A stretch of 64,000 nucleotides of DNA, from positions 1 through 64,000 of the IMG/VR virus record IMGVR_UViG_3300025832_000005, one strand, 5' to 3'. Position 1 is the first letter of the stretch. Every line of letters begins with the position of its first letter. This document shows, in pieces, positions 1 to 64,000 of the stretch. A program made the translations under genes and the position numbers. A model generated the notes under the pieces. The model saw only the letters and a list, made by a program, of their open reading frames with translations. It made no database searches and was not told the origin of the DNA. Source of the DNA: an uncultured virus (IMG/VR IMGVR_UViG_3300025832_000005) (lineage: Duplodnaviria > Heunggongvirae > Uroviricota > Caudoviricetes).

Positions 1-337
1 GTCCTGGATTATCGCAATTATGTCTTGCTCTAAAACTCTTACGTGCTTTTGGATTGCTTTTGCGTATACGCATTGTTGGACGTTTAGCACTTGTGCCGCC
101 ATGACCAAAGTTAACTTTTTTTACTTTGTCGCCATCTTTTACATATACTTTAAACTTTTTAACATCGCCACGCATTGGCTTGTTTAATTTAACTTTACGT
201 CCTTGATACTCTGCTTCGAATAAATCATTTTCACATATACTATATGCCAAATATCCAAACTCTTCGTGGAAGTCTTGATTGTCTTCTAGAGTAATTTCAG
301 TCTGTTCGACTATTTGTGTAACTTCATTTATTTTCAT
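1..337 (-). CDS. Conserved myovirus hypothetical protein (partial, runs off window start)
   Basis: Manually translated: MKINEVTQ...AEYQGRKVKLNKPMRGDVKKFKVYVKDGDKVKKVNFG...RKSFRARHNCDNPG; basic motif seen in marine T4-like/jumbo phages; ATAAATA late-promoter-like site upstream (~368-374). Confidence 0.75.
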   Translation of the reverse strand, partial: MKINEVTQIVEQTEITLEDNQDFHEEFGYLAYSICENDLFEAEYQGRKVKLNKPMRGDVKKFKVYVKDGDKVKKVNFGHGGTSAKRPTMRIRKSNPKARKSFRARHNCDNPG

Positions 338-396
338 AAAAACGCCCTCAGTAATACTATTATAAAGTATTTATCTAAGGGCGTTAGTTAGTTTAA

Positions 397-861
397 TTAT
401 GCGTCATCTGTGAAATCGTCGTCGTCTGAGCCAACTTCAATATCGTCATCACCAGCTTCTTCAACTTGTGCTGCGCCATCTGCTACAGATGTTGCAAAGT
501 TCCATGGAACACTTTTGCCATCATAAGCATTACTGCCTGTTGAGCTCGGTGCTGATAGCGTAACTTTACGTCCAGCAATTTTACTTACTGTGTATGTTTC
601 CGCATCATCCATTTTGAATGAAATAGCCATTTCACCTGCTACTAGTGCCGCTGGTAGTTTACCAGTTGCTAGTGTACATGTGTGTTCAGTATCATCTGTG
701 CCCAGTGCTGAGCATACGAATCTTTTAGATCCTTTTTGTCTCACAATAAAGCCTTCTTTTACTCCAGATCCATTGTGAAAACTTACTTTAATTTCTTCAC
801 CTGCCGCTGTTGGTCCTACATCAGCTTTAGCAAAGAATCTTTTGTTTAGTGGTCTTCCCAT
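397..861 (-). CDS. Conserved jumbo-phage protein (MGRPLNKRFF...), probably virion-associated
   Basis: ORF 397..906; start moved to ATG at 861, which has an AGGAG RBS; acidic C-terminus. Confidence 0.7.
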   Translation of the reverse strand: MGRPLNKRFFAKADVGPTAAGEEIKVSFHNGSGVKEGFIVRQKGSKRFVCSALGTDDTEHTCTLATGKLPAALVAGEMAISFKMDDAETYTVSKIAGRKVTLSAPSSTGSNAYDGKSVPWNFATSVADGAAQVEEAGDDDIEVGSDDDDFTDDA

Positions 862-1415
862 TTGTTTTCTCCTTGACGTTCTAAGTCTACGGGGTTGAAT
901 CCCCATAAAGTCCTCCGTGGACTAGTAGTATTTATCGGATATCTACGTATTCCTATCGCCCGAGATGGATTGTACAAATCATAACGCACTTGGTTGGCTT
1001 GATTACCACCAAGTATAACCCACTTACCATTGGCTGTTTTTCCATAATAAAAGCCAACATGACCTTGCCAACCCTGATTACCCCTTGGAAACACAACAAC
1101 ATCTCCACGTTGTATATCTCCAGGTTCTACACGATCGCCCCAATATAAAAAACTTCTAGCCATGAGCGGAGGATACTTGGTTTGATCGTTTAGATTAGGT
1201 ATGCTGTCTATTTCTAGTACAGCATTAACAAATGCCGCACACCATTCTGTACGTACAGGATCTACATCTAATAGTTCTTTAAGTTCGTTACGATGTACTC
1301 GTTCCTGTAAGCCAATATAAGGCTGTGCTGACATTACACTGTTGTTATTTTCTGCGATACCAACACTGCAAGCACCAAGTACTAGTACAGTACAAATTGA
1401 ATATAATGATTTCAT
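846..1415 (-). CDS. TIGR02594-family NlpC/P60-like cell-wall hydrolase, lipoprotein-like N-terminus
   Basis: WCAAFVN catalytic Cys motif, GDVVVF, GHVGF His, LGGNQ; LGAC lipobox-like segment. Confidence 0.8.
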   Translation of the reverse strand: MKSLYSICTVLVLGACSVGIAENNNSVMSAQPYIGLQERVHRNELKELLDVDPVRTEWCAAFVNAVLEIDSIPNLNDQTKYPPLMARSFLYWGDRVEPGDIQRGDVVVFPRGNQGWQGHVGFYYGKTANGKWVILGGNQANQVRYDLYNPSRAIGIRRYPINTTSPRRTLWGFNPVDLERQGENKWEDH

Positions 1416-1423
1416 GTGGATAT

Positions 1424-2206
1424 TTAGTTATCTATAAAGAAATTTTCAATCTTAATATAAGGCGTAGAGTCATCAATGTTACATAATATTTTACTAGTAA
1501 CAACATTAATTTCTATACCATTATTAATACGGGTTTCAAACATTTCTATAAATGGATTATGCTTTGTGTGTACCCATACTTTTACAGCACCATATTCACT
1601 AGCACAAATGTACCAACGAATTTGTTTATGAGTGTACGCATAAACACTACGTACAAGCAGTTTACGATTTTCATAATCCTTGGGGTCTTTAAGTTTTGCT
1701 TCAATGTTACTAGTAAAATAACTGACATAGTTATTAAATGGCACTGTACCTTGAATACGTCTTGACGCTTTTTCTAGTCGTTGTCTGTCCCAACTTTCAC
1801 TAAGTTGATCAATCGCAGTGTCTACATTGTATTGTAGCTCAAGCCAACGTGCTAGTCCAATGTAACGATTGATGTCTTCTGTTCTACGAGTACTAGAATA
1901 ACTATTACTGACGTTAGGTTGACTATCAAATGATGATATAGCGTCACTTTGGTATGGTTTATTCTCAATAAATTTTTGTAGTGTTTTACGAAAACTAGAT
2001 AACCCTTCGCCAGTTAGTTTAGCATTAATGAATAATGTACGATAATATTCCCAAATAGATTCAGCTTTGGTATCAGTAAGGTGTTGGTTAGTTAATCTAA
2101 AAACATTAAAGTTACTTGTTTCCTTGGGAATACACTTAAACTTAAACGTAGACGTATACGATTCGAACACCGTTACATCGTTATCAGTTAGTTCAGGGTC
2201 TCTCAT
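1424..2206 (-). CDS. Hypothetical protein
   Basis: 260-aa ORF coupled (ATGA overlap) to uvsE. Confidence 0.6.
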   Translation of the reverse strand: MRDPELTDNDVTVFESYTSTFKFKCIPKETSNFNVFRLTNQHLTDTKAESIWEYYRTLFINAKLTGEGLSSFRKTLQKFIENKPYQSDAISSFDSQPNVSNSYSSTRRTEDINRYIGLARWLELQYNVDTAIDQLSESWDRQRLEKASRRIQGTVPFNNYVSYFTSNIEAKLKDPKDYENRKLLVRSVYAYTHKQIRWYICASEYGAVKVWVHTKHNPFIEMFETRINNGIEINVVTSKILCNIDDSTPYIKIENFFIDN

Positions 2207-3267
2207 GCCGCAATCTTTCCAGTAAACGCATCAGTATTCATAAAGTGACGTTGTAGTAGTTGGTTACTTGCTAAGTTTTTACATTTTGCTTCTACCATAA
2301 TATCAGCCCACTGCCAATGTGAGAGTGCCCAGTCATTTACAGCATCATTCCACAAATAGTCTGAATGCGCTCTTAGTTTTCCCTTCTTAAAGCCTTGCTC
2401 TTCAAGTTCTGGAAAGTCTGGCTTGTGTGTTCTAGAGTGTTCAAGCAATAAATCTTCACGACTAACACTGTAGTGCATCGCAGGACGAACACCACGCCAA
2501 CTATCAATAATACGTTTTACTCTGTCATCGTCGGGTCTAATATATTCACCGCCACTGTTCACCCAATGATGATGGATATCGAGTACAAGAGCAACATCTT
2601 TTTCTAGTTCTAGCGTTGCGTCGAGTCCCCAGGCGTTTTCTTCGTTTTCGATAGTGATACAGTTTCTTGCTTCTGTAGACAGTCTTGGAAGGATGGCTTT
2701 GATACCGGCTGGACCTTGTCTACCGGAGATGTGGACGTTACACTTGAAGTCTTGCCACTTCTGACCGTAACCCATCCACCTGATGATATCCGCATGGTAT
2801 TCAAACTCCTCTAAACTACGCTCAACAACATCTGGATTATCGGAAGCAAGAACGGTAAACTGACCAGGATGCATAGACAAGCGTACATCAAGCTCACGTG
2901 CAATTTCGCCAACACTCGAGTATGCTCGCTCGAGCCGTGCTTGGAGACTTGGCTCCCTATAGAAATAAGCCCAATCACCATGAGTATAAGCAGGCAACAA
3001 ATTTGACCCGATACGTACCATACGTAATTGTTCTGGTAAATTTCCAACATATCTAATTAACCTTTCTAAGTTAGTAACGTTATCAAAAGCAATCTCATAT
3101 AAGCGTTGCTCTGCTACCTCACGAGTTTGTCGGTTAAGCCATGTGATAGTTGTACTACGCTCTGTATACTTAGACTGTATTTCTTTAAGTATCTTTGGCT
3201 TTTGCGTTTGGTCCGGGTGCATGTATTTACACGCAAACCCGATACGATTTAGATTTTGATTAAACAT
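2203..3267 (-). CDS. uvsE: UV DNA damage endonuclease (UVDE)
   Basis: RIGFACK N-terminus, RLSMHPGQFTVLAS, ENEE, LDIHHHW, RAHSD, MVEAKCK motifs. Confidence 0.92.
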   Translation of the reverse strand: MFNQNLNRIGFACKYMHPDQTQKPKILKEIQSKYTERSTTITWLNRQTREVAEQRLYEIAFDNVTNLERLIRYVGNLPEQLRMVRIGSNLLPAYTHGDWAYFYREPSLQARLERAYSSVGEIARELDVRLSMHPGQFTVLASDNPDVVERSLEEFEYHADIIRWMGYGQKWQDFKCNVHISGRQGPAGIKAILPRLSTEARNCITIENEENAWGLDATLELEKDVALVLDIHHHWVNSGGEYIRPDDDRVKRIIDSWRGVRPAMHYSVSREDLLLEHSRTHKPDFPELEEQGFKKGKLRAHSDYLWNDAVNDWALSHWQWADIMVEAKCKNLASNQLLQRHFMNTDAFTGKIAA

Positions 3268-3538
3268 TTTGCGTTACTTTATTATAAAATTTGCGGTGAG
3301 CAGCAATAAACTGCGGAGAATTCATTTTAGGTAGCAAGTTGTGGATAAATTCTTTTGACTGTGTAAATTGCGCATACAATGTATTATACAATGATTCTGA
3401 GAAAGGCGCAACAACAAATGCTTGCTTACCCCAAATTTCTTGGGCAGACGCATATTCTTGTTTTGTTAACACTTTGCTGGTGTGCAATCCGGTTAAGCAA
3501 GGGTTAGTGACAATGTAGGCTGGCATATTGTTTGACAT
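3260..3538 (-). CDS. Hypothetical protein
   Basis: 92-aa ORF with AGGAG RBS, directly downstream of an early promoter. Confidence 0.6.
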   Translation of the reverse strand: MSNNMPAYIVTNPCLTGLHTSKVLTKQEYASAQEIWGKQAFVVAPFSESLYNTLYAQFTQSKEFIHNLLPKMNSPQFIAAHRKFYNKVTQNV

Positions 3539-3565
3539 AAGATTCTCCTGAATGTATATGTCCTT

Positions 3566-3594
3566 ACTATACAGTAAGCCGTCTTGGTTGTCAA
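3566..3594 (-). promoter_or_regulatory. Sigma70-type early promoter with conserved palindromic spacer
   Basis: TTGACA-accaagacggcttactg(17)-TATAGT on minus strand. Confidence 0.8.
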
Positions 3595-4151
3595 GTAAAT
3601 TGTGATTTATTTTTTGCGTAAAAGTCTACAAGCTCTTTATCTTTTACAGCCATCCGTTGTTGATAGCTTTCTGGTAGGTCATCCCAAGGACGCATTGCTG
3701 GGTGTGTTTTTTCTGTTAAGTCTAAATTAAGACCAAAGCGCCATCCATTTTGCTGACGCTCTTGTATCCAACTATTGTGGTGTTGGCGTGCCATTGAGTT
3801 ATATAATGTTAGTCTAGCATCTTCTTCGATATTAATATCGTATTCAAATGGGTGTCCAAAATCAGCATCCGCACGATATACGTTGCTGGTTTCTATTTCA
3901 AAGTCATGTTCAGTAACACGCATATATCCTTCAACAATACGTTCTGCTTCATTGCCAGTAAGATGTCTTACCAATGGTAGTATGTATACATATTGTTCAT
4001 CTTGCATACCTAGCATTAAGTTTGTTGTTGTGTCGTCATCACCAGCCATAATGCCTTCTGGACCAAGCATCTCAATAGTATAAAACCATTTTTTTGCTTG
4101 TTCACTGTTTAGTGCTGTAGGTGTACGTTGAAGGATATAAAAGTCTTGCAT
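3591..4151 (-). CDS. RyR-domain-containing protein
   Basis: C-terminal HNSW...GWRFG...KTHPAMRPWDDLPE matches the RyR repeat signature. Confidence 0.7.
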   Translation of the reverse strand: MQDFYILQRTPTALNSEQAKKWFYTIEMLGPEGIMAGDDDTTTNLMLGMQDEQYVYILPLVRHLTGNEAERIVEGYMRVTEHDFEIETSNVYRADADFGHPFEYDINIEEDARLTLYNSMARQHHNSWIQERQQNGWRFGLNLDLTEKTHPAMRPWDDLPESYQQRMAVKDKELVDFYAKNKSQFT

Positions 4152-4154
4152 GTG

Positions 4155-4622
4155 TTATCTTTTCTTACTACTTGATTTACCAGCATATGCTTGTCCACCA
4201 AAGAACGCAGCAACGATAGCGGCAACTGATACAAAGTATGTAGCGGCCATATTACCTAACACTGTAGCAGCTTGATCTAAGTTTGCTAGTACTGCTAATA
4301 CAACAGCAAAAGGATATAGTAACATCCCCATTAAAGCAAACCAAGCCATTTTACGTTGCGCATCACGCATCGCATCTGCGTCTTCAAATTCTTTACGTTT
4401 GAACTCTAAGTGCATTGCTAGTTCTTCATCAGATACTTTACCGTCTCCGTTAGTGTCTGCTGGATGATAAACACCTGGTGCTTGTGCTACTGGTGCTTGT
4501 ACTGGTATTACCGGTGCTGTTGCTACTGGTGTTGGTGCTACTGGAGCAGGTGCTACCGGTGTTGGTGTTGGAGCAGGTGTTGCTCCAGCTGATTTGAGTT
4601 GCTCAGGTTTTTTTCTTGGCAT
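4155..4622 (-). CDS. Membrane protein (Pro/Ala-rich N-terminus, EF-hand-like loop, 2 TM); holin-like
   Basis: PAPTPTPVAP repeats, DTNGDGKVSDEE loop, two hydrophobic helices, basic C-terminus. Confidence 0.55.
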   Translation of the reverse strand: MPRKKPEQLKSAGATPAPTPTPVAPAPVAPTPVATAPVIPVQAPVAQAPGVYHPADTNGDGKVSDEELAMHLEFKRKEFEDADAMRDAQRKMAWFALMGMLLYPFAVVLAVLANLDQAATVLGNMAATYFVSVAAIVAAFFGGQAYAGKSSSKKR

Positions 4623-4650
4623 TTAAATTTCCTCTGTCTCTCTCACTGAT

Positions 4651-4977
4651 TTAAAATGTAAAGTCTGCTACTGTAGCGCCTGAACAGTCGTAGTTGTTTA
4701 CACCTACTGTTGCGCCTAGTCCTTGTAGTTCAGTTTGTAAATTTCCTGCTGACCAAGCATTGTTTTCAATTGCTACACGAAACGCACCAGTTAATTCTGC
4801 TCCCATGGCTAAAATTGTACCTTTACGAGCAATAAGTTCTACAATAGCTTCTACTGCTTCGCCTGGATTAGTTTCTGTTGCTAATGAAGCACCTGTATCA
4901 ATAGTAAAGTATGATACTGGAGCACCCCATTCTTGTGTATTAAATTCGATTTTGTTTGTTGAATTTCTTGTTACCAT
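4651..4977 (-). CDS. Small putative virion protein
   Basis: ATG at 4977 with AGGAG RBS; late promoter TATAAATA at 5006-5013. Confidence 0.6.
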   Translation of the reverse strand: MVTRNSTNKIEFNTQEWGAPVSYFTIDTGASLATETNPGEAVEAIVELIARKGTILAMGAELTGAFRVAIENNAWSAGNLQTELQGLGATVGVNNYDCSGATVADFTF

Positions 4978-5014
4978 AATAATAACTCCTATGTTTGTAT
5001 ACACGTATTTATAT

Positions 5015-5047
5015 AAAAAAAGCCCCGCTAATGATAGCGAGGCTTTT
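5015..5047 (-). terminator. Rho-independent terminator
   Basis: AGCCcCGCTA/TAGCGaGGCT stem with A7 run (U-tail on minus strand). Confidence 0.7.
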
Positions 5048-5072
5048 AATCTCTGTCAGTTAACTAAGTAAC

Positions 5073-5354
5073 TTATGCGTCTGCTTCAAAAGTAACTACT
5101 GCACTAAGTGCTTGTCCTTTTACTGTAGCTGAGTAAGCTGAAACGTCTGGTCCGCCTTGTACTGCGAAGTGCATAACACCGCCGCCGTTTGCTGTTCCTG
5201 CGATACCTGCTACTGTTCCGCCGTCTACTGTTAGTGCCGCTTCAATTGCTGCCGCTCCAGCTGCGTCTGCTACTGCTGCGTCTGTTACTAGTACTGTTGT
5301 TCTTGAACCTAAGCCGTTGCCTGCTTTTGTTGTTGCTGTTGTTGTTAAAGCCAT
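5073..5354 (-). CDS. Small Ala/Gly/Thr-rich putative virion (decoration-type) protein
   Basis: 93-aa ORF with strong RBS, own late promoter and terminator, strongly biased codons. Confidence 0.6.
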   Translation of the reverse strand: MALTTTATTKAGNGLGSRTTVLVTDAAVADAAGAAAIEAALTVDGGTVAGIAGTANGGGVMHFAVQGGPDVSAYSATVKGQALSAVVTFEADA

Positions 5355-5411
5355 TGCTTTTCTCCTAAAAAATTAGTGCGGTTATATATCCGCCTACATT
5401 TATTTATCCGA

Positions 5412-7412
5412 TTAGAATGAAATACTTGTAGTTTTAACAAAGGCAACCCAACGAATATTCGTTGCCGCCTCGCCAGTTACTGTTATAGTTAGACTTTCAC
5501 CTGTTGGTGCTGCTGTGGCGACCCAACTTTCTTCATCTTCTGCTAAAATAGTTTCTGTTACTGTATTAACTAAAGTAGCAGTACCACCAGGATTATCAAT
5601 AACACCAGTGATCTTATAACTACAATGTGTTGTACCGCCAGTTTGTCTTCCAACAATAGTTGCTTCAAACTGCATTGTAGTATTAATTGCAATTGCTATT
5701 TTAGATACGCCCACACTTAGATTTAACTGAGTTGGTGTTGCGTCTGTAGTTGCTGCGTATAGTACATACATAGTATGATCTACATTAGCACTAAGTTGGT
5801 TACCAACACCAATTTTACCAGTTGTAAAAGCTACACCAGCACCAGTTACACTTAAATCTGTGCCATCCCAAGTAAGGTTAGTATCGTCTTCAATGATGCC
5901 ATTGGCACCAGAAATTAGTATTCTATTATCAGTTAGTGTACTGCTTTTGATACCAGCAAACCGTACATTAGCATCAAAAGTAATTAACGTTCCAGTTGAA
6001 GAGCCGTTAAATGTCCCAGTACCAACAGTAAATTCATTTGATGTTTCATCCCAACCAACAAACACGTTGTCTTCTGGTCCACGGTTAATAACAATACCAC
6101 TGTCAGCAGACATTGGCGGACCAGCATAACCTTGATTAAGTTCAATTAGCTGATCAGTTACAACAGTATTAGTTGTGTTTACAGTTGTAGTTTCACCTGA
6201 AATTACTAAGTTTCCAGTAATACCTACATTTCCACCTACTAGTAAATTAGTGTTAGCACCAAGAGTTAAATCTGTGCCATCGAATGTTAGATTAGCGTCG
6301 TCTTCAATGGCGCCATCTACTCCCGCAATAACAATGCGGTTGTCGGTTAAGTCACTTACTGTGGCACTTGTTAGTGTTGTTTCTCCAGCACCAAGTACAC
6401 CAAGTGTACTAATTCCAGTAACATCAAGTGTGCCGTTGAGTGCCGTGTTGCCGTCTACTGTTAAATCACTATCTGCTTCAATATCACCAGCCACTGTTAT
6501 AGTTTGTTCAAATATTGTAGTGTTGGCAAATGTCTTTTTGCCAGTGATTGTCTGAGTAGTGTCTATTGTAACTATATTAGTTGGGGCGATAACAATAGCA
6601 CCATCAAAATGTATTGCTTTTTTGTTATCTATTTTTAAGAAGACTGGTGATGGTTTTTGCCCAACTGGTATTGTTTGTGTTAATTTGCCAGGATTAGCTG
6701 TATCCCAGTAGTAATATAAGTTGCCACTTCCATCATCTGGCAAATCAATATCAATTGTATCACCAAATGGGTTAATTCTAAATGCGTTTGGAACAGGATT
6801 AGCAGTCTCAACCACAACACCACAAGCTGTATCAGTTGCAGTTAGTAGTTTCCAAAGATTAGTAGTATCGTCCCATGTAACAATGTCACCAACAGCCAGT
6901 CCTAGTGCTATGCTACCTGCTTGCTCAATGCTTATTAATTTGTCTTGACGTAAGTAGGAAAACTTACTAATAATCTCAGCAGCCGCTGTTTTAATAAATC
7001 CAACAATTGATTCACTGTATTGCGTGTATGGAAAAAGGATTGGACGTCCTTCACTAACTTCAAATACAATGCCTTCACTACTAGGAATGTATCCTTGTGA
7101 GTTACCACTTGTGTCTTGTTGTTGGTTTAATCTTAGTTCATCTTCTGCGATAATAGTCGCATTTTGACTTGTTTGTGCCGTAATGTCGACAACTTTGAGT
7201 ATCTTACCGCCGCCATTAGTACTTACATAGTCACCAACATTTAAGTCAGTTAAGTTGTAAAAACTACCTTGTGTACTATCACTGTGTGTTTGTGGATTAA
7301 TAAGTGATAGTGACGCATTATAGCGATACTCCCGCCCTGCAGCGTCGGGATCCGCAATGCTAATTAAATTGAAGCGGATTGGTAATAACTTGGGTGGCTT
7401 AATTAAGCTCAT
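5412..7412 (-). CDS. Putative tail fibre / virion structural protein
   Basis: 666 aa, Gly/Thr/Asp-rich beta repeats, QTITGKKTF motif, duplicated LTDNRI...IEDD.NLT.DGTDL units. Confidence 0.7.
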   Translation of the reverse strand: MSLIKPPKLLPIRFNLISIADPDAAGREYRYNASLSLINPQTHSDSTQGSFYNLTDLNVGDYVSTNGGGKILKVVDITAQTSQNATIIAEDELRLNQQQDTSGNSQGYIPSSEGIVFEVSEGRPILFPYTQYSESIVGFIKTAAAEIISKFSYLRQDKLISIEQAGSIALGLAVGDIVTWDDTTNLWKLLTATDTACGVVVETANPVPNAFRINPFGDTIDIDLPDDGSGNLYYYWDTANPGKLTQTIPVGQKPSPVFLKIDNKKAIHFDGAIVIAPTNIVTIDTTQTITGKKTFANTTIFEQTITVAGDIEADSDLTVDGNTALNGTLDVTGISTLGVLGAGETTLTSATVSDLTDNRIVIAGVDGAIEDDANLTFDGTDLTLGANTNLLVGGNVGITGNLVISGETTTVNTTNTVVTDQLIELNQGYAGPPMSADSGIVINRGPEDNVFVGWDETSNEFTVGTGTFNGSSTGTLITFDANVRFAGIKSSTLTDNRILISGANGIIEDDTNLTWDGTDLSVTGAGVAFTTGKIGVGNQLSANVDHTMYVLYAATTDATPTQLNLSVGVSKIAIAINTTMQFEATIVGRQTGGTTHCSYKITGVIDNPGGTATLVNTVTETILAEDEESWVATAAPTGESLTITVTGEAATNIRWVAFVKTTSISF

Positions 7413-7413
7413 A

Positions 7414-8343
7414 TTAGAAGATCACATTTATTTTTGCTGTACTACTCGTATCGGCTCCTGCCACACTAGCGTTAAGGTCAACAATAAACTTACTATTCTC
7501 TGAACCAACTGGCACAGTAGCTTGGAAACCAGCGTTTGGAAAACGTAGCTGCCATCCCAGTGTGGCATCTTTGCCCCAATAAGTTATGTTTTTAACCATC
7601 TTGTTTTCAGTGTGTGTTATAGTTGCTTTGTTACCAACAACTGCGCTTGTCCATCCTGCTGGCAAATCACTAATTGATTGTAAGTTACCATTACCGTCAA
7701 ATGCTGCTGTAATTTGGTAAGCAGATGAATCTTGTATCTGTGCTTGACTGTTAATAGTAACTTCATTAGCATCACTTGTGACTGTTATGTTATTACCAGC
7801 TATAATACTTTTAAACTCTAAATCAGCTCCGGTTTTCGCAGCAAATAATGTTGCGCCGCCGCCTCTGTTACTGGCAGTATTAATTTCAGCAGTGTTAACA
7901 AATCTTATTTCATTAGCAACAGTTGATACAGTAAAGTTAATATTACCTATACCTTCGTTTATCGTTCTAAACTGAAAGTCTCCAGCAACCTTGCTGCTGA
8001 ATACTTCTTGACCTGCGCCTAAATTACTGGCAGTATCAAGCACCCCCGTAGAGCTAATTTCTACATCGTTGGCATTAGCCACTAATGTGATACCAGCACC
8101 CGCTGTAATTGATTTAAATTCTAAATTTTGAAGAGTCTTTTGTTTGAATACCGTAGCACCTGTGCCAACATTACTTGCTGTAGTAATGACGGCGGCGCCA
8201 CCGCTGGATAGCGGTTTGTTTTCAAACTTTCCCGTAGTAGAGTTGTATTGCAGGAGGTCTTCATTTGCAATCGTTGTTTGATCGATGTCTACTAAAGGAA
8301 TCAATAATGATCGTAATGTTGAGCTTTGTGCATATATTGGCAT
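7414..8343 (-). CDS. Putative virion structural protein with three internal repeats
   Basis: Repeats of TASNxGxGxxxFxxKxxxD/NLEFKSIxAG; LQYNSTTGKFEN motif. Confidence 0.65.
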   Translation of the reverse strand: MPIYAQSSTLRSLLIPLVDIDQTTIANEDLLQYNSTTGKFENKPLSSGGAAVITTASNVGTGATVFKQKTLQNLEFKSITAGAGITLVANANDVEISSTGVLDTASNLGAGQEVFSSKVAGDFQFRTINEGIGNINFTVSTVANEIRFVNTAEINTASNRGGGATLFAAKTGADLEFKSIIAGNNITVTSDANEVTINSQAQIQDSSAYQITAAFDGNGNLQSISDLPAGWTSAVVGNKATITHTENKMVKNITYWGKDATLGWQLRFPNAGFQATVPVGSENSKFIVDLNASVAGADTSSTAKINVIF

Positions 8344-8380
8344 TGATCGTTCCTAAACTGTTAATTGTATTATATACTAT

Positions 8381-8791
8381 TTATAGGTTTAGGAGAATCT
8401 TATCCACTGTACCATGTAGTGCAACGTCATAAGTTGGGGCTGGATCAATATAACTACGATCAACACGGGCTCTAATCCAAAGTAAATTTGAACGGAACGT
8501 CCATGCTTCTGTAGTTGTATCTCCTAGGTTGTTTACTCCACTTGGTGCAGCTAAAACTGGATACTGTCTGTAGCTTTGTCCACTAGTTAAGTAAATTGGA
8601 AACCAATCAGTATTGGTAGGGTCAGTTGCTAAACTGCCCTCCAAATAAATCCTGCCTACAAAGTTTGTTACTCTTGCCGAGATTGTGTGTAGCCCATCAG
8701 TTTGGCCATAATAACCATCTGCTTTGACTTTATCACCAGTGTAGCTTAAAACTGCCTGGCTTGGTAATATATTAATACTTGTTGTACTCAT
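8381..8791 (-). CDS. Conserved phage protein, putative structural
   Basis: KADGYYG..DGLHT..F.GRI.LEGSLA.DP...DWF motif. Confidence 0.6.
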   Translation of the reverse strand: MSTTSINILPSQAVLSYTGDKVKADGYYGQTDGLHTISARVTNFVGRIYLEGSLATDPTNTDWFPIYLTSGQSYRQYPVLAAPSGVNNLGDTTTEAWTFRSNLLWIRARVDRSYIDPAPTYDVALHGTVDKILLNL

Positions 8792-8952
8792 TCTTTTATA
8801 ATTTCTACTACTTTACCTGCACCCGCTAATTCCTGGATGACTTGCTCAATACTATTTATTGTTTCCTCATCAAGAATTGTATGTGCTTCTTGGTTATCTC
8901 GTAGTAGTTCACTTACTTTTACAACAAAGTGTGTTTCATTTAAGTGTGCCAT
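8788..8952 (-). CDS. Small hypothetical protein (54 aa, not in ORF track)
   Basis: MAHLNETHFVVKVSELLRD...ELAGAGKVVEIIKE; AGGAG RBS; ATGA overlap with next gene. Confidence 0.65.
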   Translation of the reverse strand: MAHLNETHFVVKVSELLRDNQEAHTILDEETINSIEQVIQELAGAGKVVEIIKE

Positions 8953-8992
8953 TTTAATACTCCTGTTATAGTAGTATTTATTAGAAACGGGG

Positions 8993-11227
8993 TTAACTTG
9001 TTTGAATCACAATCTCATCATCAACAATCTCTAGGTGTACTTTAGTAATGTCGTTACCAAATAGTAATGTTTTAGCAAGTGGCTTTTTAATCTTTTCATT
9101 AATTAAACGTGCCATTGGTCTTGCTCCCATACTAGGAGTAAATCCATTATCAGTTAACCAATCAAGAACTTGTGTACTATGCGACATTGCCACACCACGT
9201 GGTGTTAACATATCACGCAACTCTTTAATAAACTTATTAGTAACTTGTTTCATTAATGTCTTATCTAGTTTATTAAACTGTACAACTGCGTCTAAGCGGT
9301 TACGAAACTCTGGACTAAAGAAACGTTTAACTGCTTCATTACTTGCTGTTGTATTATCGTTATCACCAAACCCAATTGTATTACGTTCAGCATCTCTAGC
9401 ACCTAAGTTACTGGTTAAGATAACAATCGCATTACGTGCGCTAACACTTTTGCCTTCACTATTTGTAATCATACCATTGTCCATAAGTTGTAGCAATACA
9501 TTACTTACATCTGGGTGTGCCTTTTCAATCTCATCTAGCAACAAGATACAGTTTGGATTTTCTTCTAGTTTGTTTACCAGCAACCCACTGCCTTGTCCAC
9601 CTTCGCCATAACCTACGTATCCTGGAGGCGCACCAATTAGTTTAGCAACTGTATGACGCTCTTGGTATTCACTCATATCAAAACGTACAAGTGGCATACT
9701 CATAGCATCACTAAGTTGTTTTGCTGTTTCTGTTTTACCTACACCTGTTGGTCCTGTAAACAAGTAACTGCCAACTGGTTTGTTTGGATCTTTAAGTCCT
9801 GCTTTAGCAATGTAGATACTATCTGCTAGTCTTGTAATAGCTTCGTCTTGTCCAAATACTTTTGATGTAACAATACGTTCAATATCAACTGGCTTTTCAG
9901 TTTTGTACTCACTGTCTTTTGTTAGCACTAATTGATCTACTGGAATGCGTGTTAGTTTAGCAACCTCATAACGGATGTCATCAAGCTCTAGTACACTCTT
10001 ACGATCTTCTATTGGTAGTAATGCTTGTCTTGCCGCCGCCGCATCCAGAGCATCAAATGCTTTATCTGGTAACTGACGGTTGTGCCAGTATTGGTGTGTT
10101 AAGTCAACAGCACCATCCAATGCCTTTTGGTCGTATGCTAGTTCATGATATAATTCATATGCTGGAATAGCAGCACGTACAATACGTTTAGCATCCCCCA
10201 CTGTGGGCTCTGGAATATCTACTTTATAAAAACGACGATTAAGTGCTTTGTCTTTTTCAAAGGTTTCACGATACTCGTCATATGTTGTACTACCAATACA
10301 ACGTAGTTTGCCTTTTTGTAATGCTGGCTTTAGTAAGTTAGCAACGTCCATTGCTCCTTGTCCAGCACTGCCTGCTCCCATAATCATATGAATCTCATCA
10401 ATAAACAAGATAGCATCGTCACGGCGCTCTAGTACATCCAAAACTTCTTTAAGACGTTCTTCAAAGTCACCTCTAAACTTAGTACCTGCTAGTAGTGAAC
10501 CAATATCCAAACTATAGATAGTATTGTCTTTAATAACATCCGGAACACGATCTTCATTAATTAGATGTGCTAGTCCTTCAGCAATAGCAGTTTTACCAAC
10601 ACCACTTTCGCCTACTAGGATAACGTTGTTCTTTTTACGTCTAGCAATAGTTTGTACAAGTTGCTCAAGCTCAGTTTCTCGACCAATCATAGGATCAATT
10701 TCACCATTATTAGCTAACATATTTAGATTGTCACAAAACTTTTCTAGTATACGTTCTTGCTTTAATGGTTTATCACGAGTATTAGCTTCTGCTTCTTCAG
10801 TTGCTTCATTAGTTAGATATGAGATTAAGTCTTCTCTAGTAATGTCAAGTTGATTTAGCAATACAACAGATGGCGATTGCTCTTCTGTTAAGATACTAAT
10901 AAGCAAGTCACGTGGGTCAAGTTTCTGTCTACCATTAAACATTGCTTGTGTAAACGCACGATTAAACACACGCTCTAGCATAACTGTCTTTTGTGGTTGA
11001 AACTCTTCCTTGTCAATACTATCAACTTCAGTTTCTAGATAAGTGATAACTAGATCTCTAGTTACCTTTGGATCTTTGTCAATATCATAGAAAATATCCT
11101 GTACTTCTTCTGTTTCCAGCAATATAGCTAGTAGATGTTCTAGTGTAACATATTCATGTTTGTACCCTCGAGTCAATTGAAATAGGCGTTCTACTAGTGC
11201 TTCTATTTTTGGGTCGTTTTGTGACAT
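8993..11227 (-). CDS. clpA: ATP-dependent Clp protease ATP-binding subunit ClpA
   Basis: Clp N-domain (HEYVTLEHLL), two AAA+ modules (GESGVGKT, GPTGVGKT), IGF ClpP-docking loop, no ClpB coiled-coil. Confidence 0.92.
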   Translation of the reverse strand: MSQNDPKIEALVERLFQLTRGYKHEYVTLEHLLAILLETEEVQDIFYDIDKDPKVTRDLVITYLETEVDSIDKEEFQPQKTVMLERVFNRAFTQAMFNGRQKLDPRDLLISILTEEQSPSVVLLNQLDITREDLISYLTNEATEEAEANTRDKPLKQERILEKFCDNLNMLANNGEIDPMIGRETELEQLVQTIARRKKNNVILVGESGVGKTAIAEGLAHLINEDRVPDVIKDNTIYSLDIGSLLAGTKFRGDFEERLKEVLDVLERRDDAILFIDEIHMIMGAGSAGQGAMDVANLLKPALQKGKLRCIGSTTYDEYRETFEKDKALNRRFYKVDIPEPTVGDAKRIVRAAIPAYELYHELAYDQKALDGAVDLTHQYWHNRQLPDKAFDALDAAAARQALLPIEDRKSVLELDDIRYEVAKLTRIPVDQLVLTKDSEYKTEKPVDIERIVTSKVFGQDEAITRLADSIYIAKAGLKDPNKPVGSYLFTGPTGVGKTETAKQLSDAMSMPLVRFDMSEYQERHTVAKLIGAPPGYVGYGEGGQGSGLLVNKLEENPNCILLLDEIEKAHPDVSNVLLQLMDNGMITNSEGKSVSARNAIVILTSNLGARDAERNTIGFGDNDNTTASNEAVKRFFSPEFRNRLDAVVQFNKLDKTLMKQVTNKFIKELRDMLTPRGVAMSHSTQVLDWLTDNGFTPSMGARPMARLINEKIKKPLAKTLLFGNDITKVHLEIVDDEIVIQTS

Positions 11228-11255
11228 TTATAATCCTTTTATCTTTATTAATATT

Positions 11256-11284
11256 AATATAGTGTATCTTACGTCAGATGTCAA
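11256..11284 (-). promoter_or_regulatory. Sigma70-type promoter upstream of clpA
   Basis: TTGACA-N17 (contains ACGT core)-TATATT. Confidence 0.7.
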
Positions 11285-11287
11285 CAG

Positions 11288-12052
11288 CTAGATTACATCT
11301 TTAAGCAATTTATTTAAGTCTTGTTCAGTTAGTTTTGGAATATCTACCATTATTTCTACATACAAATTTCCATTGGAATTTCCACGACGTGGCAGTCCAC
11401 ACTCTGGTATTCGTAATCGTGTTTTAGATTGTGTACCTGGGTTAATCTTTAGTTTTATACTTCTGTTATCAAGTGTTGTAATAATCTTTTCTGTTCCTAA
11501 CATCGCTTCTCTTATACTAATATTTAACTGTTTTGTTAAATTAAACTCTTCTACGACAAATATTGGATGTCTTTTTAAACGATATCGTACAATTAGATTT
11601 CCTGGAATACCTGGTTGTGATATTTGTCCAAATCCAGTATACTTTACTTCAACACCATCATATATACCAGCAGGTATAGTTATAGTTAAGTTGCGAACTT
11701 CATTGTTGTGTTTTACTTCAATATCTTTTGGAGTATTGCTGATTAGTTCTTCTAGTGTTACATGGTATGTAATATGTATGTCTTGATTACGTGGTTGTCG
11801 CTGTGTAAAGTTAAAGTGTTGTTTAAATAGATCCTCAAATCCACGCATATCATTTTGGTTATGAAACCCTTGAGATCGATCTTGTTGTGGGGGATTTTTG
11901 ATATTATCGTAAGCCTCGTTAATAGTCTTAAACTTTTCTTCATCGCCGCCACGGTCAGGGTGATGTTGTTTAGCTAATTTACGATATGCTTGTTTGATTT
12001 CATCTTCGGACGCAGTTTGGCTGACACCCAAGACACTATAAGGATTAGTCAT
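11288..12052 (-). CDS. DnaJ/CbpA-type co-chaperone (no zinc finger)
   Basis: J-domain with HPD motif followed by DnaJ C-terminal domain. Confidence 0.9.
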   Translation of the reverse strand: MTNPYSVLGVSQTASEDEIKQAYRKLAKQHHPDRGGDEEKFKTINEAYDNIKNPPQQDRSQGFHNQNDMRGFEDLFKQHFNFTQRQPRNQDIHITYHVTLEELISNTPKDIEVKHNNEVRNLTITIPAGIYDGVEVKYTGFGQISQPGIPGNLIVRYRLKRHPIFVVEEFNLTKQLNISIREAMLGTEKIITTLDNRSIKLKINPGTQSKTRLRIPECGLPRRGNSNGNLYVEIMVDIPKLTEQDLNKLLKDVI

Positions 12053-12440
12053 CTACTGTTTGATTATGTTCCGCTATTGCCGCATCTGATTCTTTGTAAT
12101 AGCCTTCGTATGCCGCAATGATTGCTTGCTGTTGTTGTACTAGCGCACGAATGTCACTAAAGTTTAATCCAAGATTAGCATAGCCATCACCAGTAAGTCC
12201 ATAGATAGCAAATGGCTTTCCGCTCTGTGCTAGTGTAGCTATTACTGAATCCAAATTATCTTCGTTAATAACAACCCAGTTGACTTCTTTTAAATTGAGT
12301 TCATCAACTGCTGGCAATGTTAGCTCAGGTCGTTGGATTGGTTTTGCGCTTATCTCAATCGTTTGTTGGGGCTGAGAACACGCTGTTAGGAGTATGACCA
12401 GGCCAAAGCCAAGGGCACTCTTTGTTAAAACTGATTTCAT
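12045..12440 (-). CDS. Outer-membrane spanin (o-spanin, lipoprotein)
   Basis: Lipobox LLTAC; overlaps the 3' end of a coiled-coil TM gene. Confidence 0.7.
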   Translation of the reverse strand: MKSVLTKSALGFGLVILLTACSQPQQTIEISAKPIQRPELTLPAVDELNLKEVNWVVINEDNLDSVIATLAQSGKPFAIYGLTGDGYANLGLNFSDIRALVQQQQAIIAAYEGYYKESDAAIAEHNQTVDD

Positions 12441-12837
12441 TTTCTGCATTCTTTTCTTTTTCGGTTAGTGGGCTTCCACTCAAGATTTCAAAACATCTTC
12501 CTGCGTTTTCAGTCCCACGGTTAACAGCACGTTCAATACCTTCAGGATTAGCAAGTGCCGCAGCTGTTAGGTCTATCTTTTCTAACTTGTTTGCTAGCTC
12601 TTGATTCTGTCTACGTATTTGTGTATATGCTTCATTTATTTGAGACAACTCTGTATTGACTCTAGCATAATCTGCTTGTAAACTTTCCAGTGCTTGTTCG
12701 TTAGTTTGTACTGCTATTTCTAGTTTGGCGTTATTCTCTTGTAGTACGGCCATGCGAGCTTGAGTATCAGTATAATACCAATACCCTATACCGCCCATTA
12801 CAGCGATAACAATTAATAACAATCCTGCTAGTCTCAT
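12355..12837 (-). CDS. Inner-membrane spanin (i-spanin)
   Basis: N-terminal TM helix, long coiled coil, C-terminal Cys residues, overlapping lipoprotein gene. Confidence 0.7.
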   Translation of the reverse strand: MRLAGLLLIVIAVMGGIGYWYYTDTQARMAVLQENNAKLEIAVQTNEQALESLQADYARVNTELSQINEAYTQIRRQNQELANKLEKIDLTAAALANPEGIERAVNRGTENAGRCFEILSGSPLTEKEKNAENEISFNKECPWLWPGHTPNSVFSAPTND

Positions 12838-12855
12838 TACTTATACCTATTCCAG

Positions 12856-13329
12856 TTACAGTCCGGCGAGGCTACGAACTCTTTCAAGTGACTCATCAAT
12901 TTCTGGTGCTGGAGGATACTTTAGTACATATTTTTCTGAATTATTAACCACTGTACTAGATAAGTTATCTTCTGTTAAATCAATTGCGCTATCACCTTTG
13001 TAGTAATTATATTTCCACTCTGTAATACCAGTTACTTGACTAGCAACTTTAACAATATTCATAATTTTTTCATATAGTCCTGAGTCACGATTAAATTCAA
13101 CAAACACCATTGTGTTTCCTTGACCGTTTGGACCTTCACTAACGTCTACATCTAGATGTTCAGTTACGTCAGTTTCAATTAAGTTACTTAGATCTCTTGC
13201 TGGTTGCTCAAATTTAACTTCAAACGCAACAACAACTGTTTCATTTGATTCGCCAATCTTGGGAGTATACTGGTCAATACTAATTGTTGGAGTTACTAAG
13301 TTCTCCATTTCACCATATTTTACTGTCAT
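12856..13329 (-). CDS. Conserved hypothetical protein
   Basis: 157-aa ORF coupled to upstream gene. Confidence 0.6.
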   Translation of the reverse strand: MTVKYGEMENLVTPTISIDQYTPKIGESNETVVVAFEVKFEQPARDLSNLIETDVTEHLDVDVSEGPNGQGNTMVFVEFNRDSGLYEKIMNIVKVASQVTGITEWKYNYYKGDSAIDLTEDNLSSTVVNNSEKYVLKYPPAPEIDESLERVRSLAGL

Positions 13330-13868
13330 TCTAAACCACCTGTTAAATCTTCTTTATTAGGAGCAATGTCATTATCGTAATCAGTGTCATAAGCACTATC
13401 AACATCGCTCATATCAATATCAACGCCATTAATTGTAACTTTACTACTATCAAACTCACTAACAAAGTCACGTGGCATTTCAATTGTCACTAACCAAATT
13501 GGTGTAGTTTTTTTCTTTGGCTTACGTTTACCTGTGTCAGTATCTATTTCGCCAAGATCATCTGGTGATGTAATTTTAACTGGTTCAATAAGTTCATCCT
13601 TTTTGTAATAAACTTTTGCTCCGTGTTTGATTAATCTTAATGCCGCATCAGGGTCAGGCATTAAGTTTTTTGGATACATTAGTGTTACTGTAATCCAATA
13701 TCTACTTACGTCTGGTCCTGCTATTACTTCACCATATTCCCAGTTCTTATAACTGTACATATGTAAATTATCCAAAACTTCCTCGAATTCAATCAACACA
13801 TTTAAGCTGTTAGTTGAATCTATAATACCATCTAGGGTATTCTTTAATTGTTCAATATCTGTACTCAT
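13326..13868 (-). CDS. Conserved jumbo-phage hypothetical protein
   Basis: 180 aa, YKNW..GE...GP...RYW...MPDP motif. Confidence 0.6.
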   Translation of the reverse strand: MSTDIEQLKNTLDGIIDSTNSLNVLIEFEEVLDNLHMYSYKNWEYGEVIAGPDVSRYWITVTLMYPKNLMPDPDAALRLIKHGAKVYYKKDELIEPVKITSPDDLGEIDTDTGKRKPKKKTTPIWLVTIEMPRDFVSEFDSSKVTINGVDIDMSDVDSAYDTDYDNDIAPNKEDLTGGLE

Positions 13869-13932
13869 CTTAGTATTATTTATGCTCCTTTAATAAATAC
13901 TCTTGTGGACACATTGGGCTCAGCTTTAACCA

Positions 13933-14658
13933 ATGGAGCACTACATGTCAAGAAGAGCGAGAAAACAAAATAGCAAGGCAAATTTTAACAATATGGTTGT
14001 AGAACTACAGACATATCGCAAAAAGAAGATAACTATTTTACCACGTAATGTACATCAGGAAGATTACATTGCGATATTAGACGACACCCAAACACCAATA
14101 GCATTTGCAACTGGTCCTGCTGGAACAGGTAAAACCATGCTGGCTGTCCAAATGGGCATTCAGAAGTTTGAGTCGGGTGAGATTAGTAAAATAGTAATCA
14201 CACGTCCTGCTGTAAGCGTTGACGAACAACACGGGTTCCTACCCGGCAGTCTTAAAGATAAGATGGCACCCTGGACACGACCAATATTCGACGTATTAGA
14301 AGAACATTGGGATCCAAAGCAAGTGGAAAAGATGATCGAGAACAAAGAGATCGAGATCGCCCCACTAGCTTATATGCGTGGTAGAACATTCAAACAGTGC
14401 TGGATTGTAGCAGACGAAATGCAAAATGCTACACCAGAACAAATGAAAATGTTACTAACACGTATTGGTACTGGTTCTAAAATCGTTGTTACAGGAGACT
14501 TAGCACAACATGATAGAGGATATGATAATAATGGTCTAAAAGACTTTACAACCAAACTAACCGACAAACACAATACAATCAAATGCGTACATTTTACAAA
14601 ACAAGATGTTGAAAGACATCCTGCTGTTGTAGATGTACTAAACATTTATGGCGAATAA
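13933..14658 (+). CDS. phoH: PhoH-family ATPase
   Basis: GPAGTGKT Walker A, TRPAV, GFLPG, YMRGRTF, DEMQN, TGDLAQ. Confidence 0.93.
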   Translation: MEHYMSRRARKQNSKANFNNMVVELQTYRKKKITILPRNVHQEDYIAILDDTQTPIAFATGPAGTGKTMLAVQMGIQKFESGEISKIVITRPAVSVDEQHGFLPGSLKDKMAPWTRPIFDVLEEHWDPKQVEKMIENKEIEIAPLAYMRGRTFKQCWIVADEMQNATPEQMKMLLTRIGTGSKIVVTGDLAQHDRGYDNNGLKDFTTKLTDKHNTIKCVHFTKQDVERHPAVVDVLNIYGE

Positions 14659-15234
14659 TTAAGATTTAACAATAGTATTATACACCTGAGCCCATGTGTC
14701 TACTTTCTTAACACCGTCATAATCGAACCAAGCATTGTGTTCGTGTCGTATCAACAAACTCTTTAAGCCAAGGTCTGCACCTAATTTGGCATTCTCAGGC
14801 TTGTCTTCAATCCAAAACAGTCCACTATCTTTATAAGGTAGTAGAGCTTCGTCTTTATCTGCTCCAGTATCTAGACATGTAACAAAGTCGAATACATCAC
14901 CAAACAAGTTAACCAAGTTCTGTGTACGAAGTTCCTTAGCATAAGGATCTAAGCTCAAACTAGTAATGGCTCCAAAACGATAACCTGCTTTAACAAGTTG
15001 CTCAACACCATATTGTACATCACGTAATGGCTTTAAGCAACACATCCAAGCACTATTGTTAAACTCTGAGATCAATGCTTTGATATGGTTACGCTTTTGC
15101 CCATATACAACATGCATGTCATACGTAGCAATACTATTACGTTGGAAGCCTTTGCTTTCCATCCAATCATGAAACGCAGCCTCCCAATCAAGCATTACAC
15201 CATCGATATCTGTTAGTACTATATTCTTATTCAT
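14659..15234 (-). CDS. HAD-family 5'(3')-deoxyribonucleotidase-like protein
   Basis: DIDGV motif I, WIEDKPEN motif. Confidence 0.8.
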   Translation of the reverse strand: MNKNIVLTDIDGVMLDWEAAFHDWMESKGFQRNSIATYDMHVVYGQKRNHIKALISEFNNSAWMCCLKPLRDVQYGVEQLVKAGYRFGAITSLSLDPYAKELRTQNLVNLFGDVFDFVTCLDTGADKDEALLPYKDSGLFWIEDKPENAKLGADLGLKSLLIRHEHNAWFDYDGVKKVDTWAQVYNTIVKS

Positions 15235-15266
15235 ATTATTAATCTTTCTTCTTAATTTACTCTTAT

Positions 15267-15295
15267 ACTATACAGTAAGACGCCTTGGTTGTCAA
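15267..15295 (-). promoter_or_regulatory. Sigma70-type early promoter with conserved palindromic spacer
   Basis: TTGACA-accaaggcgtcttactg-TATAGT. Confidence 0.8.
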
Positions 15296-15975
15296 GTGCT
15301 AATTTTAGGAAAAAGCATATTATTACAAAAAAGTTCTACATCTTCTTCTGGCAATCCAAGTGACTTCATTACATTAGCAGTGTGTGGATTTAGCTTCTGA
15401 TTATCACAATAATAGTTTTGTGCCTTAATTACCGCTGGGTCACGTTCGCCTGCTGTATATTCGCCAACCTCGCTTAAATATGCTGTTAAATTATCTGTAG
15501 CAATACGAATAATTTCATCTACTTCAGCTTCATCAGTAACGTTACCAGCGGCAAGCATTTTACTTGTAAAGATATTACGAGCCCACTCAGGCAGTTCACG
15601 TTGCTTTTTGGGTACAAAGTGATCAACACTGTCAAAATACCCTTGTATCATATTATGCTCTCGATTACTACTAGGAGAGAAATCATGGAACGCTCCAGTT
15701 ATCTTACGTTTACCAGCAATAACATCAAAGCCATAGATAGGAGCATCGTTGTTTAGGACTGGAAATATACATACGTGCATCATCCAAAGTCCTCGACTCT
15801 CTCTAGCATCTACAACGTCAATATGGGCTCTACGAATATTATCGTTAGCCCATACACGGTTTACCCAGCCGTCTCTATTAAAATAGTCTAGCCCTGGTTC
15901 ATTATCTTCATGGCAGTGTGCATCGAGGACGTCCACTATCTGTTTCTGGCACAGGGCCAGTTTGTCCCATATCAT
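15292..15975 (-). CDS. Ferredoxin-dependent bilin reductase (PcyA/PcyX-like)
   Basis: RRAHIDVVD, LWMMHVCIFP, PIYGFDVIAG..KITGAFHDFSP, LPEWA.IF, QN.YC..Q..NPHT; start moved to ATG 15975 with AGGAG RBS. Confidence 0.85.
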   Translation of the reverse strand: MIWDKLALCQKQIVDVLDAHCHEDNEPGLDYFNRDGWVNRVWANDNIRRAHIDVVDARESRGLWMMHVCIFPVLNNDAPIYGFDVIAGKRKITGAFHDFSPSSNREHNMIQGYFDSVDHFVPKKQRELPEWARNIFTSKMLAAGNVTDEAEVDEIIRIATDNLTAYLSEVGEYTAGERDPAVIKAQNYYCDNQKLNPHTANVMKSLGLPEEDVELFCNNMLFPKIST

Positions 15976-16192
15976 TCCATTTCTCCTGTTCATTTTCCAT
16001 TGTTTTCTTACATTGAATAATAAGTTGCTTTTCAATACGAGTAAAATCGTTCCAACGTTTAGCAAAGACAGTAGTACCAAATGTTTCTAGTTCATCTGAT
16101 ATACGGCTTAGCATATTTGCTAGCTCAAGATTTTCTGTTGTTCTATAAGACAAATCGCTCATGTAACGTCCAACTGCTGCTGCATCAATCAT
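15908..16192 (-). CDS. Hypothetical protein
   Basis: ORF coupled to upstream gene. Confidence 0.5.
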   Translation of the reverse strand: MIDAAAVGRYMSDLSYRTTENLELANMLSRISDELETFGTTVFAKRWNDFTRIEKQLIIQCKKTMENEQEKWNDMGQTGPVPETDSGRPRCTLP

Positions 16193-16470
16193 ATTCTTAC
16201 TTCCACTTCTTTGTATGTTTTATTAAAACGGTTAACTGTACCACATAGTGCGTGGTGATTATCTTTATCAATGGCATAAACCATTGCGGCTCTAACTTTA
16301 TTTTCATCTGATACAATGTTTGTACCATATTCAATTGCTTCACTAATAGTATCAAAGCTCTTGCCAATACGACTGTTTGTTACTGGCTGAAACAATACTA
16401 CATTATAGTGATGTGGATTGTCTCGGATGCTCTTTTCAAAAACATCCATGTCATTAACACGTTTAGTCAT
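16189..16470 (-). CDS. Hypothetical protein
   Basis: 93-aa ORF with TAATG coupling. Confidence 0.6.
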   Translation of the reverse strand: MTKRVNDMDVFEKSIRDNPHHYNVVLFQPVTNSRIGKSFDTISEAIEYGTNIVSDENKVRAAMVYAIDKDNHHALCGTVNRFNKTYKEVEVRI

Positions 16471-16712
16471 TATGATGTTGCCATTTCAAAACGTGCTTCT
16501 GACTCAGCTTCTTCACGCATTTCAGCAATTATAACGTTTACAATTTCATCAAATGCGGCGTAAAAAGCCTTTGTGCCGTCAAACAATTTATTACACTCAT
16601 CAAACGCATCTGCGTCAACAAAACTCCAGTTAATGCTACCATCAGCGTTCCAGTTATCTGAATCGAAAGTTGCAGTGTTAATTGATTCTTGTAATGTTGC
16701 GTAATTTGACAT
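16470..16712 (-). CDS. Hypothetical protein
   Basis: 80 aa, INWSFVDAD motif; first gene after a promoter-like element. Confidence 0.6.
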   Translation of the reverse strand: MSNYATLQESINTATFDSDNWNADGSINWSFVDADAFDECNKLFDGTKAFYAAFDEIVNVIIAEMREEAESEARFEMATS

Positions 16713-16841
16713 ATTGTAATCTTTCTGTTTAACTAACTTATATACATGTTCTAGCAGTTCTAGACCAAGATGTCAACAGAAAACAGAACAAATGTTTTCA
16801 ATGAAAACAACAGGTTATAAAATAATTCAAATTAATTTAAA

Positions 16842-17027
16842 TTAAAGTCCTAAAATACGCTCGGGTTTCTCTTGTAAACCTTTATGTGGATTACGAGTTA
16901 GGTACTCACTAACTTGTTCAAAGTAGAAAGCACAATCTTCTTCGCCATTTGCGTCTAGCTTTCGTGCGCTTTCCTTAAAAAAGTTAATTAATTCTCGGTA
17001 ACCGATACGTCCATCATTCTGTGTCAT
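16842..17027 (-). CDS. Hypothetical protein
   Basis: 61-aa ORF in gene array. Confidence 0.55.
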   Translation of the reverse strand: MTQNDGRIGYRELINFFKESARKLDANGEEDCAFYFEQVSEYLTRNPHKGLQEKPERILGL

Positions 17028-17307
17028 TGATTAGGGTACTCCATGTTTTAAGTTTTTCACGTTTAATTTGACTGCGTTGGTAGATTTCAGCTTCTCCAAC
17101 TAGTCCATGATCAATTAACAAATCAATCATACAGTAAACATCGCCTACTTCTTCAAGTAGTTTTTGACGATATTTGTCATCAATCTGTTCAATATTCTCG
17201 TAACGCCTCAAATACTTCATGCATACTTGGGTCAATTCTCCGCACTCTTCGGCGGTTATTGCCATCAGTTGTTGTAGTGTGTTGATTGGTGTTTCCGTCT
17301 GTTTCAA
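17014..17307 (-). CDS. MazG-like nucleotide pyrophosphohydrolase
   Basis: EECGEL...EEVGDV ExxE/ExxD motif. Confidence 0.8.
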   Translation of the reverse strand: MKQTETPINTLQQLMAITAEECGELTQVCMKYLRRYENIEQIDDKYRQKLLEEVGDVYCMIDLLIDHGLVGEAEIYQRSQIKREKLKTWSTLINDTE

Positions 17308-17381
17308 AGTTCTCTTCCTCGATCATTTGAAATGCTCTCTCGAACATTGGGTGATTATAGTTTTGTAGAATCTCGCTAATT

Positions 17382-17651
17382 TTAACGCCGTCGATATCCT
17401 GGATTTTCATTATTGATGCTGCTTTCAAGTTTGTTGATAATTTTATGTTCACGTCTATTTTTTATGAGGTTTTCTTCCTCTGTACTATATGTACTACAAC
17501 GTTCTAGTTTATCTTCTAGATACCATAATAGTTCATATAAATCTTTTTTACATCTCCACGTTACAAAACCATCCATACGTGGGTCTGATTCGGCCCATGC
17601 GATTTTATCTACATGAGCCTTTACTTCATCTATGGACCAATCAATGATCAT
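17382..17651 (-). CDS. Hypothetical protein
   Basis: 89 aa, DGFVTW.CKKDLY motif. Confidence 0.55.
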   Translation of the reverse strand: MIIDWSIDEVKAHVDKIAWAESDPRMDGFVTWRCKKDLYELLWYLEDKLERCSTYSTEEENLIKNRREHKIINKLESSINNENPGYRRR

Positions 17652-17923
17652 ACATCAGATATTTTATTAATAATATCACGTTCACGACGAGCTTCAGCCT
17701 TTACTTTGGATTTAGCACTGCTGATTGCTATACTAATACCAATATAAGCAAACCAAATAATTAGTGTGCCGTAGATAATAAACTCAGGATTTGAACTATA
17801 TGTGTTCACAGCATCTACTGCTAGTGTAATTGTGCCAATAAACAGCATAAATCCTAGTACATAGCTGAACGCATATACATAAATGCGAGTATTATCTGAT
17901 AGATTACGAATTAAATTTAGCAT
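17648..17923 (-). CDS. Small 2-TM membrane protein
   Basis: Two hydrophobic segments. Confidence 0.55.
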   Translation of the reverse strand: MLNLIRNLSDNTRIYVYAFSYVLGFMLFIGTITLAVDAVNTYSSNPEFIIYGTLIIWFAYIGISIAISSAKSKVKAEARRERDIINKISDV

Positions 17924-17934
17924 GGGAGGTTCCT

Positions 17935-18117
17935 TTACATTTCCATTTCAATTTGATAACCAGGTGCGTTCCGTTCGAACTCATCTAGCTCTGCTTGCTT
18001 ACGTACAAGCATACTGCGAAGTGATTGGCGAGCCATTCTCTTCTCGTCTGATGCGCCTTCCTCCCAGGCGATAAGAACATTTTGGATTGTTTCAATATCA
18101 AAAACTACATCAGTCAT
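17935..18117 (-). CDS. Hypothetical protein
   Basis: 60-aa ORF with AAGGA RBS. Confidence 0.55.
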   Translation of the reverse strand: MTDVVFDIETIQNVLIAWEEGASDEKRMARQSLRSMLVRKQAELDEFERNAPGYQIEMEM

Positions 18118-18340
18118 TTTATTTTCCTTTTATTAATTATTAACAGTTACTGATACAACTTTGTATCCAGAATATTGATTCTCAAGAAGTGCTCGAGAAT
18201 TATAATCATTCTGTTCTATATAAATCTTAGTCTCTAATGGACCAGCTTGATTAAAGTCAGTTTTTACGAGCGTTGCTACATAGTTAGACATTTTATTTTC
18301 CTTTTAATTGAATTAATATCAACAGCATAACAAATAAATG

Positions 18341-18862
18341 CTATGCTGTCAACTGTTTTTCTTCCAGTGCCCAACGAGCATCTAGGTATATTGGTGTGTC
18401 TTTAACACGAACCATTTCGTCCAACAACAGTGACATTTCACGACGGTAAACTCTCCAGAAACTAGGATCGTTATCAGCGATGTCATATGCGTTGTCTATA
18501 ATGTCAGCACACTTTATGAACTGCGAGTCAGCTGTCGCATTTGCGGTGTGTTGCCTGTCTATGGTTTTACGTGCTTCACGGTTACCATCGCCAGGCTTAC
18601 TGACGTCTGTGAGATCATCAACATATTTTGCAACAATACTGCCGAACAGGCTAGTGATAACATCCATAGTAACATCTGTGTCCTCCACAACATCGTGTAA
18701 GTATGCGGCGGCTATCATAGTATCAGTACCGCCGTATTGTTTGACAAGATTCGCAACACGAGTAGGGTGAACAATATAGTCAGCACCATCATACTTGCGC
18801 TTTTGTCCAACAGCAGCATGAGCCGCCGTTGCAAAAGTATATGCTTTCTCTACAATAGTCAT
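18341..18862 (-). CDS. HD-domain small alarmone hydrolase (SpoT/Mesh1-like)
   Basis: AH..QKRK...YIVHP..VA, AAYLHDVVEDT, IKCAD..DN. Confidence 0.85.
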   Translation of the reverse strand: MTIVEKAYTFATAAHAAVGQKRKYDGADYIVHPTRVANLVKQYGGTDTMIAAAYLHDVVEDTDVTMDVITSLFGSIVAKYVDDLTDVSKPGDGNREARKTIDRQHTANATADSQFIKCADIIDNAYDIADNDPSFWRVYRREMSLLLDEMVRVKDTPIYLDARWALEEKQLTA

Positions 18863-18866
18863 TTAA

Positions 18867-18897
18867 GACTCCTTAGTTCAAGTAATGTGGACCAGTC
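18867..18897. repeat. 31-bp direct repeat, copy 1
   Basis: gactccttagttcaagtaatgtggaccagtc, identical to 19264..19294. Confidence 0.95.
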
Positions 18898-18914
18898 TTC
18901 ATATCGTTGATACA

Positions 18915-19259
18915 TTACAAACACTCCATTGGATTGTGTTGATTTTCATCGTTCAGCAACCATTGCCAAAATTCAGCAACAGTTACCTGTGCAGTTGCAA
19001 TGTCGTTGCTTACTTGCTGTTCCAGCGTTGGCAAGTCAATAATATCCATAGTCATTTCTACTGTAGGTACCATACGCTTATTAAACTCTTCTTCTGTTAA
19101 GCGTTTACCATTTAACCACCAATACTTCTTACCACTACTATGCTCAATGGCTGGTCCATCTTCACGATGGAGTTCATCATTTAAGTAATAAAACTTAGAA
19201 CCATTAGCATCAACTTCGCATTTAATATAATCAGTCATTATGTAAAGTACTGGTGTCAT
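18915..19259 (-). CDS. HREDGPA-repeat-family phage protein
   Basis: YYLNDELHREDGPAIEHSSGKKYWWLNG motif. Confidence 0.7.
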   Translation of the reverse strand: MTPVLYIMTDYIKCEVDANGSKFYYLNDELHREDGPAIEHSSGKKYWWLNGKRLTEEEFNKRMVPTVEMTMDIIDLPTLEQQVSNDIATAQVTVAEFWQWLLNDENQHNPMECL

Positions 19260-19263
19260 TTGC

Positions 19264-19294
19264 GACTCCTTAGTTCAAGTAATGTGGACCAGTC
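19264..19294. repeat. 31-bp direct repeat, copy 2
   Basis: Identical to 18867..18897; covers the 3' end of the upstream gene plus an AAGGAG RBS. Confidence 0.95.
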
Positions 19295-19614
19295 CAAGCA
19301 ACACTGAATGAATCAGCAAAAATGTTACCACGTGCTTTGTTACGAGCAGGTGTATTGTAACCAGCCGCTTTCAAAATATCACCTTTTTGGAACAGTTTAT
19401 CATTATCAGTTTTAACAATAAAGCCCCAAACACCACCATCACGGACAAGTTTAATATATTTGCTGCCTTCTTTGATCTCAAAACTATTTTCAAAGTTAGC
19501 AAGTGTTTTACCAAAGTAACTATCTGGATCTGGCATACCACGTCCACCGGACATTACAAACTTAGTGTAATCTTCTTTAGCTTTTTGGATTAGTTTTTGA
19601 ATTTCATTTTGCAT
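19270..19614 (-). CDS. Conserved phage protein (GDILKAA...PA...ARGNI family)
   Basis: KYIKLV...VWGFI....GDILKAAGYNTPARNKARGNIF....WTGPHYL. Confidence 0.7.
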   Translation of the reverse strand: MQNEIQKLIQKAKEDYTKFVMSGGRGMPDPDSYFGKTLANFENSFEIKEGSKYIKLVRDGGVWGFIVKTDNDKLFQKGDILKAAGYNTPARNKARGNIFADSFSVAWTGPHYLN

Positions 19615-19652
19615 CTTGGTTCTCACTCCGTATTTGCTTAACTTATACATAT

Positions 19653-19681
19653 ACTATACAGTAAGACGTCTTGGTTGTCAA
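19653..19681 (-). promoter_or_regulatory. Sigma70-type early promoter with perfect AAGACGTCTT palindrome in spacer
   Basis: TTGACA-accaagacgtcttactg-TATAGT. Confidence 0.85.
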
Positions 19682-19689
19682 GCCCTAAT

Positions 19690-20010
19690 TTACTTTTTTT
19701 TCGGTTTTTTTCTTAATTTTCCGTCTTTAGTAAAGTAAGTTTCTCTAAGACTATTAAGACCACCTTCTACACGACTTGGATACTTGCCCAAGAAAGTGCC
19801 TGCTTCTAAGTCGCCCTTACTAATATGTTCTTTGTGGAAGTGTTCAATGTCGTCCCAAACAGCCAACATTGTCTTGCCCATTTCGTCAAAGAAGCCATCC
19901 GACAAAATAGCATCATCCTCTTTGTAGTAAGCATATGATGCCATGAGATACCAAGGCACCATCATGTTTATGTTTTCAGCAAACTTTTCTGCGGCATGAT
20001 CATCTAGCAT
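19690..20010 (-). CDS. Stand-alone protein resembling NAD-dependent DNA ligase domain Ia
   Basis: ASYAYYKEDDAILSDGFFD resembles LigA YY..D.P.ISD.EYD. Confidence 0.6.
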   Translation of the reverse strand: MLDDHAAEKFAENINMMVPWYLMASYAYYKEDDAILSDGFFDEMGKTMLAVWDDIEHFHKEHISKGDLEAGTFLGKYPSRVEGGLNSLRETYFTKDGKLRKKPKKK

Positions 20011-20122
20011 GTTTCCTATAGAACCTTTATATAGTGAGCATCTAAATCGTCACGATACTCTATTGCGTCACAAATGTCATTAAAGACTTTGCGAACTATT
20101 CTATCAGGAAAGAAGCCAGTAA

Positions 20123-20359
20123 TTATGTACATTTTATTCCAATATCTGATAACATTTTACGAGCATCGCTAACGTTTTCTTCAGCAGGCATTGTTAGCAT
20201 TTCGTCAAGTATCATTTCCTGAAGTGTGACTGCCATAAAAAAATCTTCTTTGCTGAGTGTGTTCATCCATTCCAACACATCATCAGTGGTATCACAAGTC
20301 CAAAGTTTATCTAGCATCTGGACTTGCTTATCATTTAATCCGTCGATTTGGATTTTCAT
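20123..20359 (-). CDS. Hypothetical protein
   Basis: ATGA-coupled ORF. Confidence 0.6.
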   Translation of the reverse strand: MKIQIDGLNDKQVQMLDKLWTCDTTDDVLEWMNTLSKEDFFMAVTLQEMILDEMLTMPAEENVSDARKMLSDIGIKCT

Positions 20360-20787
20360 GATCCCATCCAAAGTTCATATGATCCATCTTCACGAACTTC
20401 ACAATCTTCAATGAAGACATGCCAATCACCAAGTTGTTTTGCTTGTTGGTAACAAGACTCAGCAGCACGCCATATATCACGAACACTACCACTTGGAGCA
20501 AATGCGCTCACTTCAATTTCTTTAGCAGTGTTGTTTTGTAGTTCTTCAACAGTTGATGCTTGATCATAAAATCTATAGCAAATACGCTTAACACCCTCGT
20601 TGAAAATGTTTTGGTCAATATCTGAAAACTCCCACATGGACCATACAGTCTCATATCCTAGTTCAGTTTGCATGTCGTTCCAATACTCCATTGATAGTGT
20701 ATCAGCATCTACGTCTGTAAATACAACATCTTCCATTGCGATTGTTTCTGCGCTTACATCTTCAAATTTTACAGTTTGATCAAACAT
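20356..20787 (-). CDS. Hypothetical acidic protein
   Basis: GAGG RBS; follows an early promoter. Confidence 0.6.
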   Translation of the reverse strand: MFDQTVKFEDVSAETIAMEDVVFTDVDADTLSMEYWNDMQTELGYETVWSMWEFSDIDQNIFNEGVKRICYRFYDQASTVEELQNNTAKEIEVSAFAPSGSVRDIWRAAESCYQQAKQLGDWHVFIEDCEVREDGSYELWMGS

Positions 20788-20813
20788 ATTAATTTCCTCT
20801 TTGTTACCATTAT

Positions 20814-20842
20814 AATATAGCACCAAAACGTCTTGGTGTCAA
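20814..20842 (-). promoter_or_regulatory. Sigma70-type early promoter with palindromic spacer
   Basis: TTGACA-ccaagacgttttggtgc-TATATT; preceded by terminator-like hairpin 20846-20872. Confidence 0.8.
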
Positions 20843-20888
20843 CAGGAAAAGGCAAAAAAGTTTTCTGCCTTTTCAATAGTTTATAATT

Positions 20889-21329
20889 TTATACTGCTAT
20901 ACGTGGTGTCAGTGTATCGCCATTAATAACTGTCTTAATACTGTGGCAACGACTGCACAGTGTTTGTAAGTTTTCAGGCGCATTGTTCAAATGATTGCCA
21001 TCAATATGATCTACATGCAATACATAACGAATAATCTGATTGCGCATTTTAAGATCTTCTACTGCTTGAATCTGTTCATCGTTATATGGTGTGTAACCAC
21101 AACTTTCACAATGTGTCTCACGACTGTGGCTGTATACTTTTTTAGTAGTTGCCATACCGCCGTAATCAGATAAGTTTTTCTGATGTTCACGACACAGTGT
21201 ATCACTACCTGGTCCTTGGTATGCTGTTAAAAAGTTGTTACAGCCATCAATCGTGCAACGAGTCTTTCTTGCCTTCCGGAGAGATAACCCCTCCTTTAGC
21301 ATATCCATTTTGGGATCACGTAAACTCAT
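20889..21329 (-). CDS. HNH endonuclease with zinc-binding Cys pairs
   Basis: CESCG...LHVDHIDGNHLNNAPENLQTLCSRCH. Confidence 0.85.
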   Translation of the reverse strand: MSLRDPKMDMLKEGLSLRKARKTRCTIDGCNNFLTAYQGPGSDTLCREHQKNLSDYGGMATTKKVYSHSRETHCESCGYTPYNDEQIQAVEDLKMRNQIIRYVLHVDHIDGNHLNNAPENLQTLCSRCHSIKTVINGDTLTPRIAV

Positions 21330-21330
21330 A

Positions 21331-22548
21331 TTACACCCCCAATTCTTTTGCATTAAACTCGTATGCATACTTGCCAATAAACACTGGCAATTCGAATGGG
21401 AAGCCTGCAGCCTCTATTGCTTGACACAACCAAGTTGGCGCAACTTCTGTTTGGTTACAACGTGTATTGTAGTTCTCACGAATACGATAATGCTGACGCT
21501 TTAACCAACCCTGGTAAGCATCCATAATCATTTTGTGTTTCCGGTTGCGAGTTTGGTTATAGCCTTTTGCCCAAGTATTGTTTGTTACAACACCTAAGTA
21601 TTTTACAACAGCCTTAACATAATCATCATCAACTACAATGCCCTGTTGATCACAAGCACGGAAGATGTGTGCCATGTTGTCAATTTCTAGGGGTTCAACT
21701 GGCGCATCTGGATTGCTTAGTGTATGATACTGGAATACTCGACGTAGTACACTGCTTTTCCATTTGTTAACATCACGTCCTGTAGGGAAGATTTCTGAAG
21801 GACGGCTAATAGCACCTGGCTGTCCAGTGTCACCAAACTTGTTGTGTGTAAAGAAGCAATTAAACTCTTCCATTGCAGTTTGAATCTCTTCAAAACGCAT
21901 TGACCAAGGATCAGTATCTCCGTTGTTACGTACTGCCCATACATACTGCATGTACAAGTCAATCTTGTCAAGAGGTTTAGTCATTGTGTTGTCGTGTACA
22001 CCAATAAAACGTTGGCGTAGTTTAGCAACTCGCTTGCCTGGATAGATAGCAACTGGTACTTCAAGTTCCATTGCTTCTTCCCATGACATGCCAAATGCAT
22101 ACATAGCTAAACAAATTAGTGTATATGTTGTGTGTGCACCATCCCAAATAAGATACTTGTCATTTTGTTCACTAGGGTAGATACGGATGATGTTTACAAA
22201 GAACGGGTCAAATTTGCCGAGAATATCTACAATCCAGTCAATGTCTGTTTCTCGCTGGATAGTAGCATTAATTAGTAGTTGCCCAAGTGTAATACGGTCC
22301 TTTTTGTTAGGAGCCATCTGTACCATATCTGGGTACATGTCTGTAAACTTTTCATATTGGGGGTAACGATCCCGGAATTCTTGTAACATTCCTGTTAGCC
22401 ATTCAGCTAAATCTGGATCTTTTGCCATTAGTGATTCTGTGAATCGTTTTTCTAATGTTAGGATGTCATCTTTGTCTGTATTAAACTTGTCGTTGACACC
22501 TGCGGCGTATGTCGCATTTTCTGTGCGTGTTGATTGCATAAATTGCAT
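21331..22548 (-). CDS. ParB/Srx-fold-like protein
   Basis: IQRE....V..I...FDP and YLIWDGAHT (QR...DGxH) motifs. Confidence 0.55.
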   Translation of the reverse strand: MQFMQSTRTENATYAAGVNDKFNTDKDDILTLEKRFTESLMAKDPDLAEWLTGMLQEFRDRYPQYEKFTDMYPDMVQMAPNKKDRITLGQLLINATIQRETDIDWIVDILGKFDPFFVNIIRIYPSEQNDKYLIWDGAHTTYTLICLAMYAFGMSWEEAMELEVPVAIYPGKRVAKLRQRFIGVHDNTMTKPLDKIDLYMQYVWAVRNNGDTDPWSMRFEEIQTAMEEFNCFFTHNKFGDTGQPGAISRPSEIFPTGRDVNKWKSSVLRRVFQYHTLSNPDAPVEPLEIDNMAHIFRACDQQGIVVDDDYVKAVVKYLGVVTNNTWAKGYNQTRNRKHKMIMDAYQGWLKRQHYRIRENYNTRCNQTEVAPTWLCQAIEAAGFPFELPVFIGKYAYEFNAKELGV

Positions 22549-22667
22549 AGTTAGTATATCCTTTTACGGTTTATGTTATATTGCTCTGGAATGAGCATCT
22601 GTAACTATCATTAGCTACAATTACAATATACGATATAAAGGATTAGTTGTCAACCGGTTTTTTAAGA

Positions 22668-23210
22668 TTAATCGAAGATTTTTCTAAATTTTTTGGCACC
22701 TTTAGATACATTTTGCTTCCAGGCTTTACCTGGATCTAAGTCATTATTTGTATCGCTGATATATTTAAAACAATAAAACTCTGGAATACCAAAGTGTTCA
22801 CACACTCTGCCAATGGCATATGCTTCCATGTCTACAATATGATATGGTAAATTTGGTCTAGCAAAGCTATCACCAGTACCACATATAATACTTGTTTGAC
22901 GATTACTAGTGTAAAAATGTTGTTCTTGATCTTTTTCAGTTACATATAACGGAAGTCCAAGCGCCGTGATATCCATATCTCGTTCTATTAAACTACATAC
23001 TCCTAGTAGCTCGCCTGCTACACTATCATCACTAGCACCTGCTGTTCCATAATTATAAACAGCCGTAACATGTGGATTAGCAGTCAAGTATTGTGTTACT
23101 GCTAGCGTAGCGTTAACTTTACCGATACCAGTATACACAACGTTAAAACCTTTGGGAGCCATTTTGCGAGGAAATTCTTCAGCTAGGGCAACAAAGATTA
23201 CTTTATTCAT
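22668..23210 (-). CDS. Nucleoside phosphorylase / MTA-SAH nucleosidase family protein
   Basis: TGIGKVNA, NYGTAG, TGDSF, VDMEAYA, KYISD. Confidence 0.85.
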   Translation of the reverse strand: MNKVIFVALAEEFPRKMAPKGFNVVYTGIGKVNATLAVTQYLTANPHVTAVYNYGTAGASDDSVAGELLGVCSLIERDMDITALGLPLYVTEKDQEQHFYTSNRQTSIICGTGDSFARPNLPYHIVDMEAYAIGRVCEHFGIPEFYCFKYISDTNNDLDPGKAWKQNVSKGAKKFRKIFD

Positions 23211-24121
23211 ATCATTTGCAGTTCAATTAATGTAGCACTCAGATTAATTTCAACATCTGCTACACTCATATGTTTAACTAGTCCATTACGAATAACAATA
23301 ACAGCTTCATCTTGTTTATCTGGAGTGTCACCAAACCAGTCTATATTCTCATATAGCTTTCTAAAGATGCCTTCGTAGTCAGTTGGTCTAGCATTAGCAA
23401 TAATTAATTTACGGGCACTGCGTATATCGCCACTCTTAAACAAGTCTACCATTTTAATTAACCAAGCACTGTCGTCACCACCTTCTTCAGGCTGTGTTAG
23501 TACACCATCCATAACATTTGATTGTAGGTTATTGATAGTTTTACGCATGTCTGGCTGTGTAGCTACAACAAACGATCCCAACATATAAGGATCATATGTA
23601 ACACCTTCAGCATCAAGTATGGTTACCATGCGATTAAAAAACTCTGTCTCGTCTTGTTTCTGGATCTGAAATACTTGACAACGACTTTTAAGTGCTGGAA
23701 TAATTTTATTATCATAATTACATGTAAGTATAAAACGTACACTCTGATGGTTTTGTTCCATTACACCACGTAACGCCGCTTGTGCTTCTGGAGACAAGTA
23801 ATCAGCCTCGTCTAGTAGTACAACCTTAAAGTCTCCCCAAGGCATTGTATCACCAAAGTTAGTAATCTTGTTGCGTACATATTCAATACCGTTATCACGA
23901 CTAGCGTTGATATACAATACATCTGCTGGTTGTACACCTAGTTCATTAATAAGGACTTTTGCTAGTGTAGTTTTACCTGTACCAGCACTTCCAGCAAACA
24001 TTAAATGTGGAATACTTTTGTCAGTTACCCAACCATTAATAAGATTCTTTTGACCATCATTCTTGAATACATATTCAGACAAAGTCTTGGGACGATACTT
24101 TTCTACCCATAATTCTTTCAT
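23207..24121 (-). CDS. Clamp loader AAA+ subunit (T4 gp44 / RFC-like)
   Basis: LWVEKYRP, GSAGTGKT, LDEAD, SRC motif. Confidence 0.92.
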   Translation of the reverse strand: MKELWVEKYRPKTLSEYVFKNDGQKNLINGWVTDKSIPHLMFAGSAGTGKTTLAKVLINELGVQPADVLYINASRDNGIEYVRNKITNFGDTMPWGDFKVVLLDEADYLSPEAQAALRGVMEQNHQSVRFILTCNYDNKIIPALKSRCQVFQIQKQDETEFFNRMVTILDAEGVTYDPYMLGSFVVATQPDMRKTINNLQSNVMDGVLTQPEEGGDDSAWLIKMVDLFKSGDIRSARKLIIANARPTDYEGIFRKLYENIDWFGDTPDKQDEAVIVIRNGLVKHMSVADVEINLSATLIELQMI

Positions 24122-24352
24122 TTACTTTTCCACTTTTTCTTTTACTATAACATTATTTTTAGGTTTGTCGAGCGTAAAATACGACCCGTCTATATTATGT
24201 GTGCCACTGTTACTAAATGCCCATTGAAAACATTTCCACCTGGTGTAGTATCTAGGATATCCATACAATCTCAGACCTTCAGCACGTAAATGTACATACC
24301 AAAGTTTAAAATTATTATATCTCTTCTTCAAGTTTAATACTTCCTTTAGCAC
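24122..24352 (-). CDS. Hypothetical protein
   Basis: 76-aa ORF abutting clamp loader. Confidence 0.4.
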   Translation of the reverse strand: MLKEVLNLKKRYNNFKLWYVHLRAEGLRLYGYPRYYTRWKCFQWAFSNSGTHNIDGSYFTLDKPKNNVIVKEKVEK

Positions 24353-24477
24353 CGCACTTTGGACAATACCAATGTCCTCTGTCGATTTTAAACTTCTTTT
24401 GCATCACTGCGTAACTAAAGTAACACTTGCAATGATTACAAGTAATATGAAAGATGTATTCTAAATGTGCGCTAAAA

Positions 24478-24711
24478 CTACTCATTTTGTTTTATTGCCT
24501 TTATAATTATTGCCGCTGGAAATACTTTTAGTAATATATCAATTGCTCTATTATCATTTAACGCATCAACAATCGCTGTACCGTATTGTCCATCTATTTC
24601 AATTTGACAGTTATCAGATTTAGTTTTATTCATATGTAGTATTTTATCTTCAGGTAGTTCAAACAGTACTTTAAATTCAAACCCTGTTGGAAAATCTATA
24701 ATATTACTCAT
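24478..24711 (-). CDS. Hypothetical protein
   Basis: 77 aa, NIIDFP N-terminus. Confidence 0.55.
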   Translation of the reverse strand: MSNIIDFPTGFEFKVLFELPEDKILHMNKTKSDNCQIEIDGQYGTAIVDALNDNRAIDILLKVFPAAIIIKAIKQNE

Positions 24712-24713
24712 AT

Positions 24714-25037
24714 CTATTCAATGTTACTAACATCTCCATGATACACACCCATGATATCTTTGGCGTCTAGTGCGTATAGTTTTCTATTATCAGTATCGTC
24801 GACATTAAATCCACGACTCCAACGTCCGTGTGCTACACAGACAATATCACCTTTTTTAACATCGTTAGCAACTTCTGTTCTACTACCAACATCATGTACT
24901 TCAAAGTATCTTGATTTAATACCACGAGTTTCACCATCATCATTCAAGATAATTAGTCCACTATTAAGTGTATGTTGTCCTGGAGGGTTTACAAAAAATC
25001 CTAATACACTTGTTGCTGTTGCTCTTACTTGTCTCAT
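24714..25037 (-). CDS. GroES-like co-chaperonin
   Basis: T.NSGLII mobile-loop-like segment, V..VG....VKKGD.V, C-terminal KDIMGV. Confidence 0.65.
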   Translation of the reverse strand: MRQVRATATSVLGFFVNPPGQHTLNSGLIILNDDGETRGIKSRYFEVHDVGSRTEVANDVKKGDIVCVAHGRWSRGFNVDDTDNRKLYALDAKDIMGVYHGDVSNIE

Positions 25038-25436
25038 TTATTCCTCATCTAATTCTAATGTTTCAATTGAACCGTCATCGTATTCAATCTCTGCGTATTT
25101 TGAACCATCATCTCTTGTTCTAGTAATTTTACTTACTGCTTCTGGTTCAGGTTCTACTACTGGTTCTAGTACTGTTTCTTCTACTGGCGCTGGCTCTGGC
25201 GCTGGAGTAGACATAATTGGTTTTGGATCACTAATTGGTGTTGTTGTAGCTGGTGTCCGTTGGGCCGCATCTGCTTGAGCAATCTCCTGAGCAGTATACT
25301 TTACAGTACCGTCACTATTTAATCTATCACCTCTGGCATTCATTAATACGTTGCCAACTGATCTAGCAGTCTCATTTTTTGCGGCAAGAGCAGCCATGTC
25401 AATCATTCTACCTCTTGCAGTTTTTACACTTCTCAT
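25038..25436 (-). CDS. Conserved jumbo-phage hypothetical protein
   Basis: TARGRMIDM..L...NE...VGN..MNARGD; Pro/Glu-rich linker. Confidence 0.65.
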   Translation of the reverse strand: MRSVKTARGRMIDMAALAAKNETARSVGNVLMNARGDRLNSDGTVKYTAQEIAQADAAQRTPATTTPISDPKPIMSTPAPEPAPVEETVLEPVVEPEPEAVSKITRTRDDGSKYAEIEYDDGSIETLELDEE

Positions 25437-25945
25437 CTAAAGAATTCCCTATAATCTAAGTTGTATTTAATACTATCTATCTTGTGTACACCAAGAAGAT
25501 ATAACACATAACTAGCAACACTTGATCCACGTCCTACACCCATTACAACATCGTTTTCACGCATTAACTCAACAAAATACATCATATACTGTAATAGTGA
25601 CAGCAACCCACGTTCTTCAAACTCTGTAAGTTCTGTAACAACACGTTGATACTCAGCTTCATTTTTTGTTTTACTTAGTAAGTGATCAATTATGTTAATT
25701 TTTTTGTATTCGTCAGGCATAAACCAATTATCAACTAGCTCTTTATTATACTTATCTAATCCATTATTTGGCAATTCTACGTTTATGTTTTCATCAATTA
25801 GAAACAAACTACAAAACTGATTGTATCTATCAACACTTACTGTATTTTCCATTGTCACCGTGTGTACTTGTTTACCCTGTAGAAATAATTCTACAAGTTT
25901 ATCTTCATTAATAATGATTTCGTTATCGCTATTCAACATCGCCAA
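25433..25945 (-). CDS. DNA polymerase III alpha (DnaE) fragment
   Basis: RVVTEL..F...G...YMMY.V..MREND..MGVGRGSSVASYVLYLLGVHKID.IKY.L...EFF; ends before the PDID catalytic motif. Confidence 0.85.
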   Translation of the reverse strand: MAMLNSDNEIIINEDKLVELFLQGKQVHTVTMENTVSVDRYNQFCSLFLIDENINVELPNNGLDKYNKELVDNWFMPDEYKKINIIDHLLSKTKNEAEYQRVVTELTEFEERGLLSLLQYMMYFVELMRENDVVMGVGRGSSVASYVLYLLGVHKIDSIKYNLDYREFFR

Positions 25946-26189
25946 TATTCATTACATTGTCAGCATCGGGATCTCTGCCATCTTCAACAGCACGTTCACG
26001 TTTCAACTTTTCAGCATCACTTGCTATTCGAGATTGATACTCAACCATTAATACATCCAACATATTTTGCATTTGTCCAATTATACCTGGACTCATGCCA
26101 CTTTGATGTGCTTGCGCTACTTTACGCTTTAGCTCAATTTGTTTTTCCAGCATCTGATCAACAGTCATGCCGTCATAATTTACAAACAT
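25929..26189 (-). CDS. Hypothetical coiled-coil protein
   Basis: 86-aa ORF, TAATG-coupled. Confidence 0.6.
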   Translation of the reverse strand: MFVNYDGMTVDQMLEKQIELKRKVAQAHQSGMSPGIIGQMQNMLDVLMVEYQSRIASDAEKLKRERAVEDGRDPDADNVMNIGDVE

Positions 26190-26944
26190 TAGTCTCTCCT
26201 TATACTTTTATTATACTCTACAGCATTACGGATCAAAGTCAAGTCTGTATTATACTTTTCACCTGTTTTAATAATGGCGCTTGTGTCTTTAGGAAAACAA
26301 TGACCACCAAAACCACGCTGTTCTGTTACTTCTGTGTGACTACTACCTATGCGAGTATCTTCACCTACAAGATGTAGTACCATGTTTGCGTTTACACCAG
26401 TTGCCTCGCATAGATCGTGTATCTGATTAAAGAAGGATACCTTAGTTGCTAAGTACGCATTACGGAAACATTTTGTTAATATGAGTTCTTCCACATCAAC
26501 ATGTATCGTAGTAAATTTATCATCTTTAAATGCTATAGAGAACAATGTGTGCCAGAATGATTTTCTATCACCGCCCATGTAAATCTCTCTAGTATTATAG
26601 AAGTCTTCGTCAGCAGTTGCGGCACGTAAGAACTCTGGACTAAACGCAATTAAATGATTAGGATACATAAACTTAATTTTACGCCAACCTTCTAAACTTA
26701 GTGTACTTTTAATTAAGATTGGTGTCATTTCAGATAACAGACTAATCACATCACAAACATTACTTACATCACAACTGCCATCATCAGCAGGAGGTGTACT
26801 TACACTAATGATACACGCATCCACTGGATTATCTGTCCATGGATAATTTTTATGTGGATCATATATTCTAACTGAGTGTGTTTCACTCAATAGTTTTTTA
26901 TGAGCATGTCCTACAAATCCGTAGCCTGCGATTAAAATGTTCAT
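26189..26944 (-). CDS. UDP-glucose/GDP-mannose dehydrogenase family protein (lacks C-terminal domain)
   Basis: GYGFVG Rossmann, IKST, SPEFLR, NAYLATKVSFFN, GFGGHCFPKD. Confidence 0.85.
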   Translation of the reverse strand: MNILIAGYGFVGHAHKKLLSETHSVRIYDPHKNYPWTDNPVDACIISVSTPPADDGSCDVSNVCDVISLLSEMTPILIKSTLSLEGWRKIKFMYPNHLIAFSPEFLRAATADEDFYNTREIYMGGDRKSFWHTLFSIAFKDDKFTTIHVDVEELILTKCFRNAYLATKVSFFNQIHDLCEATGVNANMVLHLVGEDTRIGSSHTEVTEQRGFGGHCFPKDTSAIIKTGEKYNTDLTLIRNAVEYNKSIRRD

Positions 26945-26990
26945 AGATTCTCCTAATATTTAACTAACAGTATATACACTTTTTTGGCAT

Positions 26991-27785
26991 TTGTCAATAA
27001 ATATTTGTAGTGAGAGGGAAACTATTATGATTACAGACATGAATTTTGAACAACGTAGTCTACTATTTGCTAAACTAGCAAGTATAGCATACAGTGATGA
27101 TACAAAACAAGTTAAAAAAGATGCAAAAGCATTAGGTTTTACTACTATAGAATTTTACAACAATGGCGGTGCTCAAGCATATCGCTTTATGAACAAAGCA
27201 GACATTGTTATCGCTTGTCGTGGAACACAACCAAATGAGTTTAACGATATTAAAGCAGACTTAAAAGCAGCTCCAGTAATGGCAGAAACTGTTGGCCGTG
27301 TACACGTTGGCTTTAAAACAGAAGTAGACGAACTATGGCCAATGGTTATGGAAGATTTACGTGAGTGTGGTAAGAAACGTACAGCATGGTTTTGTGGACA
27401 CAGTTTAGGTGCCGCAATGACAACTATTATGGCTAGCCGTTGTGAAGACGATCCACTTATGCCAAACATTGCTGAAGTGTATACATACGGATCACCACGT
27501 ACAGGTTGGAGAAAGTTTATCAAGAGTTTAAACTGTAAACACCAACGTTGGGTTAATAACAATGATATTGTTACCCGTGTACCACTTGCTATTATGGGTT
27601 ACAAACATGATGGTTGTGAACACTACATAGATTCAAATGGCGACTATAAGCCAAATCTTAAAGGAACCCGCCGTGTTAAAGATCGCTGGCGTGGAATGTG
27701 GATGGGCCTAAAGCAAGGCGGTATCGATAACTTTAGTGACCACAGTATGACAAATTATATTGCTAACTTAGAAAAGTTACAGTAA
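26991..27785 (+). CDS. Lipase class 3 family protein
   Basis: ACRGT, VHVGF, GHSLG nucleophile, YTYGSPR, NNNDIVTRVP, DH. Confidence 0.88.
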   Translation: MSINICSERETIMITDMNFEQRSLLFAKLASIAYSDDTKQVKKDAKALGFTTIEFYNNGGAQAYRFMNKADIVIACRGTQPNEFNDIKADLKAAPVMAETVGRVHVGFKTEVDELWPMVMEDLRECGKKRTAWFCGHSLGAAMTTIMASRCEDDPLMPNIAEVYTYGSPRTGWRKFIKSLNCKHQRWVNNNDIVTRVPLAIMGYKHDGCEHYIDSNGDYKPNLKGTRRVKDRWRGMWMGLKQGGIDNFSDHSMTNYIANLEKLQ

Positions 27786-27788
27786 GTC

Positions 27789-27820
27789 AAAAAAATAGGG
27801 CGGGATTAAATCCGCCCTAT
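27789..27820. terminator. Terminator between convergent genes
   Basis: ATAGGGCGG/CCGCCCTAT stem with adjacent A-run. Confidence 0.75.
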
Positions 27821-27846
27821 CTTAATTTAGTTTATGTTGTTAATTA

Positions 27847-28857
27847 TTATCCTGCAGAACCATAATAGACAAATTCGCCTGTTGTTGGATTGTAAGCAAC
27901 TTGCTTAAATCCTGATGGCAATGCGGCTGCATTACTATAGTTTCTAACTGGTTTAACCATAAACTGACCTGTTTGGGCTGTTTCTAACTCTGAGCCTGAG
28001 GCTGCAATTACAATTGAGTTGTTGTGCTGGTTGTTCACGCCTGCGAGATTACCTATTGCTATCGCACTTGATCCTTGGTTTACTTTACCTGCATTTTTAC
28101 CAATTGCTACTGAACTTTCTCCTTGTGTAGTTTGGCCTGCTAGTGCGCCAATTGCCACTCCATGCTGTGATTGTGTTGTTTCACCTGCACTATCACCAAT
28201 TGCTACTGTACTGTTTCCTTGTGTGGTTTCACCAGCTCGATATCCAATTCCTACTGCTTTTGTGCCTTGAGTTATTTCACCTGCTTCGAAACCAATTGCT
28301 ACTGAGTCTTCGCCTTGATTTGTAACACCTGCGGCAAAGCCAACTGCTACTGCTTTTGTACTTTGATTTGTAAAACCTGCTCCACCCCCAATTGCTATTG
28401 CTTGTTGGCCTTGAGTTGTTGTACCTGCATTCGCACCAATTGCCACCGATAAGGTGCCTTGAGTATTCGAAGCTGCTACATCGCCAATTGCTACAGAACT
28501 TGCGCCTTGGTCGGTTGCGCCTGCGTTGTTACCCAATGCATACGAGTTGTTACCTTGATTGGTTTTACCTGCATCGTCACCAATTGCTACAGTTTCGGTA
28601 CCTTGGTTTACACTGCCGGCGTTTCGTCCAATGGCAACTTTTCCTGGTCCGTTAGCATTATTAATGTCAGTAATAGCTGCCCAAGTTGTAGCACCGCCAC
28701 CACCGCCACCACCTGCTAAATCAACACCGCCTGGTGTTGTTCCGTCACTTATCTTCATCTTGTTTGTGACTGTGTCTACCCACAGTTCACCATCTTTACC
28801 AATGTACTGTGTACTATCAGCCGAAATATTCTTTGAAATTATTTGTTTTGTGCCCAT
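27847..28857 (-). CDS. YadA-head-like beta-roll repeat protein (tail fibre/adhesin)
   Basis: About 15 tandem 14-aa repeats QGxxAVAIGxxAGxT; N-terminal YIGKDGELW.D....KISDG.TPGG domain. Confidence 0.8.
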   Translation of the reverse strand: MGTKQIISKNISADSTQYIGKDGELWVDTVTNKMKISDGTTPGGVDLAGGGGGGGATTWAAITDINNANGPGKVAIGRNAGSVNQGTETVAIGDDAGKTNQGNNSYALGNNAGATDQGASSVAIGDVAASNTQGTLSVAIGANAGTTTQGQQAIAIGGGAGFTNQSTKAVAVGFAAGVTNQGEDSVAIGFEAGEITQGTKAVGIGYRAGETTQGNSTVAIGDSAGETTQSQHGVAIGALAGQTTQGESSVAIGKNAGKVNQGSSAIAIGNLAGVNNQHNNSIVIAASGSELETAQTGQFMVKPVRNYSNAAALPSGFKQVAYNPTTGEFVYYGSAG

Positions 28858-28914
28858 TATATAAATGCCCCTATCTGCTACTATTTAGCGATAGGGACAT
28901 TATCTTGTTTTATT

Positions 28915-29874
28915 TTATAGTCCGTTTGGTACTAACACATAATGTATTGTTAGAACAATAGCCACTGAGGCACCTAGACCAATCATCATCTTCTGAAAGT
29001 CTCTTGCTACTAGCGGAAATACACTCTTGAACTTACGCTTACCTGTGAAGCTGGCAATAGCAAGTTCACGTCCTGCTAACATACCAACAAACACCCAAGT
29101 AGTTGACATTGGTATATCGTTCAGCTCTTTGAAGAAGTACAAGCACAACCAATAGAATAGATCAATCAGCGTTGCTGACCTTACGTATCTGGTGTTGTGT
29201 TTTTCTAATACAATCTCTTGTATCTTACCGCCACGTTCTCTAAACATAAAGAACAAGCCGCCAACAAATACAAAGCTGATTAATACCATAAGGTCTACTG
29301 GTACTTCACGTGGAAGGAATACAGCAATGTTGGCCATGTCATGTGACAACCAAGTCCACCATAATCCGCCTGTTGCTACCCACTGTGCTATGCGCCAGTA
29401 ATTTTTATTCTTTTCAGCAACTGGTGCTGTTTCGTCCATCCATCTGCTAATAAAGTACCAAGCAAAGTATGCGAACATTGCCGCAATACCATAACCCATT
29501 ATACTTTTCATAAGCATCTTCTCTAATACAAATGTACTTGCGAAAGCACTTAGTACTAGGAAGCTAGTTGATACAGGTACACCTTTGCGTGTTAGTAATA
29601 CAAGTATGCCCGGTGCCGCAGCATGATACCATTGTACTTCTTGCCATGGGATCTTGTTTAGTCTGCCGTAACTGATGTCTCCACCATTTACATGCCAGCC
29701 ATACCAGAGTGTAGCAAGTAATACTGCGCTTGCGGCTCCCCATAATACTTTATAACTAAATCTCTCATTGTTTGATGCCATCCATGTACCGAGAGTCTGT
29801 ACTGAATCGTTTGCTATCACAGCATAAGCTGCGAATAAGAAGCCAACAAGGCTCCATAAAGTGAGTGCGTCCAT
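28915..29874 (-). CDS. Multi-pass membrane transporter, PiT/PHO4-like
   Basis: IANDSVQTLGT and HDMANIAV signature-like repeats, PVSTS/PMSTT, many TM helices. Confidence 0.6.
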   Translation of the reverse strand: MDALTLWSLVGFLFAAYAVIANDSVQTLGTWMASNNERFSYKVLWGAASAVLLATLWYGWHVNGGDISYGRLNKIPWQEVQWYHAAAPGILVLLTRKGVPVSTSFLVLSAFASTFVLEKMLMKSIMGYGIAAMFAYFAWYFISRWMDETAPVAEKNKNYWRIAQWVATGGLWWTWLSHDMANIAVFLPREVPVDLMVLISFVFVGGLFFMFRERGGKIQEIVLEKHNTRYVRSATLIDLFYWLCLYFFKELNDIPMSTTWVFVGMLAGRELAIASFTGKRKFKSVFPLVARDFQKMMIGLGASVAIVLTIHYVLVPNGL

Positions 29875-29961
29875 AATAATCTCCTTTGCTTGACGGCTTT
29901 ACCCCGTCGCTCACAAATATAATACTGTTGTATTACAAAAATTATTTATTACTCAACAAAC

Positions 29962-30123
29962 CTATACAATACCTAATAGAGATGCAATAACAGAACCCGC
30001 AATAACACCAACTAATCCCCAAGCTAATACACCTAGTTCACCTTCAGTTTTAGTTGTATCAACTACTTTAGTTCCAATAAGGCCACCTATAAATGCGCCT
30101 GTAGCTACTGATGCAAAAAACAT
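29962..30123 (-). CDS. Small Gly-rich 2-TM protein (not in ORF track)
   Basis: MFFASVATGAFIGGLIGTK...LAWGLVGVIAGSVIASLLGIV; AAGGA RBS. Confidence 0.55.
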   Translation of the reverse strand: MFFASVATGAFIGGLIGTKVVDTTKTEGELGVLAWGLVGVIAGSVIASLLGIV

Positions 30124-30136
30124 TATATTTCCTTTT

Positions 30137-30190
30137 TTATTTGATAAACTGTGCTAGTTGTGGTGCTTGCCAACCTTCTGGCTTTAGCAC
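30137..30190 (-). pseudogene. Orphaned duplicate 3' end of the 30917..31273 gene
   Basis: Translates VLKPEGWQAPQLAQFIK* versus [17 protein letters not shown] at the end of the intact gene. Confidence 0.85.
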
Positions 30191-30217
30191 TTCTAACCTG
30201 TTCTTTTTTATCTTTTG

Positions 30218-30285
30218 TATAAATATAAGTGTAGTTCGCGAGCGGCAACTCCAACTACTCTAATACTAACAAGGAGTATCAGCAA
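30218..30285 (+). promoter_or_regulatory. Late promoter and structured leader of the homing endonuclease
   Basis: TATAAATA, GTAGTT/AACTAC stem, ATACT-aacaagg-AGTAT hairpin over the SD. Confidence 0.6.
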
Positions 30286-30924
30286 ATGTATTTAACTAAA
30301 TTTTATGTCTATGCGTATATTCGTGATGACGGCACACCGTATTATATAGGCAAAGGCTGCGGCAAAAGGGCGTGGGCTAAAACAGATAGAACTGTCTTTC
30401 CAAAAAAAGACTTTTCTAACATTATCATTTTAGAATCTAATCTAACAGATGTAGGTGCGTTAGCGTTAGAAAGACGTCTAATAAAATGGCACGGACGCAT
30501 AGATAACGGCACTGGCATATTGCGCAATAAAACAGATGGCGGCGATGGCAATGCAGGATGGATAATGCCAGAGGAAGCGAAGAATAAAATTTCTATCGCC
30601 AACAAAGGCAGACTAAAAGGATACAAATTTAGTCAAGAGCAACTAGAAAACAGAGTAGGCGAGAATCACTGGAATTACGGTAATACTACTTCTAAAGAAG
30701 TTTCTAAAAAAATATCAGAAGGTGTAAAGCGTAGAAACAAAGAAAGACAGTTAGATGTTAAAGAATATACGCTATTAGATACGCATACTAATAGCACTAT
30801 TAAATTTAATATATACAACTTTGAAGAAAAAATAAGCCCCTTGGGAATAAATCGCAAAGGGCTATTTTGGGCTGTTAGATATAATACTAACAAATTATAT
30901 AAAAATAGATATACTATTATTTGA
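30286..30924 (+). mobile_element. Free-standing GIY-YIG homing endonuclease (NUMOD3-like)
   Basis: YVYAY...PYYIGKG..KR, E..LI...G....[21 protein letters not shown]; opposite strand to neighbours. Confidence 0.85.
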
Positions 30925-31273
30925 TAAATTGTGCTAAGTTAGGCGGAGACCAATTTGACGGTTTTAACACCTTCCCATCAGCACGTTTGATCACTTTGTT
31001 TGTAGTTGGATCAATCTTAGCAAAGTTTGTATCCATTACTTCTTTCCAGGCTGCTTCTCCGTCCCAACCTGCGGCACGTACTGCGCCCATAGTAACAACT
31101 AAGATGTCAATAAGTGCGTCAAGTTGTTCGACTTTGTCGTTGTCTTGGATAGCTTCTTCTAGCTCGTCTGTTTCCTCACGGATTAGATCGAGATACATTT
31201 TGTAGTTTGCTTCACTTGGTGGTTGGTCACATGCTGTACCAAATGTTTCGATGTCTTTGAATGGATTTGTCAT
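30917..31273 (-). CDS. MazG-like/PRA-PH-like NTP pyrophosphohydrolase
   Basis: [11 protein letters not shown]....D.VE.LDAL.D, V..TNFAK, KR.DGKVLKP. Confidence 0.82.
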
Positions 31274-32076
31274 TTATTTGCCTCTGTTATCATTTTAATG
31301 TTCTGCTTAATCTTAGCATTAAACTCAGCGTCTGTCAAGTGATAGTTTAAACCTTCACTCAATGCTCTCGAAAAACTAGCAGTAACGTCTGCGTTAGCGC
31401 CTAACCTACGACATGCTTCTTGTGTAGCATATCCGCCACTTAGGAACACAACACGTTCTACATTAGGAAATACTGTAAGGTTGTGATACAAGTTGGGTAC
31501 TTCTGGTGGTGTTAGTTTAAGAATACATTTACCTGGAAACTCATCCAGAAACTCTTGTAAGTGATACATAAGAGCTGATTCAACTTTAGCTTTAACAGGA
31601 TTGTCGATAGGTACTTCGGGCTCAATGATTGGTACAAGCCCATGCTCCCAAATAGTACGAGCAAGTGTAAACTGTTGTTTGAGTACAGGATGTACCATAC
31701 TTCCCCCTTTAACAATGCTACGCATCTTTGTACCATAAATCTTAGGACCAATACCGTTTGTAGCCCACTCTAACATTTGTTTTACTGGAAACTGTTTAAG
31801 CATACCACTTTCTTCACAGCCACTGTCAATCTTTAGGAACGTGTCAATACCTTTTTCATCCAGGACATTTACCATGCCACGAGTAACTGTGTCTTGGTAT
31901 AGTATTGCCGCCCAAATGTTTTTATCGTTGAAGTCAGGTGAGTTAACCATACGCATACGCATTTCGTGTACACGTTCCATTTTGTTATCTTCTGTGTACT
32001 CACGTCCATAACGTTCTAGTACACCACCTGTTGAACCACCACTGTGATCCATTGCCGCTATAAATCTATGATCCAT
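31270..32076 (-). CDS. Fructose-bisphosphate aldolase class I
   Basis: FIAAMDHSGGST, FLKIDSG, GTKMRS, PIIEPEV, LKLT, LSGGY, ASFSRAL. Confidence 0.9.
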   Translation of the reverse strand: MDHRFIAAMDHSGGSTGGVLERYGREYTEDNKMERVHEMRMRMVNSPDFNDKNIWAAILYQDTVTRGMVNVLDEKGIDTFLKIDSGCEESGMLKQFPVKQMLEWATNGIGPKIYGTKMRSIVKGGSMVHPVLKQQFTLARTIWEHGLVPIIEPEVPIDNPVKAKVESALMYHLQEFLDEFPGKCILKLTPPEVPNLYHNLTVFPNVERVVFLSGGYATQEACRRLGANADVTASFSRALSEGLNYHLTDAEFNAKIKQNIKMITEANK

Positions 32077-32080
32077 AATT

Positions 32081-32584
32081 CTATCCTTGTGTTAAGTCGT
32101 ACTTGAAGTTTTGTGTAGTAGTGTTGATAGCAATTTGTTTTGCTCCATTACGTATATGAAAATGTGTAGCCATAGGTGTTAGTGGACTTAGTGTTACTAA
32201 ATTTTGTACATTAGTTGATTGCTTCATCATGTCGCCAACTTTGCCTATGATCTCTTTACCAGCGCCACGTTTGCGACTCCATACTGTATAAGCAATTGCT
32301 GTGTCAGCATCTTTTTTAAAGTGTGCGTTTTGACTCATTAAGTCTAGCTCTTTAACACTTGAAGGAACATCATTAGTATACGCAATACATATAATACCTT
32401 CAATCTCGTCTTGGTATTTTAATCCGTATATTTTACGTCCATAACTTGTGCGCCATTCTACATCAAGCTCTGGACGTACTGGATCTTCGCTAACGTCAAT
32501 CTCGTCAAGTTCCACTAGCTCAGTAACTTTTACCCAGCCAAAGAAGTTATCAATTTTACTACGAAACTTCTGTACTTTACTCAT
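32081..32584 (-). CDS. Conserved phage protein (GNAT-like fold possible)
   Basis: EDPVRPEL, AYTVWS..RGAG, VTLSP.T.MA..FH..NGA. Confidence 0.6.
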   Translation of the reverse strand: MSKVQKFRSKIDNFFGWVKVTELVELDEIDVSEDPVRPELDVEWRTSYGRKIYGLKYQDEIEGIICIAYTNDVPSSVKELDLMSQNAHFKKDADTAIAYTVWSRKRGAGKEIIGKVGDMMKQSTNVQNLVTLSPLTPMATHFHIRNGAKQIAINTTTQNFKYDLTQG

Positions 32585-32765
32585 CGTCTGCCTCCCAATA
32601 CCTACAATAGAAATGTTTGCCACAAGCATCAATCTCTGCCTGTGGGTAACCTTCGCTCAACAACCACGGAAAGATACTTTCGTCTTCTCCCAAGGTGCTT
32701 GGCATTGGTTTGGGAAATCCATACTTCCAACCGCTGGGCGGATCACACATTAATACTTTACTCAT
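32577..32765 (-). CDS. Conserved small phage protein
   Basis: DPPSGWKYGFPK...WL...GYP. Confidence 0.65.
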   Translation of the reverse strand: MSKVLMCDPPSGWKYGFPKPMPSTLGEDESIFPWLLSEGYPQAEIDACGKHFYCRYWEADDE

Positions 32766-33010
32766 TTCATATCCTCTTCCATTGTGCTTTTTAATGTAGC
32801 CAAGACGTTTTCAAGTTTGATCAACATATCAGTACGTACACAAACTATTTGAACTGGTCGGTGTACTCTACCTTCGTCAGTTTCCTCAGTAGCGTCAAGA
32901 AGACTAAACAACTCTCTAACACTATCTTTCAAGCCAGTCAACTTCTTCTCACCAGATAAGGCTCTTTCAGCCCATTCTTCTTTAGAGGCGGCTTCGATCT
33001 TATAGCTCAT
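32762..33010 (-). CDS. Hypothetical protein
   Basis: ATGA-coupled ORF. Confidence 0.55.
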   Translation of the reverse strand: MSYKIEAASKEEWAERALSGEKKLTGLKDSVRELFSLLDATEETDEGRVHRPVQIVCVRTDMLIKLENVLATLKSTMEEDMK

Positions 33011-33342
33011 TTAATAATCCAATCCATATTCATCCAGTCTGTATCTTCTGGCATCATCTCAACTTTGTCGCCGTGAATTTGCTGAAGCTGATCCCAAATA
33101 CCAGCATTGTTCATTCTCAGTGTGTACGCCGCTGATGTAAAGTTACAACAACGATATCGAGACCCACTAGAACCAGAGAAGTAATAGAATGCTTCGTCCT
33201 CTTCTACCTTTGTAATGCCACTGTTCATACGCCAACTGTCGCCATCTAAGTAACCACCGGATGTTCCAACAAGAAGACGATAGTGAGGATCATCGCCTTT
33301 CATCTTAATAACTACCCAGTTGTCGCATGTGTAATCACTCAT
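33007..33342 (-). CDS. Conserved phage protein
   Basis: DNWVVIK...GGYLDGDSWRMNSGI...GSSGS.Y.C. Confidence 0.65.
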   Translation of the reverse strand: MSDYTCDNWVVIKMKGDDPHYRLLVGTSGGYLDGDSWRMNSGITKVEEDEAFYYFSGSSGSRYRCCNFTSAAYTLRMNNAGIWDQLQQIHGDKVEMMPEDTDWMNMDWIIK

Positions 33343-33673
33343 AAGATTCGCCTGTACTACGAAAGAAGTTTTCACTCCAAAACGCTTTGTCGTCAATCCA
33401 AATATCATAGTTTTCTTTTTCGCCAACACTTAGTTCATGGTGCTTTGCACCCCAGTTTATTAATTGATCTTTAGTTAAATCATAATAATCAATTTTGCTC
33501 ACACAACCTCGTGCTGTCATATATTTAATAGTATGTCCTGCATCATACAATGCGTTTACTTTTGCAATACGATCCAGCATAGGAATATGTTTAGCGTAGT
33601 CTTTCTTTCCACCAGTGCCAGGTATAATCACTTCTTTACAGATGGTGCCGTCGATATCAATTACATATTTCAT
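33335..33673 (-). CDS. HAD-family phosphatase (capsule biosynthesis phosphatase-like)
   Basis: DIDGTIC, TARG, K..YD.WIDDKA. Confidence 0.78.
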
Positions 33674-34614
33674 TGGAATAAACTACTCACACTTTCTTCA
33701 TTTGTAATACGGCGCATTGCTTCGCCAAATAATGGTGCTAAACTTACTTGTCTAACTTTTGTACTTTTGCCATCATAAGGAATACTATCACTGATAACTA
33801 ATTCTTCTAGTTTACTAGCTTCAATCTTTTTACTAGCACCATTGCTTAGTACACCATGTGTAATGTATGCTCTAACACTTAGTGCGCCAGCATCCAAGAT
33901 AGCTTCTGCGGCTTTACATAGTGTGCCTCCACTATCAACAATATCATCTACTAGGATAGCATGTTTACCTTTAACATCACCAATCAGTGCCATTACTTCA
34001 CTAACACCTGCTCGAGGTCTACGTTTGTCTACAATAGCAATATCGCCATGGAACATATCAGCAAACTTACGAGCTCTTACAGCACCGCCTGCGTCTGGTG
34101 AAACAAATACTGTCTCTACAGTATTGATGTCACTGCCGTCTTTGTAAAATTGTTTTTTAATGTCTTTAGCAAACACTACACGGCTTGTTAAATCGTCCAC
34201 TGGAATATCAAAAAAGCCTTGAATCTGTCCTGCGTGTAAATCCATTGTGAGTACACGATCTGCACCTGCTGTAGTTAGTAAGTCAGCAACTAGTTTGGCA
34301 GTAATGGGTGTTCTTGAAGCACTTTTACGATCTTGGCGTGCGTACCCAAAGTAAGGGATAACTGCCGTAATACGACTAGCACTACTACGCTTGGCAGTAT
34401 CAATCATTATCAGCATTTCCATTAAACTATCGTTAACTGGTGTACAAGTGCTATTCACTAAAAAAACATCCGCACCACGAATGTTCTCATGTACTTCTAC
34501 ACATATTTCTCCATCACTAAACCGATTTAGTTCTGCTGGAACTAACTCAGTGAAGCAATGATCAGCAACCGCTTTAGCAAAAGCAGTATTGCTACTTCCT
34601 GTAATTATTTTCAT
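33670..34614 (-). CDS. prs: Ribose-phosphate pyrophosphokinase
   Basis: [44 protein letters not shown]. Confidence 0.95.
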
Positions 34615-34628
34615 ATTTTCCTCGTTTA

Positions 34629-34934
34629 TTAAACTGCGAACGATTCGCCACAGCCGCAACTAGCAGTTGCGTTAGGGTTAACAACAGTAAGGTAACTGCC
34701 GCCTAATTCTTGTACATAGTCAACTGTACATCCAAATAAAAACATCTCAGCCATTACATCAATAACTAAAATATCGTCAATTAAATTGCCCGATACTTCA
34801 TCACTGAAGTTCCATTCATATCGAAAGCCACTACAACCGCCGCCTTTAACATCTAGTGTAACATAGCGTTTGTTTTCGTTTTCAATCATCTTATTAAGAT
34901 ATTGTTTTGCTGAGTCTGATATAGTTAATTTCAT
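34629..34934 (-). CDS. HesB/IscA-family Fe-S assembly protein
   Basis: GGGCSG and [12 protein letters not shown]. Confidence 0.92.
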
Positions 34935-34947
34935 AATGTTATTTATT

Positions 34948-35283
34948 TTAAGAACCTTCTCCAGGATTTTCACTAAAGTGTTCCCATTTACCTTCAACGC
35001 CATCCCATTTTTCAGCATCAGGTAATGGATCTTTTTGCTCAAAAATTACTGGCCAGATGTCAGCATACTTTTGATTAGTCTCAACCCAAGCGGCGGCGCC
35101 ATGTGCTGTATCAGGTTGAATCGCATCTGCTGGGCATTCTGGCTCACAAACGCCGCAATCAATACATTCTTCTGGATTAATTACAAGCATGTTTTCACCT
35201 TCATAAAAACAGTCTACTGGACAAACTTCTACACAGTCTGTATACTTACACATAATACATGCGTCATTGACAATATACGTCAT
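34948..35283 (-). CDS. fdxA: 7Fe ferredoxin
   Basis: [21 protein letters not shown]...[12 protein letters not shown]; alphaproteobacterial-type C-terminus. Confidence 0.93.
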
Positions 35284-35286
35284 ATA

Positions 35287-35598
35287 CTATTTTGCTTTCT
35301 TTTGTGTGGCTATAAATTCAACGATCATTTTATCTTTAGTTAAACGGCGATCTAATTCTACACCAAACTTTTCTTTAGCTAGGTCGTCAATATCTTTCTT
35401 TGTCATTTTTCCTAATGATGCTTTTGTTTCGCCTTTAGGTTTTTGTGTTGTTGGCTTCTTAGGTTTTACTGTAACAGTTGTAATTTTTTCAGCATTTTTA
35501 ATTTTTTGTTTTGCTTCAGATGCATCAGTTATTACTGGTTCTGGTCCACCTGATAATGGATATGCTATACCCATTAGTTTTTTTAATTTATCAAACAT
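35287..35598 (-). CDS. Lys-rich protein with C-terminal LEM/HeH-like motif
   Basis: L.KMTKK.I..LA...GVELDRRLTK..MI. Confidence 0.55.
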   Translation of the reverse strand: MFDKLKKLMGIAYPLSGGPEPVITDASEAKQKIKNAEKITTVTVKPKKPTTQKPKGETKASLGKMTKKDIDDLAKEKFGVELDRRLTKDKMIVEFIATQKKAK

Positions 35599-35607
35599 TT
35601 TTACTCC

Positions 35608-35955
35608 TTAAAATATTCCTAGTATTAGTTTACAATCTTCACTCATCATTTCAGGACCCCATTGTGGATCAAATGTAATGTTTACATCAACATCGTCAAC
35701 ACCGTCTACTGAATTTGAGGCGCTTTGTACATCTGCAATAATATCGTCTGCCGCAGGGCAAAACGCACTTGTTAAGCTCATTGTAATTTTACATAGCTGA
35801 TTATTTATATCAATATTATATATTAATCCTAGATCGTAGATATTAACAGGAATCTCCGGATCATAAACTTCTTTTAAGTTTGCTACTATTTTATCGTGTA
35901 TTAGGGTTTTGTCAACATCTTGAATGTCAACATGTCCTGTTTCTTCTTGAACCAA
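35608..35955 (-). CDS. DUF59/SufT-family Fe-S assembly protein
   Basis: VYDPEIPVNIYDLGLIY, MSLTSAFCP, FDPQW..EMMSE. Confidence 0.9.
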   Translation of the reverse strand: MVQEETGHVDIQDVDKTLIHDKIVANLKEVYDPEIPVNIYDLGLIYNIDINNQLCKITMSLTSAFCPAADDIIADVQSASNSVDGVDDVDVNITFDPQWGPEMMSEDCKLILGIF

Positions 35956-36167
35956 ATTTCTACTCCATTTGTACTATCATTATATCTAAAACCTCCATAG
36001 TTAGTACCAAAGAGTTCATCAAGTAAAAGATGAACTCCTCTTGGTTTACTATATCGGCTGTTGTCTCTAAGTATTACAGTACAATAATATCCATGTTCTG
36101 TTTTCCAATTAGCACACCATTCTAACTCAGCCAGGTCGATAGATAGCACTGTTTGCTCCATGCTCAC
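35901..36167 (-). CDS. Hypothetical protein (start uncertain)
   Basis: Fills gap between queD and sufT; WFKKKQDMLTFKM C-terminus. Confidence 0.45.
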   Translation of the reverse strand: MSMEQTVLSIDLAELEWCANWKTEHGYYCTVILRDNSRYSKPRGVHLLLDELFGTNYGGFRYNDSTNGVEIWFKKKQDMLTFKMLTKP

Positions 36168-36576
36168 TACACTCTGCTTCTACACAATAGCAACGATTAT
36201 CTGTTGCTTCTCTAATAAGTTTGTTTGCGAAGTTAAATGCGTGTTCAGCAAACTTCTCTGCTCCAACCCCATCTAGTACTGTAATTTCTGCTAGTCCCAT
36301 GTTCTCAAGTTCTGCGAACTTATACAAGAATGGATCTTCACGATCAATTACTGTCTTGTGATCAAATGTATCTTCTAACCATTTCTTTAGTGGCTTTAGT
36401 CCACCAAAGTCTACAGCCCAATTACGATGATCTAGTTCATCACAACCAAATGTAAACTTAAATCCCAAACTGTATCCATGTAAGAATCTACAGTGTGAAT
36501 GATCTGCGTGTGGCTGACGGAACACCGCTGATAGTCCGATGTTGTGTCCGTATGTTTTTGTGCTTAAATGCGGCAT
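36127..36576 (-). CDS. queD: 6-carboxytetrahydropterin synthase (QueD/PTPS family)
   Basis: HCRFLHGY, VDFGGLK, FDHK, E...NSA. Confidence 0.85.
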   Translation of the reverse strand: MPHLSTKTYGHNIGLSAVFRQPHADHSHCRFLHGYSLGFKFTFGCDELDHRNWAVDFGGLKPLKKWLEDTFDHKTVIDREDPFLYKFAELENMGLAEITVLDGVGAEKFAEHAFNFANKLIREATDNRCYCVEAECSEHGANSAIYRPG

Positions 36577-36645
36577 ATTCTTCTCCTATATTACAAGGAC
36601 GGAGTATTTAGAGTGGGGCGATCCTGTGAAGTCCACTATACTTAC

Positions 36646-37233
36646 TTATCTTTGTTCAATTACACGATCAGCTAGACCGTAGTCAACTGCTTCTTGTGCT
36701 GTTAAAAATGTATCACGATCCATGTCACGTTCAAAATCTTCATATGTCTTACCACTAGTATTATGCTTAACATACAGATTTGTCAACTGTTTTTTCATGT
36801 GTGTAATCTCTTTGTACTGGATCTCAATATCACTTTGCATGCCTCTGGCACCACCGCTTGGTTGATGGATCATTGTACGACTATTTGGTAATACCATACG
36901 CTTACCAGTTGCTCCAGCCTGTGCTAGGAAACTTCCCATACTACATGCTTGACCGTTTACAACTGTTACTACGTCTGGTTTAATGTACTGCATTGTATCA
37001 TAAATGCTCATGCCACTAGTAATAACACCACCAGGGCTGTTAATATACAATGTAATGTCAGCATCTGGATTTTCACTTTCCAGAAACAATAACTGACTTA
37101 CAATTAAATTAGCCATATAGTCTTCTACTTGACCATTAAGCATTACTACACGGTCTTTTAACAAGCGACTGTAGATATCATAACTACGTTCACCTGCACT
37201 TGTTTTATCAATTACGATGGGCACTAATGCCAT
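36646..37233 (-). CDS. clpP: ATP-dependent Clp protease proteolytic subunit
   Basis: [24 protein letters not shown] (Ser), MIHQP (His), DMDRD. Confidence 0.96.
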
Positions 37234-37390
37234 GTGTTGTTCTCCATTTGTTTTCTATATTCACAATAATAATCTCTCCAGCCTACCCATAATCCATATG
37301 CTAGTACTGCGTCAATAACAGGTATGTTAAAAAATTTAAATAAGATGGAATATGCCAAGCATATGCTAGCTACATAATCATACCATCTTA

Positions 37391-37936
37391 TCATCTAAAT
37401 ACTCCTAGATCTTTTAGTGCAATCTGAATTGCTTTTGATTGATAATAAGCATCATCATCTGCTTTATGTAAGTTTGTTTGAAATTGCTTACGTGGATCTT
37501 CACGTAACATTTGTATTAATGTACGTGAGTCCAATACTTGCCAGAAGTACCAAGGCACATTACGTCCACTAGCACGATACATATTCTCAAGTATGGTATA
37601 ATCAAAGCCATAGCCTTGACCCCAAAATGTATCTACACCAACAATCCATTTATTAAGTGCGGCTAAGAACTCTGTAACTGTGACAGCACCAGTTTGATCA
37701 AATGCTTCATTCATTGCGACAGGGTCTTGTTTGCCCCACCATTCAACTGTATCGTCACTAGCAGTACGACCTAATTTGTCTTGATCATCAACTAAGATTT
37801 TCATGTAAAATCTATCATATGGATCATCACTACTGTCTGGACGAAACTTAACACCGCCTACACTTAGTACTGTAGCACTAGGTAGGGTGTCAAGTGTTTC
37901 TAAATCAATAGTAGCATGTATACCTGGTCTAATCAT
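37391..37936 (-). CDS. DEDDh 3'-5' exonuclease (DexA-like)
   Basis: IDLETL, FDYTIL, DSRT, HKADDDA. Confidence 0.85.
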   Translation of the reverse strand: MIRPGIHATIDLETLDTLPSATVLSVGGVKFRPDSSDDPYDRFYMKILVDDQDKLGRTASDDTVEWWGKQDPVAMNEAFDQTGAVTVTEFLAALNKWIVGVDTFWGQGYGFDYTILENMYRASGRNVPWYFWQVLDSRTLIQMLREDPRKQFQTNLHKADDDAYYQSKAIQIALKDLGVFR

Positions 37937-38287
37937 TTATCGTCTCATACTCGCTATATCTTTGGCGTCTTCTTTCCTATCGGCGAAGATAGGAACCATA
38001 TTACTTTTGTGCATTGTAGCAATACCAACTAACTGACGCTCTCCACTGTAGGTCATACTTTCTCGAGCAGGCCCATGTCCAGCAACCTTATTGCTGAGTT
38101 CAACTGTATCCTTGGTTGAATAGTCTGGAATAGTATTTGTATTACGAGCTTTTGTTTTACCAACACCTATTGACTTGAGCCATTTCTCATGTTCAGCGTG
38201 TGCTTTTGTTAGTTTAGCATTAGGCTTTTTCTGTTTACGATTATACTTTGTTGTGGTCATATGTGGACCAACTAAATGCATTGTCAT
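37937..38287 (-). CDS. Conserved phage protein
   Basis: GIATMHKSNMVPIF...DIASMRR motif. Confidence 0.7.
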   Translation of the reverse strand: MTMHLVGPHMTTTKYNRKQKKPNAKLTKAHAEHEKWLKSIGVGKTKARNTNTIPDYSTKDTVELSNKVAGHGPARESMTYSGERQLVGIATMHKSNMVPIFADRKEDAKDIASMRR

Positions 38288-38291
38288 ACTA

Positions 38292-38522
38292 TTACCTCCG
38301 ATTAAACTTTACAGACTCTTTTGGGCCATCTGTTGTAAATTCCATACCACTAACATTACCTACATATACTTTGCCATTCCAACGCATTGGTATTTTGTTA
38401 GTGGCAATAAAGGCATCCAAGTATTGTTCAAATTTAAAGTTATCAATCTCAGCTACAACTTCTGTACCAGTACGTGTACTAGTGATAGTAGCTTCATTCG
38501 CATATACAACTTTGTTATTCAT
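38292..38522 (-). CDS. Hypothetical protein
   Basis: 76 aa with GGAG RBS. Confidence 0.6.
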   Translation of the reverse strand: MNNKVVYANEATITSTRTGTEVVAEIDNFKFEQYLDAFIATNKIPMRWNGKVYVGNVSGMEFTTDGPKESVKFNRR

Positions 38523-38579
38523 ATTACTCTCCAGCGTAAATTATTGTTTCTTACGTTATAGCGTATATTGACACAGATG

Positions 38580-39095
38580 TCAATTTAAAAGTTGATAATT
38601 TACACGGAAATCTTTACGTTGTCCAACATAAGCATTTTGCCCAACAGCACGATTAACTCGTACAGTGATTCGTTGGCCATCTACACGATATACAATGTCG
38701 TACTCGTTAATAATTGACTTAGAAGAATTACGATAAGTTGTAGTACACTGATACTCTGTACGATATCCAGTAATTCGACGTTGTCCTTGTGAATTATTAG
38801 CGCCTACAACACCACCAAGGATAGCACCAGCTGCAGCACCTCCGTCGTTACCGCCCAGTACTTTACCTAGTACACCGCCGATAATCATACCACCCAAGGC
38901 ACCTTCACCAGCATTGCCGCCAGTGCGTCCATAAATTGGTACTTCAATATCACGACATTTTTCTACTGGTGTCTGTTGATTTACTTTTGTATATACTGGT
39001 ACAATTTCAATAATTTTTCCTTGTACTCTGTAGCTGTTAGCATTTGCGGTTGTCGCAAATAGGGCAATAATTCCTGCAATAATTAGTTTATTCAT
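38580..39095 (-). CDS. Glycine-zipper 2TM secreted protein
   Basis: Signal peptide, GALGGMIIGGVLG...AAAGAILGGVVG, flanking Cys pair. Confidence 0.8.
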   Translation of the reverse strand: MNKLIIAGIIALFATTANANSYRVQGKIIEIVPVYTKVNQQTPVEKCRDIEVPIYGRTGGNAGEGALGGMIIGGVLGKVLGGNDGGAAAGAILGGVVGANNSQGQRRITGYRTEYQCTTTYRNSSKSIINEYDIVYRVDGQRITVRVNRAVGQNAYVGQRKDFRVNYQLLN

Positions 39096-39270
39096 TTTCT
39101 TGATTCCTCATGTTCTGTCATTTTAATCCAAATTTCCCAGTATTGTTCTTTAGTTAATATAGGGTCTTTATAAAGTTCACGCTCTTTACAATTTTCATAA
39201 TACGTTTCTATAAAGTTTGCGGGTAGCTTCTTTGGTAATGACATATGAATTTCTCCTTGTTTACTACCAT

Positions 39271-39299
39271 AGTATATAGTAAGACGTATTACTTGTCAA
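39271..39299 (-). promoter_or_regulatory. Sigma70-type promoter with palindromic spacer variant
   Basis: TTGACA-agtaatacgtcttacta-TATACT. Confidence 0.75.
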
Positions 39300-39460
39300 G
39301 TGTTTTCTTACACCATTTAGAAAGATCTGTGCCAGTAACATCATCACACGGGTCATCAGACGGTGTGGGCGTAGGCGTATTTGGAGTTTTCTCGCTCATA
39401 CTTTATTTAATACTTTCTTTCATAAATAACAGTAGCATTTAACTGTGAGGGTGAAATGGA

Positions 39461-39739
39461 ATGGAAATATTCGGACTAATTGCAGAGGTAGGGTTTCCAA
39501 TCGTTGGCGCACTAGCTGCTGGTTACTTTGTGTTTTTAACATTGAAGTTTATACTAGCAGGTGTTACTGGAAGTGTCAATGGTTTAAAGGGTATCATTAT
39601 GGGCCTAGACAATCGTGTACAAACAATGAATCATGATGTCATACGTATTGATACACTAATGAGTAATGCTCTAGGGTTGCGACCAGACGTGGATAGGATT
39701 GCACGGGCTGATGGCAAAAATGACGCAAGGAAAGACTAA
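39461..39739 (+). CDS. Small membrane protein (BhlA-like holin-type), paralog A
   Basis: LIAEVGFPIV..A.GYFVF TM segment plus coiled coil. Confidence 0.6.
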   Translation: MEIFGLIAEVGFPIVGALAAGYFVFLTLKFILAGVTGSVNGLKGIIMGLDNRVQTMNHDVIRIDTLMSNALGLRPDVDRIARADGKNDARKD

Positions 39740-39906
39740 TGATGTGGAAAGACCTATTACTAATGAAATTTCAAAACGGATTTCGTATTCTTAAAGACAA
39801 AGACCCTGATGACAAATTTTTTGTTATTGATGACGTAGAACTAAAAATTGGAGATACATATCGTGTAGGACCCAATGGTTACTTTGAACTAATCGGTGAA
39901 CAATAA
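39739..39906 (+). CDS. Small protein (55 aa, not in ORF track)
   Basis: MMWKDLL...GDTYRVGPNGYFELIGEQ; TAATG coupling. Confidence 0.65.
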   Translation: MMWKDLLLMKFQNGFRILKDKDPDDKFFVIDDVELKIGDTYRVGPNGYFELIGEQ

Positions 39907-40076
39907 TGATGTGGGTAGATTACACAATTAACCAAGCAGGCGATAGTTTTACTGTTGTTGGCGATACTCCCACAGAAGTAATGGATAAAGGCTTGTATAA
40001 ACCAGGCGACATTTTTCGTGTTAACGAAAATGGATGGCTTACCAAAATTGGTGAAGATAGAGACGATATAGCATAA
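39906..40076 (+). CDS. Small protein (56 aa, not in ORF track), paralog of the previous gene
   Basis: MMWVDYT...GDIFRVNENGWLTKIGEDR; TAATG coupling. Confidence 0.65.
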   Translation: MMWVDYTINQAGDSFTVVGDTPTEVMDKGLYKPGDIFRVNENGWLTKIGEDRDDIA

Positions 40077-40120
40077 CATCCAACACCACTGCCAGACAAA
40101 GTAAAAAGATAAATAAGTGT

Positions 40121-40699
40121 ATGAAACATAAACATCATATTATTCCAAAACATGCTGGCGGGTCTGATGATCCAGCTAACTTAATAGAACTAACTGTAGA
40201 AGAACACGCACAAGCACATCGAGAACTATACGAAACATATGGTAGAACTCAAGATAAACTTGCGTGGAAGGGGTTAGCTGGATTAATAGGACATGATGAA
40301 ATTATGTATGAACTAATGTCAATGCCAAAAAGTGAAGAGCATAAGCGCAAAATTAGCGAAGCACATAAAGGCATGAGCAAACCTTGGGTAGTAGGATCTA
40401 ATGTAGGTGCCAAAAAAGGTGTGTCTAAAACAGACGAGCATAGACAAAACATTTCTAAAAGTAAGTTAGGTAAACCAAATCCAAAACTAATAGGTAATTC
40501 CAATGCTTGTGGGGTTCGTCCAAAGACTGAAGCACACCAAGCTGCGGTGACAGAGGCGTTGAATCGTCCTGAAGTTAAAGCTAAGTTGGCGGCGGCTCGT
40601 GCTGCCAAACCTATTGTAACTTGCCCACATTGTGGTAAACAAGGTAAACAAGGACACAATATGAAACGTTATCACTTTGGTAATTGTAGGGAGATGTAA
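40121..40699 (+). mobile_element. HNH homing endonuclease with NUMOD3-like repeats
   Basis: HKHHIIPKHAGGSDD..NLI.LT.EEH..AH; SEEHKRKIS repeats; CPHCGK; own ATAAATA promoter. Confidence 0.85.
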
Positions 40700-41064
40700 T
40701 GGGAAATATTGCTGAATTAATTAGTCAATATGGGTTTCCTATTGTTGCCGCTATGGGCCTTGGATATTTCATATTCTTTATCTGGAAATGGGTAACAGAA
40801 ACTATCGACCCAGTTATTGGACAAGCACAAGGTGTTCTTATTGGGCTAATTGATCGTATACGTATGTTAGATAACGATCTAATCCGTCTTAACCAAAAAC
40901 TAAATGTAGTTTTAACATTAAAAGAACAACAAGAGATAAACCAAAACAAGATTGCTGAACTTCGTGAAATAATTAAAGAAGCTGGACTTAGTGAAACTGA
41001 TAATGAAAAATTACACTCACTAGAAGATCTTAAAAAAATATATAAAGAAGAACAAAATAAATGA
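40699..41064 (+). CDS. Small membrane protein (BhlA-like holin-type), paralog B
   Basis: LISQYGFPIVAA.GLGYFIF; LIDRIRMLDNDLIR. Confidence 0.6.
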   Translation: MGNIAELISQYGFPIVAAMGLGYFIFFIWKWVTETIDPVIGQAQGVLIGLIDRIRMLDNDLIRLNQKLNVVLTLKEQQEINQNKIAELREIIKEAGLSETDNEKLHSLEDLKKIYKEEQNK

Positions 41065-41426
41065 CAGCACTAACATTCTTTTTCCTACTAACAGTAAAAC
41101 ATGCCATAGCAGATTTATTCCTTCAGGCTGAACTTACTGATGATAAACACGGAACAAAGACACAATTAACTAAACCTAGACTATGGATACATTGTTCGCA
41201 CCATGCAGTGCTAACATTTTTTGTAGCACTACTGCTAGTAGGTGTTGGCAAGGCACTATGGCTTGCCTTACTAGATTTTGTGTTACATTTTATTATCGAC
41301 TATACTAAACATTGGATAGCAGAACGTAATAAAGTTACACATAGAAATAAAAAGTATTGGAAGTATGCTACTATAGATCAAATAGCACACTATACCACTT
41401 ACTTTATCCTGGTATTAGCCATGTAG
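41061..41426 (+). CDS. DUF3307-family membrane protein
   Basis: KHAIADLFLQ, H..HH, HFIIDY.K, DQIAH. Confidence 0.8.
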   Translation: MTALTFFFLLTVKHAIADLFLQAELTDDKHGTKTQLTKPRLWIHCSHHAVLTFFVALLLVGVGKALWLALLDFVLHFIIDYTKHWIAERNKVTHRNKKYWKYATIDQIAHYTTYFILVLAM

Positions 41427-41437
41427 CACCAAAGTAT

Positions 41438-41465
41438 AAAAGGGCTAACCAAATTAGCCCCTTTA
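41438..41465. terminator. Terminator between convergent genes
   Basis: GGGCTAA/TTAGCCC stem flanked by A and T runs. Confidence 0.65.
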
Positions 41466-41504
41466 TAAAGAAAAATGCAAACGCTAGTATACCTAGTTTT
41501 TTAA

Positions 41505-41990
41505 TCACTTATTTTTCATCTTCTCAACTGCGGCATCGTATGCTTCTTGAGTTACAATACCTTCGTTTAGCAAACGTACACGGTTTACTTGGTGTGCGGC
41601 TTGTGTTTCTTCTTTACTTCCACCAAAGTAAGGAACGCAATGTCCTTCTGCTTCCATGATCTCAGTAACTTTTTTCATCTCACCATTGTAGTCTACTTTA
41701 AAGTCTCCAAGGATACGCCCAAACTTACCCTTCATGTCTTCGCCATGCTTATCTTCTGTAGTAATAAGTTTGCCGCCGTGTTTCATAAGTTCTTTAAGTC
41801 TTGCTTTAGCTGCTTCGCCAAACAAATCTTCTACTCTATCACTGGTGCGTGACTCGGGCGTATCAATGCCCATAATTCTCACACGCTCGTCTTTTAAACA
41901 AACACCAAACCCTAGATCAATATCTACGTCTACTGTATCGCCATCCACTACTTTAATTACGACTACGTCATATTCATTATTCTGCATCAT
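41505..41990 (-). CDS. Thermonuclease (SNase-like)
   Basis: VVDGDTVD, RVRIMGIDTPE, GKFGRILG. Confidence 0.88.
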   Translation of the reverse strand: MMQNNEYDVVVIKVVDGDTVDVDIDLGFGVCLKDERVRIMGIDTPESRTSDRVEDLFGEAAKARLKELMKHGGKLITTEDKHGEDMKGKFGRILGDFKVDYNGEMKKVTEIMEAEGHCVPYFGGSKEETQAAHQVNRVRLLNEGIVTQEAYDAAVEKMKNK

Positions 41991-42044
41991 GTATCCTCTC
42001 ACAAATAACTATAGTTTTATTTATTTAGAAGTTGCTACAAAAAG

Positions 42045-44087
42045 TTACTTGGTTTGGGCAAAAAACACGCCATTCCAATCTTTAGGTAAGTCTTGTGTCT
42101 TTTGGAATTCACAACGCTCAATCCACATATCATAGTAGCCAGCCATTTGTCCGTCAAAGTGATCATGTAACATCTTACACTTGTCTATTGCGTCATCAAA
42201 TCTTTGCGCCAGATAGTCTTCATACATATCTTGGTGTTTCTTTTGTGCTTTACGCCAAGCTGGACGCTTCTGATCTAATACTGTCCATATACCAACACCA
42301 ACACTCTTGCCTTTAACTGCTAAGTCATCTATCTTTAAGTAAAAGAAGTCTGACTTAGTTGTTTGGTATGTAGCATCGCCTACTAGTAGTAAACATCCGT
42401 ACTCTTTACATTTTGATTCAATACGTGCGGCAGTACTTACTGCGTCTCCCAAAACATCATAACTGTGTCTAGCTGTTGATCCCATCTCACCAATATAACC
42501 AAGTCCTGTATTGATACCTGCGCCCATGCCTACTGCTGGTCTACCTTGTGGAATAATAACTTCTTCATTAAATTTATCCACTGCCGCTAACATATCTAAT
42601 CCACATTGTACTGCGGTTCTTGGATGGTGACGATCATCTATAGGCGCATTGTGTATGTGCATACTAGCATCGCCTATATACTTAATAATCATTCCATCAC
42701 TGTCTAATACAGGCTGTGTAATACTATCCATGTAGCCATTCATTATTTTAGTTAGGCCTTTTACATCGTCACCAAAACTCTCACCTAGTGGAGTAAAGCC
42801 ACGCAAGTCACTAAACACGATACTAACTTCTTTCTTTACACCATCTTTAATGAGTGCTGGATTTTCTTGTAGTAGTTTAACAACTGTAGGTGATGCGTAT
42901 CCGCCAAACTGTTTCTTAATTTCTTGTTTTTGTAGGAATTCATCTACAAATTTAACTATATACCTAGTCATGCCCACTAGTATTAAAAAGGCACTAGATG
43001 TAGCGCCATCAATCAAATAGTTATAGTTATTAAAACTATATATGCTATAAAATATTGAACCACCTACTGCGACTACAAATACTATAATGCCAGCATAAGT
43101 CCAACGTGCTAGTACAATAACAAAAAGTCCTACTAATAAGAAGCCTAACATTTCAGCATCAAAAGCCCAAGCAGGTCGTTCAATATTACTTTTGTTAAAC
43201 ACTGTGCCAAGTATAGTGGCATGTATTTCGTGTGGGTATATACTGCCCGCCGCTGTTGCTACTGGCTGTGAAACACCTGCCGCTGTTGGGCCAACAAATA
43301 CTATGCCGCCATCAAAGTCGTCTGGTAAGTTTGTTGTGCTATAACTTTTATTCTTTTGACTCCAGTCAATCCAAACACGCCCAAGTCCATCTGTTTGTAT
43401 AATACCAAACTGTGGTATGCGTAGTTTGTCAACACCAAATTCATTTAACTTAATCTGAAAACTAGGATCTCCAGCAATAACTCGTAATACTTCCATTGTA
43501 ACACTTGGATAAAGTGTGCCTTGGCTTTCTATAACCATTGGCATACGTCTTGTTACACCATCAGCTTCTGGGAATGTATCTACGATGCCACTGCCAACTG
43601 ATGAAAATTCTATGTCTGGTACGTTTGCTATAACACCTTCACGGCTGGGTATAAGGTACATAAAGTCACTATTAACAATAGTAGCACCAGGATTAATTGC
43701 TTCGTTTTTATTCTCATCTGCGCCCAGCATGTTTAGGATAACTGGTAACTGTTGCATTGTTAATGCTAAATCTTGATCCTCTCCTGCTCGATCAGTTTCA
43801 GCCATTAGTACATTAAACACAACTAAGCCAGCACCACGGTCATATAAGTCTATAATTAACTCACTATAGTCTCCACGTGGCCAGGGCCATTGTCCTTTTT
43901 CTTCTAAACTTGCTTCGTCTATGTTAACAGTGTATATGTTATTTTCAATTGGCTCTTGATTTACTATTAGTTGGTCAAAGTATCTCAACCTTAAACTATC
44001 TAGAAATACTGGGTTACTACTATACACCCAAGTAAGAAGTAGTAGTACAAGCACACTCCATATTGGAGAGAATAATATCTTACGCAT
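42045..44087 (-). CDS. CHASE2-domain membrane adenylate cyclase (class III)
   Basis: IDE.SL...GQWPWPR CHASE2 motif, 3 TM helices, FSDLRGFT, KYIGD, YDVLGDAVSTAARIE. Confidence 0.92.
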   Translation of the reverse strand: MRKILFSPIWSVLVLLLLTWVYSSNPVFLDSLRLRYFDQLIVNQEPIENNIYTVNIDEASLEEKGQWPWPRGDYSELIIDLYDRGAGLVVFNVLMAETDRAGEDQDLALTMQQLPVILNMLGADENKNEAINPGATIVNSDFMYLIPSREGVIANVPDIEFSSVGSGIVDTFPEADGVTRRMPMVIESQGTLYPSVTMEVLRVIAGDPSFQIKLNEFGVDKLRIPQFGIIQTDGLGRVWIDWSQKNKSYSTTNLPDDFDGGIVFVGPTAAGVSQPVATAAGSIYPHEIHATILGTVFNKSNIERPAWAFDAEMLGFLLVGLFVIVLARWTYAGIIVFVVAVGGSIFYSIYSFNNYNYLIDGATSSAFLILVGMTRYIVKFVDEFLQKQEIKKQFGGYASPTVVKLLQENPALIKDGVKKEVSIVFSDLRGFTPLGESFGDDVKGLTKIMNGYMDSITQPVLDSDGMIIKYIGDASMHIHNAPIDDRHHPRTAVQCGLDMLAAVDKFNEEVIIPQGRPAVGMGAGINTGLGYIGEMGSTARHSYDVLGDAVSTAARIESKCKEYGCLLLVGDATYQTTKSDFFYLKIDDLAVKGKSVGVGIWTVLDQKRPAWRKAQKKHQDMYEDYLAQRFDDAIDKCKMLHDHFDGQMAGYYDMWIERCEFQKTQDLPKDWNGVFFAQTK

Positions 44088-44096
44088 AATTAATCC

Positions 44097-44501
44097 TTAA
44101 TGCTGGTGGTCTGATAACTGTGTTTTTATTTCGTCATCTACTAATTCAAGCTCGTCTATCCAAACCTCATGTGTTGTGAATGTAGTTTGTAATTCACCAA
44201 TTAGGTCTGCCAATCTACGGTCAATATATTCACCTAGTCTATTGTCTTCACTAATACGCATGTTATCAATCTCTAAAATACCGTCAAGTGTTTTTGCTTT
44301 AAGGTCATCTAAATCCTTACGTAACTGCTTTACATCGTTAATTAATGTAACTTCTTTTTCAACTTCTGTTCTTGCTGTAAGTTCTGCCATCTCTGATTCG
44401 AGTTGACTAATTGTCTGTGCTTGTTGTGCTGTCCACCATACAAACGCACTAACTTGTAGTACTATTGTAATTACAACACCTATACTAAATTTAGTATTCA
44501 T
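44097..44501 (-). CDS. TM plus coiled-coil hypothetical protein
   Basis: N-terminal TM helix, heptad repeats. Confidence 0.6.
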   Translation of the reverse strand: MNTKFSIGVVITIVLQVSAFVWWTAQQAQTISQLESEMAELTARTEVEKEVTLINDVKQLRKDLDDLKAKTLDGILEIDNMRISEDNRLGEYIDRRLADLIGELQTTFTTHEVWIDELELVDDEIKTQLSDHQH

Positions 44502-44561
44502 GTTTTTTCCTCATTAGTTTTGCTTTAATGTGTTCCATTTCAGCATTTCTTGTATTCTTTT

Positions 44562-44759
44562 CTATGACGGCTTTATTGGCTTTTGATAATAGTCTGGGTT
44601 CTTAACCCCTGGTATAAATTCCACTACTGGACAATACTTTGGACGATTTATCTTCTTGCCTGGCCGGTGACGATGAATGTAAACTTTTTCTAACTTTAGC
44701 AATTCTTCGTCTGCGGTCAATTTTCTGCTGTTGGGTGTATCGTTCAATCGTGTTGTCAT
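44562..44759 (-). CDS. Hypothetical protein
   Basis: ATGA-coupled 65-aa ORF. Confidence 0.4.
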   Translation of the reverse strand: MTTRLNDTPNSRKLTADEELLKLEKVYIHRHRPGKKINRPKYCPVVEFIPGVKNPDYYQKPIKPS

Positions 44760-45010
44760 GCTGACTTTGATTTAATTTGAGTGAATATATATTTTAAATC
44801 AGACTTTGAAAGTTGAGACACTTCAATATCAGAAGTAACACAAGCATCAATAGTATTAACAATTGCGTTAAACATCTGTAATGGGTTTTGAGACTCTATT
44901 GAAATAGTTAATGTTTCTAATAATACCTTTTGCTCTTCTGCAAGAAAGGGCCTGTAAGATATCTTTTGTTCTGTAGATGGTATTGTTAGTTCGTAGTTTG
45001 GCAGTGCCAT
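44756..45010 (-). CDS. Truncated T4 gp26-like baseplate hub homolog
   Basis: MALP.YELTIPST...I.YRPFL..E.K.LL...D..YIF.QI.SKS; only 84 aa. Confidence 0.7.
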   Translation of the reverse strand: MALPNYELTIPSTEQKISYRPFLAEEQKVLLETLTISIESQNPLQMFNAIVNTIDACVTSDIEVSQLSKSDLKYIFTQIKSKSA

Positions 45011-45173
45011 AATTTATCATCCTTATATTTTCTCCCAGTATTTATTATATAAACACCCATATACAAAACGTACATATGGCTGCGAGCATTATACACAGCC
45101 ATAGCCAGTCTGTTGGGTCCATGGGATTTTGGTTATGCGACATTTTGCCCCTCTCACTGGATCTGTAGTAAGT

Positions 45174-45518
45174 TTATTTACTTAAAAATTCAATTCCAAT
45201 AACTATACCGATATTGTTTTCTCCAAATGATTCCAAAGCTGGTGCGACGAATACACTATTGTCTTGATAAATTTCTTTGCCTACTCTAATGTATGGACTA
45301 ATATTACTGTTATTGTATCCAGTAACTAGTGCGCCCTCTACCCAAAAATTGTCATAATCAAACTTCACACCACCATATACACTGATATCATTCATACTGT
45401 TAACATATATACCTGTAATAAATTGATTGTCTTGTAGTCTAACGTGTGGGTGTGATAAGTTGTAATCACCAGCTAACCCCAAGTGTGCTGATAATGCTAT
45501 TCCATATAATATTTCCAT
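45174..45518 (-). CDS. Small beta-rich (OM-barrel-like) protein, paralog 1
   Basis: AHLGLAGDYN..HPHVR, G.YVNS...ISVYGG, VTGY. Confidence 0.65.
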   Translation of the reverse strand: MEILYGIALSAHLGLAGDYNLSHPHVRLQDNQFITGIYVNSMNDISVYGGVKFDYDNFWVEGALVTGYNNSNISPYIRVGKEIYQDNSVFVAPALESFGENNIGIVIGIEFLSK

Positions 45519-46373
45519 TTAATTTTGTGTTACGCTAATAGCGCATCCTATTGTGTTTGTACAGATCCCTGTTAAACTGTATGATTGATTAGTTGTGCTG
45601 TCTTGTGTTGTATTTACAGTATACGCCCCACCACCATTGGTGAGGTCTAAAGTCATACTATGAGATCCAGTACCTTCCTGTGAACTCGTCACATCATGGT
45701 CGTTACCCGTTAGTACCAGTCTACCAAAGTTATATTGTCCACCTTGATATCCATCTATTGTATTATCATTTCCAACAACCTTCGCCTGAGCTTGATTGTA
45801 TTGTGATCCATCTTGTACAAGTGTAATGTTATTTCTATCACCAGTTATTGGTGTGTTGCCATACCCATGTACTATATGATTGTTACCATCTTGGTCTACA
45901 GTAATAGTATTATCATCACCGTTTGCTTCTACTTTTGCAAAGTTGTAATTACCATCTTGATCAACAATAATAGTTTGATTATAATCACCACCATTGCCTA
46001 GTTCGGCATATGCATAGTTATAGTTGCCATTTTGTTCAATATCAATAACACAATTATTACCATGGCAATCTAAACTTGCTGAGTTGTTATCGCCTATTTG
46101 CGACACATTGTTTATTCCATTACCAGAACTCATCCACGCCCACACTTGATTATTGTCACCTGTTTGCGCATATGTAGTGCTTGTGTTGTTACCACTTACT
46201 TGAGCTTTACCGCCCGAACCAGTTATCTTATTGTTAGCGCCATCTTGAGTGATAGTCATATCTATATTATCACCAACTTGTCTAATCCATATTTCATTTG
46301 CCCAACTAGTAGTTGTTTTGATTGATAACAATACTGTTAGAGGAACCAACACCCACTTTAAAACCGTATTCAT
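45519..46373 (-). CDS. Curlin-repeat protein (CsgA/CsgB-like)
   Basis: Signal peptide then tandem Q.G..N.A...Q/N repeats; ANEIWIRQVGDN. Confidence 0.8.
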   Translation of the reverse strand: MNTVLKWVLVPLTVLLSIKTTTSWANEIWIRQVGDNIDMTITQDGANNKITGSGGKAQVSGNNTSTTYAQTGDNNQVWAWMSSGNGINNVSQIGDNNSASLDCHGNNCVIDIEQNGNYNYAYAELGNGGDYNQTIIVDQDGNYNFAKVEANGDDNTITVDQDGNNHIVHGYGNTPITGDRNNITLVQDGSQYNQAQAKVVGNDNTIDGYQGGQYNFGRLVLTGNDHDVTSSQEGTGSHSMTLDLTNGGGAYTVNTTQDSTTNQSYSLTGICTNTIGCAISVTQN

Positions 46374-47436
46374 AAAACCCTCCTTGAACAAAGTCTACAT
46401 TGTAGCTGTGACTTTGGCTTAAATTTAATTGAAAGAAATGTTGATCTCCTTCTTTGCGACTTACTACAAAATAAGGATATTCCTCATCATAAAATATATT
46501 TGTATCTGGATCTAATCCAAAAAACTTATCCTGAAAAAACTCTACATTTTGTGTTCCTAGACTATCAAACCATTTTGATAGTATTTCAGCAAGTTGTTTT
46601 TCCAATTGATCTATAAACTCTGAATTTAGGTAAGTTGTGTTATCTAAATCAGTTACCCAAATATTTTTAATACCATCAACTAATGGATCACTGTCTAGTT
46701 CGTCAAACTCTAAAAAGTCAATGTCTAATATATCAGTAGGTGGTTTTTGTTTTATTATCTCTTCTGTGTAAGGTGATACTTTACGTACAATTAACATTGC
46801 TGTAAGCATATTTTCTGGTAAGTCTAGTACAACTCCTGGCTTTGGAACAGCACCACTGTGTGAAACTATAGTAGTTTGGAATGCTTGATTCATAATAACC
46901 ATTCCCACATCGCTCTCAACACTAATCTCACCAGTTACACATAATCCACTTTCATCACAACTGGGCAATAGTGTTATCATACTGCCGCCTATCTCATCTA
47001 CAATCATCATAAAGTCTGTACCACGCACTGTAACTTTAGCACTTGGCGTTCTTATGTTTACTCGTTGTCTTGAATTCTTTGCTATTTGTCCACTAGCATA
47101 ACGTACTGCGCCTAGTGTTGCTTTCATACTAAGAGCACCTGTTCCACTAGCTGGATCGTATATAAACTCATCAATAGTCATACGACTATTTTCAGTAACA
47201 TCTACTCTAGTATCGTCTACAAAGTCTAAACGCAATTTACCTTTACCAGTAGCAATATTATCGTTCATTTGTAAGCCAAGACCTACTTCGCCAGTGTATG
47301 CTTCTTTATCACGTTTAATTGTACTTGTGCCAGAAGATTCAGCAACCGCTCCAATAGGAGTTGCCCTAGCTATACTTACGTATGCTAGAGCAACAAATAT
47401 TATACATATAAGTTTAATCGGATTGTGTAATATCAA
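46306..47436 (-). CDS. FecR-domain periplasmic protein
   Basis: Signal peptide, D.I.TG.G...L.F.D.T...V.ENS...ID, IRTPSA.V.VRGTDF. Confidence 0.85.
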   Translation of the reverse strand: MILHNPIKLICIIFVALAYVSIARATPIGAVAESSGTSTIKRDKEAYTGEVGLGLQMNDNIATGKGKLRLDFVDDTRVDVTENSRMTIDEFIYDPASGTGALSMKATLGAVRYASGQIAKNSRQRVNIRTPSAKVTVRGTDFMMIVDEIGGSMITLLPSCDESGLCVTGEISVESDVGMVIMNQAFQTTIVSHSGAVPKPGVVLDLPENMLTAMLIVRKVSPYTEEIIKQKPPTDILDIDFLEFDELDSDPLVDGIKNIWVTDLDNTTYLNSEFIDQLEKQLAEILSKWFDSLGTQNVEFFQDKFFGLDPDTNIFYDEEYPYFVVSRKEGDQHFFQLNLSQSHSYNVDFVQGGFYEYGFKVGVGSSNSIVINQNNY

Positions 47437-48181
47437 CTGTGTTACCGTCCCCAGTTGAAGTTATATCTACTAGGTTATCGTAGATACCACTTTGTGTAAT
47501 AGTATATACACTACCACCACCTGTTATATCTAATGTTACAGTGTGTCCTAAAGTATCACCATTACCATCAATATTTAAATCAATAATGTTACCTGGAGAA
47601 TTAGTACTTAGGTTAGTATCAGTTGCGCTTGTAATTGTTGATCCACTTGCTGTTGATGCGCTGTTGTCAATTTCTACAGTAACATTAGCATCAGTTCCAT
47701 CCAAGTCCATTTGTATCAGGTTGTCATCACCATCAATTGTAAAGTTAACAGTGGCATCACCGCCATCAGTAGTTTCACCAATCTTAAAGTCATAGTTGTT
47801 GTCATCACCTGTTGTAGTAATATTTAATGTTACATTATCACAATTGCCACCACCAATTGTTGCTGTGCTGTCACATAATAGGTCAACATTGTTACTATTT
47901 CCAGTAAACACCCAGGTACCTGTATAACTGTCACCAGCAATAATTGCGTCAATAGTGTTTGTATCACCAGTTTGTGTTATACTAAACACCATATTATCGC
48001 CATAGAGCCCAGCGTCTGTAGTGCTGTCTCCAAATTCGTTGTTTTGTCCGTCTTGAGTGATATCTAAATCTAGACTATCCCCAATTTGTGTTATATATAT
48101 TTCATTAGCCATTACTGATAACGATGCTAATGTTGTAAACACTATTGCCATTATGGCACTACTTAATAATTTTTTCTGCAT
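47414..48181 (-). CDS. Curlin-like acidic repeat protein
   Basis: Signal peptide, ANEIYITQIGD, repeated I.Q/.G..N units. Confidence 0.75.
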   Translation of the reverse strand: MQKKLLSSAIMAIVFTTLASLSVMANEIYITQIGDSLDLDITQDGQNNEFGDSTTDAGLYGDNMVFSITQTGDTNTIDAIIAGDSYTGTWVFTGNSNNVDLLCDSTATIGGGNCDNVTLNITTTGDDNNYDFKIGETTDGGDATVNFTIDGDDNLIQMDLDGTDANVTVEIDNSASTASGSTITSATDTNLSTNSPGNIIDLNIDGNGDTLGHTVTLDITGGGSVYTITQSGIYDNLVDITSTGDGNTVDITQSD

Positions 48182-48396
48182 ATAGATCTCACTCTCACAC
48201 TTATATTTAGTGAAATGTGGGTGAAATTGGGCAGATATACTAAAGTATATTAGTTATTATGGGTATCTGGATTTAACGCCTTATCTGTATTGGGGCCAAC
48301 TTGTTGCCAAAATATTTGACTACGTGATTGTAATGTATGATATACTATACCACCTATTATAACTGCTAATGATATTAAAATCCATTTCATTTTAAG

Positions 48397-49215
48397 TTAA
48401 TGCTCACCTTCTAGATGAGATTCGCTTTCTTCCCATTGCCATAAGCCCAATTCAACACCTTGACATATAATTTCTATCACTACTGCTTCAATAGCTTCCC
48501 TTACAGCATAGTTTACTGGCTCGTTTACGCTGTAACCACTTTCAACTTCCAATGCTTTAGTGCCAAGGTCTAAAAACTTAAATACATCTCCAGCTGTGCG
48601 ATAACTAGCAATAGATTTTTCTGCGGCTACACTCACCAATACACGGCCGCTGCTTACGCTAACTAATCGCATACTAACTGTTACTGTATCAATACGATAC
48701 TCTGCGGCTGATCCAAGACCAAAGTATCTAGCACCTGCTCCGCCTGTGGTAATATTTGAATCGTAGCCTACAATGCCACCCTCAACTAATATACCAGCAA
48801 ACTTCATTGGCGGAAGTGGGGTAGCGTCTTCTGCTTCATAATTTTGCCTTGTGTTACGTATTAACTGACGTTCTTTAATAACGTTATCCATGCCTACACG
48901 TTCCACAACCTCAAACCAAGTGCCTTCGCCTGCTTGTAGCAACGCATCTATTACCCAAACTTCAGCACCCTGTGTTACTGCGCTAGATAAGTTAGCAATA
49001 TTGTCTGCTGGCTTACGTTGTCCAGTTTTATCTGTAAAGCTATATACTCCAACAGTCATAACAGGACCATTTAATGGCTTTAACTGATTCAGTTCTGTTA
49101 CTAGTGGGTTTTCCTGTAAGTTTGCTGGACGTTGTAATGGTTTAGGTAATTTTGGATTGTAATTACTACACCCAGCCAGAAATACAGTAAGTATTATTGT
49201 TGTTATTAGCTTCAA
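48397..49215 (-). CDS. csgG: Curli secretion channel lipoprotein CsgG
   Basis: LAGC lipobox, VYSF.DKTGQRKP, SSAVTQG, WFEVVER, ERQLIR, EGGIVGYDSN..TGG.GARYFG. Confidence 0.92.
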   Translation of the reverse strand: MKLITTIILTVFLAGCSNYNPKLPKPLQRPANLQENPLVTELNQLKPLNGPVMTVGVYSFTDKTGQRKPADNIANLSSAVTQGAEVWVIDALLQAGEGTWFEVVERVGMDNVIKERQLIRNTRQNYEAEDATPLPPMKFAGILVEGGIVGYDSNITTGGAGARYFGLGSAAEYRIDTVTVSMRLVSVSSGRVLVSVAAEKSIASYRTAGDVFKFLDLGTKALEVESGYSVNEPVNYAVREAIEAVVIEIICQGVELGLWQWEESESHLEGEH

Positions 49216-49697
49216 AAGTTAAACTCCCCAGATCCTGGAATAGTTATTTCTGTATAACCATCGGCGCCGTCAATAATTAGTGTAATACTGCCAGATGCCT
49301 CATCCTTGGTCCAAGAAATAGTAGCACCTTCAACTTCAGTCGTTCCACTATTAGCACAATCCGGTTGTCCTTCTTCACCACAAGCAGCAAACATATTGTC
49401 CACCATTTGTTTACTCAGTGTAGCATAGATTCTTGATTCTAAGTTTTTAATAAATTTATTGAGAGTAGTGTTTTCAAGTTCACGCTCAATACGATCAGCT
49501 TCACGTTGAGCTTCATCATCAATATCTTTTTGTCTATTGAATCCCAATTGCTCAATACTAAGTACGTGGGCACTATACCCAATGCCACTAAAACTAGGGT
49601 TTTTAAAACTGTGTGTTAAGTCGGCAGCCGCCGTACTTGGTACTAACATACTTAACCAAGTAAGGGATAACATGCCAATTACGTGTTGTATTTTCAT
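49212..49697 (-). CDS. csgF: Curli assembly component CsgF
   Basis: Signal peptide then L...FKNPSFSG motif; F...LESRI...LS; directly upstream of csgG. Confidence 0.8.
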   Translation of the reverse strand: MKIQHVIGMLSLTWLSMLVPSTAAADLTHSFKNPSFSGIGYSAHVLSIEQLGFNRQKDIDDEAQREADRIERELENTTLNKFIKNLESRIYATLSKQMVDNMFAACGEEGQPDCANSGTTEVEGATISWTKDEASGSITLIIDGADGYTEITIPGSGEFNF

Positions 49698-49719
49698 GTA
49701 ATGTTGTCTCCAACTATAT

Positions 49720-50064
49720 TTAGTATAATAGCTCGATACCAACAACTGCTCCTGGTTTAATTTTGCCTTGTATTTTTTCAACAGCATTTCCGACAAACAA
49801 TCTTACATTATTATGTACATCGTATGTGCCACGTACTTGGGGAACTATTAAACTAAGATATCCAGTTGTGGCTGTCAATTCAAATCCAAAGTTATCGTGT
49901 TCAAATCGTCTACCTGCATATAATGATATATTGTCTATACTATTTACAAATGCTCCAGCAATTACATTATCATTTTCATAACGTACATGTGGGTGTATTT
50001 CATTATACTCACCAGCAAGACCTAAATGAGCAGTCATTGCTAATCCAAATATTATATTTTCCAT
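49720..50064 (-). CDS. Small beta-rich (OM-barrel-like) protein, paralog 2
   Basis: AHLGLAGEYNEIHPHVR, GAFVNS..NISLYAG, TTGY. Confidence 0.65.
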   Translation of the reverse strand: MENIIFGLAMTAHLGLAGEYNEIHPHVRYENDNVIAGAFVNSIDNISLYAGRRFEHDNFGFELTATTGYLSLIVPQVRGTYDVHNNVRLFVGNAVEKIQGKIKPGAVVGIELLY

Positions 50065-50110
50065 TAATTGTGTGTCCTTTTCTCACTCACCAATATTTAT
50101 TGGTCGCAAG

Positions 50111-50143
50111 AAAAATGCTCTAGTGTTTCCACTAGAGCATTTT
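50111..50143 (-). terminator. Rho-independent terminator
   Basis: AAAATGCTCTAGTG/CACTAGAGCATTTT inverted repeat. Confidence 0.7.
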
Positions 50144-50195
50144 AATAATAAATTTTGTGTTTTACTTCTTATCTATCAATTCTTGTCATTAGGTA

Positions 50196-50387
50196 TTACA
50201 TTTTGAACTTATTAATTTTAGGACCTGCTACTACTTGGTCATTTTCATCAACAGCAAGAACACCCATTTTAAATAATGCTTCTACAGCGTTTTGCAAACC
50301 AGTTTGATTGCCCTTCCAGTAACCCATTCCGAAGAGTACAATTCCGATACCCACTGCAAATAGTCCTTGTGTTGTTTCCATGTCCAT
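50196..50387 (-). CDS. Small membrane protein
   Basis: One TM helix, AGGA RBS, upstream promoter 50419-50447. Confidence 0.55.
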   Translation of the reverse strand: MDMETTQGLFAVGIGIVLFGMGYWKGNQTGLQNAVEALFKMGVLAVDENDQVVAGPKINKFKM

Positions 50388-50638
50388 AACATTAGTCCTT
50401 TTAATTGGTTACACTTATAATATAGTACTTATCACGTTAATTGTCAAGTATATCTACGTTGATTACGTTTATAAACTTTATATGCTTGTGTAACTGTCAT
50501 GTTTTCATCCATGCCTTGATCCATTGCTTCAATTAACCAATCAAATGTTTTACCATAAAACTGAACTCTGCGATTTAAAACAGTCATTGCGCCTTTGAGT
50601 TGCATTATGCTTCTCCGTTTTGTTTAACTTATACACTT

Positions 50639-50667
50639 AATATAGCACCAAAACGTCTTGGAGTCAA
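50639..50667 (-). promoter_or_regulatory. Sigma70-type promoter with palindromic spacer
   Basis: TTGACT-ccaagacgttttggtgc-TATATT; spacer identical to that of 20814..20842. Confidence 0.8.
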
Positions 50668-50725
50668 GCAAAAAGCGAAGGAAAAAATCCTTCGCTTTCA
50701 ATAGGTTGTAATTTTTTTTTAGTTT

Positions 50726-51523
50726 TTAGAAACTAAATGATGCTGATACACTTGGTTTGAACTCTTCACTGTTCATGTTATATGATACTCCAGCACCAAG
50801 CTCAAGTCCGCTTGCGATAGTCATATCATATCCACCACCGATGTTTTGTAGTGCGTCTACGTTGTCACCGTTAATGTATGCTGTTAGTCCGCCAGTTGCT
50901 ACTACACCTTCGTATCCCCATGCTTCTGAGTCTAGTCCGTATGTAAATGCGCCACTTGCCGTTGCAACACCCAAGTCAATACCGCCTAGGCTTGCACCAA
51001 GGATAGTTGTTTCACTGTCTAGGTTATAGTCAACTGCGCCTGTTAGTGATAGGTCATCTGCTACGCCCATTGTGTATGTTGCTTGTACGTTTGACAAGTC
51101 TGTTACATCTGCTGTTGCATCTGTCATACCTAGTGCTACTGTTGCATCACCAACTGATACTTTTAAACTATCGCCCATTGCTGGATCTGCGATAGTTTGT
51201 TCGCCTTCAGCACCAATCCAGTTGTTGCCTTGGTCGCCGTATGATACAGTTGCTAAACCTAAGTTAGCACCAATATGCCATTCGTCTAATGCTAGTTTGT
51301 CATCTGCTCCAGTAGCAAAATCTAGACCACCAAATGCGATGCCAGTTACACCAACATCTAAACCAAATGTTGTTGTTGCGCCGTATTTGTCAGCCGCTGT
51401 TTCTGCGATTGTAGTTTTGATTTCACCAGTTAAAGTAACTGGATTAGCTACTGCAACTTCTTCAGCCATTGCGTAGCCTGCTGTACTAAATACAGCTACA
51501 ATTGATAAGATTGTATTTTTCAT
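50726..51523 (-). CDS. Outer-membrane porin (alphaproteobacterial type)
   Basis: Signal peptide, alternating beta strands, C-terminal ...SASFSF. Confidence 0.75.
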   Translation of the reverse strand: MKNTILSIVAVFSTAGYAMAEEVAVANPVTLTGEIKTTIAETAADKYGATTTFGLDVGVTGIAFGGLDFATGADDKLALDEWHIGANLGLATVSYGDQGNNWIGAEGEQTIADPAMGDSLKVSVGDATVALGMTDATADVTDLSNVQATYTMGVADDLSLTGAVDYNLDSETTILGASLGGIDLGVATASGAFTYGLDSEAWGYEGVVATGGLTAYINGDNVDALQNIGGGYDMTIASGLELGAGVSYNMNSEEFKPSVSASFSF

Positions 51524-51684
51524 AATTATAATTCTCTTTCGTAACTTAGGGCACCTTAGTGGTGCCCTTTTTTTATTGTAAATTTTTGTGTGTGTATTTA
51601 CTTATCTTAATATAACACAGGATACTATATTGTCAACGATATTAAGCAAAATAGTGTCGTACTTGTTACATTTATGTAACACTG

Positions 51685-51975
51685 TTATCCGCCACCATTT
51701 GCTCGACCATTATAAGCACCAAATACATTTGGCTTACGCTTGGCTGTTTCAAACGTTGCTACTGTAATTGCGATTGCAGCGAGTAGTAATACGTGTAGAA
51801 GCATACTAATAACGCCAGCCCACATGCTACCTACGATGATGGCAAATACGATACACCACATCCATGCTAATACTTGCATAATCATATGGCGTGTACTAAA
51901 GTCCGGAATATTACTTAGTGGATTACTTTCGTGATCCATTACTACATTCCAGCAATTAAATACCCATTCTCTCAT
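51685..51975 (-). CDS. Conserved 2-TM marine phage protein
   Basis: NPLSNIPD..TRHMIMQVLAWMWCIVF. Confidence 0.65.
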   Translation of the reverse strand: MREWVFNCWNVVMDHESNPLSNIPDFSTRHMIMQVLAWMWCIVFAIIVGSMWAGVISMLLHVLLLAAIAITVATFETAKRKPNVFGAYNGRANGGG

Positions 51976-52084
51976 TTTGTTGACCTTTCTGTGTCAGTAT
52001 ATAATATATATATATAGCACGCCAAGGCACATAAATTAATAGCGATGGCGTGCGTTAAAGTGTAGCAGCTGCTACTCTAAGTTA

Positions 52085-52441
52085 TTATCGTTTACCGTTT
52101 ACAAAGTTGTAAAACTTGTCTGCTGCTTCCAGTACAGCATCAGCACCTGGTACTTCTGGCATTGTAACAGTTGTCACAACTTCGCCAGTATCCTTATCAC
52201 GTTTTACTGTTTGTTCAAACGCTCCCCATTTGGCATGGTAGTCTTGCCATACATTGTTTTGTGCCATCTCCAGTACTTTGGTACGGATCTCATAGCCATT
52301 TTTGTTTGACTTGATTGTTGGCATAGTTGGGGGTGTCATTTTACTGAATGCTTCAGTAAATTTTGCTGGATCTAGTCCAGTGTTTTTATAGATCTCGCTG
52401 AATTTTTCAGCCATGTCTGTCATTTGTTTTGTATCGAACAT
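52085..52441 (-). CDS. Conserved jumbo-phage hypothetical protein
   Basis: KNGYEIRTKVLEMA...VLEAADKFYNFV; AGGAG RBS. Confidence 0.65.
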   Translation of the reverse strand: MFDTKQMTDMAEKFSEIYKNTGLDPAKFTEAFSKMTPPTMPTIKSNKNGYEIRTKVLEMAQNNVWQDYHAKWGAFEQTVKRDKDTGEVVTTVTMPEVPGADAVLEAADKFYNFVNGKR

Positions 52442-52501
52442 AATGTTCTCCTTTTCTGTGTGTGTGTGTATGCTATATTATAGCGTGGTATTTAGTATGT
52501 G

Positions 52502-53113
52502 TCAAGTACTTTGTGGCATAGTAAACAATGCTCTTACGTCATGTGACTCATTGCCTTCAATAGGCTTACGAGCAAATGCGCACCACTTGTATGCAAACAT
52601 TGTTTGATTGTCTGTACAGAATTCTCTAAAACTTGTACCTGTAGTATATACATCATCCACAACCATCCAAGGATGATCGCCTGGTGTTACATATTTTTCC
52701 ATAGCGTGTGCTAATGCCATTCCGCCACGTGGAATACCAACTACCTTACTAAAAGGTTCTGTTTGATAATCCATAATCATACGTGCTAATCCGTCCCACC
52801 ACTCTGGGCGTATAGCATCGCACTCAATCTTCCATGCTAGTTTATTTCCTGCGTGACTTGTAAAGTCACCTACTTCAAATAAGTCTGCGCCTGTTCTAAA
52901 TACCATTAGTTGCTTCTCCAATTCCATAATATATTCTGCAGCTTTCCAAGCATAGTGATCTGTACATTTTGTTTTCCATTCTTCACCTGCTTGGTTTTTT
53001 AATTTTACTACCCATTCAGTTTGTTCTACTCTTGCTTTAATTTCTGGATAGTCTTTATCAACAACATCATGTTCGTTTTCTTCTATCTCAAATCCATGTG
53101 TATTGTGTTGCAT
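52502..53113 (-). CDS. Type I phosphoribosyltransferase (orotate PRTase-like) with N-terminal extension
   Basis: GDFTSHAG, VVGIPRGG, VVDDVYTTGTS PRPP loop. Confidence 0.8.
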   Translation of the reverse strand: MQHNTHGFEIEENEHDVVDKDYPEIKARVEQTEWVVKLKNQAGEEWKTKCTDHYAWKAAEYIMELEKQLMVFRTGADLFEVGDFTSHAGNKLAWKIECDAIRPEWWDGLARMIMDYQTEPFSKVVGIPRGGMALAHAMEKYVTPGDHPWMVVDDVYTTGTSFREFCTDNQTMFAYKWCAFARKPIEGNESHDVRALFTMPQST

Positions 53114-53628
53114 TAGTATTCAACACCTGTGTAAAATGGTATACCACGAGCTTTTACTAAGTCGCTTCCACCTAATTTAGGTAGGTCAATAACAGTTGCT
53201 ACTGCCACAGTAAAAGCATTTAATTCTTGTACTAAATCCAATACTGCGCACATTGTGCCACCAGTTGCCATTAAGTCATCAATAATAAGGCAACGGTCTC
53301 CTGCTTCAATACTATCTGCTTGTATTTGTAATTTATTTGTTCCGTATTCTAAATCGTATTCTTTTTCAGCTATCTTACCAGGAAGTTTACCAGGTTTCCG
53401 TGCTAGTACTAGTGGGCCTCTTGTACGATGAGCAAACACACTAGCAAATATAAATCCACGAGCATCAATACCAATAATTTTATCTACAGGACAATATTTT
53501 AGTAAGTTACTGTATATAAAGTTATTTGCTTCTGCGTAACCATCTTGTGATGCGCATAAACTTGCTACATCCTTATAATCAATTCCATCAATTGGAAAGT
53601 TTTGGTAACTTGTTATGTATTGTTTCAT
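53113..53628 (-). CDS. apt: Adenine phosphoribosyltransferase
   Basis: FPIDGI.YKD, GIDARGF, RKPGKLP, YDLEYG, IIDDLMATGGT. Confidence 0.92.
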   Translation of the reverse strand: MKQYITSYQNFPIDGIDYKDVASLCASQDGYAEANNFIYSNLLKYCPVDKIIGIDARGFIFASVFAHRTRGPLVLARKPGKLPGKIAEKEYDLEYGTNKLQIQADSIEAGDRCLIIDDLMATGGTMCAVLDLVQELNAFTVAVATVIDLPKLGGSDLVKARGIPFYTGVEY

Positions 53629-53629
53629 T

Positions 53630-54490
53630 TTAATAACTCTGTGCTAGACGCCACATCAAATATTCTTTTGACTCAATGGGCTCATATTTTGATTGTTCGT
53701 CACGTAAGTTTTGTACTATTGTGCCGGGTGTTGGGTCTACAAAGTGTGGCATCGAATATCTTTGTTGATGTATATGACTGTTAACTACACGATGTTTAGT
53801 ACTTTTAAAATAATCGTTAGTCCAACGCTGTAGTAAGTCACCAATGTTAACAACTACTCCATCATCCGCATACGGGACCGGGTGCCACTCTTCTTTGAGA
53901 TCTTGGACTTGAAGCCCAGGAACATCATTAATCTGCCATAGTAATGTAATAGTGCCGTAGTCACTGTGTTCTCCTATACGCATTTGTTTATCTTGTACTG
54001 GTCCAGTATATGCTGGATAGTGAATAACTCTTGTTGTGTTAAATGGTTGTAAATGTGAATCTACTAGTGTAGTTCCACTATCTAAAATAGTATCAAACTT
54101 AGATAATATTTTCATAGTAAGTTTATCTGCAATGTCAATACTTTGTAAGGCTGTTGCTTTAAACTCTGGTAATTCTGTAGGCCAAAGGTCTTCTGGCATA
54201 CGTGTATTGTTGTAGTTAAAACTTTCTTTGATATCTTTTGGTGCTGTAGGATCAACGTTTTCGTCGCCTACCATGCTATAACCCAAGTTAGTATCTGCGT
54301 TATAAGGATAACTTTGTTTTTTATCCATTGGCAGTTCAAAGAATGCTTTCATTTGTTCTTGCCAAGACTTGATGTCTTGTTGATGTGTTTCAGTTAACGC
54401 ATTTGTAAACACTGCGAAGCCTACTGTTGTGTAGGCTTCGTCAATGCGATCTAAAGCGTCTGATGCTTGTAAATCAATTACTGGAATCAT
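53630..54490 (-). CDS. 2-oxoglutarate/Fe(II) dioxygenase (IPNS-like)
   Basis: IPVIDL, HSDYG (HxD), NIGDLLQRWTN, HRV, RYS. Confidence 0.9.
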   Translation of the reverse strand: MIPVIDLQASDALDRIDEAYTTVGFAVFTNALTETHQQDIKSWQEQMKAFFELPMDKKQSYPYNADTNLGYSMVGDENVDPTAPKDIKESFNYNNTRMPEDLWPTELPEFKATALQSIDIADKLTMKILSKFDTILDSGTTLVDSHLQPFNTTRVIHYPAYTGPVQDKQMRIGEHSDYGTITLLWQINDVPGLQVQDLKEEWHPVPYADDGVVVNIGDLLQRWTNDYFKSTKHRVVNSHIHQQRYSMPHFVDPTPGTIVQNLRDEQSKYEPIESKEYLMWRLAQSY

Positions 54491-55569
54491 TAACCAGGTA
54501 CCTTTGATGTAATGCCTTCGACATAGAACATCATAGTGTCTAGTTGCTGTCTAGTTGCTACTTCGCCTTCTTTCAGGAACACTGTTCCGTCTTGCTTGTT
54601 AATTGGACCTGTAAATCCAAATAACTCACCTGCGCTAATAGCATCTTTTACACGCTGTGCTTCTGCTTGTACGTCAGCTGGCATGTTAGCAAACGGTGCC
54701 ATTTGTACAGCGTCTTCGTTCATGTGTCCAAAGTAATCGCCTGTTTCCCATGTACCGTCTAGTACTTGTCCTACTTTCTTAATATAGTAAGGACCCCAAT
54801 TGTCAATAGTTGCTGTCAATTGTGCGTTAGGAGCAAACTTCATTTGATCACTTGCTTGTCCAAATCCAAGTACGCCTGCTTGTTCTGCTGATTGTAGTGG
54901 AGCAGGTGAGTCAGTATGCTGTGCTACAATGTCACAACCTTGGTCAATCAATGCTGTTGCCGCATCTTTTTCTTTACCTGGATCATACCATGTGTAAACC
55001 CACGCAATTGATAGTTCTACATCTGGATTGTACTTACGTGCACCCAAGAAGAACGTGTTAATCTCACGCATAACTTCTGGAATTGGGAATGAAGCAATAT
55101 AACAAATTTTGTTTGTTTTTGTCATCATACCTGCTACAACACCTTGTACGTGTCTTGCTTGGTATAGTTTCAAACCATAGTTAGCAACGTTGTCAGATGA
55201 TTTATAACCTGTAGCATGTTCAAACTTTACGTTTGGAAACTTCTTTGCTACGTTCATTATTGGATCCATATATCCAAATGATGTCGCAAAAATAATGTCT
55301 GCGCCCTGTAGTGCCATTTGTGTCATTACACGTTCAGCGTCAGCACCTTCTGCTACACTTTCAACAAATCGTGTTGTTACTCTGTCGCCGTATGCTTCTT
55401 CTACTTGCTGACGACCAATATCGTGACGGTATGTCCATCCGTGGTCACCAGTTGGTCCGACGTAAATAAATCCGACCGTGATGTTATCCTTAGGTGCATC
55501 TGCTTGTGCTGACACAGCTAAAGACCCCAACATTAATAATGTTGCGGAAAATAGTTTTAATAATTTCAT
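54490..55569 (-). CDS. BMP-family ABC transporter substrate-binding protein (purine nucleoside type)
   Basis: Signal peptide, GFIYVGP..DHGW...H..GR, TSFGYM, FPIPEV.R.IN, WYDP.KE, QHTDSP. Confidence 0.92.
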   Translation of the reverse strand: MKLLKLFSATLLMLGSLAVSAQADAPKDNITVGFIYVGPTGDHGWTYRHDIGRQQVEEAYGDRVTTRFVESVAEGADAERVMTQMALQGADIIFATSFGYMDPIMNVAKKFPNVKFEHATGYKSSDNVANYGLKLYQARHVQGVVAGMMTKTNKICYIASFPIPEVMREINTFFLGARKYNPDVELSIAWVYTWYDPGKEKDAATALIDQGCDIVAQHTDSPAPLQSAEQAGVLGFGQASDQMKFAPNAQLTATIDNWGPYYIKKVGQVLDGTWETGDYFGHMNEDAVQMAPFANMPADVQAEAQRVKDAISAGELFGFTGPINKQDGTVFLKEGEVATRQQLDTMMFYVEGITSKVPG

Positions 55570-55624
55570 TAATTAGGTTTCCTTTTGTGTTGGCTGTACT
55601 TTAACCTATGTTTCAGCCGTCATA

Positions 55625-55965
55625 GTGTAACGCTTCTGTTGCTAGGTGCGTTACAAACCCCCACTTACCTAATTAGGCAGCTAAAGCCATTTCTGGCGCT
55701 CTATTTGCGTTTGCATTTAGAAAGTTTATTCGCGGTAACGGCGCTTATATCCCGGTAACTCCACTCATCTATCCTACCTGTCGATCCTATTTCGACCCCA
55801 TCAAAAACACACTAGCACTCTTATTCTTTACCCTATTTCTAGGTCCTCTATATCGAGTTATCATCTCGGGAAAGAGAGGTTATATTTCAAACCTAATGTG
55901 TTTATGGTGGAGTCGCCGGGTACCGCCCCCGGGTCCAGTATAGTCGTCAAATCACTTCAACGTTA
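55625..55965 (-). ncRNA. ssrA: Two-piece (circularly permuted) tmRNA, alphaproteobacterial type; outer ends approximate
   Basis: Acceptor piece ...GACCCGGGGGCGGTACCCGGCGACTCCACCA (CCA end at 55905), then ~105-nt intervening segment, then GGGGTCGAAATAGGATCGAC (55799); G3:U pair; tag ORF 55714..55673 ANANRAPEMALAA*. Confidence 0.93.
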
Positions 55966-55970
55966 CAGTC

Positions 55971-56001
55971 TATTTATATACTAAACACAAGAGGATGTCA
56001 A
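55971..56001 (-). promoter_or_regulatory. Overlapping sigma70 and late promoters for the tmRNA
   Basis: TTGACA-N17-TATAAA, with the -10 embedded in TATAAATA. Confidence 0.7.
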
Positions 56002-56102
56002 GCCTTATTATAGAAAAGACTAAATAGACTGGATAGAAAAAACACACTCAAATTTTTTTGAGCTAATTTTTTTTAGGCTGAATTTCAGAAAAGGAAAAAA
56101 AG

Positions 56103-56945
56103 ATGACGCAACTCATAAACCCACAAAAATTTACAGACACAGTTGGCCTTTTAAGGTCATTTTTTTTGGACAAAGGCTTCTTAGAAGTACATACCCAAAA
56201 TAGACTAAGCATACTTGCCGCATGTGAAGATCCGTTCAATGTAGCAACATACAATTACGCAGACCAGGTTTGGCCATTACCGCAAACAGGCCAGATGTGG
56301 TTAGAACATGAATTATTAAGCAAGCCCGATAGTAAGGGCTTTTTTTGTGTGTCAACGTCCTATAGACAGGAACCAAACGCTATACCAGGCAGACACGACA
56401 TTATCTTCCCAATGTTTGAGTTTGAGATGCCGGGCGATGTAGATGATCTTAAAAAGATGGAAATTGAACTATGTGATTACTTGGGCTTTGACCCACTAAC
56501 AGAAAAAACATACAGCGACTGGCAAAAACACTTTGGTGTAAGTCAATCAACTGAAATGGACGCACAACACGAATTAGCAATGGATATGAACTTTGGTAGT
56601 TGTTTAATTACAGACTTCCCAGAACTAACATCACCTTTCTGGAACATGGCACGTAACGATGATGGCAATACTGCTAAGAAGATGGATGTTATCTTAGGTG
56701 GTATGGAAACTATTGGATCAGCAGAACGTAGTTGTGATGTTGATATGATGCGTGATACATTCCACAGTATTGTAGACGGAGACTATGCTGAGCTGCTGTT
56801 TAAATTGTTTGGTAAAGAACGTGTAGAAGCAGAACTAGAAGAGTTCCTCAAGTTTGACTTCTTCCAAAGAGTAGGTGGTGGCATTGGCATGACACGTATG
56901 ATTGCCGCACTGGATAAACTACAAAGTTTAGACAAAGCCGCCTAA
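56103..56945 (+). CDS. Class IIb aminoacyl-tRNA synthetase catalytic-domain-only protein (Asn/Asp-type)
   Basis: Motif 1 LRSFFLDKGFLEVHT, motif 2 SYRQE...GRH...F.MFEFE, ETIGSAER, motif 3 GGGIGMTR; no N-terminal OB fold (280 aa). Confidence 0.85.
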   Translation: MTQLINPQKFTDTVGLLRSFFLDKGFLEVHTQNRLSILAACEDPFNVATYNYADQVWPLPQTGQMWLEHELLSKPDSKGFFCVSTSYRQEPNAIPGRHDIIFPMFEFEMPGDVDDLKKMEIELCDYLGFDPLTEKTYSDWQKHFGVSQSTEMDAQHELAMDMNFGSCLITDFPELTSPFWNMARNDDGNTAKKMDVILGGMETIGSAERSCDVDMMRDTFHSIVDGDYAELLFKLFGKERVEAELEEFLKFDFFQRVGGGIGMTRMIAALDKLQSLDKAA

Positions 56946-56952
56946 AAATTGA

Positions 56953-57052
56953 TCTGGGGTGGTGAAAGTGGTAGACACGCACGACTGTTTATCGTGTGGT
57001 AGATGTTCGCAAAATATTTATCGTGTAGGTTCGAATCCTACCCCCAGAGCCA
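56953..57052 (+). tRNA. tRNA with GTT (Asn) anticodon and long variable arm
   Basis: Acceptor TCTGGGG/CCCCAGA, G73, CCA; D arm GTG..GGTAGA.CAC; anticodon arm CACGA-CTGTTTA-TCGTG; ~25-nt variable arm; T arm GTAGG-TTCGAAT-CCTAC. Confidence 0.9.
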
Positions 57053-57053
57053 A

Positions 57054-57272
57054 TTACCACTTAGTGGCTAATGTCTTTTTAAGTTGTTTTTGACTTCTAA
57101 CTGCGCTTAGACAACTTAGTATTCTATTTTGTTTTCCATGTGGGAGTTGGTAATGGTTTTTTGATTTCCAAGTTTTTGCTTTTTCAGCTTCTTTACTAAA
57201 CTCAGTTAGTAATAAATCTTCCATAAATGTTAGTTCATCTTCAGTTAGCTCTGTTATTCTATTGGCTACCAT
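57054..57272 (-). CDS. Hypothetical protein
   Basis: ATG at 57272 with GGAG RBS (MVANRITEL...). Confidence 0.55.
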   Translation of the reverse strand: MVANRITELTEDELTFMEDLLLTEFSKEAEKAKTWKSKNHYQLPHGKQNRILSCLSAVRSQKQLKKTLATKW

Positions 57273-57459
57273 ATTGCTGCTCCCACGCTTGGGTAAAGCC
57301 TTCTTCATGAAGGTAGTTCTCGTTGTTATTCCAAAGTCTTTGAAAATATGAATGATAAATTCTTTCAACTGTGGAGTCTGATTCGGACGAGTCAATAAGT
57401 TGACCTTTAATCATCCAGTTTAGTCTATTAGCTTCTTTACGCAATTCTGGTGAACACAT
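57259..57459 (-). CDS. Conserved small phage protein
   Basis: AGGAG RBS; EANRLNW.IKG.LI...Y.SYF.RLW.N.E. Confidence 0.65.
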   Translation of the reverse strand: MCSPELRKEANRLNWMIKGQLIDSSESDSTVERIYHSYFQRLWNNNENYLHEEGFTQAWEQQYGSQ

Positions 57460-57517
57460 ATGTATCTCCTTGCCACATCGTATTTACACATTTGTGTTGA
57501 CGCTGGCGCTAACATAA

Positions 57518-58072
57518 TTACATATTTGGTATTTTTAAAATATTATTAGTCAATTGTGTGGCACTTAGTTCAATACTGCGTTCCCACTGATTACTTGGCA
57601 TTGTTTGCCACATTAACTGATCAGTATAGTCTATTGACATCCAAGTACCAATGCCATTTGTACGGCTGCCAAGTATTTCGCTTTCTAGTTGTCCTGCTCC
57701 CCATGAACTTCTACCAACAATTACTCTCCAGTATTCAGGAAATTGTCCAATGTTCATTACGTTGACAATACTCTTGTCTTTTGTGATGCTTAGTGTATCA
57801 TTAAGTTTTCTTGTACTAGGTAATTTTAAATCATTACTGTGTATAACAACAGCATTGTTTACGTCTACTGGACCACCAAAGTATAATGGTATGTCACGAG
57901 TAAGATTCATACCTTTGCGTAAACGTTGTGTTATTTTATCATCTAATTGTTTATTAACTATCCAACCAGACGCTCCATCGCCAGTGTGCTTATTCATAAG
58001 AACAACACTGCGATTAAATGTTCCAGTATTTACAGCTGGAATGCTGATTAAAAAATCACCTGATAAGTTCAT
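57518..58072 (-). CDS. YqgE/AlgH (DUF179) family protein
   Basis: F.RSVV...H...GA.G.IVN, YFGGPV, G.SSWGAGQLESE. Confidence 0.88.
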   Translation of the reverse strand: MNLSGDFLISIPAVNTGTFNRSVVLMNKHTGDGASGWIVNKQLDDKITQRLRKGMNLTRDIPLYFGGPVDVNNAVVIHSNDLKLPSTRKLNDTLSITKDKSIVNVMNIGQFPEYWRVIVGRSSWGAGQLESEILGSRTNGIGTWMSIDYTDQLMWQTMPSNQWERSIELSATQLTNNILKIPNM

Positions 58073-58287
58073 TTATATTCCATCTCAGTAATAATATCAG
58101 TACCTTCTTTATCATTCGCAATGCCCAATGCCATTGCTTGTATATCATCTATAATATTTTGACAAGCTGCTTTGTCATAATCTTTATATGATATTTCACT
58201 AAACTCATTACGAACTCGATGTAACAGAATAGCTTTGTCTTTCATTACTTCAAGTCTTCTTAGAAGATCCTCAATAGAATGTTGCAT
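58069..58287 (-). CDS. Hypothetical protein
   Basis: GGAGG RBS, ATGA coupling. Confidence 0.6.
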   Translation of the reverse strand: MQHSIEDLLRRLEVMKDKAILLHRVRNEFSEISYKDYDKAACQNIIDDIQAMALGIANDKEGTDIITEMEYK

Positions 58288-58442
58288 ATAGCCTCCGTGT
58301 GTTAACTATATTTATAGCACTGATAGTTAATTAGTCAAGAAAAAAGCACCTTGTGGTGCTTTACTCTGTTGTACTGCGGCTTACTTACCGCCTTTTTTCT
58401 TCTCGCCTTTTGGCTTTGTGTATGTGTGATCTGGATCTAACA

Positions 58443-58577
58443 TTAACTTGTTTTATACATGTTATGTTTAAACTCTGAGATTTCATTGGCTTTATCATTC
58501 ATACCCATGTCTCGTAGTTGCTTGATACTCATACAGTAACTTCTGTATTCCATTAGTTTCATAAATCTTGTAAACAT
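58443..58577 (-). CDS. Small protein (44 aa, not in ORF track)
   Basis: MFTRFMKLMEYRSYCMSIKQLRDMG...; GAGG RBS; TAATG-coupled to a 20-aa Lys-rich ORF 58381..58443. Confidence 0.55.
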   Translation of the reverse strand: MFTRFMKLMEYRSYCMSIKQLRDMGMNDKANEISEFKHNMYKTS

Positions 58578-58593
58578 ATTATATTCCTCTTTG

Positions 58594-58815
58594 TTACATC
58601 TTTTTGCAGTCGAAGTAAGACTTTTCTAATTGTACTGGCACACCGCCTTTTGCGATACATACTTCTTTCCAGTTTGGTTCGTTAAATTTTTGAATAACAG
58701 CATAGAAACCAAAAGCTATACATATTACCATAAGTGAAGTCATAATTACAAACATATAGAAACCTAACTTCTGCACTACCTGTGCTGATATTTCAATGTG
58801 CTGATCACCTACCAT
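58594..58815 (-). CDS. Small membrane protein with C-terminal Cys pair
   Basis: TM helix, C..KGG.......DC; TAATG-coupled to atpE. Confidence 0.6.
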   Translation of the reverse strand: MVGDQHIEISAQVVQKLGFYMFVIMTSLMVICIAFGFYAVIQKFNEPNWKEVCIAKGGVPVQLEKSYFDCKKM

Positions 58816-59036
58816 TAGACAGCAAACATTAATAGCAGTGCTACTAAGAATGCAAATATTCCTAATGCTTCCGCAAATGCTACACCAACAAACATTGTGC
58901 CTGTGTCACTTTTCTTAGGCATTACTTTAAGTACACTACCTACAATCATTCCAACACCAATGGCTGCTCCGCCCATTCCAATTGTTGCTAACCCTGCGCC
59001 AATCATTGCGCCAAACGTTGCTATATCACCAGTCAT
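58815..59036 (-). CDS. atpE: F0 ATP synthase subunit c, variant polar loop
   Basis: [18 protein letters not shown] glycine motif; FAEALGIF proton-binding Glu; ALLLMFAV end; no R(N/Q)P loop. Confidence 0.88.
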
Positions 59037-59233
59037 TAATTATTCTCCGTCATTAATCTTCTTGCTTCTTCTACATACCCTTGACGGTATAATTCACTTG
59101 CTGCTCTTGCTCTTCCAGCTGACTCACCAAATGCCCATAAAAACATTCCAGTTGCTACAATTGCTTTTGAAAGAATGGCACATGTTTTACATGTAATTCC
59201 CCATGTGTTTGATTTCATTGTTGCTACAGTCAT
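59036..59233 (-). CDS. Small hypothetical protein
   Basis: [23 protein letters not shown] coupling. Confidence 0.65.
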
Positions 59234-59490
59234 TATATAGATCCTCTCAAGTTTTCGTTAACTTCGATACCACGTTTGATTGTTCTATCACCACGTGCAA
59301 TGTTTCTAATGTCGCCACGGCAAATGCCGATGTCGTTTAGTTCATAGTCGTTTAACTTGCTAAGTTCTTTATAAGTTTGTTTGTATGATGCTTTACGTTC
59401 TGCACGTAGTTTCATTGCTCTACGTAAGTCATTGAATCCTTCGATTGCATCTTGAATCCAACTTGACGCTTCTATTACATAATGTGCCAT
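59233..59490 (-). CDS. DUF1127 (YjiS-like) small protein
   Basis: T.KELSKLNDYELNDIGICRGDI. Confidence 0.85.
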   Translation of the reverse strand: MAHYVIEASSWIQDAIEGFNDLRRAMKLRAERKASYKQTYKELSKLNDYELNDIGICRGDIRNIARGDRTIKRGIEVNENLRGSI

Positions 59491-59669
59491 TAGAGATGTA
59501 CTCCCATGTTAGGTGCTGAACCTGAATGATCTAGCATATATTGATAAGCAAACTGCCAATCTTTTCCGTATTCTGTTTTTGCGTATGTAAGCATCTCTTT
59601 TTCGAACTTCCGTGTTGGAAGTGGATTTCCAAGTAAACTTACAAGACCGTTGAATGTGTCGTTAAACAT
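59490..59669 (-). CDS. Small protein (59 aa, not in ORF track)
   Basis: MFNDTFNGL...YAKTEYGKDWQFAY.YM...; AAGGA RBS; TAATG coupling. Confidence 0.65.
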   Translation of the reverse strand: MFNDTFNGLVSLLGNPLPTRKFEKEMLTYAKTEYGKDWQFAYQYMLDHSGSAPNMGVHL

Positions 59670-59867
59670 TTTGTTTTTCCTTGATTAAGTTTTAAAATGC
59701 TTGAGGAAAGCAATACCCCCCGTCTTTTCAGGGTGTCATTTCATAAAAAAAGTGTAAACACTATTTTGTGTTCACACTTATATTTAACATGGATTTCAGT
59801 GATTTACTACTGCATTTTGCGTAGACTCGATATGCGTTTAACGCAACTGTGCGTTATTGCGCAGCTA

Positions 59868-61016
59868 CTATAACTTGGTGGTAGTAGACTCATACGTTTT
59901 ATTAAACTGGTTGTTTACACGAATAAATGTTGTACATTTACTCAGTTGCTTTAGTGTATTGGCACCAACGTATGTACATGTACTGCGAACGCCGCCCAGA
60001 ATGTTTTGCACAGTTCTAGCAATTTCACCACGATAAGGCACAAGCACTTCACGTCCTTCACTTGAACGATACTCTTTAAGTCCGCCAAAGTGTTTAGTGT
60101 TTGCCGCATCACTGCTCATTCCGTAGAACTTTATGAATTGTTTTTCTTCTACTTTATGTACACAATTGGCCAAATGCTCGCCAACTTGATATTCTAGTTC
60201 ACTAGTTTCATAGTATCGGGTAATTACGTCACCACCACCTTCATCGTGTCCAGCAAGCATACCGCCTAGCATTACAAAGTCGGCCCCGCCCGCAAAAGCC
60301 TTAGCAATATCGCCAGGACAGGTACACCCACCGTCAGCAATAATATGACCACCAAGGCCATGAGCGGCATCAGCGCACTCAATAACGGCACTGAGCTGTG
60401 GATATCCCACACCAGTTTGAATACGAGTGGTACATACACTACCTGGTCCAATACCAACTTTAACTATGTCTGCTCCATTTAGTATTAACTCTTGCGTTTG
60501 ATCTGCCGTAACCACATTACCAGCAATAATTACTACTTTAGGAAAGCGGAATTTAAATTCTCCCACAAACTCCACAAAACGTTGACTGTATCCGTTTGCC
60601 ACATCAATACAAACGTATTTTAAATTTTCTTTACATACTGTATAAACTTTTTCAAATTTGTTTAAGTCACGATCCTGAATACCAATACTCATAGCAACAT
60701 AGTCACTACGCTCAGGTAAATCAGATGTAAAGTATTTGATTAAATCTTGTTCACTATATGTTTTAACTAGACATGTAAAGATGTTGCCTTCAGCAAGTTT
60801 GTCTGCCATTTCAAATGTACCAACACCATCCATGTTGCTTGCCATAATTGGAACACCTTTCCAATCATATTCTCCAGACATAATGTCTTGTTTGTTATAA
60901 TTACGGAATGTAAATTCACGTTCTAAGTTTACTTCTTTGCGTGAGCCTAATGTGCTACGCTTTGGACGAATCAAGACATCGCTGTAGTCCAACAGTACTT
61001 CATTTTCAATTCTCAT
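59868..61016 (-). CDS. guaC: GMP reductase
   Basis: [60 protein letters not shown]. Confidence 0.93.
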
Positions 61017-61017
61017 A

Positions 61018-61317
61018 TTATTCTTCCTCTACTTTAAGAGTTAATGGAAACCCAGCACTACGACTAATAGTTGTAGCTTCATGTGATTTCTGTTCAGCAA
61101 CTTCATAATTAAAAATACCCGCAATACCTGAACCTGTATTGTGTACTGCTAGTGTAATTTGATGAGCTTCAGATTCTGATTTATTAAAAATACCAATAAG
61201 AATTTCTATAACAAAATCCATTGGAGTTAGATCATCATTTAGTAAAATAACTTTGTATTTTTTTGGATGTGCGAAAATCCATGATGTGTCGATCTTAGAT
61301 GCTAGTTCTGTACTCAT
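61018..61317 (-). CDS. clpS: ATP-dependent Clp protease adaptor ClpS
   Basis: [26 protein letters not shown]. Confidence 0.92.
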
Positions 61318-61338
61318 TGCTTTACCTAATTGTTATGT

Positions 61339-61358
61339 GGGGCGGCGTTAACCGCCCC
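61339..61358. terminator. GC-rich hairpin after hsp20
   Basis: GGGGCGG-cgttaa-CCGCCCC; weak U-tail. Confidence 0.5.
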
Positions 61359-61371
61359 TAGTGTTATAGTT

Positions 61372-61806
61372 TTATACTGCTGAAATTTCTATTTTTCTGG
61401 GTTTCTTTTCTTCTGGAATGATACGTTCAAGCTCTACATATAGCATGCCGTTCTCCATCCTCGCACCCTGTACCACTACATCATCAGCGAGTGTAAAACT
61501 GCGCTTAAATTTACGTTGCGCAATTCCACGATGTACCCAGCGTACTGATTCATTTGGTTCAACTTCAACCGGGTCATGTGTAATAGTTAATTCACCATCT
61601 GCGACTTCAATATCTATATCATCCATACGTACACCAGCTAATGCCATCTCAATTTGGAAACGGTTTTTCTCTTGTACAATATTGTATGGTGGGTACCCAG
61701 CATTTTGTGGATGTTCAGTGTACTTAAACATGTCGTTAAACATTCGTTCTAAGCCAACACTGTGAGGGGTAAGTTTATTCAAGTCAATCGTTGTTAATCT
61801 ATTCAT
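61372..61806 (-). CDS. Small heat-shock protein (Hsp20/IbpA family)
   Basis: YPPYNI, IEMALAG, HRGIAQRKF.RSF.LA, A.MENGML...L....PEEKKPRKI.I. Confidence 0.95.
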   Translation of the reverse strand: MNRLTTIDLNKLTPHSVGLERMFNDMFKYTEHPQNAGYPPYNIVQEKNRFQIEMALAGVRMDDIDIEVADGELTITHDPVEVEPNESVRWVHRGIAQRKFKRSFTLADDVVVQGARMENGMLYVELERIIPEEKKPRKIEISAV

Positions 61807-61865
61807 CTTATATCTCCTTTATTAAGCAAGATGTATTTTGTGGACCCATAATTGGCATCCACAGT
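61807..61865 (-). promoter_or_regulatory. ROSE-like RNA thermometer leader of hsp20
   Basis: UCUUGCU-uaaua-AAGGAGA hairpin with bulged G opposite SD; upstream GUGGA/UCCAC hairpin; ATAAATA promoter just upstream. Confidence 0.6.
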
Positions 61866-62028
61866 TATTTATGTGTCGGTAGGCTAACTATCGCCCACCA
61901 CGTGCTTATTTCGTAGCAACCCGTAGTTCTGTATATGTATTTCTTATCTTGCTCACTTGACGACTAGCGCATTGAGTGGCATTTCTTATCGTAATACTAA
62001 TATAGTACATACGGTACTGATTGTCAAG

Positions 62029-62277
62029 CTATCTATTGGAGTTTTTTTGTTGTTCTTTTAGCCAGCGTTTACGTGCCGCTGCTTTAGCCTTTTTACGCTT
62101 TAGACTTGGCTTCTCAAAATATTCACGGTCACGAAGCTCTTTAAGCAAGCCTTCATTGTTTACCATTTTCTTTAGTTTACGTAGCGCACGAGCTATGTCG
62201 TTATTGTGTACGTCTACTTGTAGTCCTCTATTTTCTTTTTGTTCTCGTCTTCTTGGTTTTCTATTATCTCTATCCAT
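62029..62277 (-). CDS. rpsU: Ribosomal protein bS21
   Basis: V.V.NNDI..ALRKLKK.....G...EL..R.YFEKPS..RK. Confidence 0.9.
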   Translation of the reverse strand: MDRDNRKPRRREQKENRGLQVDVHNNDIARALRKLKKMVNNEGLLKELRDREYFEKPSLKRKKAKAAARKRWLKEQQKNSNR

Positions 62278-62803
62278 TTTTTCCTCGTTTTAATATTCCT
62301 ATTAGCCGATTACCATTTAAACTAGGCTTTGAATCCCATTCAACTTCCTCAAGTGTATCTACTACACGAGCAAGTATCTCAAATCCTACCTGTTTATTTG
62401 CGTTTTCTCGGCCTCTAAAACGCACCATTAGTTTTACTTTATTTCCTTTACTAAGGAATTTTTCAATATTTTTTAGTTTAGTGTCAAAATCATGATCACC
62501 AATATTAGGTTTAAACTGTATCTCTTTTACTTCAATACGGCTTTCACGTTGCCGTTTGGCTAGATCTTTTTCACGCCGCTTTTGTTCGTAGAGATATTTA
62601 TTAGCATCTAAAATCTTAGCGATAGGAGGTTTGGCAGATTCAGTTATTACTACTAAATCTAATCCTCTACTCTCAGCAATTTTTAGTGCTTTTGACTTAT
62701 GCATAACTCCAAGTTGACCTTGATCGTCAACTACTCTTAACTCACTGTAACGTATTTGTCCGTTAATAGGTGTTTTAGGTTCTGGTTTGCTAAATTTTTT
62801 CAT
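62270..62803 (-). CDS. infC: Translation initiation factor IF-3
   Basis: INGQIR...LRVV...G.LG, LDLV.I.....PP.AKI.D..KY.YE, KEIQF.P.I..HD...K, G.KVK....FRGRE. Confidence 0.93.
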   Translation of the reverse strand: MKKFSKPEPKTPINGQIRYSELRVVDDQGQLGVMHKSKALKIAESRGLDLVVITESAKPPIAKILDANKYLYEQKRREKDLAKRQRESRIEVKEIQFKPNIGDHDFDTKLKNIEKFLSKGNKVKLMVRFRGRENANKQVGFEILARVVDTLEEVEWDSKPSLNGNRLIGILKRGKNG

Positions 62804-62841
62804 TTGGGCCTATATATTGTTTGGTAATCATACTTTCTCCT

Positions 62842-63258
62842 TTATATGTATTCATTTGTAATCATCATCATATATTCATCAGTATCACTATATACTGTAT
62901 ATTCTTTCCGTATATTAAATAGTTTTAATATATCAGACTGACGATCTTCTTTACTAAAGTAAATTGTGTTAGATTCGTTTAGTATACTTGCTACTAATTC
63001 AGTTTGTGTAACAGTGTCCAAATCTACAAAAACATTGTCACTAAGTCTCATTGTACTAATTAGCCAGGCTATGTTGTTATCATTAATTGGTCCATTAGCA
63101 TTATAAATTACAACAGGTACACTTTTGTACATTGCTTCATGTACTCGTTCAATGTCATCTAAAAATTTACTATTATTAGATAAAACTGTGACAACTGGAC
63201 CAGCATCTAATAACTTCATGTCTGGCGGTGATATGTGGTATATACTGTTTTCCCTCAT
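62842..63258 (-). CDS. Hypothetical protein
   Basis: 138-aa ORF, ISPPD motif. Confidence 0.6.
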   Translation of the reverse strand: MRENSIYHISPPDMKLLDAGPVVTVLSNNSKFLDDIERVHEAMYKSVPVVIYNANGPINDNNIAWLISTMRLSDNVFVDLDTVTQTELVASILNESNTIYFSKEDRQSDILKLFNIRKEYTVYSDTDEYMMMITNEYI

Positions 63259-63264
63259 TGGGGT

Positions 63265-64000
63265 TTACTCATCCTCTTTATATGGTTTAGGTGGAGCCAA
63301 CTTTCCATCATAATCATCAGGCCATATGACAGTTCTTGCGTTACGTTCACTAGGGCTTAATTTACTTGTTGGTCTTGTATCAGTATACGGGTCATATAGC
63401 GGTTTGTCAACCTTTTTATTATCTGGCTTAGGTTTAACAACTTTTGCCATAGGAGTCTTTACTGTGTTGTTAGTAACTTCTTGTAATTCTGGTAGTATGC
63501 TTTCCTGCTTTTCTTCCACTATTGGTTCAACTACAGGCTTAGGCTTTTTTACTGGTGGCGGATCTCTTGGCGGCAATCCTCGATCTGCTCTACGCCATTC
63601 AAATATATACTGTGCTGCAATTAGTAGTGCAACTGCTAATGGATCAAACACAAATATAATAATGAGTATTACCCAACGTACTGCATCTTCTAGTGTAGTG
63701 CGATCAGCATCCTCGTATATAAACTCTGCCAAATACTTAACAGGTCCTACTTCTGCTTCTAGCTTTCTAGCTTCTGCTTGTAGCGCAAACTTTTCATTTG
63801 TAATACGGTCAATATTATCGTTTGCTGTTTTAATTCTAGCTAACTGTGCGTCAGTTAATGTATCTAAATCTACATCATCGCCTATCTGAATTTCAGCACG
63901 TAATCTTTCAATAACACTTTGTGACTGTAAAATCTCTGCTTCTGCTAGTTCACGTAGTCTAGCCATTTCTGCTTGCGCATTTTCAATTTTACGATCTGGT
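63265..64000 (-). CDS. Coiled-coil membrane protein (partial, 5' end outside window)
   Basis: LEAEVGPVKYLAE...AVRWVI..IIFVFDPLA..L..A; frame open to window end. Confidence 0.7.
   Translation of the reverse strand, partial: PDRKIENAQAEMARLRELAEAEILQSQSVIERLRAEIQIGDDVDLDTLTDAQLARIKTANDNIDRITNEKFALQAEARKLEAEVGPVKYLAEFIYEDADRTTLEDAVRWVILIIIFVFDPLAVALLIAAQYIFEWRRADRGLPPRDPPPVKKPKPVVEPIVEEKQESILPELQEVTNNTVKTPMAKVVKPKPDNKKVDKPLYDPYTDTRPTSKLSPSERNARTVIWPDDYDGKLAPPKPYKEDE

Follow-up and report, generated by a model that had tools for sequence, protein, structure and literature searches.

Several described systems come close to the enzyme-tRNA pair reported here. Canonical asparaginyl-tRNA synthetases (AsnRS; PDB 8H53, 2XTI, 1X54 and 9SH8) share with the phage enzyme the catalytic fold (some 250 residues superpose at Z 27-28 and rmsd 2.1-2.4), the arginines of motifs 2 and 3, the glutamate of the flipping loop and the Q..Q..LE pocket motif, but the phage enzyme has no N-terminal OB-fold, is only 20-22% identical to them, reaches 29 bits against an asnS cut-off of 343 and carries glutamine in place of the motif 1 proline, and its close relatives lie in pyrimidine clusters, fused to PyrD or PyrF. 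The archaeal asparagine synthetase AS-AR (PDB 3P8T and 3REU) and bacterial AsnA each have a lone aminoacyl-tRNA synthetase core with an actual or proposed role as a metabolic ligase. AS-AR is, however, matched more weakly than AsnRS (Z 23.6 vs 28; E 5.5e-8 vs 9e-15), with an NCBIfam score far under the cut-off, and reportedly has neither a partner tRNA nor a pyrimidine context. EpmA/GenX (PoxA; the EF-P lysine aminoacylase) likewise has a class IIb core and lacks an anticodon domain (Z 24.2), but the phage enzyme falls outside the NCBIfam family, has an Asn-type pocket and stands in no EF-P context.

As for the RNA, bacterial tRNA-Asn is charged by AsnRS or through ND-AspRS plus GatCAB, and GUU, G73 and U1-A72 are its identity marks. 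The tRNA of the pair has all of these, but differs in its variable arm (13-31 nt with a 3-10 bp stem among relatives), its 3-bp D stem, its usual U37 instead of A37, the C33 of some lineages and its fixed place behind one enzyme gene. Activated amino acids on tRNA also serve metabolism, as in the amidation of Asp-tRNAAsn by GatCAB and the use of Glu-tRNA in tetrapyrrole synthesis, and in the reading proposed below the tRNA would similarly bring such an amino acid to a reaction outside translation. We know of no tRNA-dependent metabolic step of that kind that relies on an abnormally shaped tRNA of its own, encoded beside the enzyme, and none, to our knowledge, is linked to nucleotide synthesis. 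A literature search found no paper describing such an enzyme-tRNA pair or family.

The enzyme-tRNA pair and its surroundings

The pair lies in a 64,000-nt stretch of DNA from an uncultured virus (IMG/VR record IMGVR_UViG_3300025832_000005), hereafter called the window (Table 1). The tRNA starts after a gap of 7 nt behind the stop codon, and the two genes form the plus-strand island in a minus-strand region that the original prediction had described, since the flanking ORFs and the tmRNA are all on the minus strand. Nucleotide-metabolism genes are abundant around the pair, namely those for a PRTase, a PnrA-like binding protein and a member of the GMP reductase family; these are the only ones nearby, and no pyrimidine genes adjoining the enzyme gene were found in the window. 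The promoter scan gave one promoter-like site vs 4.2 expected. Matches to the tmRNA were limited to a 40-nt conserved core, in 7 of 401 Alphaproteobacteria. In addition, contigs of four metatranscriptome runs (two studies) cover the gene and three span the gene end and the tRNA, although contigs from RNA libraries do not amount to proof of transcription, of a single transcript or of processing.

Table 1 Features of the enzyme-tRNA pair and the neighbouring tmRNA in the window
Feature	Position	Strand	Details
Enzyme gene (280-aa AsnRS-like class IIb catalytic core)	56103..56945	+	ORF, ATG start
tRNA(GUU), 100 nt	56953..57052	+	Rfam tRNA match; encoded CCA at 57050-57052
tmRNA	55582-56026	minus	
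Enzyme, flipping loop	E42		
Enzyme, pocket motif	Q61/Q64/L67/E68		PQTGQMWLE
Enzyme, motif 2	R88/E90/R97/H98		
Enzyme, other key residues	D195/E202/R209		
Enzyme, motif 3	R265		
tRNA(GUU), features			U1-A72, discriminator G73, encoded CCA, 3-bp D stem, U37, normal T arm
tRNA(GUU), variable arm			About 28 nt, forming 8-bp hairpin

Fold, pocket and family of the enzyme

Pfam tRNA-synt_2 (PF00152) matches the enzyme with an E value of 7.6e-17 over profile positions 29-300 of 308; no second Pfam domain was found in it, and the OB-fold profile PF01336 is without a match. In the AlphaFold model (pLDDT 96.1), residues 1-273 superpose on the catalytic domain alone of human AsnRS (residues 233-530), which leaves no space for an OB-fold in the enzyme. 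The protein is thus a class IIb core without an OB-fold anticodon-binding domain, as had been predicted. The accompanying claim that motifs 1-3 are intact held for the arginines of motifs 2 and 3, both of which are present, but not for motif 1, which canonically bears a proline and here has a glutamine (Gln32) that is invariant across the family.

Structure comparison (VIA-align) gave Z scores of 27.1-28.2 for seven AsnRS entries, 26.6 for archaeal AspRS, 24.2 for GenX and 23.4-23.6 for AS-AR, whose structures rank under 30 AsnRS, AspRS, LysRS and GenX entries. Searched against PDB, the family profile matched AsnRS at 9e-15, archaeal AspRS at 1.7e-13, AS-AR at 5.5e-8 and EpmA at 1e-4. AsnA (PDB 11AS/12AS) is absent among the matches listed in the two comparisons, which carries no weight either way. 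The pocket motif lines up with TQSSQLYLE of AsnRS, sharing its Leu and Glu, and not with AQSPQLYKQ of AspRS, which has Lys and Gln. E42, R88 and E90 align with E279, R322 and E324 of human AsnRS, residues that are described (PMC10831071) as contacting the Asn moiety, phosphate and adenylate. The enzyme thus resembles true AsnRS most, both in its fold and in its pocket motif.

The enzyme scores far under the curated cut-offs for asnS (TIGR00457, 29.1 bits vs 342.6; NF003037, 27.6 vs 414), asparagine synthetase A (NCBIfam NF005055, 23.9 vs 389) and EpmA/GenX (TIGR00462, 13.6 vs 286.9; NF006828, 14.4 vs 264). These scores, together with structure and profile matches weaker than those to AsnRS, place it outside the AS-AR and EpmA families, which the original prediction had named as the known catalytic-only paralogs. 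It is a member of phrog_29758, a phage family of unknown function (E 9.9e-132; residues 1-271, profile positions 1-266 of 267). The phage enzymes are strongly acidic, with a mean net charge of -19, which speaks against tight binding of any tRNA, including binding to the captive carrier considered below.

A long-armed tRNA with asparagine identity marks

The Rfam tRNA model scores the tRNA at 47.1 bits, and the anticodon loop reads CUGUUUA, that is, GUU. ARAGORN labelled it tRNA-Asp(atc), a fold requiring a stem of G-U pairs; the 28-nt variable region misled the program here, and both Rfam and covariation back a CACGA/TCGTG stem with GUU. The Rfam match and the stem covariation confirm that a long-variable-arm tRNA with an Asn anticodon follows the gene. 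Among 47 distinct relatives, 99.3% of cells pair vs 85.1% in shuffles, 16 pairs show double changes, and the observed values are attained in none of 500 shuffles, so that the structure is far above chance. U1-A72 is identical in all 47 sequences, whereas each of the six remaining acceptor pairs shows double changes, and GUU, G73 and U1-A72 are invariant in both alignments (47 and 53 distinct sequences).

The hallmarks of an elongator tRNA-Asn (4-5 nt variable loop, 4-bp D stem and A37) are missing from the window's tRNA. It does not fit the class II tRNAs either, in which a long arm goes with a Leu, Ser or Tyr anticodon: the arm covaries, yet GUU is the anticodon throughout. A37 is the norm in decoders of A-starting codons, and U37 and C33 are poor for decoding; position 37 of these odd tRNAs is U, rarely A or C, and C33 occurs in several lineages. 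A canonical tRNA-Asn is encoded in the same phage genome within a tRNA array (G000:101262-101337); it has the standard variable loop, D stem and A37, and has GUU, G73 and U1-A72 in common with the odd tRNA. In the whole P-SSM2 record, the odd tRNA is the single match to the tRNA model.

Gene and tRNA are nearly inseparable in phages

In the clade of the window, the odd tRNA lies directly 3' of the gene in 76 of 80 loci, the exceptions being three loci without it (L029, L060 and L061) and one cut by a contig end (L016). It is 3' of the gene in 75 of 80 cyanophage-clade loci as well, and the sequence of the other five breaks off at the gene or no more than 34 nt from it. All three isolates, P-SSM7, P-SSM2 and P-SSM5, carry the pair. 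Conversely, when loci were found by the tRNA, the gene was upstream in 48 of 48 testable cases. The spacing of 4-10 nt is kept between clades that are 65-68% identical in protein. Gene and tRNA in phages are therefore near-inseparable, and the expectation that phage homologs consistently adjoin a long-variable-arm tRNA(GUU) with covarying stems was borne out.

Four huge-phage loci carry the enzyme without the odd tRNA. No long-arm GUU tRNA was found in the huge phages LR756501 and LR756508, where the tRNA model matched tRNA-Leu and other tRNAs best; a tRNA-Asn of normal form (74 nt) is present in LR756508. Single-protein scans of IMG/VR with three distant family members (P0220, P0196 and P0156) found no relatives. 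Homologs unlinked to such a tRNA, which the original prediction had named as evidence against itself, thus exist among huge phages and, as described next, among cells, but the linkage holds in two phage clades.

Cellular homologs lie among pyrimidine-synthesis genes

The cellular genome scan used a narrow alignment (A4) as the query, and the 80 cellular loci were chosen as closest relatives via conserved motifs, making them a biased sample. Homologs 55-61% identical to the phage enzyme occur at at least 70 loci in bacterial genomes, and the odd tRNA was not found at these. One relative (P0124, 56% identical) is a fusion of DHO_dh and the family domain, and another (P0139, 47% identical) of the family domain and OMPdecase. 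OMPdecase, DHO_dh or a PyrE-PyrF fusion is at most two genes away in 5 of 24 cellular loci (L192, L193, L215, L238 and L251). By their coordinates, the family, PyrD-like, PyrE and PyrF genes are contiguous in one genome (G022), as are the PyrF, PyrD and family genes in another (G019). Several cellular homologs are without a nearby pyr gene, and some lie by Dus, GatC and GatA, or aminoacyl-tRNA synthetase genes.

Across 24 cellular genomes, PyrF is present in 19, a PyrE-like gene in 19 and a strong PyrD in 11, and early-pathway genes above cut-off are ATCase in one, CarB in four and dihydroorotase of either type in two. Eight of the 11 genomes with a strong PyrD have no transcarbamoylase match at all. 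The absences are soft because the genomes are MAGs of unreported completeness, and the family occurs together with CarB in three (G009, G018 and G019). As a baseline, ATCase was found in 124 of 151 Flavobacteriales and in all 14 control genomes; the family is present in one of the 151, and that genome is without ATCase. GatB is above cut-off in 19 of the 24 genomes and the other five have AsnRS. All 24 thus keep AsnRS or GatB, and the family is not the cell's AsnRS.

At 88 positions, the whole active site included, identity is at least 95% in both the phage and the cellular groups, and the comparison turned up no basic or tRNA-facing change confined to the phage group. The tRNA-linked enzymes form one clade of the tree (44 with the tRNA and one loss; SH-aLRT 96), nested among cellular homologs. 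By identity, invariant residues and tree placement, the phage enzyme belongs to the same family as cellular proteins beside or fused to PyrD, PyrE or PyrF.

A possible role in pyrimidine synthesis

Given that the bacterial relatives stand among pyrimidine-synthesis genes, the pair probably feeds nucleotide synthesis and does not simply provide private tRNA charging. This link rests on the cellular homologs because phages carry no PyrD or PyrF, neither being found in any of five phage records (G000, P-SSM7, P-SSM2 and two huge-phage records). The reading that we favour, although we hold its odds to be about even, is that of an undescribed pyrimidine-precursor enzyme that acts on activated asparagine, with the tRNA as a captive partner, as far as its substrate, its product and the role of the tRNA can be inferred from sequence. 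The ORF would then be an AsnRS-derived catalytic core whose cellular members act where pyrimidine synthesis begins, ahead of dihydroorotate dehydrogenase; marine myophages may have taken it from a cellular, alphaproteobacterial-like source, one lineage joining a purpose-built tRNA to it. The enzyme would bind asparagine, or an Asn-shaped moiety, and ATP to form an activated asparaginyl intermediate, which may be converted to a pyrimidine-ring precursor, most simply dihydroorotate, all of whose ring atoms but C2 asparagine already contains. In the phage, this precursor would supply the host PyrD, PyrE and PyrF and skirt the regulated early steps. The tRNA may be loaded with Asn by host AsnRS, by ND-AspRS plus GatCAB or by the phage enzyme. 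Since it bears the marks of Asn loading but not those of a good decoder, it would hold activated asparagine for the enzyme as a captive carrier, whether donor or acceptor, translation not being its main role. Against the pyrimidine reading, the pocket looks suited to activation of the Asn alpha-carboxylate, which is just what a tRNA-charging enzyme carries out, and the tRNA retains every Asn identity mark that we considered, consistent with plain aminoacylation.

A more specific version, which we put forward tentatively and regard as unlikely, is a one-enzyme entry into the pathway (Asn + CO2 + ATP -> dihydroorotate + AMP + PPi) that would substitute for CarAB, PyrB and PyrC, with the tRNA as an Asn-ester carrier in phages. 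Asparagine would be activated to Asn-AMP as by AsnRS, CO2 would join the free amino group and close on the activated carbonyl to give an N-carboxyanhydride, and the side-chain amide nitrogen would attack the carbamate carbon to yield dihydroorotate; the basis of this route is what we assume of N-carboxyanhydride chemistry. In marine phages, the Asn ester borne by tRNA(GUU) would be chemically equivalent to Asn-AMP, and host AsnRS or ND-AspRS plus GatCAB, reading GUU, G73 and U1-A72, would load it.

Alternative explanations

The original prediction took the pair for a minimal, anticodon-blind AsnRS that charges the adjoining tRNA via its acceptor stem and variable arm, giving phage translation a private Asn-tRNA. 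This interpretation is partly supported, and as a whole we find it doubtful. The AsnRS-like fold and pocket motif, the full retention of ATP- and amino-group-binding residues, the near-absolute linkage in two phage clades and the P-SSM2 record with its sole tRNA-model match agree with it, as do the invariant GUU, a decoding requirement, and the frozen U1-A72 and G73 in an otherwise covarying acceptor stem, as expected if acceptor-end identity matters. However, the close cellular homologs are without the tRNA, in pyrimidine clusters and in genomes keeping AsnRS or GatB, the phage enzymes show no basic or tRNA-facing changes of their own, the same genome has a canonical tRNA-Asn, and the usual U37 and the C33 of several lineages are poor for decoding; these points weaken the envisaged host-independent supply of Asn-tRNA for Asn-rich genes. 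The acidity of the enzymes argues in the same direction, and the frozen GUU cannot be accounted for by the enzyme itself because it has no anticodon domain. The enzyme could also be purely metabolic and pyrimidine-related, never touching tRNA, with the tRNA an odd decoder tRNA-Asn or an RNA-processing or stability element hitch-hiking on the transcript. Cellular and huge-phage homologs indeed work without the tRNA, three phage loci have lost it, phage-specific changes in the enzyme are lacking, and unrelated genes often cluster with phage tRNAs. Such hitch-hiking is nonetheless quite unlikely: the tRNA is never away from the gene in the testable cases, the short spacing is kept across diverged clades, a plain decoder would be expected to belong to the tRNA array that includes the canonical tRNA-Asn, and a processing signal alone would not hold GUU, G73 and U1-A72 invariant.

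An AS-AR- or AsnA-like asparagine synthetase, making free Asn from Asp, ATP and NH3, would have the same lone-catalytic-core architecture, and AS-AR is matched by both family profile and structure. We nevertheless hold it to be very unlikely, as AsnRS entries stand 4-5 Z units above AS-AR, the score for asparagine synthetase A is far too low, the pocket bears an AsnRS-type motif, fusions and neighbours are pyrimidine and not asparagine genes, and a dedicated tRNA would be left without a reason. Hardly credible is an EpmA/GenX-like aminoacylase modifying a protein such as EF-P: the domain-less class IIb architecture is shared and GenX structures are matched, but the TIGR00462 score lies far under its cut-off, the pocket motif is Asn-type and not Lys-type, and no EpmB or EF-P genes were found in the neighbourhoods examined.

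Significance and abundance

If the cellular family supplies the pyrimidine ring without CarAB, PyrB and PyrC, it would represent an unknown route into a textbook pathway and would explain the pyrimidine supply of many ultrasmall bacteria, Rickettsiales-like bacteria and some Bacteroidota. The phage module would then represent a novel type of auxiliary metabolic gene, skirting the regulated early steps of the host, and the first enzyme travelling with its own non-standard tRNA. Should the one-enzyme entry with a tRNA carrier be correct, it would be the first tRNA-dependent step of nucleotide synthesis, with a tRNA built against ribosome use. Were the pair a private charging system, it would comprise the smallest natural AsnRS and a naturally orthogonal, class II-shaped tRNA, of interest for genetic-code engineering. 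The module is present in the cultivable phages P-SSM2, P-SSM5 and P-SSM7 and is therefore directly testable. It is very abundant under either reading, as over 8000 protein clusters (90% identity) were scored and each scan gave at least about 600 IMG/VR loci.

The enzyme–tRNA pair and its surroundings

Pfam finds a single domain in the AsnRS-like ORF, tRNA-synt_2 (class II D/K/N core; E = 7.6e-17, profile positions 29-300 of 308), and PHROGs assigns the ORF to phrog_29758, of unknown function (E = 1e-131). All NCBIfam matches were sub-threshold, including asnS (29 bits, cut-off 343), asparagine synthetase A (24, cut-off 389), ND-aspS (27) and EpmA (14). The Rfam alignment of the neighboring tRNA (hereafter the odd tRNA) gives an anticodon loop CUGUUUA, with GUU as the anticodon, and places 25 inserted nt in the variable region; the ARAGORN label Asp(atc) was rejected as a miscall, as the Rfam alignment reads GUU. 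All ORFs flanking the pair lie on the minus strand, as does the tmRNA. The original prediction had described a class IIb catalytic core closely followed by a tRNA with an Asn anticodon and a long variable arm, the two forming a plus-strand island divergent from the tmRNA, and the Pfam, Rfam and strand data therefore show this observation to be right in every particular. The neighborhood is rich in nucleotide genes. In RNA-library contigs, the tmRNA part is several-fold deeper than its flanks.

Features of the enzyme–tRNA region and of the tRNA array in the genome record of the same phage (G000)
Feature	Position	Strand	Details
Flanking nucleotide-metabolism island	52502-55569 and 57518-61016	-	
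PRTase	53113-53628	-	
2OG-Fe(II) oxygenase	53630-54490	-	
Bmp/PnrA-like nucleoside-binding protein	54490-55569	-	
Permuted alpha-type tmRNA	55582-56026	-	tag ANANRAPEMALAA; divergent from enzyme gene; Rfam alpha_tmRNA, 127 bits
AsnRS-like enzyme ORF	56103-56945	+	280 aa
Odd tRNA(GUU)	56953-57052	+	100 nt; CCA encoded; 7 nt past enzyme stop codon
AlgH-like protein	57518-58072	-	
GMP reductase/IMPDH-family gene	59868-61016	-	
tRNA array	G000:C1:99649-102159 (outside window)		ARAGORN: Gln, Glu, Leu, Thr, Ser, Asn, Leu, Met, Arg
Canonical tRNA-Asn(GUU)	G000:C1:101262-101337 (in array)		76 nt; A37; 5-nt variable loop; 4-bp D stem

Linkage of gene and tRNA among phages

In a tblastn search against isolate phages, the gene was found, under the annotation 'tRNA ligase', in Prochlorococcus phages P-SSM7 (68%), P-SSM2 (66%) and P-SSM5 (65%); three huge-phage records also matched (44-48%). 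All three Prochlorococcus phages carry an 85-88-nt tRNA-Asn(GUU) with the loop CUGUUUA 7-10 nt behind the gene. The consistent adjacency expected for phage homologs held: with covariance model R1, 76 of 80 IMG/VR loci of the window's clade and 75 of 80 of the cyanophage clade showed the tRNA behind the gene, and in a reverse test an 18-mer of the tRNA anticodon arm matched 50 IMG/VR loci, with the enzyme gene directly upstream in all 48 having at least 150 nt of upstream sequence, all of these being loci of related phages and not independent events. The exceptions in the window's clade are L016, which ends with its contig, and L029, L060 and L061, which have no tRNA within 2.5 kb; in the five cyanophage-clade misses the sequence ends at, or at most 34 nt past, the gene end.

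A tree was built from 112 representatives (<88% identity) of 241 sequences, after removal of rows that contained stops or had under 245 aligned residues. The tRNA-linked enzymes form one clade (SH-aLRT 96) of 44 tRNA-linked rows, among them two (L155 and L163) so labelled though their contigs end before a tRNA could be seen, plus one loss. These data support that the enzyme–tRNA module is real and co-inherited. No such tRNA was found near the gene at the four huge-phage loci (L004, L005, L177 and L178), and in the whole huge-phage records LR756501 and LR756508 the model ranked no odd-tRNA candidate above tRNA-Leu.

Sister to the tRNA-linked clade is a group of genes, 62-63% identical and lacking the odd tRNA, on three short contigs of marine MAGs (L183, L184 and L186), with bins assigned to Alphaproteobacteria, Pacearchaeota and Thaumarchaeota. 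At L029, a ribose-5-phosphate isomerase B gene (L029:2003-2431) lies immediately upstream of the enzyme gene.

Fold and active site of the enzyme

In VIA-align, the AlphaFold model of the enzyme (pLDDT 96.1) matched seven AsnRS entries with Z 27.1-28.2 and rmsd 2.1-2.4 over about 250 residues, followed by archaeal AspRS (Z 26.6), GenX (24.2) and archaeal asparagine synthetase (23.4-23.6). Against PDB sequences, a 50-sequence family profile gave AsnRS at 9e-15, archaeal AspRS at 1.7e-13, AS-AR at 5.5e-8 and EpmA at 1e-4. The family motif PQTGQMxLE aligns with TQSSQLYLE of AsnRS, sharing its Leu-Glu, whereas archaeal AspRS (AQSPQLYKQ) has Lys-Gln at these sites. Family residues E42, R88 and E90 align with E279, R322 and E324 of human AsnRS, for which contacts with the asparagine moiety, phosphate and adenylate have been reported (PMC10831071). 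The structural scores, profile, pocket motif and aligned contact residues support an active site of AsnRS type, suggesting that the family most likely binds asparagine, or a similarly shaped molecule, plus ATP.

Cellular homologs and pyrimidine genes

The family comprises 685 representatives at 50% identity (E ≤ 0.001), including fusions of the family domain with dihydroorotate dehydrogenase (P0124, 661 aa, 56% identical) and with OMP decarboxylase (P0139, 588 aa, 47% identical). When prokaryotic species were scanned, each represented by a single genome, 425 relatives emerged; among the best 80 are genes 55-61% identical, carried on large contigs from Patescibacteria, Saprospiraceae, Weeksellaceae, other Flavobacteriales, Rickettsiales and other Proteobacteria. 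Among these best 80, the odd tRNA was absent from all cellular loci and occurred only on seven phage-like contigs (L179-L182, L185, L187 and L235).

OMPdecase, DHO_dh or a PyrE-PyrF fusion lies at most two genes away in 5 of 24 cellular loci, which are the closest relatives, chosen via conserved motifs. By coordinates, the family, PyrD-like, PyrE and PyrF genes are contiguous in one Midichloriaceae genome, as are the PyrF, PyrD and family genes in one alphaproteobacterium. The 24 genomes, which are MAGs of unreported completeness, contain PyrF (19/24), a PyrE-like gene (19/24) and strong PyrD (>200 bits, 11/24), with ATCase over cut-off in 1 and CarB in 4; each of the two dihydroorotase types exceeded cut-off in one genome, and another three matches were strong but sub-threshold. 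No transcarbamoylase match at all was found in 8 of the 11 strong-PyrD genomes, among them a 6.7-Mb and a 4.4-Mb genome. As a baseline, 124 of the 151 Flavobacteriales sampled have ATCase, as do all 14 control genomes, and the only one of the 151 with the family has no ATCase. The fusions, gene neighbors and gene content support a putative role of the cellular family members in pyrimidine synthesis. The family is not the cell's AsnRS in the 24 genomes, all of which have GatB (19) or AsnRS (the other five).

Other neighbors at many cellular loci are Dus, GatC with GatA, and aaRS genes. A Dus-like flavoenzyme gene lies just upstream of the homolog at four Patescibacteria loci (L189, L191, L229 and L240), GatC and GatA lie upstream in a Peribacteria locus (L209), a Lyase_1 and Amidohydro_1 pair adjoins it in L230 and L233, and a TIR-domain gene separates PyrD from the family gene in Aureispira (L193).

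Constraint on the tRNA and possible roles of the pair

In 47 distinct odd-tRNA sequences, 99.3% of cells are paired versus 85% in shuffles, double changes occur in 16 of 27 pairs, and pairing falls to 38-64% when the stem partners are slid. The variable arm, 13 to 31 nt long, keeps a paired stem, and the D stem is 3 bp. In the acceptor stem, U1-A72 does not vary among the 47, all six other pairs have compensatory changes, and G73 and G34-U35-U36 are invariant across both phage clades. One sub-lineage (L008, L012, L013, L014 and L018) carries one bulged U in the T stem, on its 5' side, and seems to be maintained, because its acceptor stem still has compensatory changes.

GUU with G73 marks a tRNA for AsnRS and ND-AspRS, and U1-A72 marks it for GatCAB. 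A good decoder of A-starting codons is marked by U33 and a modified A37; in the odd tRNA, position 37 is mostly U, with A or C in some sequences, several separate lineages have C33, and positions 32 and 38 vary. A comparison of 44 tRNA-linked with 60 cellular enzyme representatives gave 88 positions with at least 95% identity in each group, among them all named active-site residues; only seven internal positions are phage-group-specific, none of them basic, and the phage enzymes are more acidic (mean net charge -19 versus -11). The private system of the original prediction, in which the enzyme charges its own tRNA, appears unlikely. A metabolic role of the protein, its tRNA only hitch-hiking, would agree with cellular homologs lacking the tRNA, and has the invariant GUU of that tRNA to accommodate; we regard this as slightly less likely still.

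We give roughly an even chance to a pyrimidine-precursor enzyme whose substrate would be activated asparagine and whose captive carrier would be the tRNA. In the boldest view that fits, drawn from chemical reasoning, Asn-AMP or Asn-tRNA would take up CO2, pass through an N-carboxyanhydride and close to dihydroorotate. PyrD and PyrF were found in none of five phage records, and any product of the enzyme would therefore feed host enzymes. Full-text literature searches found no description of the enzyme–tRNA pair or the pathway. In the available text of a cyanophage comparison paper, 'tRNA ligase' (T4-GC 194) appears only as a gene-table entry (PMC3037559), and that of a pelagimyophage paper holds no mention of the enzyme (PMC7029224).

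Other tRNAs of these phages

The odd tRNA differs from the canonical tRNA-Asn of the same phage in its U37-type loop, long variable arm and 3-bp rather than 4-bp D stem. Long arms on normally class I tRNAs may be more widespread among phages. The huge phage LR756508 carries two 99-nt long-variable-arm tRNAs (L094:119-217 and L094:913-1011), which ARAGORN labels Pro(tgg) and Leu(aag).

Follow-up and report, generated by a model that had tools for sequence, protein, structure and literature searches.

In a 64,000-nucleotide stretch of DNA from an uncultured virus (hereafter the window; positions 1 to 64,000 of IMG/VR record IMGVR_UViG_3300025832_000005), a tRNA carrying asparagine identity elements on a leucine-type class II body lies directly behind a gene for an enzyme resembling asparaginyl-tRNA synthetase (AsnRS). 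Judged by its sequence and those of its relatives, this hybrid is a functional, structurally conserved tRNA kept by one lineage of marine T4-like phages. Because it is always found just behind the enzyme gene, it is probably the private partner of that enzyme rather than just another decoding tRNA. The reading that we favor, at a probability of about 35%, is that the tRNA would be a captive asparagine carrier, putatively charged with asparagine and putatively used by the AsnRS-like enzyme.

Structure and conservation of the hybrid tRNA

The features of the pair are as follows, with the basis of each assignment in parentheses.

56103..56945, + strand: AsnRS-type class IIb aminoacyl-tRNA synthetase catalytic core, 280 aa (PF00152, family profile, Foldseek)
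56953..57052, + strand: hybrid tRNA(GUU), 100 nt, with encoded CCA (direct reading, Rfam, fold)
56953..56959, + strand: 5' strand of the acceptor stem, UCUGGGG (pairs with 57042-57048, CCCCAGA; first pair U1:A72)
56959..56978, + strand: Leu-like D arm (3-bp stem, A13/A22 unpaired, large GG-containing loop)
56980..56996, + strand: anticodon arm, stem CACGA/UCGUG, loop CUGUUUA (direct reading, Rfam alignment)
56987-56989, + strand: anticodon GUU (direct reading)
56990, + strand: U37 (direct reading)
56998-57022, + strand: variable arm GGUAGAUGUU-CGCAA-AAUAUUUAUC (10 pairs, 3 of them G:U; loop CGCAA)
57025..57041, + strand: T arm GUAGG-UUCGAAU-CCUAC (direct reading, Rfam alignment)
57049..57052, + strand: discriminator G73 at 57049 and encoded CCA at 57050-57052 (direct reading)

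The Rfam tRNA model RF00005 matched the hybrid at 47.1 bits (gathering score, 29; E = 6.4e-7) and aligned CUGUUUA as the anticodon loop. The minimum-free-energy fold is a cloverleaf with an extra arm of 10 bp (-33.3 kcal/mol; z = -2.89), and none of 200 shuffled sequences folded as well. ARAGORN called a gene at exactly 56953-57052 and labelled it 'Asp (atc) at position 39'. We rejected this label because it requires an irregular anticodon arm and because GUU is the anticodon in the Rfam alignment, in the minimum-free-energy fold, and in all relatives; on shorter-armed relatives, ARAGORN reports Asn(gtt).

A first-pass annotation of this DNA had listed U1:A72, G73, GUU at 56987-56989, U37, a Leu-like D arm, and a variable arm of about 10 bp with G:U pairs, and direct reading confirmed all of these details. 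Its description of Asn identity elements on a Leu-like class II scaffold is likewise borne out by a covariance model of the tRNA family, which on this phage scored the hybrid at 112.3 bits and ranked tRNA-Leu(UAG) (62.5) and tRNA-Leu(UAA) (52.8) above the canonical tRNA-Asn (44.6), the type of outcome that the annotation had predicted for its own proposed check. The 13 best matches to this model fetched from five cellular genomes were all tRNA-Leu. The canonical tRNA-Asn, a class I tRNA with loop CUGUUAA, is encoded elsewhere in the same phage genome (101262-101337). The D arm of the hybrid is identical to that of the phage tRNA-Leu(UAG) at 17 of 20 positions and to that of the canonical tRNA-Asn at 12 of 20, and its anticodon arm matches the latter at 14 of 17.

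With bacterial tRNA-Asn, the hybrid shares GUU, G73, U1:A72, and the C32/U33/A38 loop frame. The class I body of tRNA-Asn has a variable loop of only 4-5 nt and a D stem of 4 bp, both of which are present in the canonical tRNA-Asn of this phage; the hybrid instead has a 25-nt variable arm and a 3-bp Leu-type D stem, and it is linked to the gene of an enzyme. At position 37 it has U, whereas tRNAs reading ANN codons usually have A, which is modified to t6A. The hybrid resembles class II tRNA-Leu in its long variable arm and in the characteristic form of its D arm, but tRNA-Leu has an NAG or NAA anticodon and A73, whereas the hybrid has GUU, G73, and U1:A72. Its acceptor/T-stem geometry is the standard 7/5, unlike that of tRNA-Sec and allo-tRNAs, in which an acceptor stem of more than 7 bp and a shortened T stem occur (8/5, 9/4, 8/4, or 9/3). 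Long variable arms also occur in tRNAs of related phages, with Ile(UAU), Trp(CCA), and CAU anticodons and no tie to any enzyme, and a long arm alone is therefore not special to the pair. The family model, which was built on class II-type tRNAs, had the hybrid copy as its sole match in the genome of Prochlorococcus phage P-SSM2.

Relatives of the hybrid were collected from ~80 independent viral contigs and three Prochlorococcus phages. The anticodon is GUU in all 82 parsed copies, all 82 correctly parsed loci (and all 43 distinct relatives) have U1:A72, and G73 is found in 83 of 83; of these 83 loci, 78 encode CCA and the remaining five have TTT, as in some cyanophage copies. Position 37 is U in 61-62 of the 83 copies, A in 20, and C in one; C33 occurs in four of 83; and positions 32/38 are C-A in 65, U-C in 16, and otherwise in two. 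A fully canonical CUGUUAA loop is found in 20 of 83. Across the family, the identity marks (GUU, U1:A72, and G73) are thus frozen while the decoding marks (33, 37, and 32/38) drift.

The variable region of the relatives ranges from 13 to 40 nt, and its two outer pairs covary. Among 43 distinct family members, compensatory changes were seen at 15 of 22 stem pairs, including all five pairs of the anticodon stem. The covariation score was 0.426, compared with a shuffled mean of 0.128 (none of 500 shuffles reached the observed value) and 0.035-0.095 for slid controls. In this alignment, 946 of 946 cells were paired, partly by construction since the rule by which the 43 rows were chosen demanded pairing; the compensatory changes do not arise in this way. 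Metatranscriptome contigs from two studies span the end of the enzyme ORF and the whole tRNA with zero differences, although assembled contigs cannot prove a transcript and carry no information on the 5'/3' ends, CCA, or level of the tRNA.

The possibility that the hybrid is a decayed copy of a tRNA-Leu or tRNA-Ser, or that its anticodon loop is an assembly error, had been raised in the first-pass annotation. It has the Leu-like body in its favor and nothing else, and we give it practically no probability. Homologs with a Leu or Ser anticodon were not found (GUU in every parsed copy), the stems show compensatory changes, and the same sequence appears in the RNA-library contigs of both studies. 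U37 recurs in independent copies and is therefore not an assembly error.

The AsnRS-like gene and its linkage to the tRNA

The AsnRS-like gene ends 7 nt upstream of the tRNA. This decisive context was not mentioned in the first-pass annotation. The encoded protein matches Pfam PF00152 over residues 14-278 (7.6e-17) and PHROG 29758, annotated as 'unknown function' (9.9e-132). It starts at the catalytic domain, the N-terminal OB-fold anticodon-binding domain being absent, and it reached only 29.1 bits on TIGR00457 (asnS) against a cut-off of 342.6. The best match of the enzyme family profile was AsnRS (2xti/2xgt, 2.6e-14), and its other matches included AS-AR (2.9e-6) and EpmA (2.9e-4). An AlphaFold2 model (pLDDT, 95.6) had the AsnRS structures 1x54, 2xti, and 9sh8 as its top Foldseek matches (~2e-17). 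In alignments, the signature QxxQxxLE is of the AsnRS style, the AspRS counterpart being QSPQxxKQ. A single-protein search of PDB sequences gave weak AspRS matches only, and the family profile placed AsnRS first. Conserved in the family are R88, E90, R97, H98, GGGIG, and R265, of which the motif 2 and motif 3 arginines, R88 and R265, are kept in both phage and cellular groups.

The enzyme is encoded on at least 597 viral contigs, including cultured Prochlorococcus phages. Starting from the enzyme, the tRNA was found at 76 of 80 viral loci, or 77 of 80 if a copy truncated at the edge of its contig is counted. Starting from the tRNA alone, with DNA pattern searches (a fixed D-loop length gave five loci; a variable gap gave 120, 80 of them with DNA), an enzyme ORF ended just 5' of the tRNA in 85 of 85 loci. 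The pair is also present in Prochlorococcus phages P-SSM7, P-SSM2, and P-SSM5, with 65-68% identity at the protein level; in the phage records looked at, the enzyme is labelled 'tRNA ligase' and the tRNA 'tRNA-Asn'. The enzyme occurs without the tRNA at L029 and L060/L061 (hairpin after the ORF) and in the L090/L092/L093 clade. In a quick tree with SH-aLRT support, the tRNA-linked enzymes form one nested clade, and the 63 cellular relatives, two huge phages, and three of 80 viral loci lack the tRNA. No class II tRNA(GUU) was found among the best model matches fetched from cellular carrier genomes or the two huge phages (13 cellular and 7 phage regions). The enzyme family as a whole does not depend on the tRNA, though gene and tRNA are co-inherited.

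In 77 of 83 loci, the tRNA is separated from the stop codon of the enzyme gene by 4-10 nt. This constancy would suit a cis-acting RNA, in which the cloverleaf would act as a site of processing by RNase P/RNase Z, a 3' stabilizer of the enzyme mRNA, or a recombination handle for the cassette, as would the terminator-like hairpin that replaces an absent tRNA and the RNA-library contigs that join ORF and tRNA. A processing signal would have no need of an invariant GUU, G73, U1:A72, or encoded CCA, however, and we consider this explanation very improbable.

Another explanation is that the hybrid is a supplementary decoding tRNA-Asn whose U37 loop and body escape host tRNA nucleases or modification and that the enzyme gene merely co-travels with it as a cassette. 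The pair does occupy differing neighborhoods in different phages, as a mobile cassette might, and the other long-armed phage tRNAs with class I anticodons suggest a general phage habit. Changes in the anticodon loops of phage tRNAs have moreover been proposed to confer insensitivity to anticodon nucleases, colicin E5 being named in the excerpted text of PMC10264068. These tRNAs resemble the hybrid in being phage encoded and having a non-canonical loop, but that same text contains no tRNA-Asn, position 37, class II body, or linked enzyme. A supplementary tRNA would leave unexplained why all 85 tRNA copies have the enzyme gene only a few bases away despite protein divergence, why the hybrid is the sole family-model match in P-SSM2, and why a second, canonical tRNA-Asn is retained. 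We regard it, and with it nuclease evasion as a role, as rather unlikely.

Asparagine in the hosts and the role of the pair

The host of the window was assigned from one phage gene that resembles Planktomarina and SAR116 genes. None of five marine alphaproteobacterial candidate hosts encoded AsnRS, and all five encoded GatB. AsnRS was likewise absent from three of three complete Prochlorococcus genomes and from one marine Synechococcus, and hence from all nine host-type genomes tested; a contrast genome, Calothrix, scored 663 bits. AsnB was found in three of four picocyanobacteria and two of five alphaproteobacterial candidates, so that free asparagine is often available. Asparagine codons make up 5.9% of the long ORFs of the phage.

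These results bear on a close rival to the carrier reading, which we hold to be possible but tentative. The cut-down AsnRS would charge the hybrid with free asparagine by way of its acceptor end and Leu-type body, and the tRNA would decode AAY, so that such a private (orthogonal) translation pair would give one-step formation of Asn-tRNA in hosts devoid of AsnRS. The AsnRS-type fold, the pocket signature, and the intact ATP motifs of the enzyme agree with it, as do the missing AsnRS in nine of nine host-type genomes, AsnB in most of them, and the share of asparagine among the phage codons. The tRNA also looks fit for translation (invariant GUU, encoded CCA, standard T-loop, and GG in the D-loop). 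An enzyme that has no anticodon domain would need a distinctive tRNA body, and SerRS and LeuRS use the long variable arm for tRNA recognition. That gene and tRNA are linked in both directions fits this rival equally. Against it, ~100 positions are conserved between the cellular relatives and the phage enzymes, yet the cellular relatives occur alongside a normal AsnRS, lack such a tRNA, and are fused to or lie next to pyrimidine genes. A pyrimidine at position 37 (62-63 of 83 copies) and C33 (four copies) are odd for decoding codons that start with A, and a canonical tRNA-Asn is already in the genome. The enzyme itself is acidic and has no clade-specific basic patch: tRNA-linked enzymes are more acidic (median pI, 4.71; net charge, -19) than unlinked ones (5.24; -11), and comparison of the two groups revealed no tRNA-binding signature of extra basic residues in the phage enzymes. 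Only 12 positions are specific to the tRNA-linked clade, compared with ~100 conserved in both groups. The acidity and the few clade-specific positions thus leave no mark of a newly gained tRNA-binding surface.

Under the carrier reading, the hybrid would not be retained mainly for reading AAY codons. In an AsnRS-less host, it would receive its asparagine indirectly, with GUU and G73 serving as marks for a non-discriminating AspRS and U1:A72 for GatCAB, while the Leu-type body and the pyrimidine-37 loop would separate it from the translational tRNA-Asn pool. The enzyme, as a bare class II core, would contact the acceptor end only and would use the tRNA-bound, carboxyl-activated asparagine, or exchange asparagine with the tRNA, for a reaction of its own that in cellular relatives may be part of pyrimidine synthesis. 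The carrier reading draws on the two-way linkage, the frozen identity marks set against drifting decoding marks, the presence of a canonical tRNA-Asn, the AsnRS type of the enzyme, its metabolic cellular relatives, and the AsnRS-less genomes of host type. Arguing against it are the 20 of 83 copies with a canonical loop, the persistence of the enzyme without the tRNA, the lack of pyr genes in the phage and in CPR carriers (see below), the acidic enzyme, the frequency of AsnB in hosts, and the Leu-like D-loop. Bacterial GatCAB recognizes the D-loop as well as U1-A72, according to the excerpted text of PMC2811023; the D-loop of the hybrid being Leu-like, amidation by the host is therefore not assured.

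By gene fusion and gene neighborhood, the AsnRS-like core family is linked to pyrimidine synthesis in cellular relatives. One relative is a PyrD-core fusion (P0124) and another a core-PyrF fusion (P0139), and no recorded name was found for either fusion protein. Among the best 80 genome loci found with a 7-sequence alignment of the family, PyrE-PyrF was a gene neighbor in 10 and PyrD in six. Three Bacteroidota carriers all encode PyrD and PyrF and a normal AsnRS, and none encodes PyrB/CarB. The link to pyrimidines is not universal, since PyrB, PyrC, PyrD, PyrF, and CarB are all missing from two complete CPR genomes that carry the enzyme. No pyr gene was detected among the 125 ORFs of at least 110 aa in this phage (E <= 1e-6), and the neighboring phosphoribosyltransferase in this phage is of the adenine type.

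As a chemical guess, the reaction could be Asn + CO2 + ATP (or Asn-tRNA + CO2) to dihydroorotate, which would bypass CarAB, PyrB, and PyrC. The phage would then have a tRNA-dependent shunt into pyrimidine synthesis: the host would load a decoding-impaired tRNA(GUU), and the enzyme would make dihydroorotate from activated asparagine and CO2, plausibly through an N-carboxyanhydride opened by the side-chain amide of asparagine, and so feed PyrD. We put this specific proposal forward as a speculative one, with the odds well against it.

Comparison with known systems and significance

AS-AR (3p8t), EpmA/PoxA (3a5y), and HisZ are, like the phage enzyme, bare class II cores of ~280-330 aa. The phage family is much closer to true AsnRS (2.6e-14) than to AS-AR or EpmA/PoxA, and to our knowledge none of the three has its own tRNA gene. 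Dedicated synthetase:tRNA pairs encoded side by side include PylRS with tRNA-Pyl and SepRS with tRNA-Cys. As in those pairs, an unusual tRNA body stands beside a class II enzyme that does not need the anticodon. The phage pair differs in that it involves no recoding signal or new codon, that charging is putative, and that the closest relatives of its enzyme in cells are metabolic and lack a partner tRNA.

G73 and GUU are marks read in tRNA-dependent asparagine formation. In the ND-AspRS/GatCAB/tRNA-Asn transamidosome, the marks read are those frozen in the hybrid (for U1:A72, the excerpted text of PMC2811023). The host-type genomes tested have no AsnRS, and the five alphaproteobacterial candidates have GatB. 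The hybrid differs from the tRNA-Asn of this complex in its Leu-like D-loop, in being phage encoded, and in its coupling to a third enzyme. Among the roles proposed in the first-pass annotation, that of a non-ribosomal aminoacyl donor fits the evidence best, and nothing supports a role in frameshifting.

We found no description of the enzyme-tRNA pair in the full-text literature covered, which comprised articles other than supplements and subscription journals. In the text available from Sullivan 2010 (PMC3037559), a 'tRNA ligase' (T4-GC 194) appears in a table only, and the pair is not mentioned in that available from Zaragoza-Solas 2020 (PMC7029224).

The pair is common among viral contigs, and its possible roles are testable in P-SSM2 or P-SSM7 with Prochlorococcus NATL systems. 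If it is a private charging pair, it would be a natural, compact, anticodon-blind synthetase:tRNA pair of interest to genetic-code engineers. If instead an AsnRS-like metabolic enzyme works with this tRNA as its partner, the tRNA would represent a new use of tRNA outside translation and would point to a new auxiliary pathway through which abundant marine viruses rewire the nitrogen and nucleotide metabolism of their hosts. Should the pyrimidine shunt prove true, Asn-tRNA would be the second aminoacyl-tRNA substrate in central metabolism, after Glu-tRNA in tetrapyrrole synthesis, and the first such case with a dedicated, virus-encoded tRNA.

Asparagine and leucine parts of the hybrid tRNA

The hybrid tRNA was read directly from the sequence as a complete tRNA. 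Its parts are listed here together with the synthetase-core open reading frame (ORF) that precedes it.

Features of the pair (window coordinates; tRNA parts by sequence reading)
56103-56945, +: synthetase-core ORF, 280 aa, with its stop seven bases 5' of the hybrid tRNA
56953-57052, +: whole hybrid tRNA
+: acceptor stem UCUGGGG/CCCCAGA, giving U1:A72
+: D arm, 3-bp stem and large loop with GG
+: anticodon arm, stem CACGA/UCGUG and loop CUGUUUA; GUU at 56987-56989, U37 at 56990
56998-57022, +: variable arm, 10 bp with three G:U pairs
+: T arm, standard
+: 3' end, G73 and encoded CCA

These readings confirmed the first-pass annotation, which had described U1:A72, G73, GUU, U37, a Leu-like D arm, and a variable arm of about 10 bp with G:U pairs. 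The Rfam tRNA model scored 47.1 bits (gathering score 29; E 6.4e-7) and aligned the loop as CUGUUUA, and the cloverleaf is the minimum-free-energy fold (-33.3 kcal/mol; z -2.89). ARAGORN's label for the same coordinates, 'Asp (atc)', is a mislabel, an artefact of the long arm.

The phage genome record (133,132 bp; 37.9% GC) carries a tRNA cluster at 99.6-102.2 kb, which holds a canonical 76-nt tRNA-Asn with U1:A72, G73, and loop CUGUUAA. With this gene present, the hybrid tRNA is superfluous for ordinary decoding in the phage. Its D arm is identical to that of the phage's tRNA-Leu(UAG) at 17 of 20 positions and to that of the canonical tRNA-Asn at only 12 of 20, whereas its anticodon arm matches the canonical tRNA-Asn at 14 of 17 positions and either tRNA-Leu at 4 of 17. 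The family covariance model scored the window hybrid tRNA at 112.3 bits and the cyanophage copies at 77-83; in the same phage it ranked the tRNA-Leu genes (62.5 and 52.8 bits) above the canonical tRNA-Asn (44.6). The 13 best matches retrieved from five cellular genomes were all tRNA-Leu. The Leu-like body score that the first-pass annotation expected of an isotype check was thus obtained, with the check run in reverse using the family model. The hybrid tRNA has an unprecedented build. Full-text searches of the open literature found no description of it or of the pair; in passages of two marine-phage genome papers, the enzyme appears only as a 'tRNA ligase' (PMC3037559) or is unmentioned (PMC7029224). 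A 91-nt ARAGORN 'tRNA-Thr(ggt)' elsewhere in the phage genome (G000:C1:105416-105506) has mismatched stems and a repetitive, GCT/GGT-rich setting, and is probably a false call in a coding repeat.

Judging by terminase, sheath, and gp15-like matches, the phage is a T4-like myovirus. It encodes PhoH, ribonucleotide reductase, PRPP synthase, and a heavy translation/proteostasis load (window 61018-62803, 8993-12052, and 36646-37233, all -) comprising IF3, ribosomal protein S21, ClpS, Hsp20, a ClpB-like ATPase, DnaJ, and ClpP. Its curli genes form a secretion set at 45519-49787(-) with a curlin-repeat protein, a FecR-like protein, CsgG, and CsgF; a curli operon is mentioned for pelagimyophages in a passage of PMC7029224. 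A 680-aa protein at 42045-44087(-) joins a CHASE2 sensor domain to an adenylate/guanylate cyclase domain. The pair lies on the + strand and the surrounding genes on the - strand. Nucleotide-salvage genes flank it at 52502-55569(-) and 59868-61016(-): an adenine phosphoribosyltransferase (167.8 bits), a second PRT-like ORF without a family match, a 2OG-Fe(II) oxygenase, a PnrA/Bmp nucleoside-binding lipoprotein, and a GMP reductase/IMPDH-family gene. None of PyrB, PyrC, PyrD, PyrE, or PyrF was present among the 125 phage ORFs scanned. The neighboring tmRNA at 55582-56026(-) is two-piece (permuted) and of alphaproteobacterial type, with tag ANANRAPEMALAA (Rfam alpha_tmRNA, 127 bits; tmRNA_permuted, 110 bits).

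The stretch was found at ≥99% identity in metatranscriptome assemblies of two studies. Single contigs (X1 record 8, X2 record 16, and X4 record 25) span from the ORF interior through the whole hybrid tRNA with no differences, which is no proof of a transcript of the tRNA, its ends, or its charging. Summed contig depth over the tmRNA was 512 and 208 in two runs versus ~25 in the flanks, and several variant contigs join across 55799-55905 in the tmRNA region.

Linkage and conservation across marine phages

The enzyme has relatives on at least 597 viral contigs, of which the best 80 were used. The covariance model placed a tRNA directly 3' of the enzyme ORF in 76 of these 80 loci; a 77th copy was cut by a contig end, and a hairpin replaces the tRNA at loci L029 and L060/L061. 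When the search was reversed, starting from a tRNA-only DNA pattern, the enzyme ORF ended just upstream in all 85 loci retrieved. Between the stop codon and the tRNA lie 4-10 nt at 77 of the 83 loci parsed. The pair is also present in Prochlorococcus phages P-SSM7, P-SSM2, and P-SSM5 (protein identity, 65-68%), with tRNAs of 87-88 nt that have loop CUGUUUA, U1:A72, and G73 and no encoded CCA. In the P-SSM2 record (L002, AY939844.2), the 'tRNA-Asn' feature PSSM2_199 is annotated at 5825-5910, inside a CDS and ~2 kb downstream of the true tRNA at 3813-3900, which ARAGORN and the family model place directly behind the 'tRNA ligase' gene. A 484-kb phage (LR756508.1) carries two 99-nt tRNA-like genes with the anticodon at position 37 (L265, 9418-9518; L266, 10212-10311), which ARAGORN calls Pro(tgg) and Leu(aag) and which may carry long insertions.

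Among 43 distinct tRNA sequences, compensatory changes occurred in 15 of 22 stem pairs, including all five of the anticodon stem. The covariation score was 0.426 versus 0.128 in shuffles (0/500 reached 0.426) and 0.035-0.095 for slid partners. Because row selection demanded pairing, the figure of 100% paired is in part circular, a reservation that does not extend to the double changes. A decayed tRNA copy or sequence error was excluded.

In the 83 loci parsed (one of them wrongly), GUU (82/82), U1:A72 (82/82), and G73 (83/83) were invariant. Position 37 was U in 61-62, A in 20, and C in 1; position 33 was C in 4; positions 32/38 were C-A in 65, U-C in 16, and other in 2; and the variable region ranged from 13 to 40 nt. 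Thus, the marks read by enzymes of the aminoacylation pathway are frozen, and positions whose importance is chiefly ribosomal drift. A pure processing element would leave these identity marks unexplained and is very improbable.

An ordinary decoding tRNA made resistant to host nucleases would be in keeping with further tRNAs of these phages that combine a long arm with a class I anticodon: a 94-nt Ile-UAU tRNA (L051:1407-1500, L052:2950-3043, and L056:2864-2957), an 85-nt Trp-CCA tRNA (L073:155-239), and an 85-nt CAU tRNA in the phage's own genome. (The CAU tRNA and a tRNA-Ser whose anticodon, ACU, is unusual lie outside the window at G000:C1:101991-102075 and 100706-100796.) Class II bodies of hybrid type may be more general among these phages, and nuclease-proof phage tRNAs are a published idea (PMC10264068). 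Such a role leaves the 85/85 linkage unexplained, and we consider it unlikely.

A bare synthetase core and host-type genomes lacking AsnRS

The enzyme consists solely of the catalytic core of a class IIb synthetase (Pfam PF00152, 7.6e-17, residues 14-278); asnS, aspS, and AsnA models gave weak, partial matches. A profile of 43 family members ranked AsnRS at the top (2xti/2xgt, 2.6e-14), followed by archaeal AspRS, with the archaeal asparagine synthetase paralogue 3p8t far lower (2.9e-6). The AF2 model was confident (pLDDT 95.6), and its best structural matches were AsnRS 1x54, 2xti, and 9sh8 (~2e-17; TMq 0.71-0.75). In alignments, the pocket signature is QTGQMWLE in the enzyme family, QSSQLYLE in AsnRS, and QSPQLYKQ in AspRS, whose Lys reads the aspartate carboxylate in structural work. 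The family is without this Lys, so the amino acid pocket looks Asn-type by its signature.

The PnrA/Bmp-type binding protein adjoining the pair is closest to Planktomarina (80%) and SAR116 (64-70%) genes, a weak hint of a host of that type. In five Planktomarina/SAR116-type genomes, AsnRS exceeded the cut-off in 0/5, GatB in 5/5, and AsnB in 2/5. Host-type genomes for the cyanophages (three complete Prochlorococcus and one marine Synechococcus) had AsnRS in 0/4, in contrast to a Calothrix genome (663 bits), and AsnB in 3/4. Since AsnRS is absent from all nine host-type genomes, Asn-tRNA is made there by the indirect route, whose bacterial GatCAB reads U1-A72 and the D-loop, according to a passage of PMC2811023.

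We favor, at a probability of only about 0.35, a captive asparagine carrier serving the enzyme. The frozen GUU, G73, and U1:A72, the drift at 33, 37, and 32/38, and the extra canonical tRNA-Asn fit this role, as do the bare catalytic core and the hosts without AsnRS. These host genomes also fit a private charging pair, in which asparaginylation would take one step and the Leu-type body would be a recognition handle for an anticodon-blind enzyme.

Cellular relatives and recruitment of the tRNA

A search of 1.84 billion representatives gave 685 clusters at E ≤ 1e-3. In cluster P0124 (56% identity to the window enzyme) dihydroorotate dehydrogenase is fused to the core, and in P0139 the core is fused to OMP decarboxylase. 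Relatives are encoded at 406 bacterial/archaeal genome places, mostly in Patescibacteria and also in Saprospiraceae/Aureispira, Weeksellaceae, and some Proteobacteria. Of the best 80 places, only those on phage-like marine contigs (7 of 10 model-tested) had a long tRNA(GUU) behind the gene, and recurrent neighbors were a PyrE-PyrF gene (10), PyrD (6), Dus (14), and DnaX (14). At 14 Patescibacteria loci, L094 among them, from Saccharibacteria and allied groups, Dus lies ~0.5 kb upstream and DnaX downstream, often with tRNA-Gln.

Gene census in five carrier genomes and 14 controls (Bacteroidota carriers; complete 0.7-Mb CPR carriers; controls). The Bacteroidota carriers are MAGs of unstated completeness, so their absences are provisional.
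PyrD: 3/3; 0/2; 14/14
PyrF: 3/3; 0/2; 14/14
PyrB: 0/3 (provisional); 0/2; 14/14
CarB: 0/3 (provisional); 0/2; 14/14
PyrC over cut-off: 0/3 (provisional); 0/2; 11/14
AsnRS: 3/3; 0/2; 6/14
GatB: 0/3 (provisional); 2/2; 12/14

In one cellular group at least, the enzyme family is linked to pyrimidine synthesis. The two complete CPR carriers were without any pyrimidine gene tested, so this link is not universal. In a quick tree, 20 of 21 tRNA-linked enzymes fell in one nested clade (SH-aLRT 98) along with one unlinked row, L060; the linked L100 fell just outside. The tRNA label needed 3 changes versus a shuffled mean of 19.2. A single recruitment, in a lineage of marine phages, thus brought the tRNA to an enzyme family whose other members work without one of their own.

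For the private charging pair, the cellular relatives are an obstacle: they share ~100 conserved positions with the phage enzyme, coexist with a normal AsnRS, and belong with pyrimidine genes. Any direct enzyme-tRNA contact is disfavored by the more acidic linked enzymes (pI 4.71 versus 5.24 for unlinked), by just 12 positions specific to the linked clade, and by the few lineages that keep the enzyme without the tRNA. We regard a private charging pair as less probable than not, but only slightly less likely than the captive carrier. There is a real chance that this two-gene system represents a new kind of tRNA-dependent metabolism.
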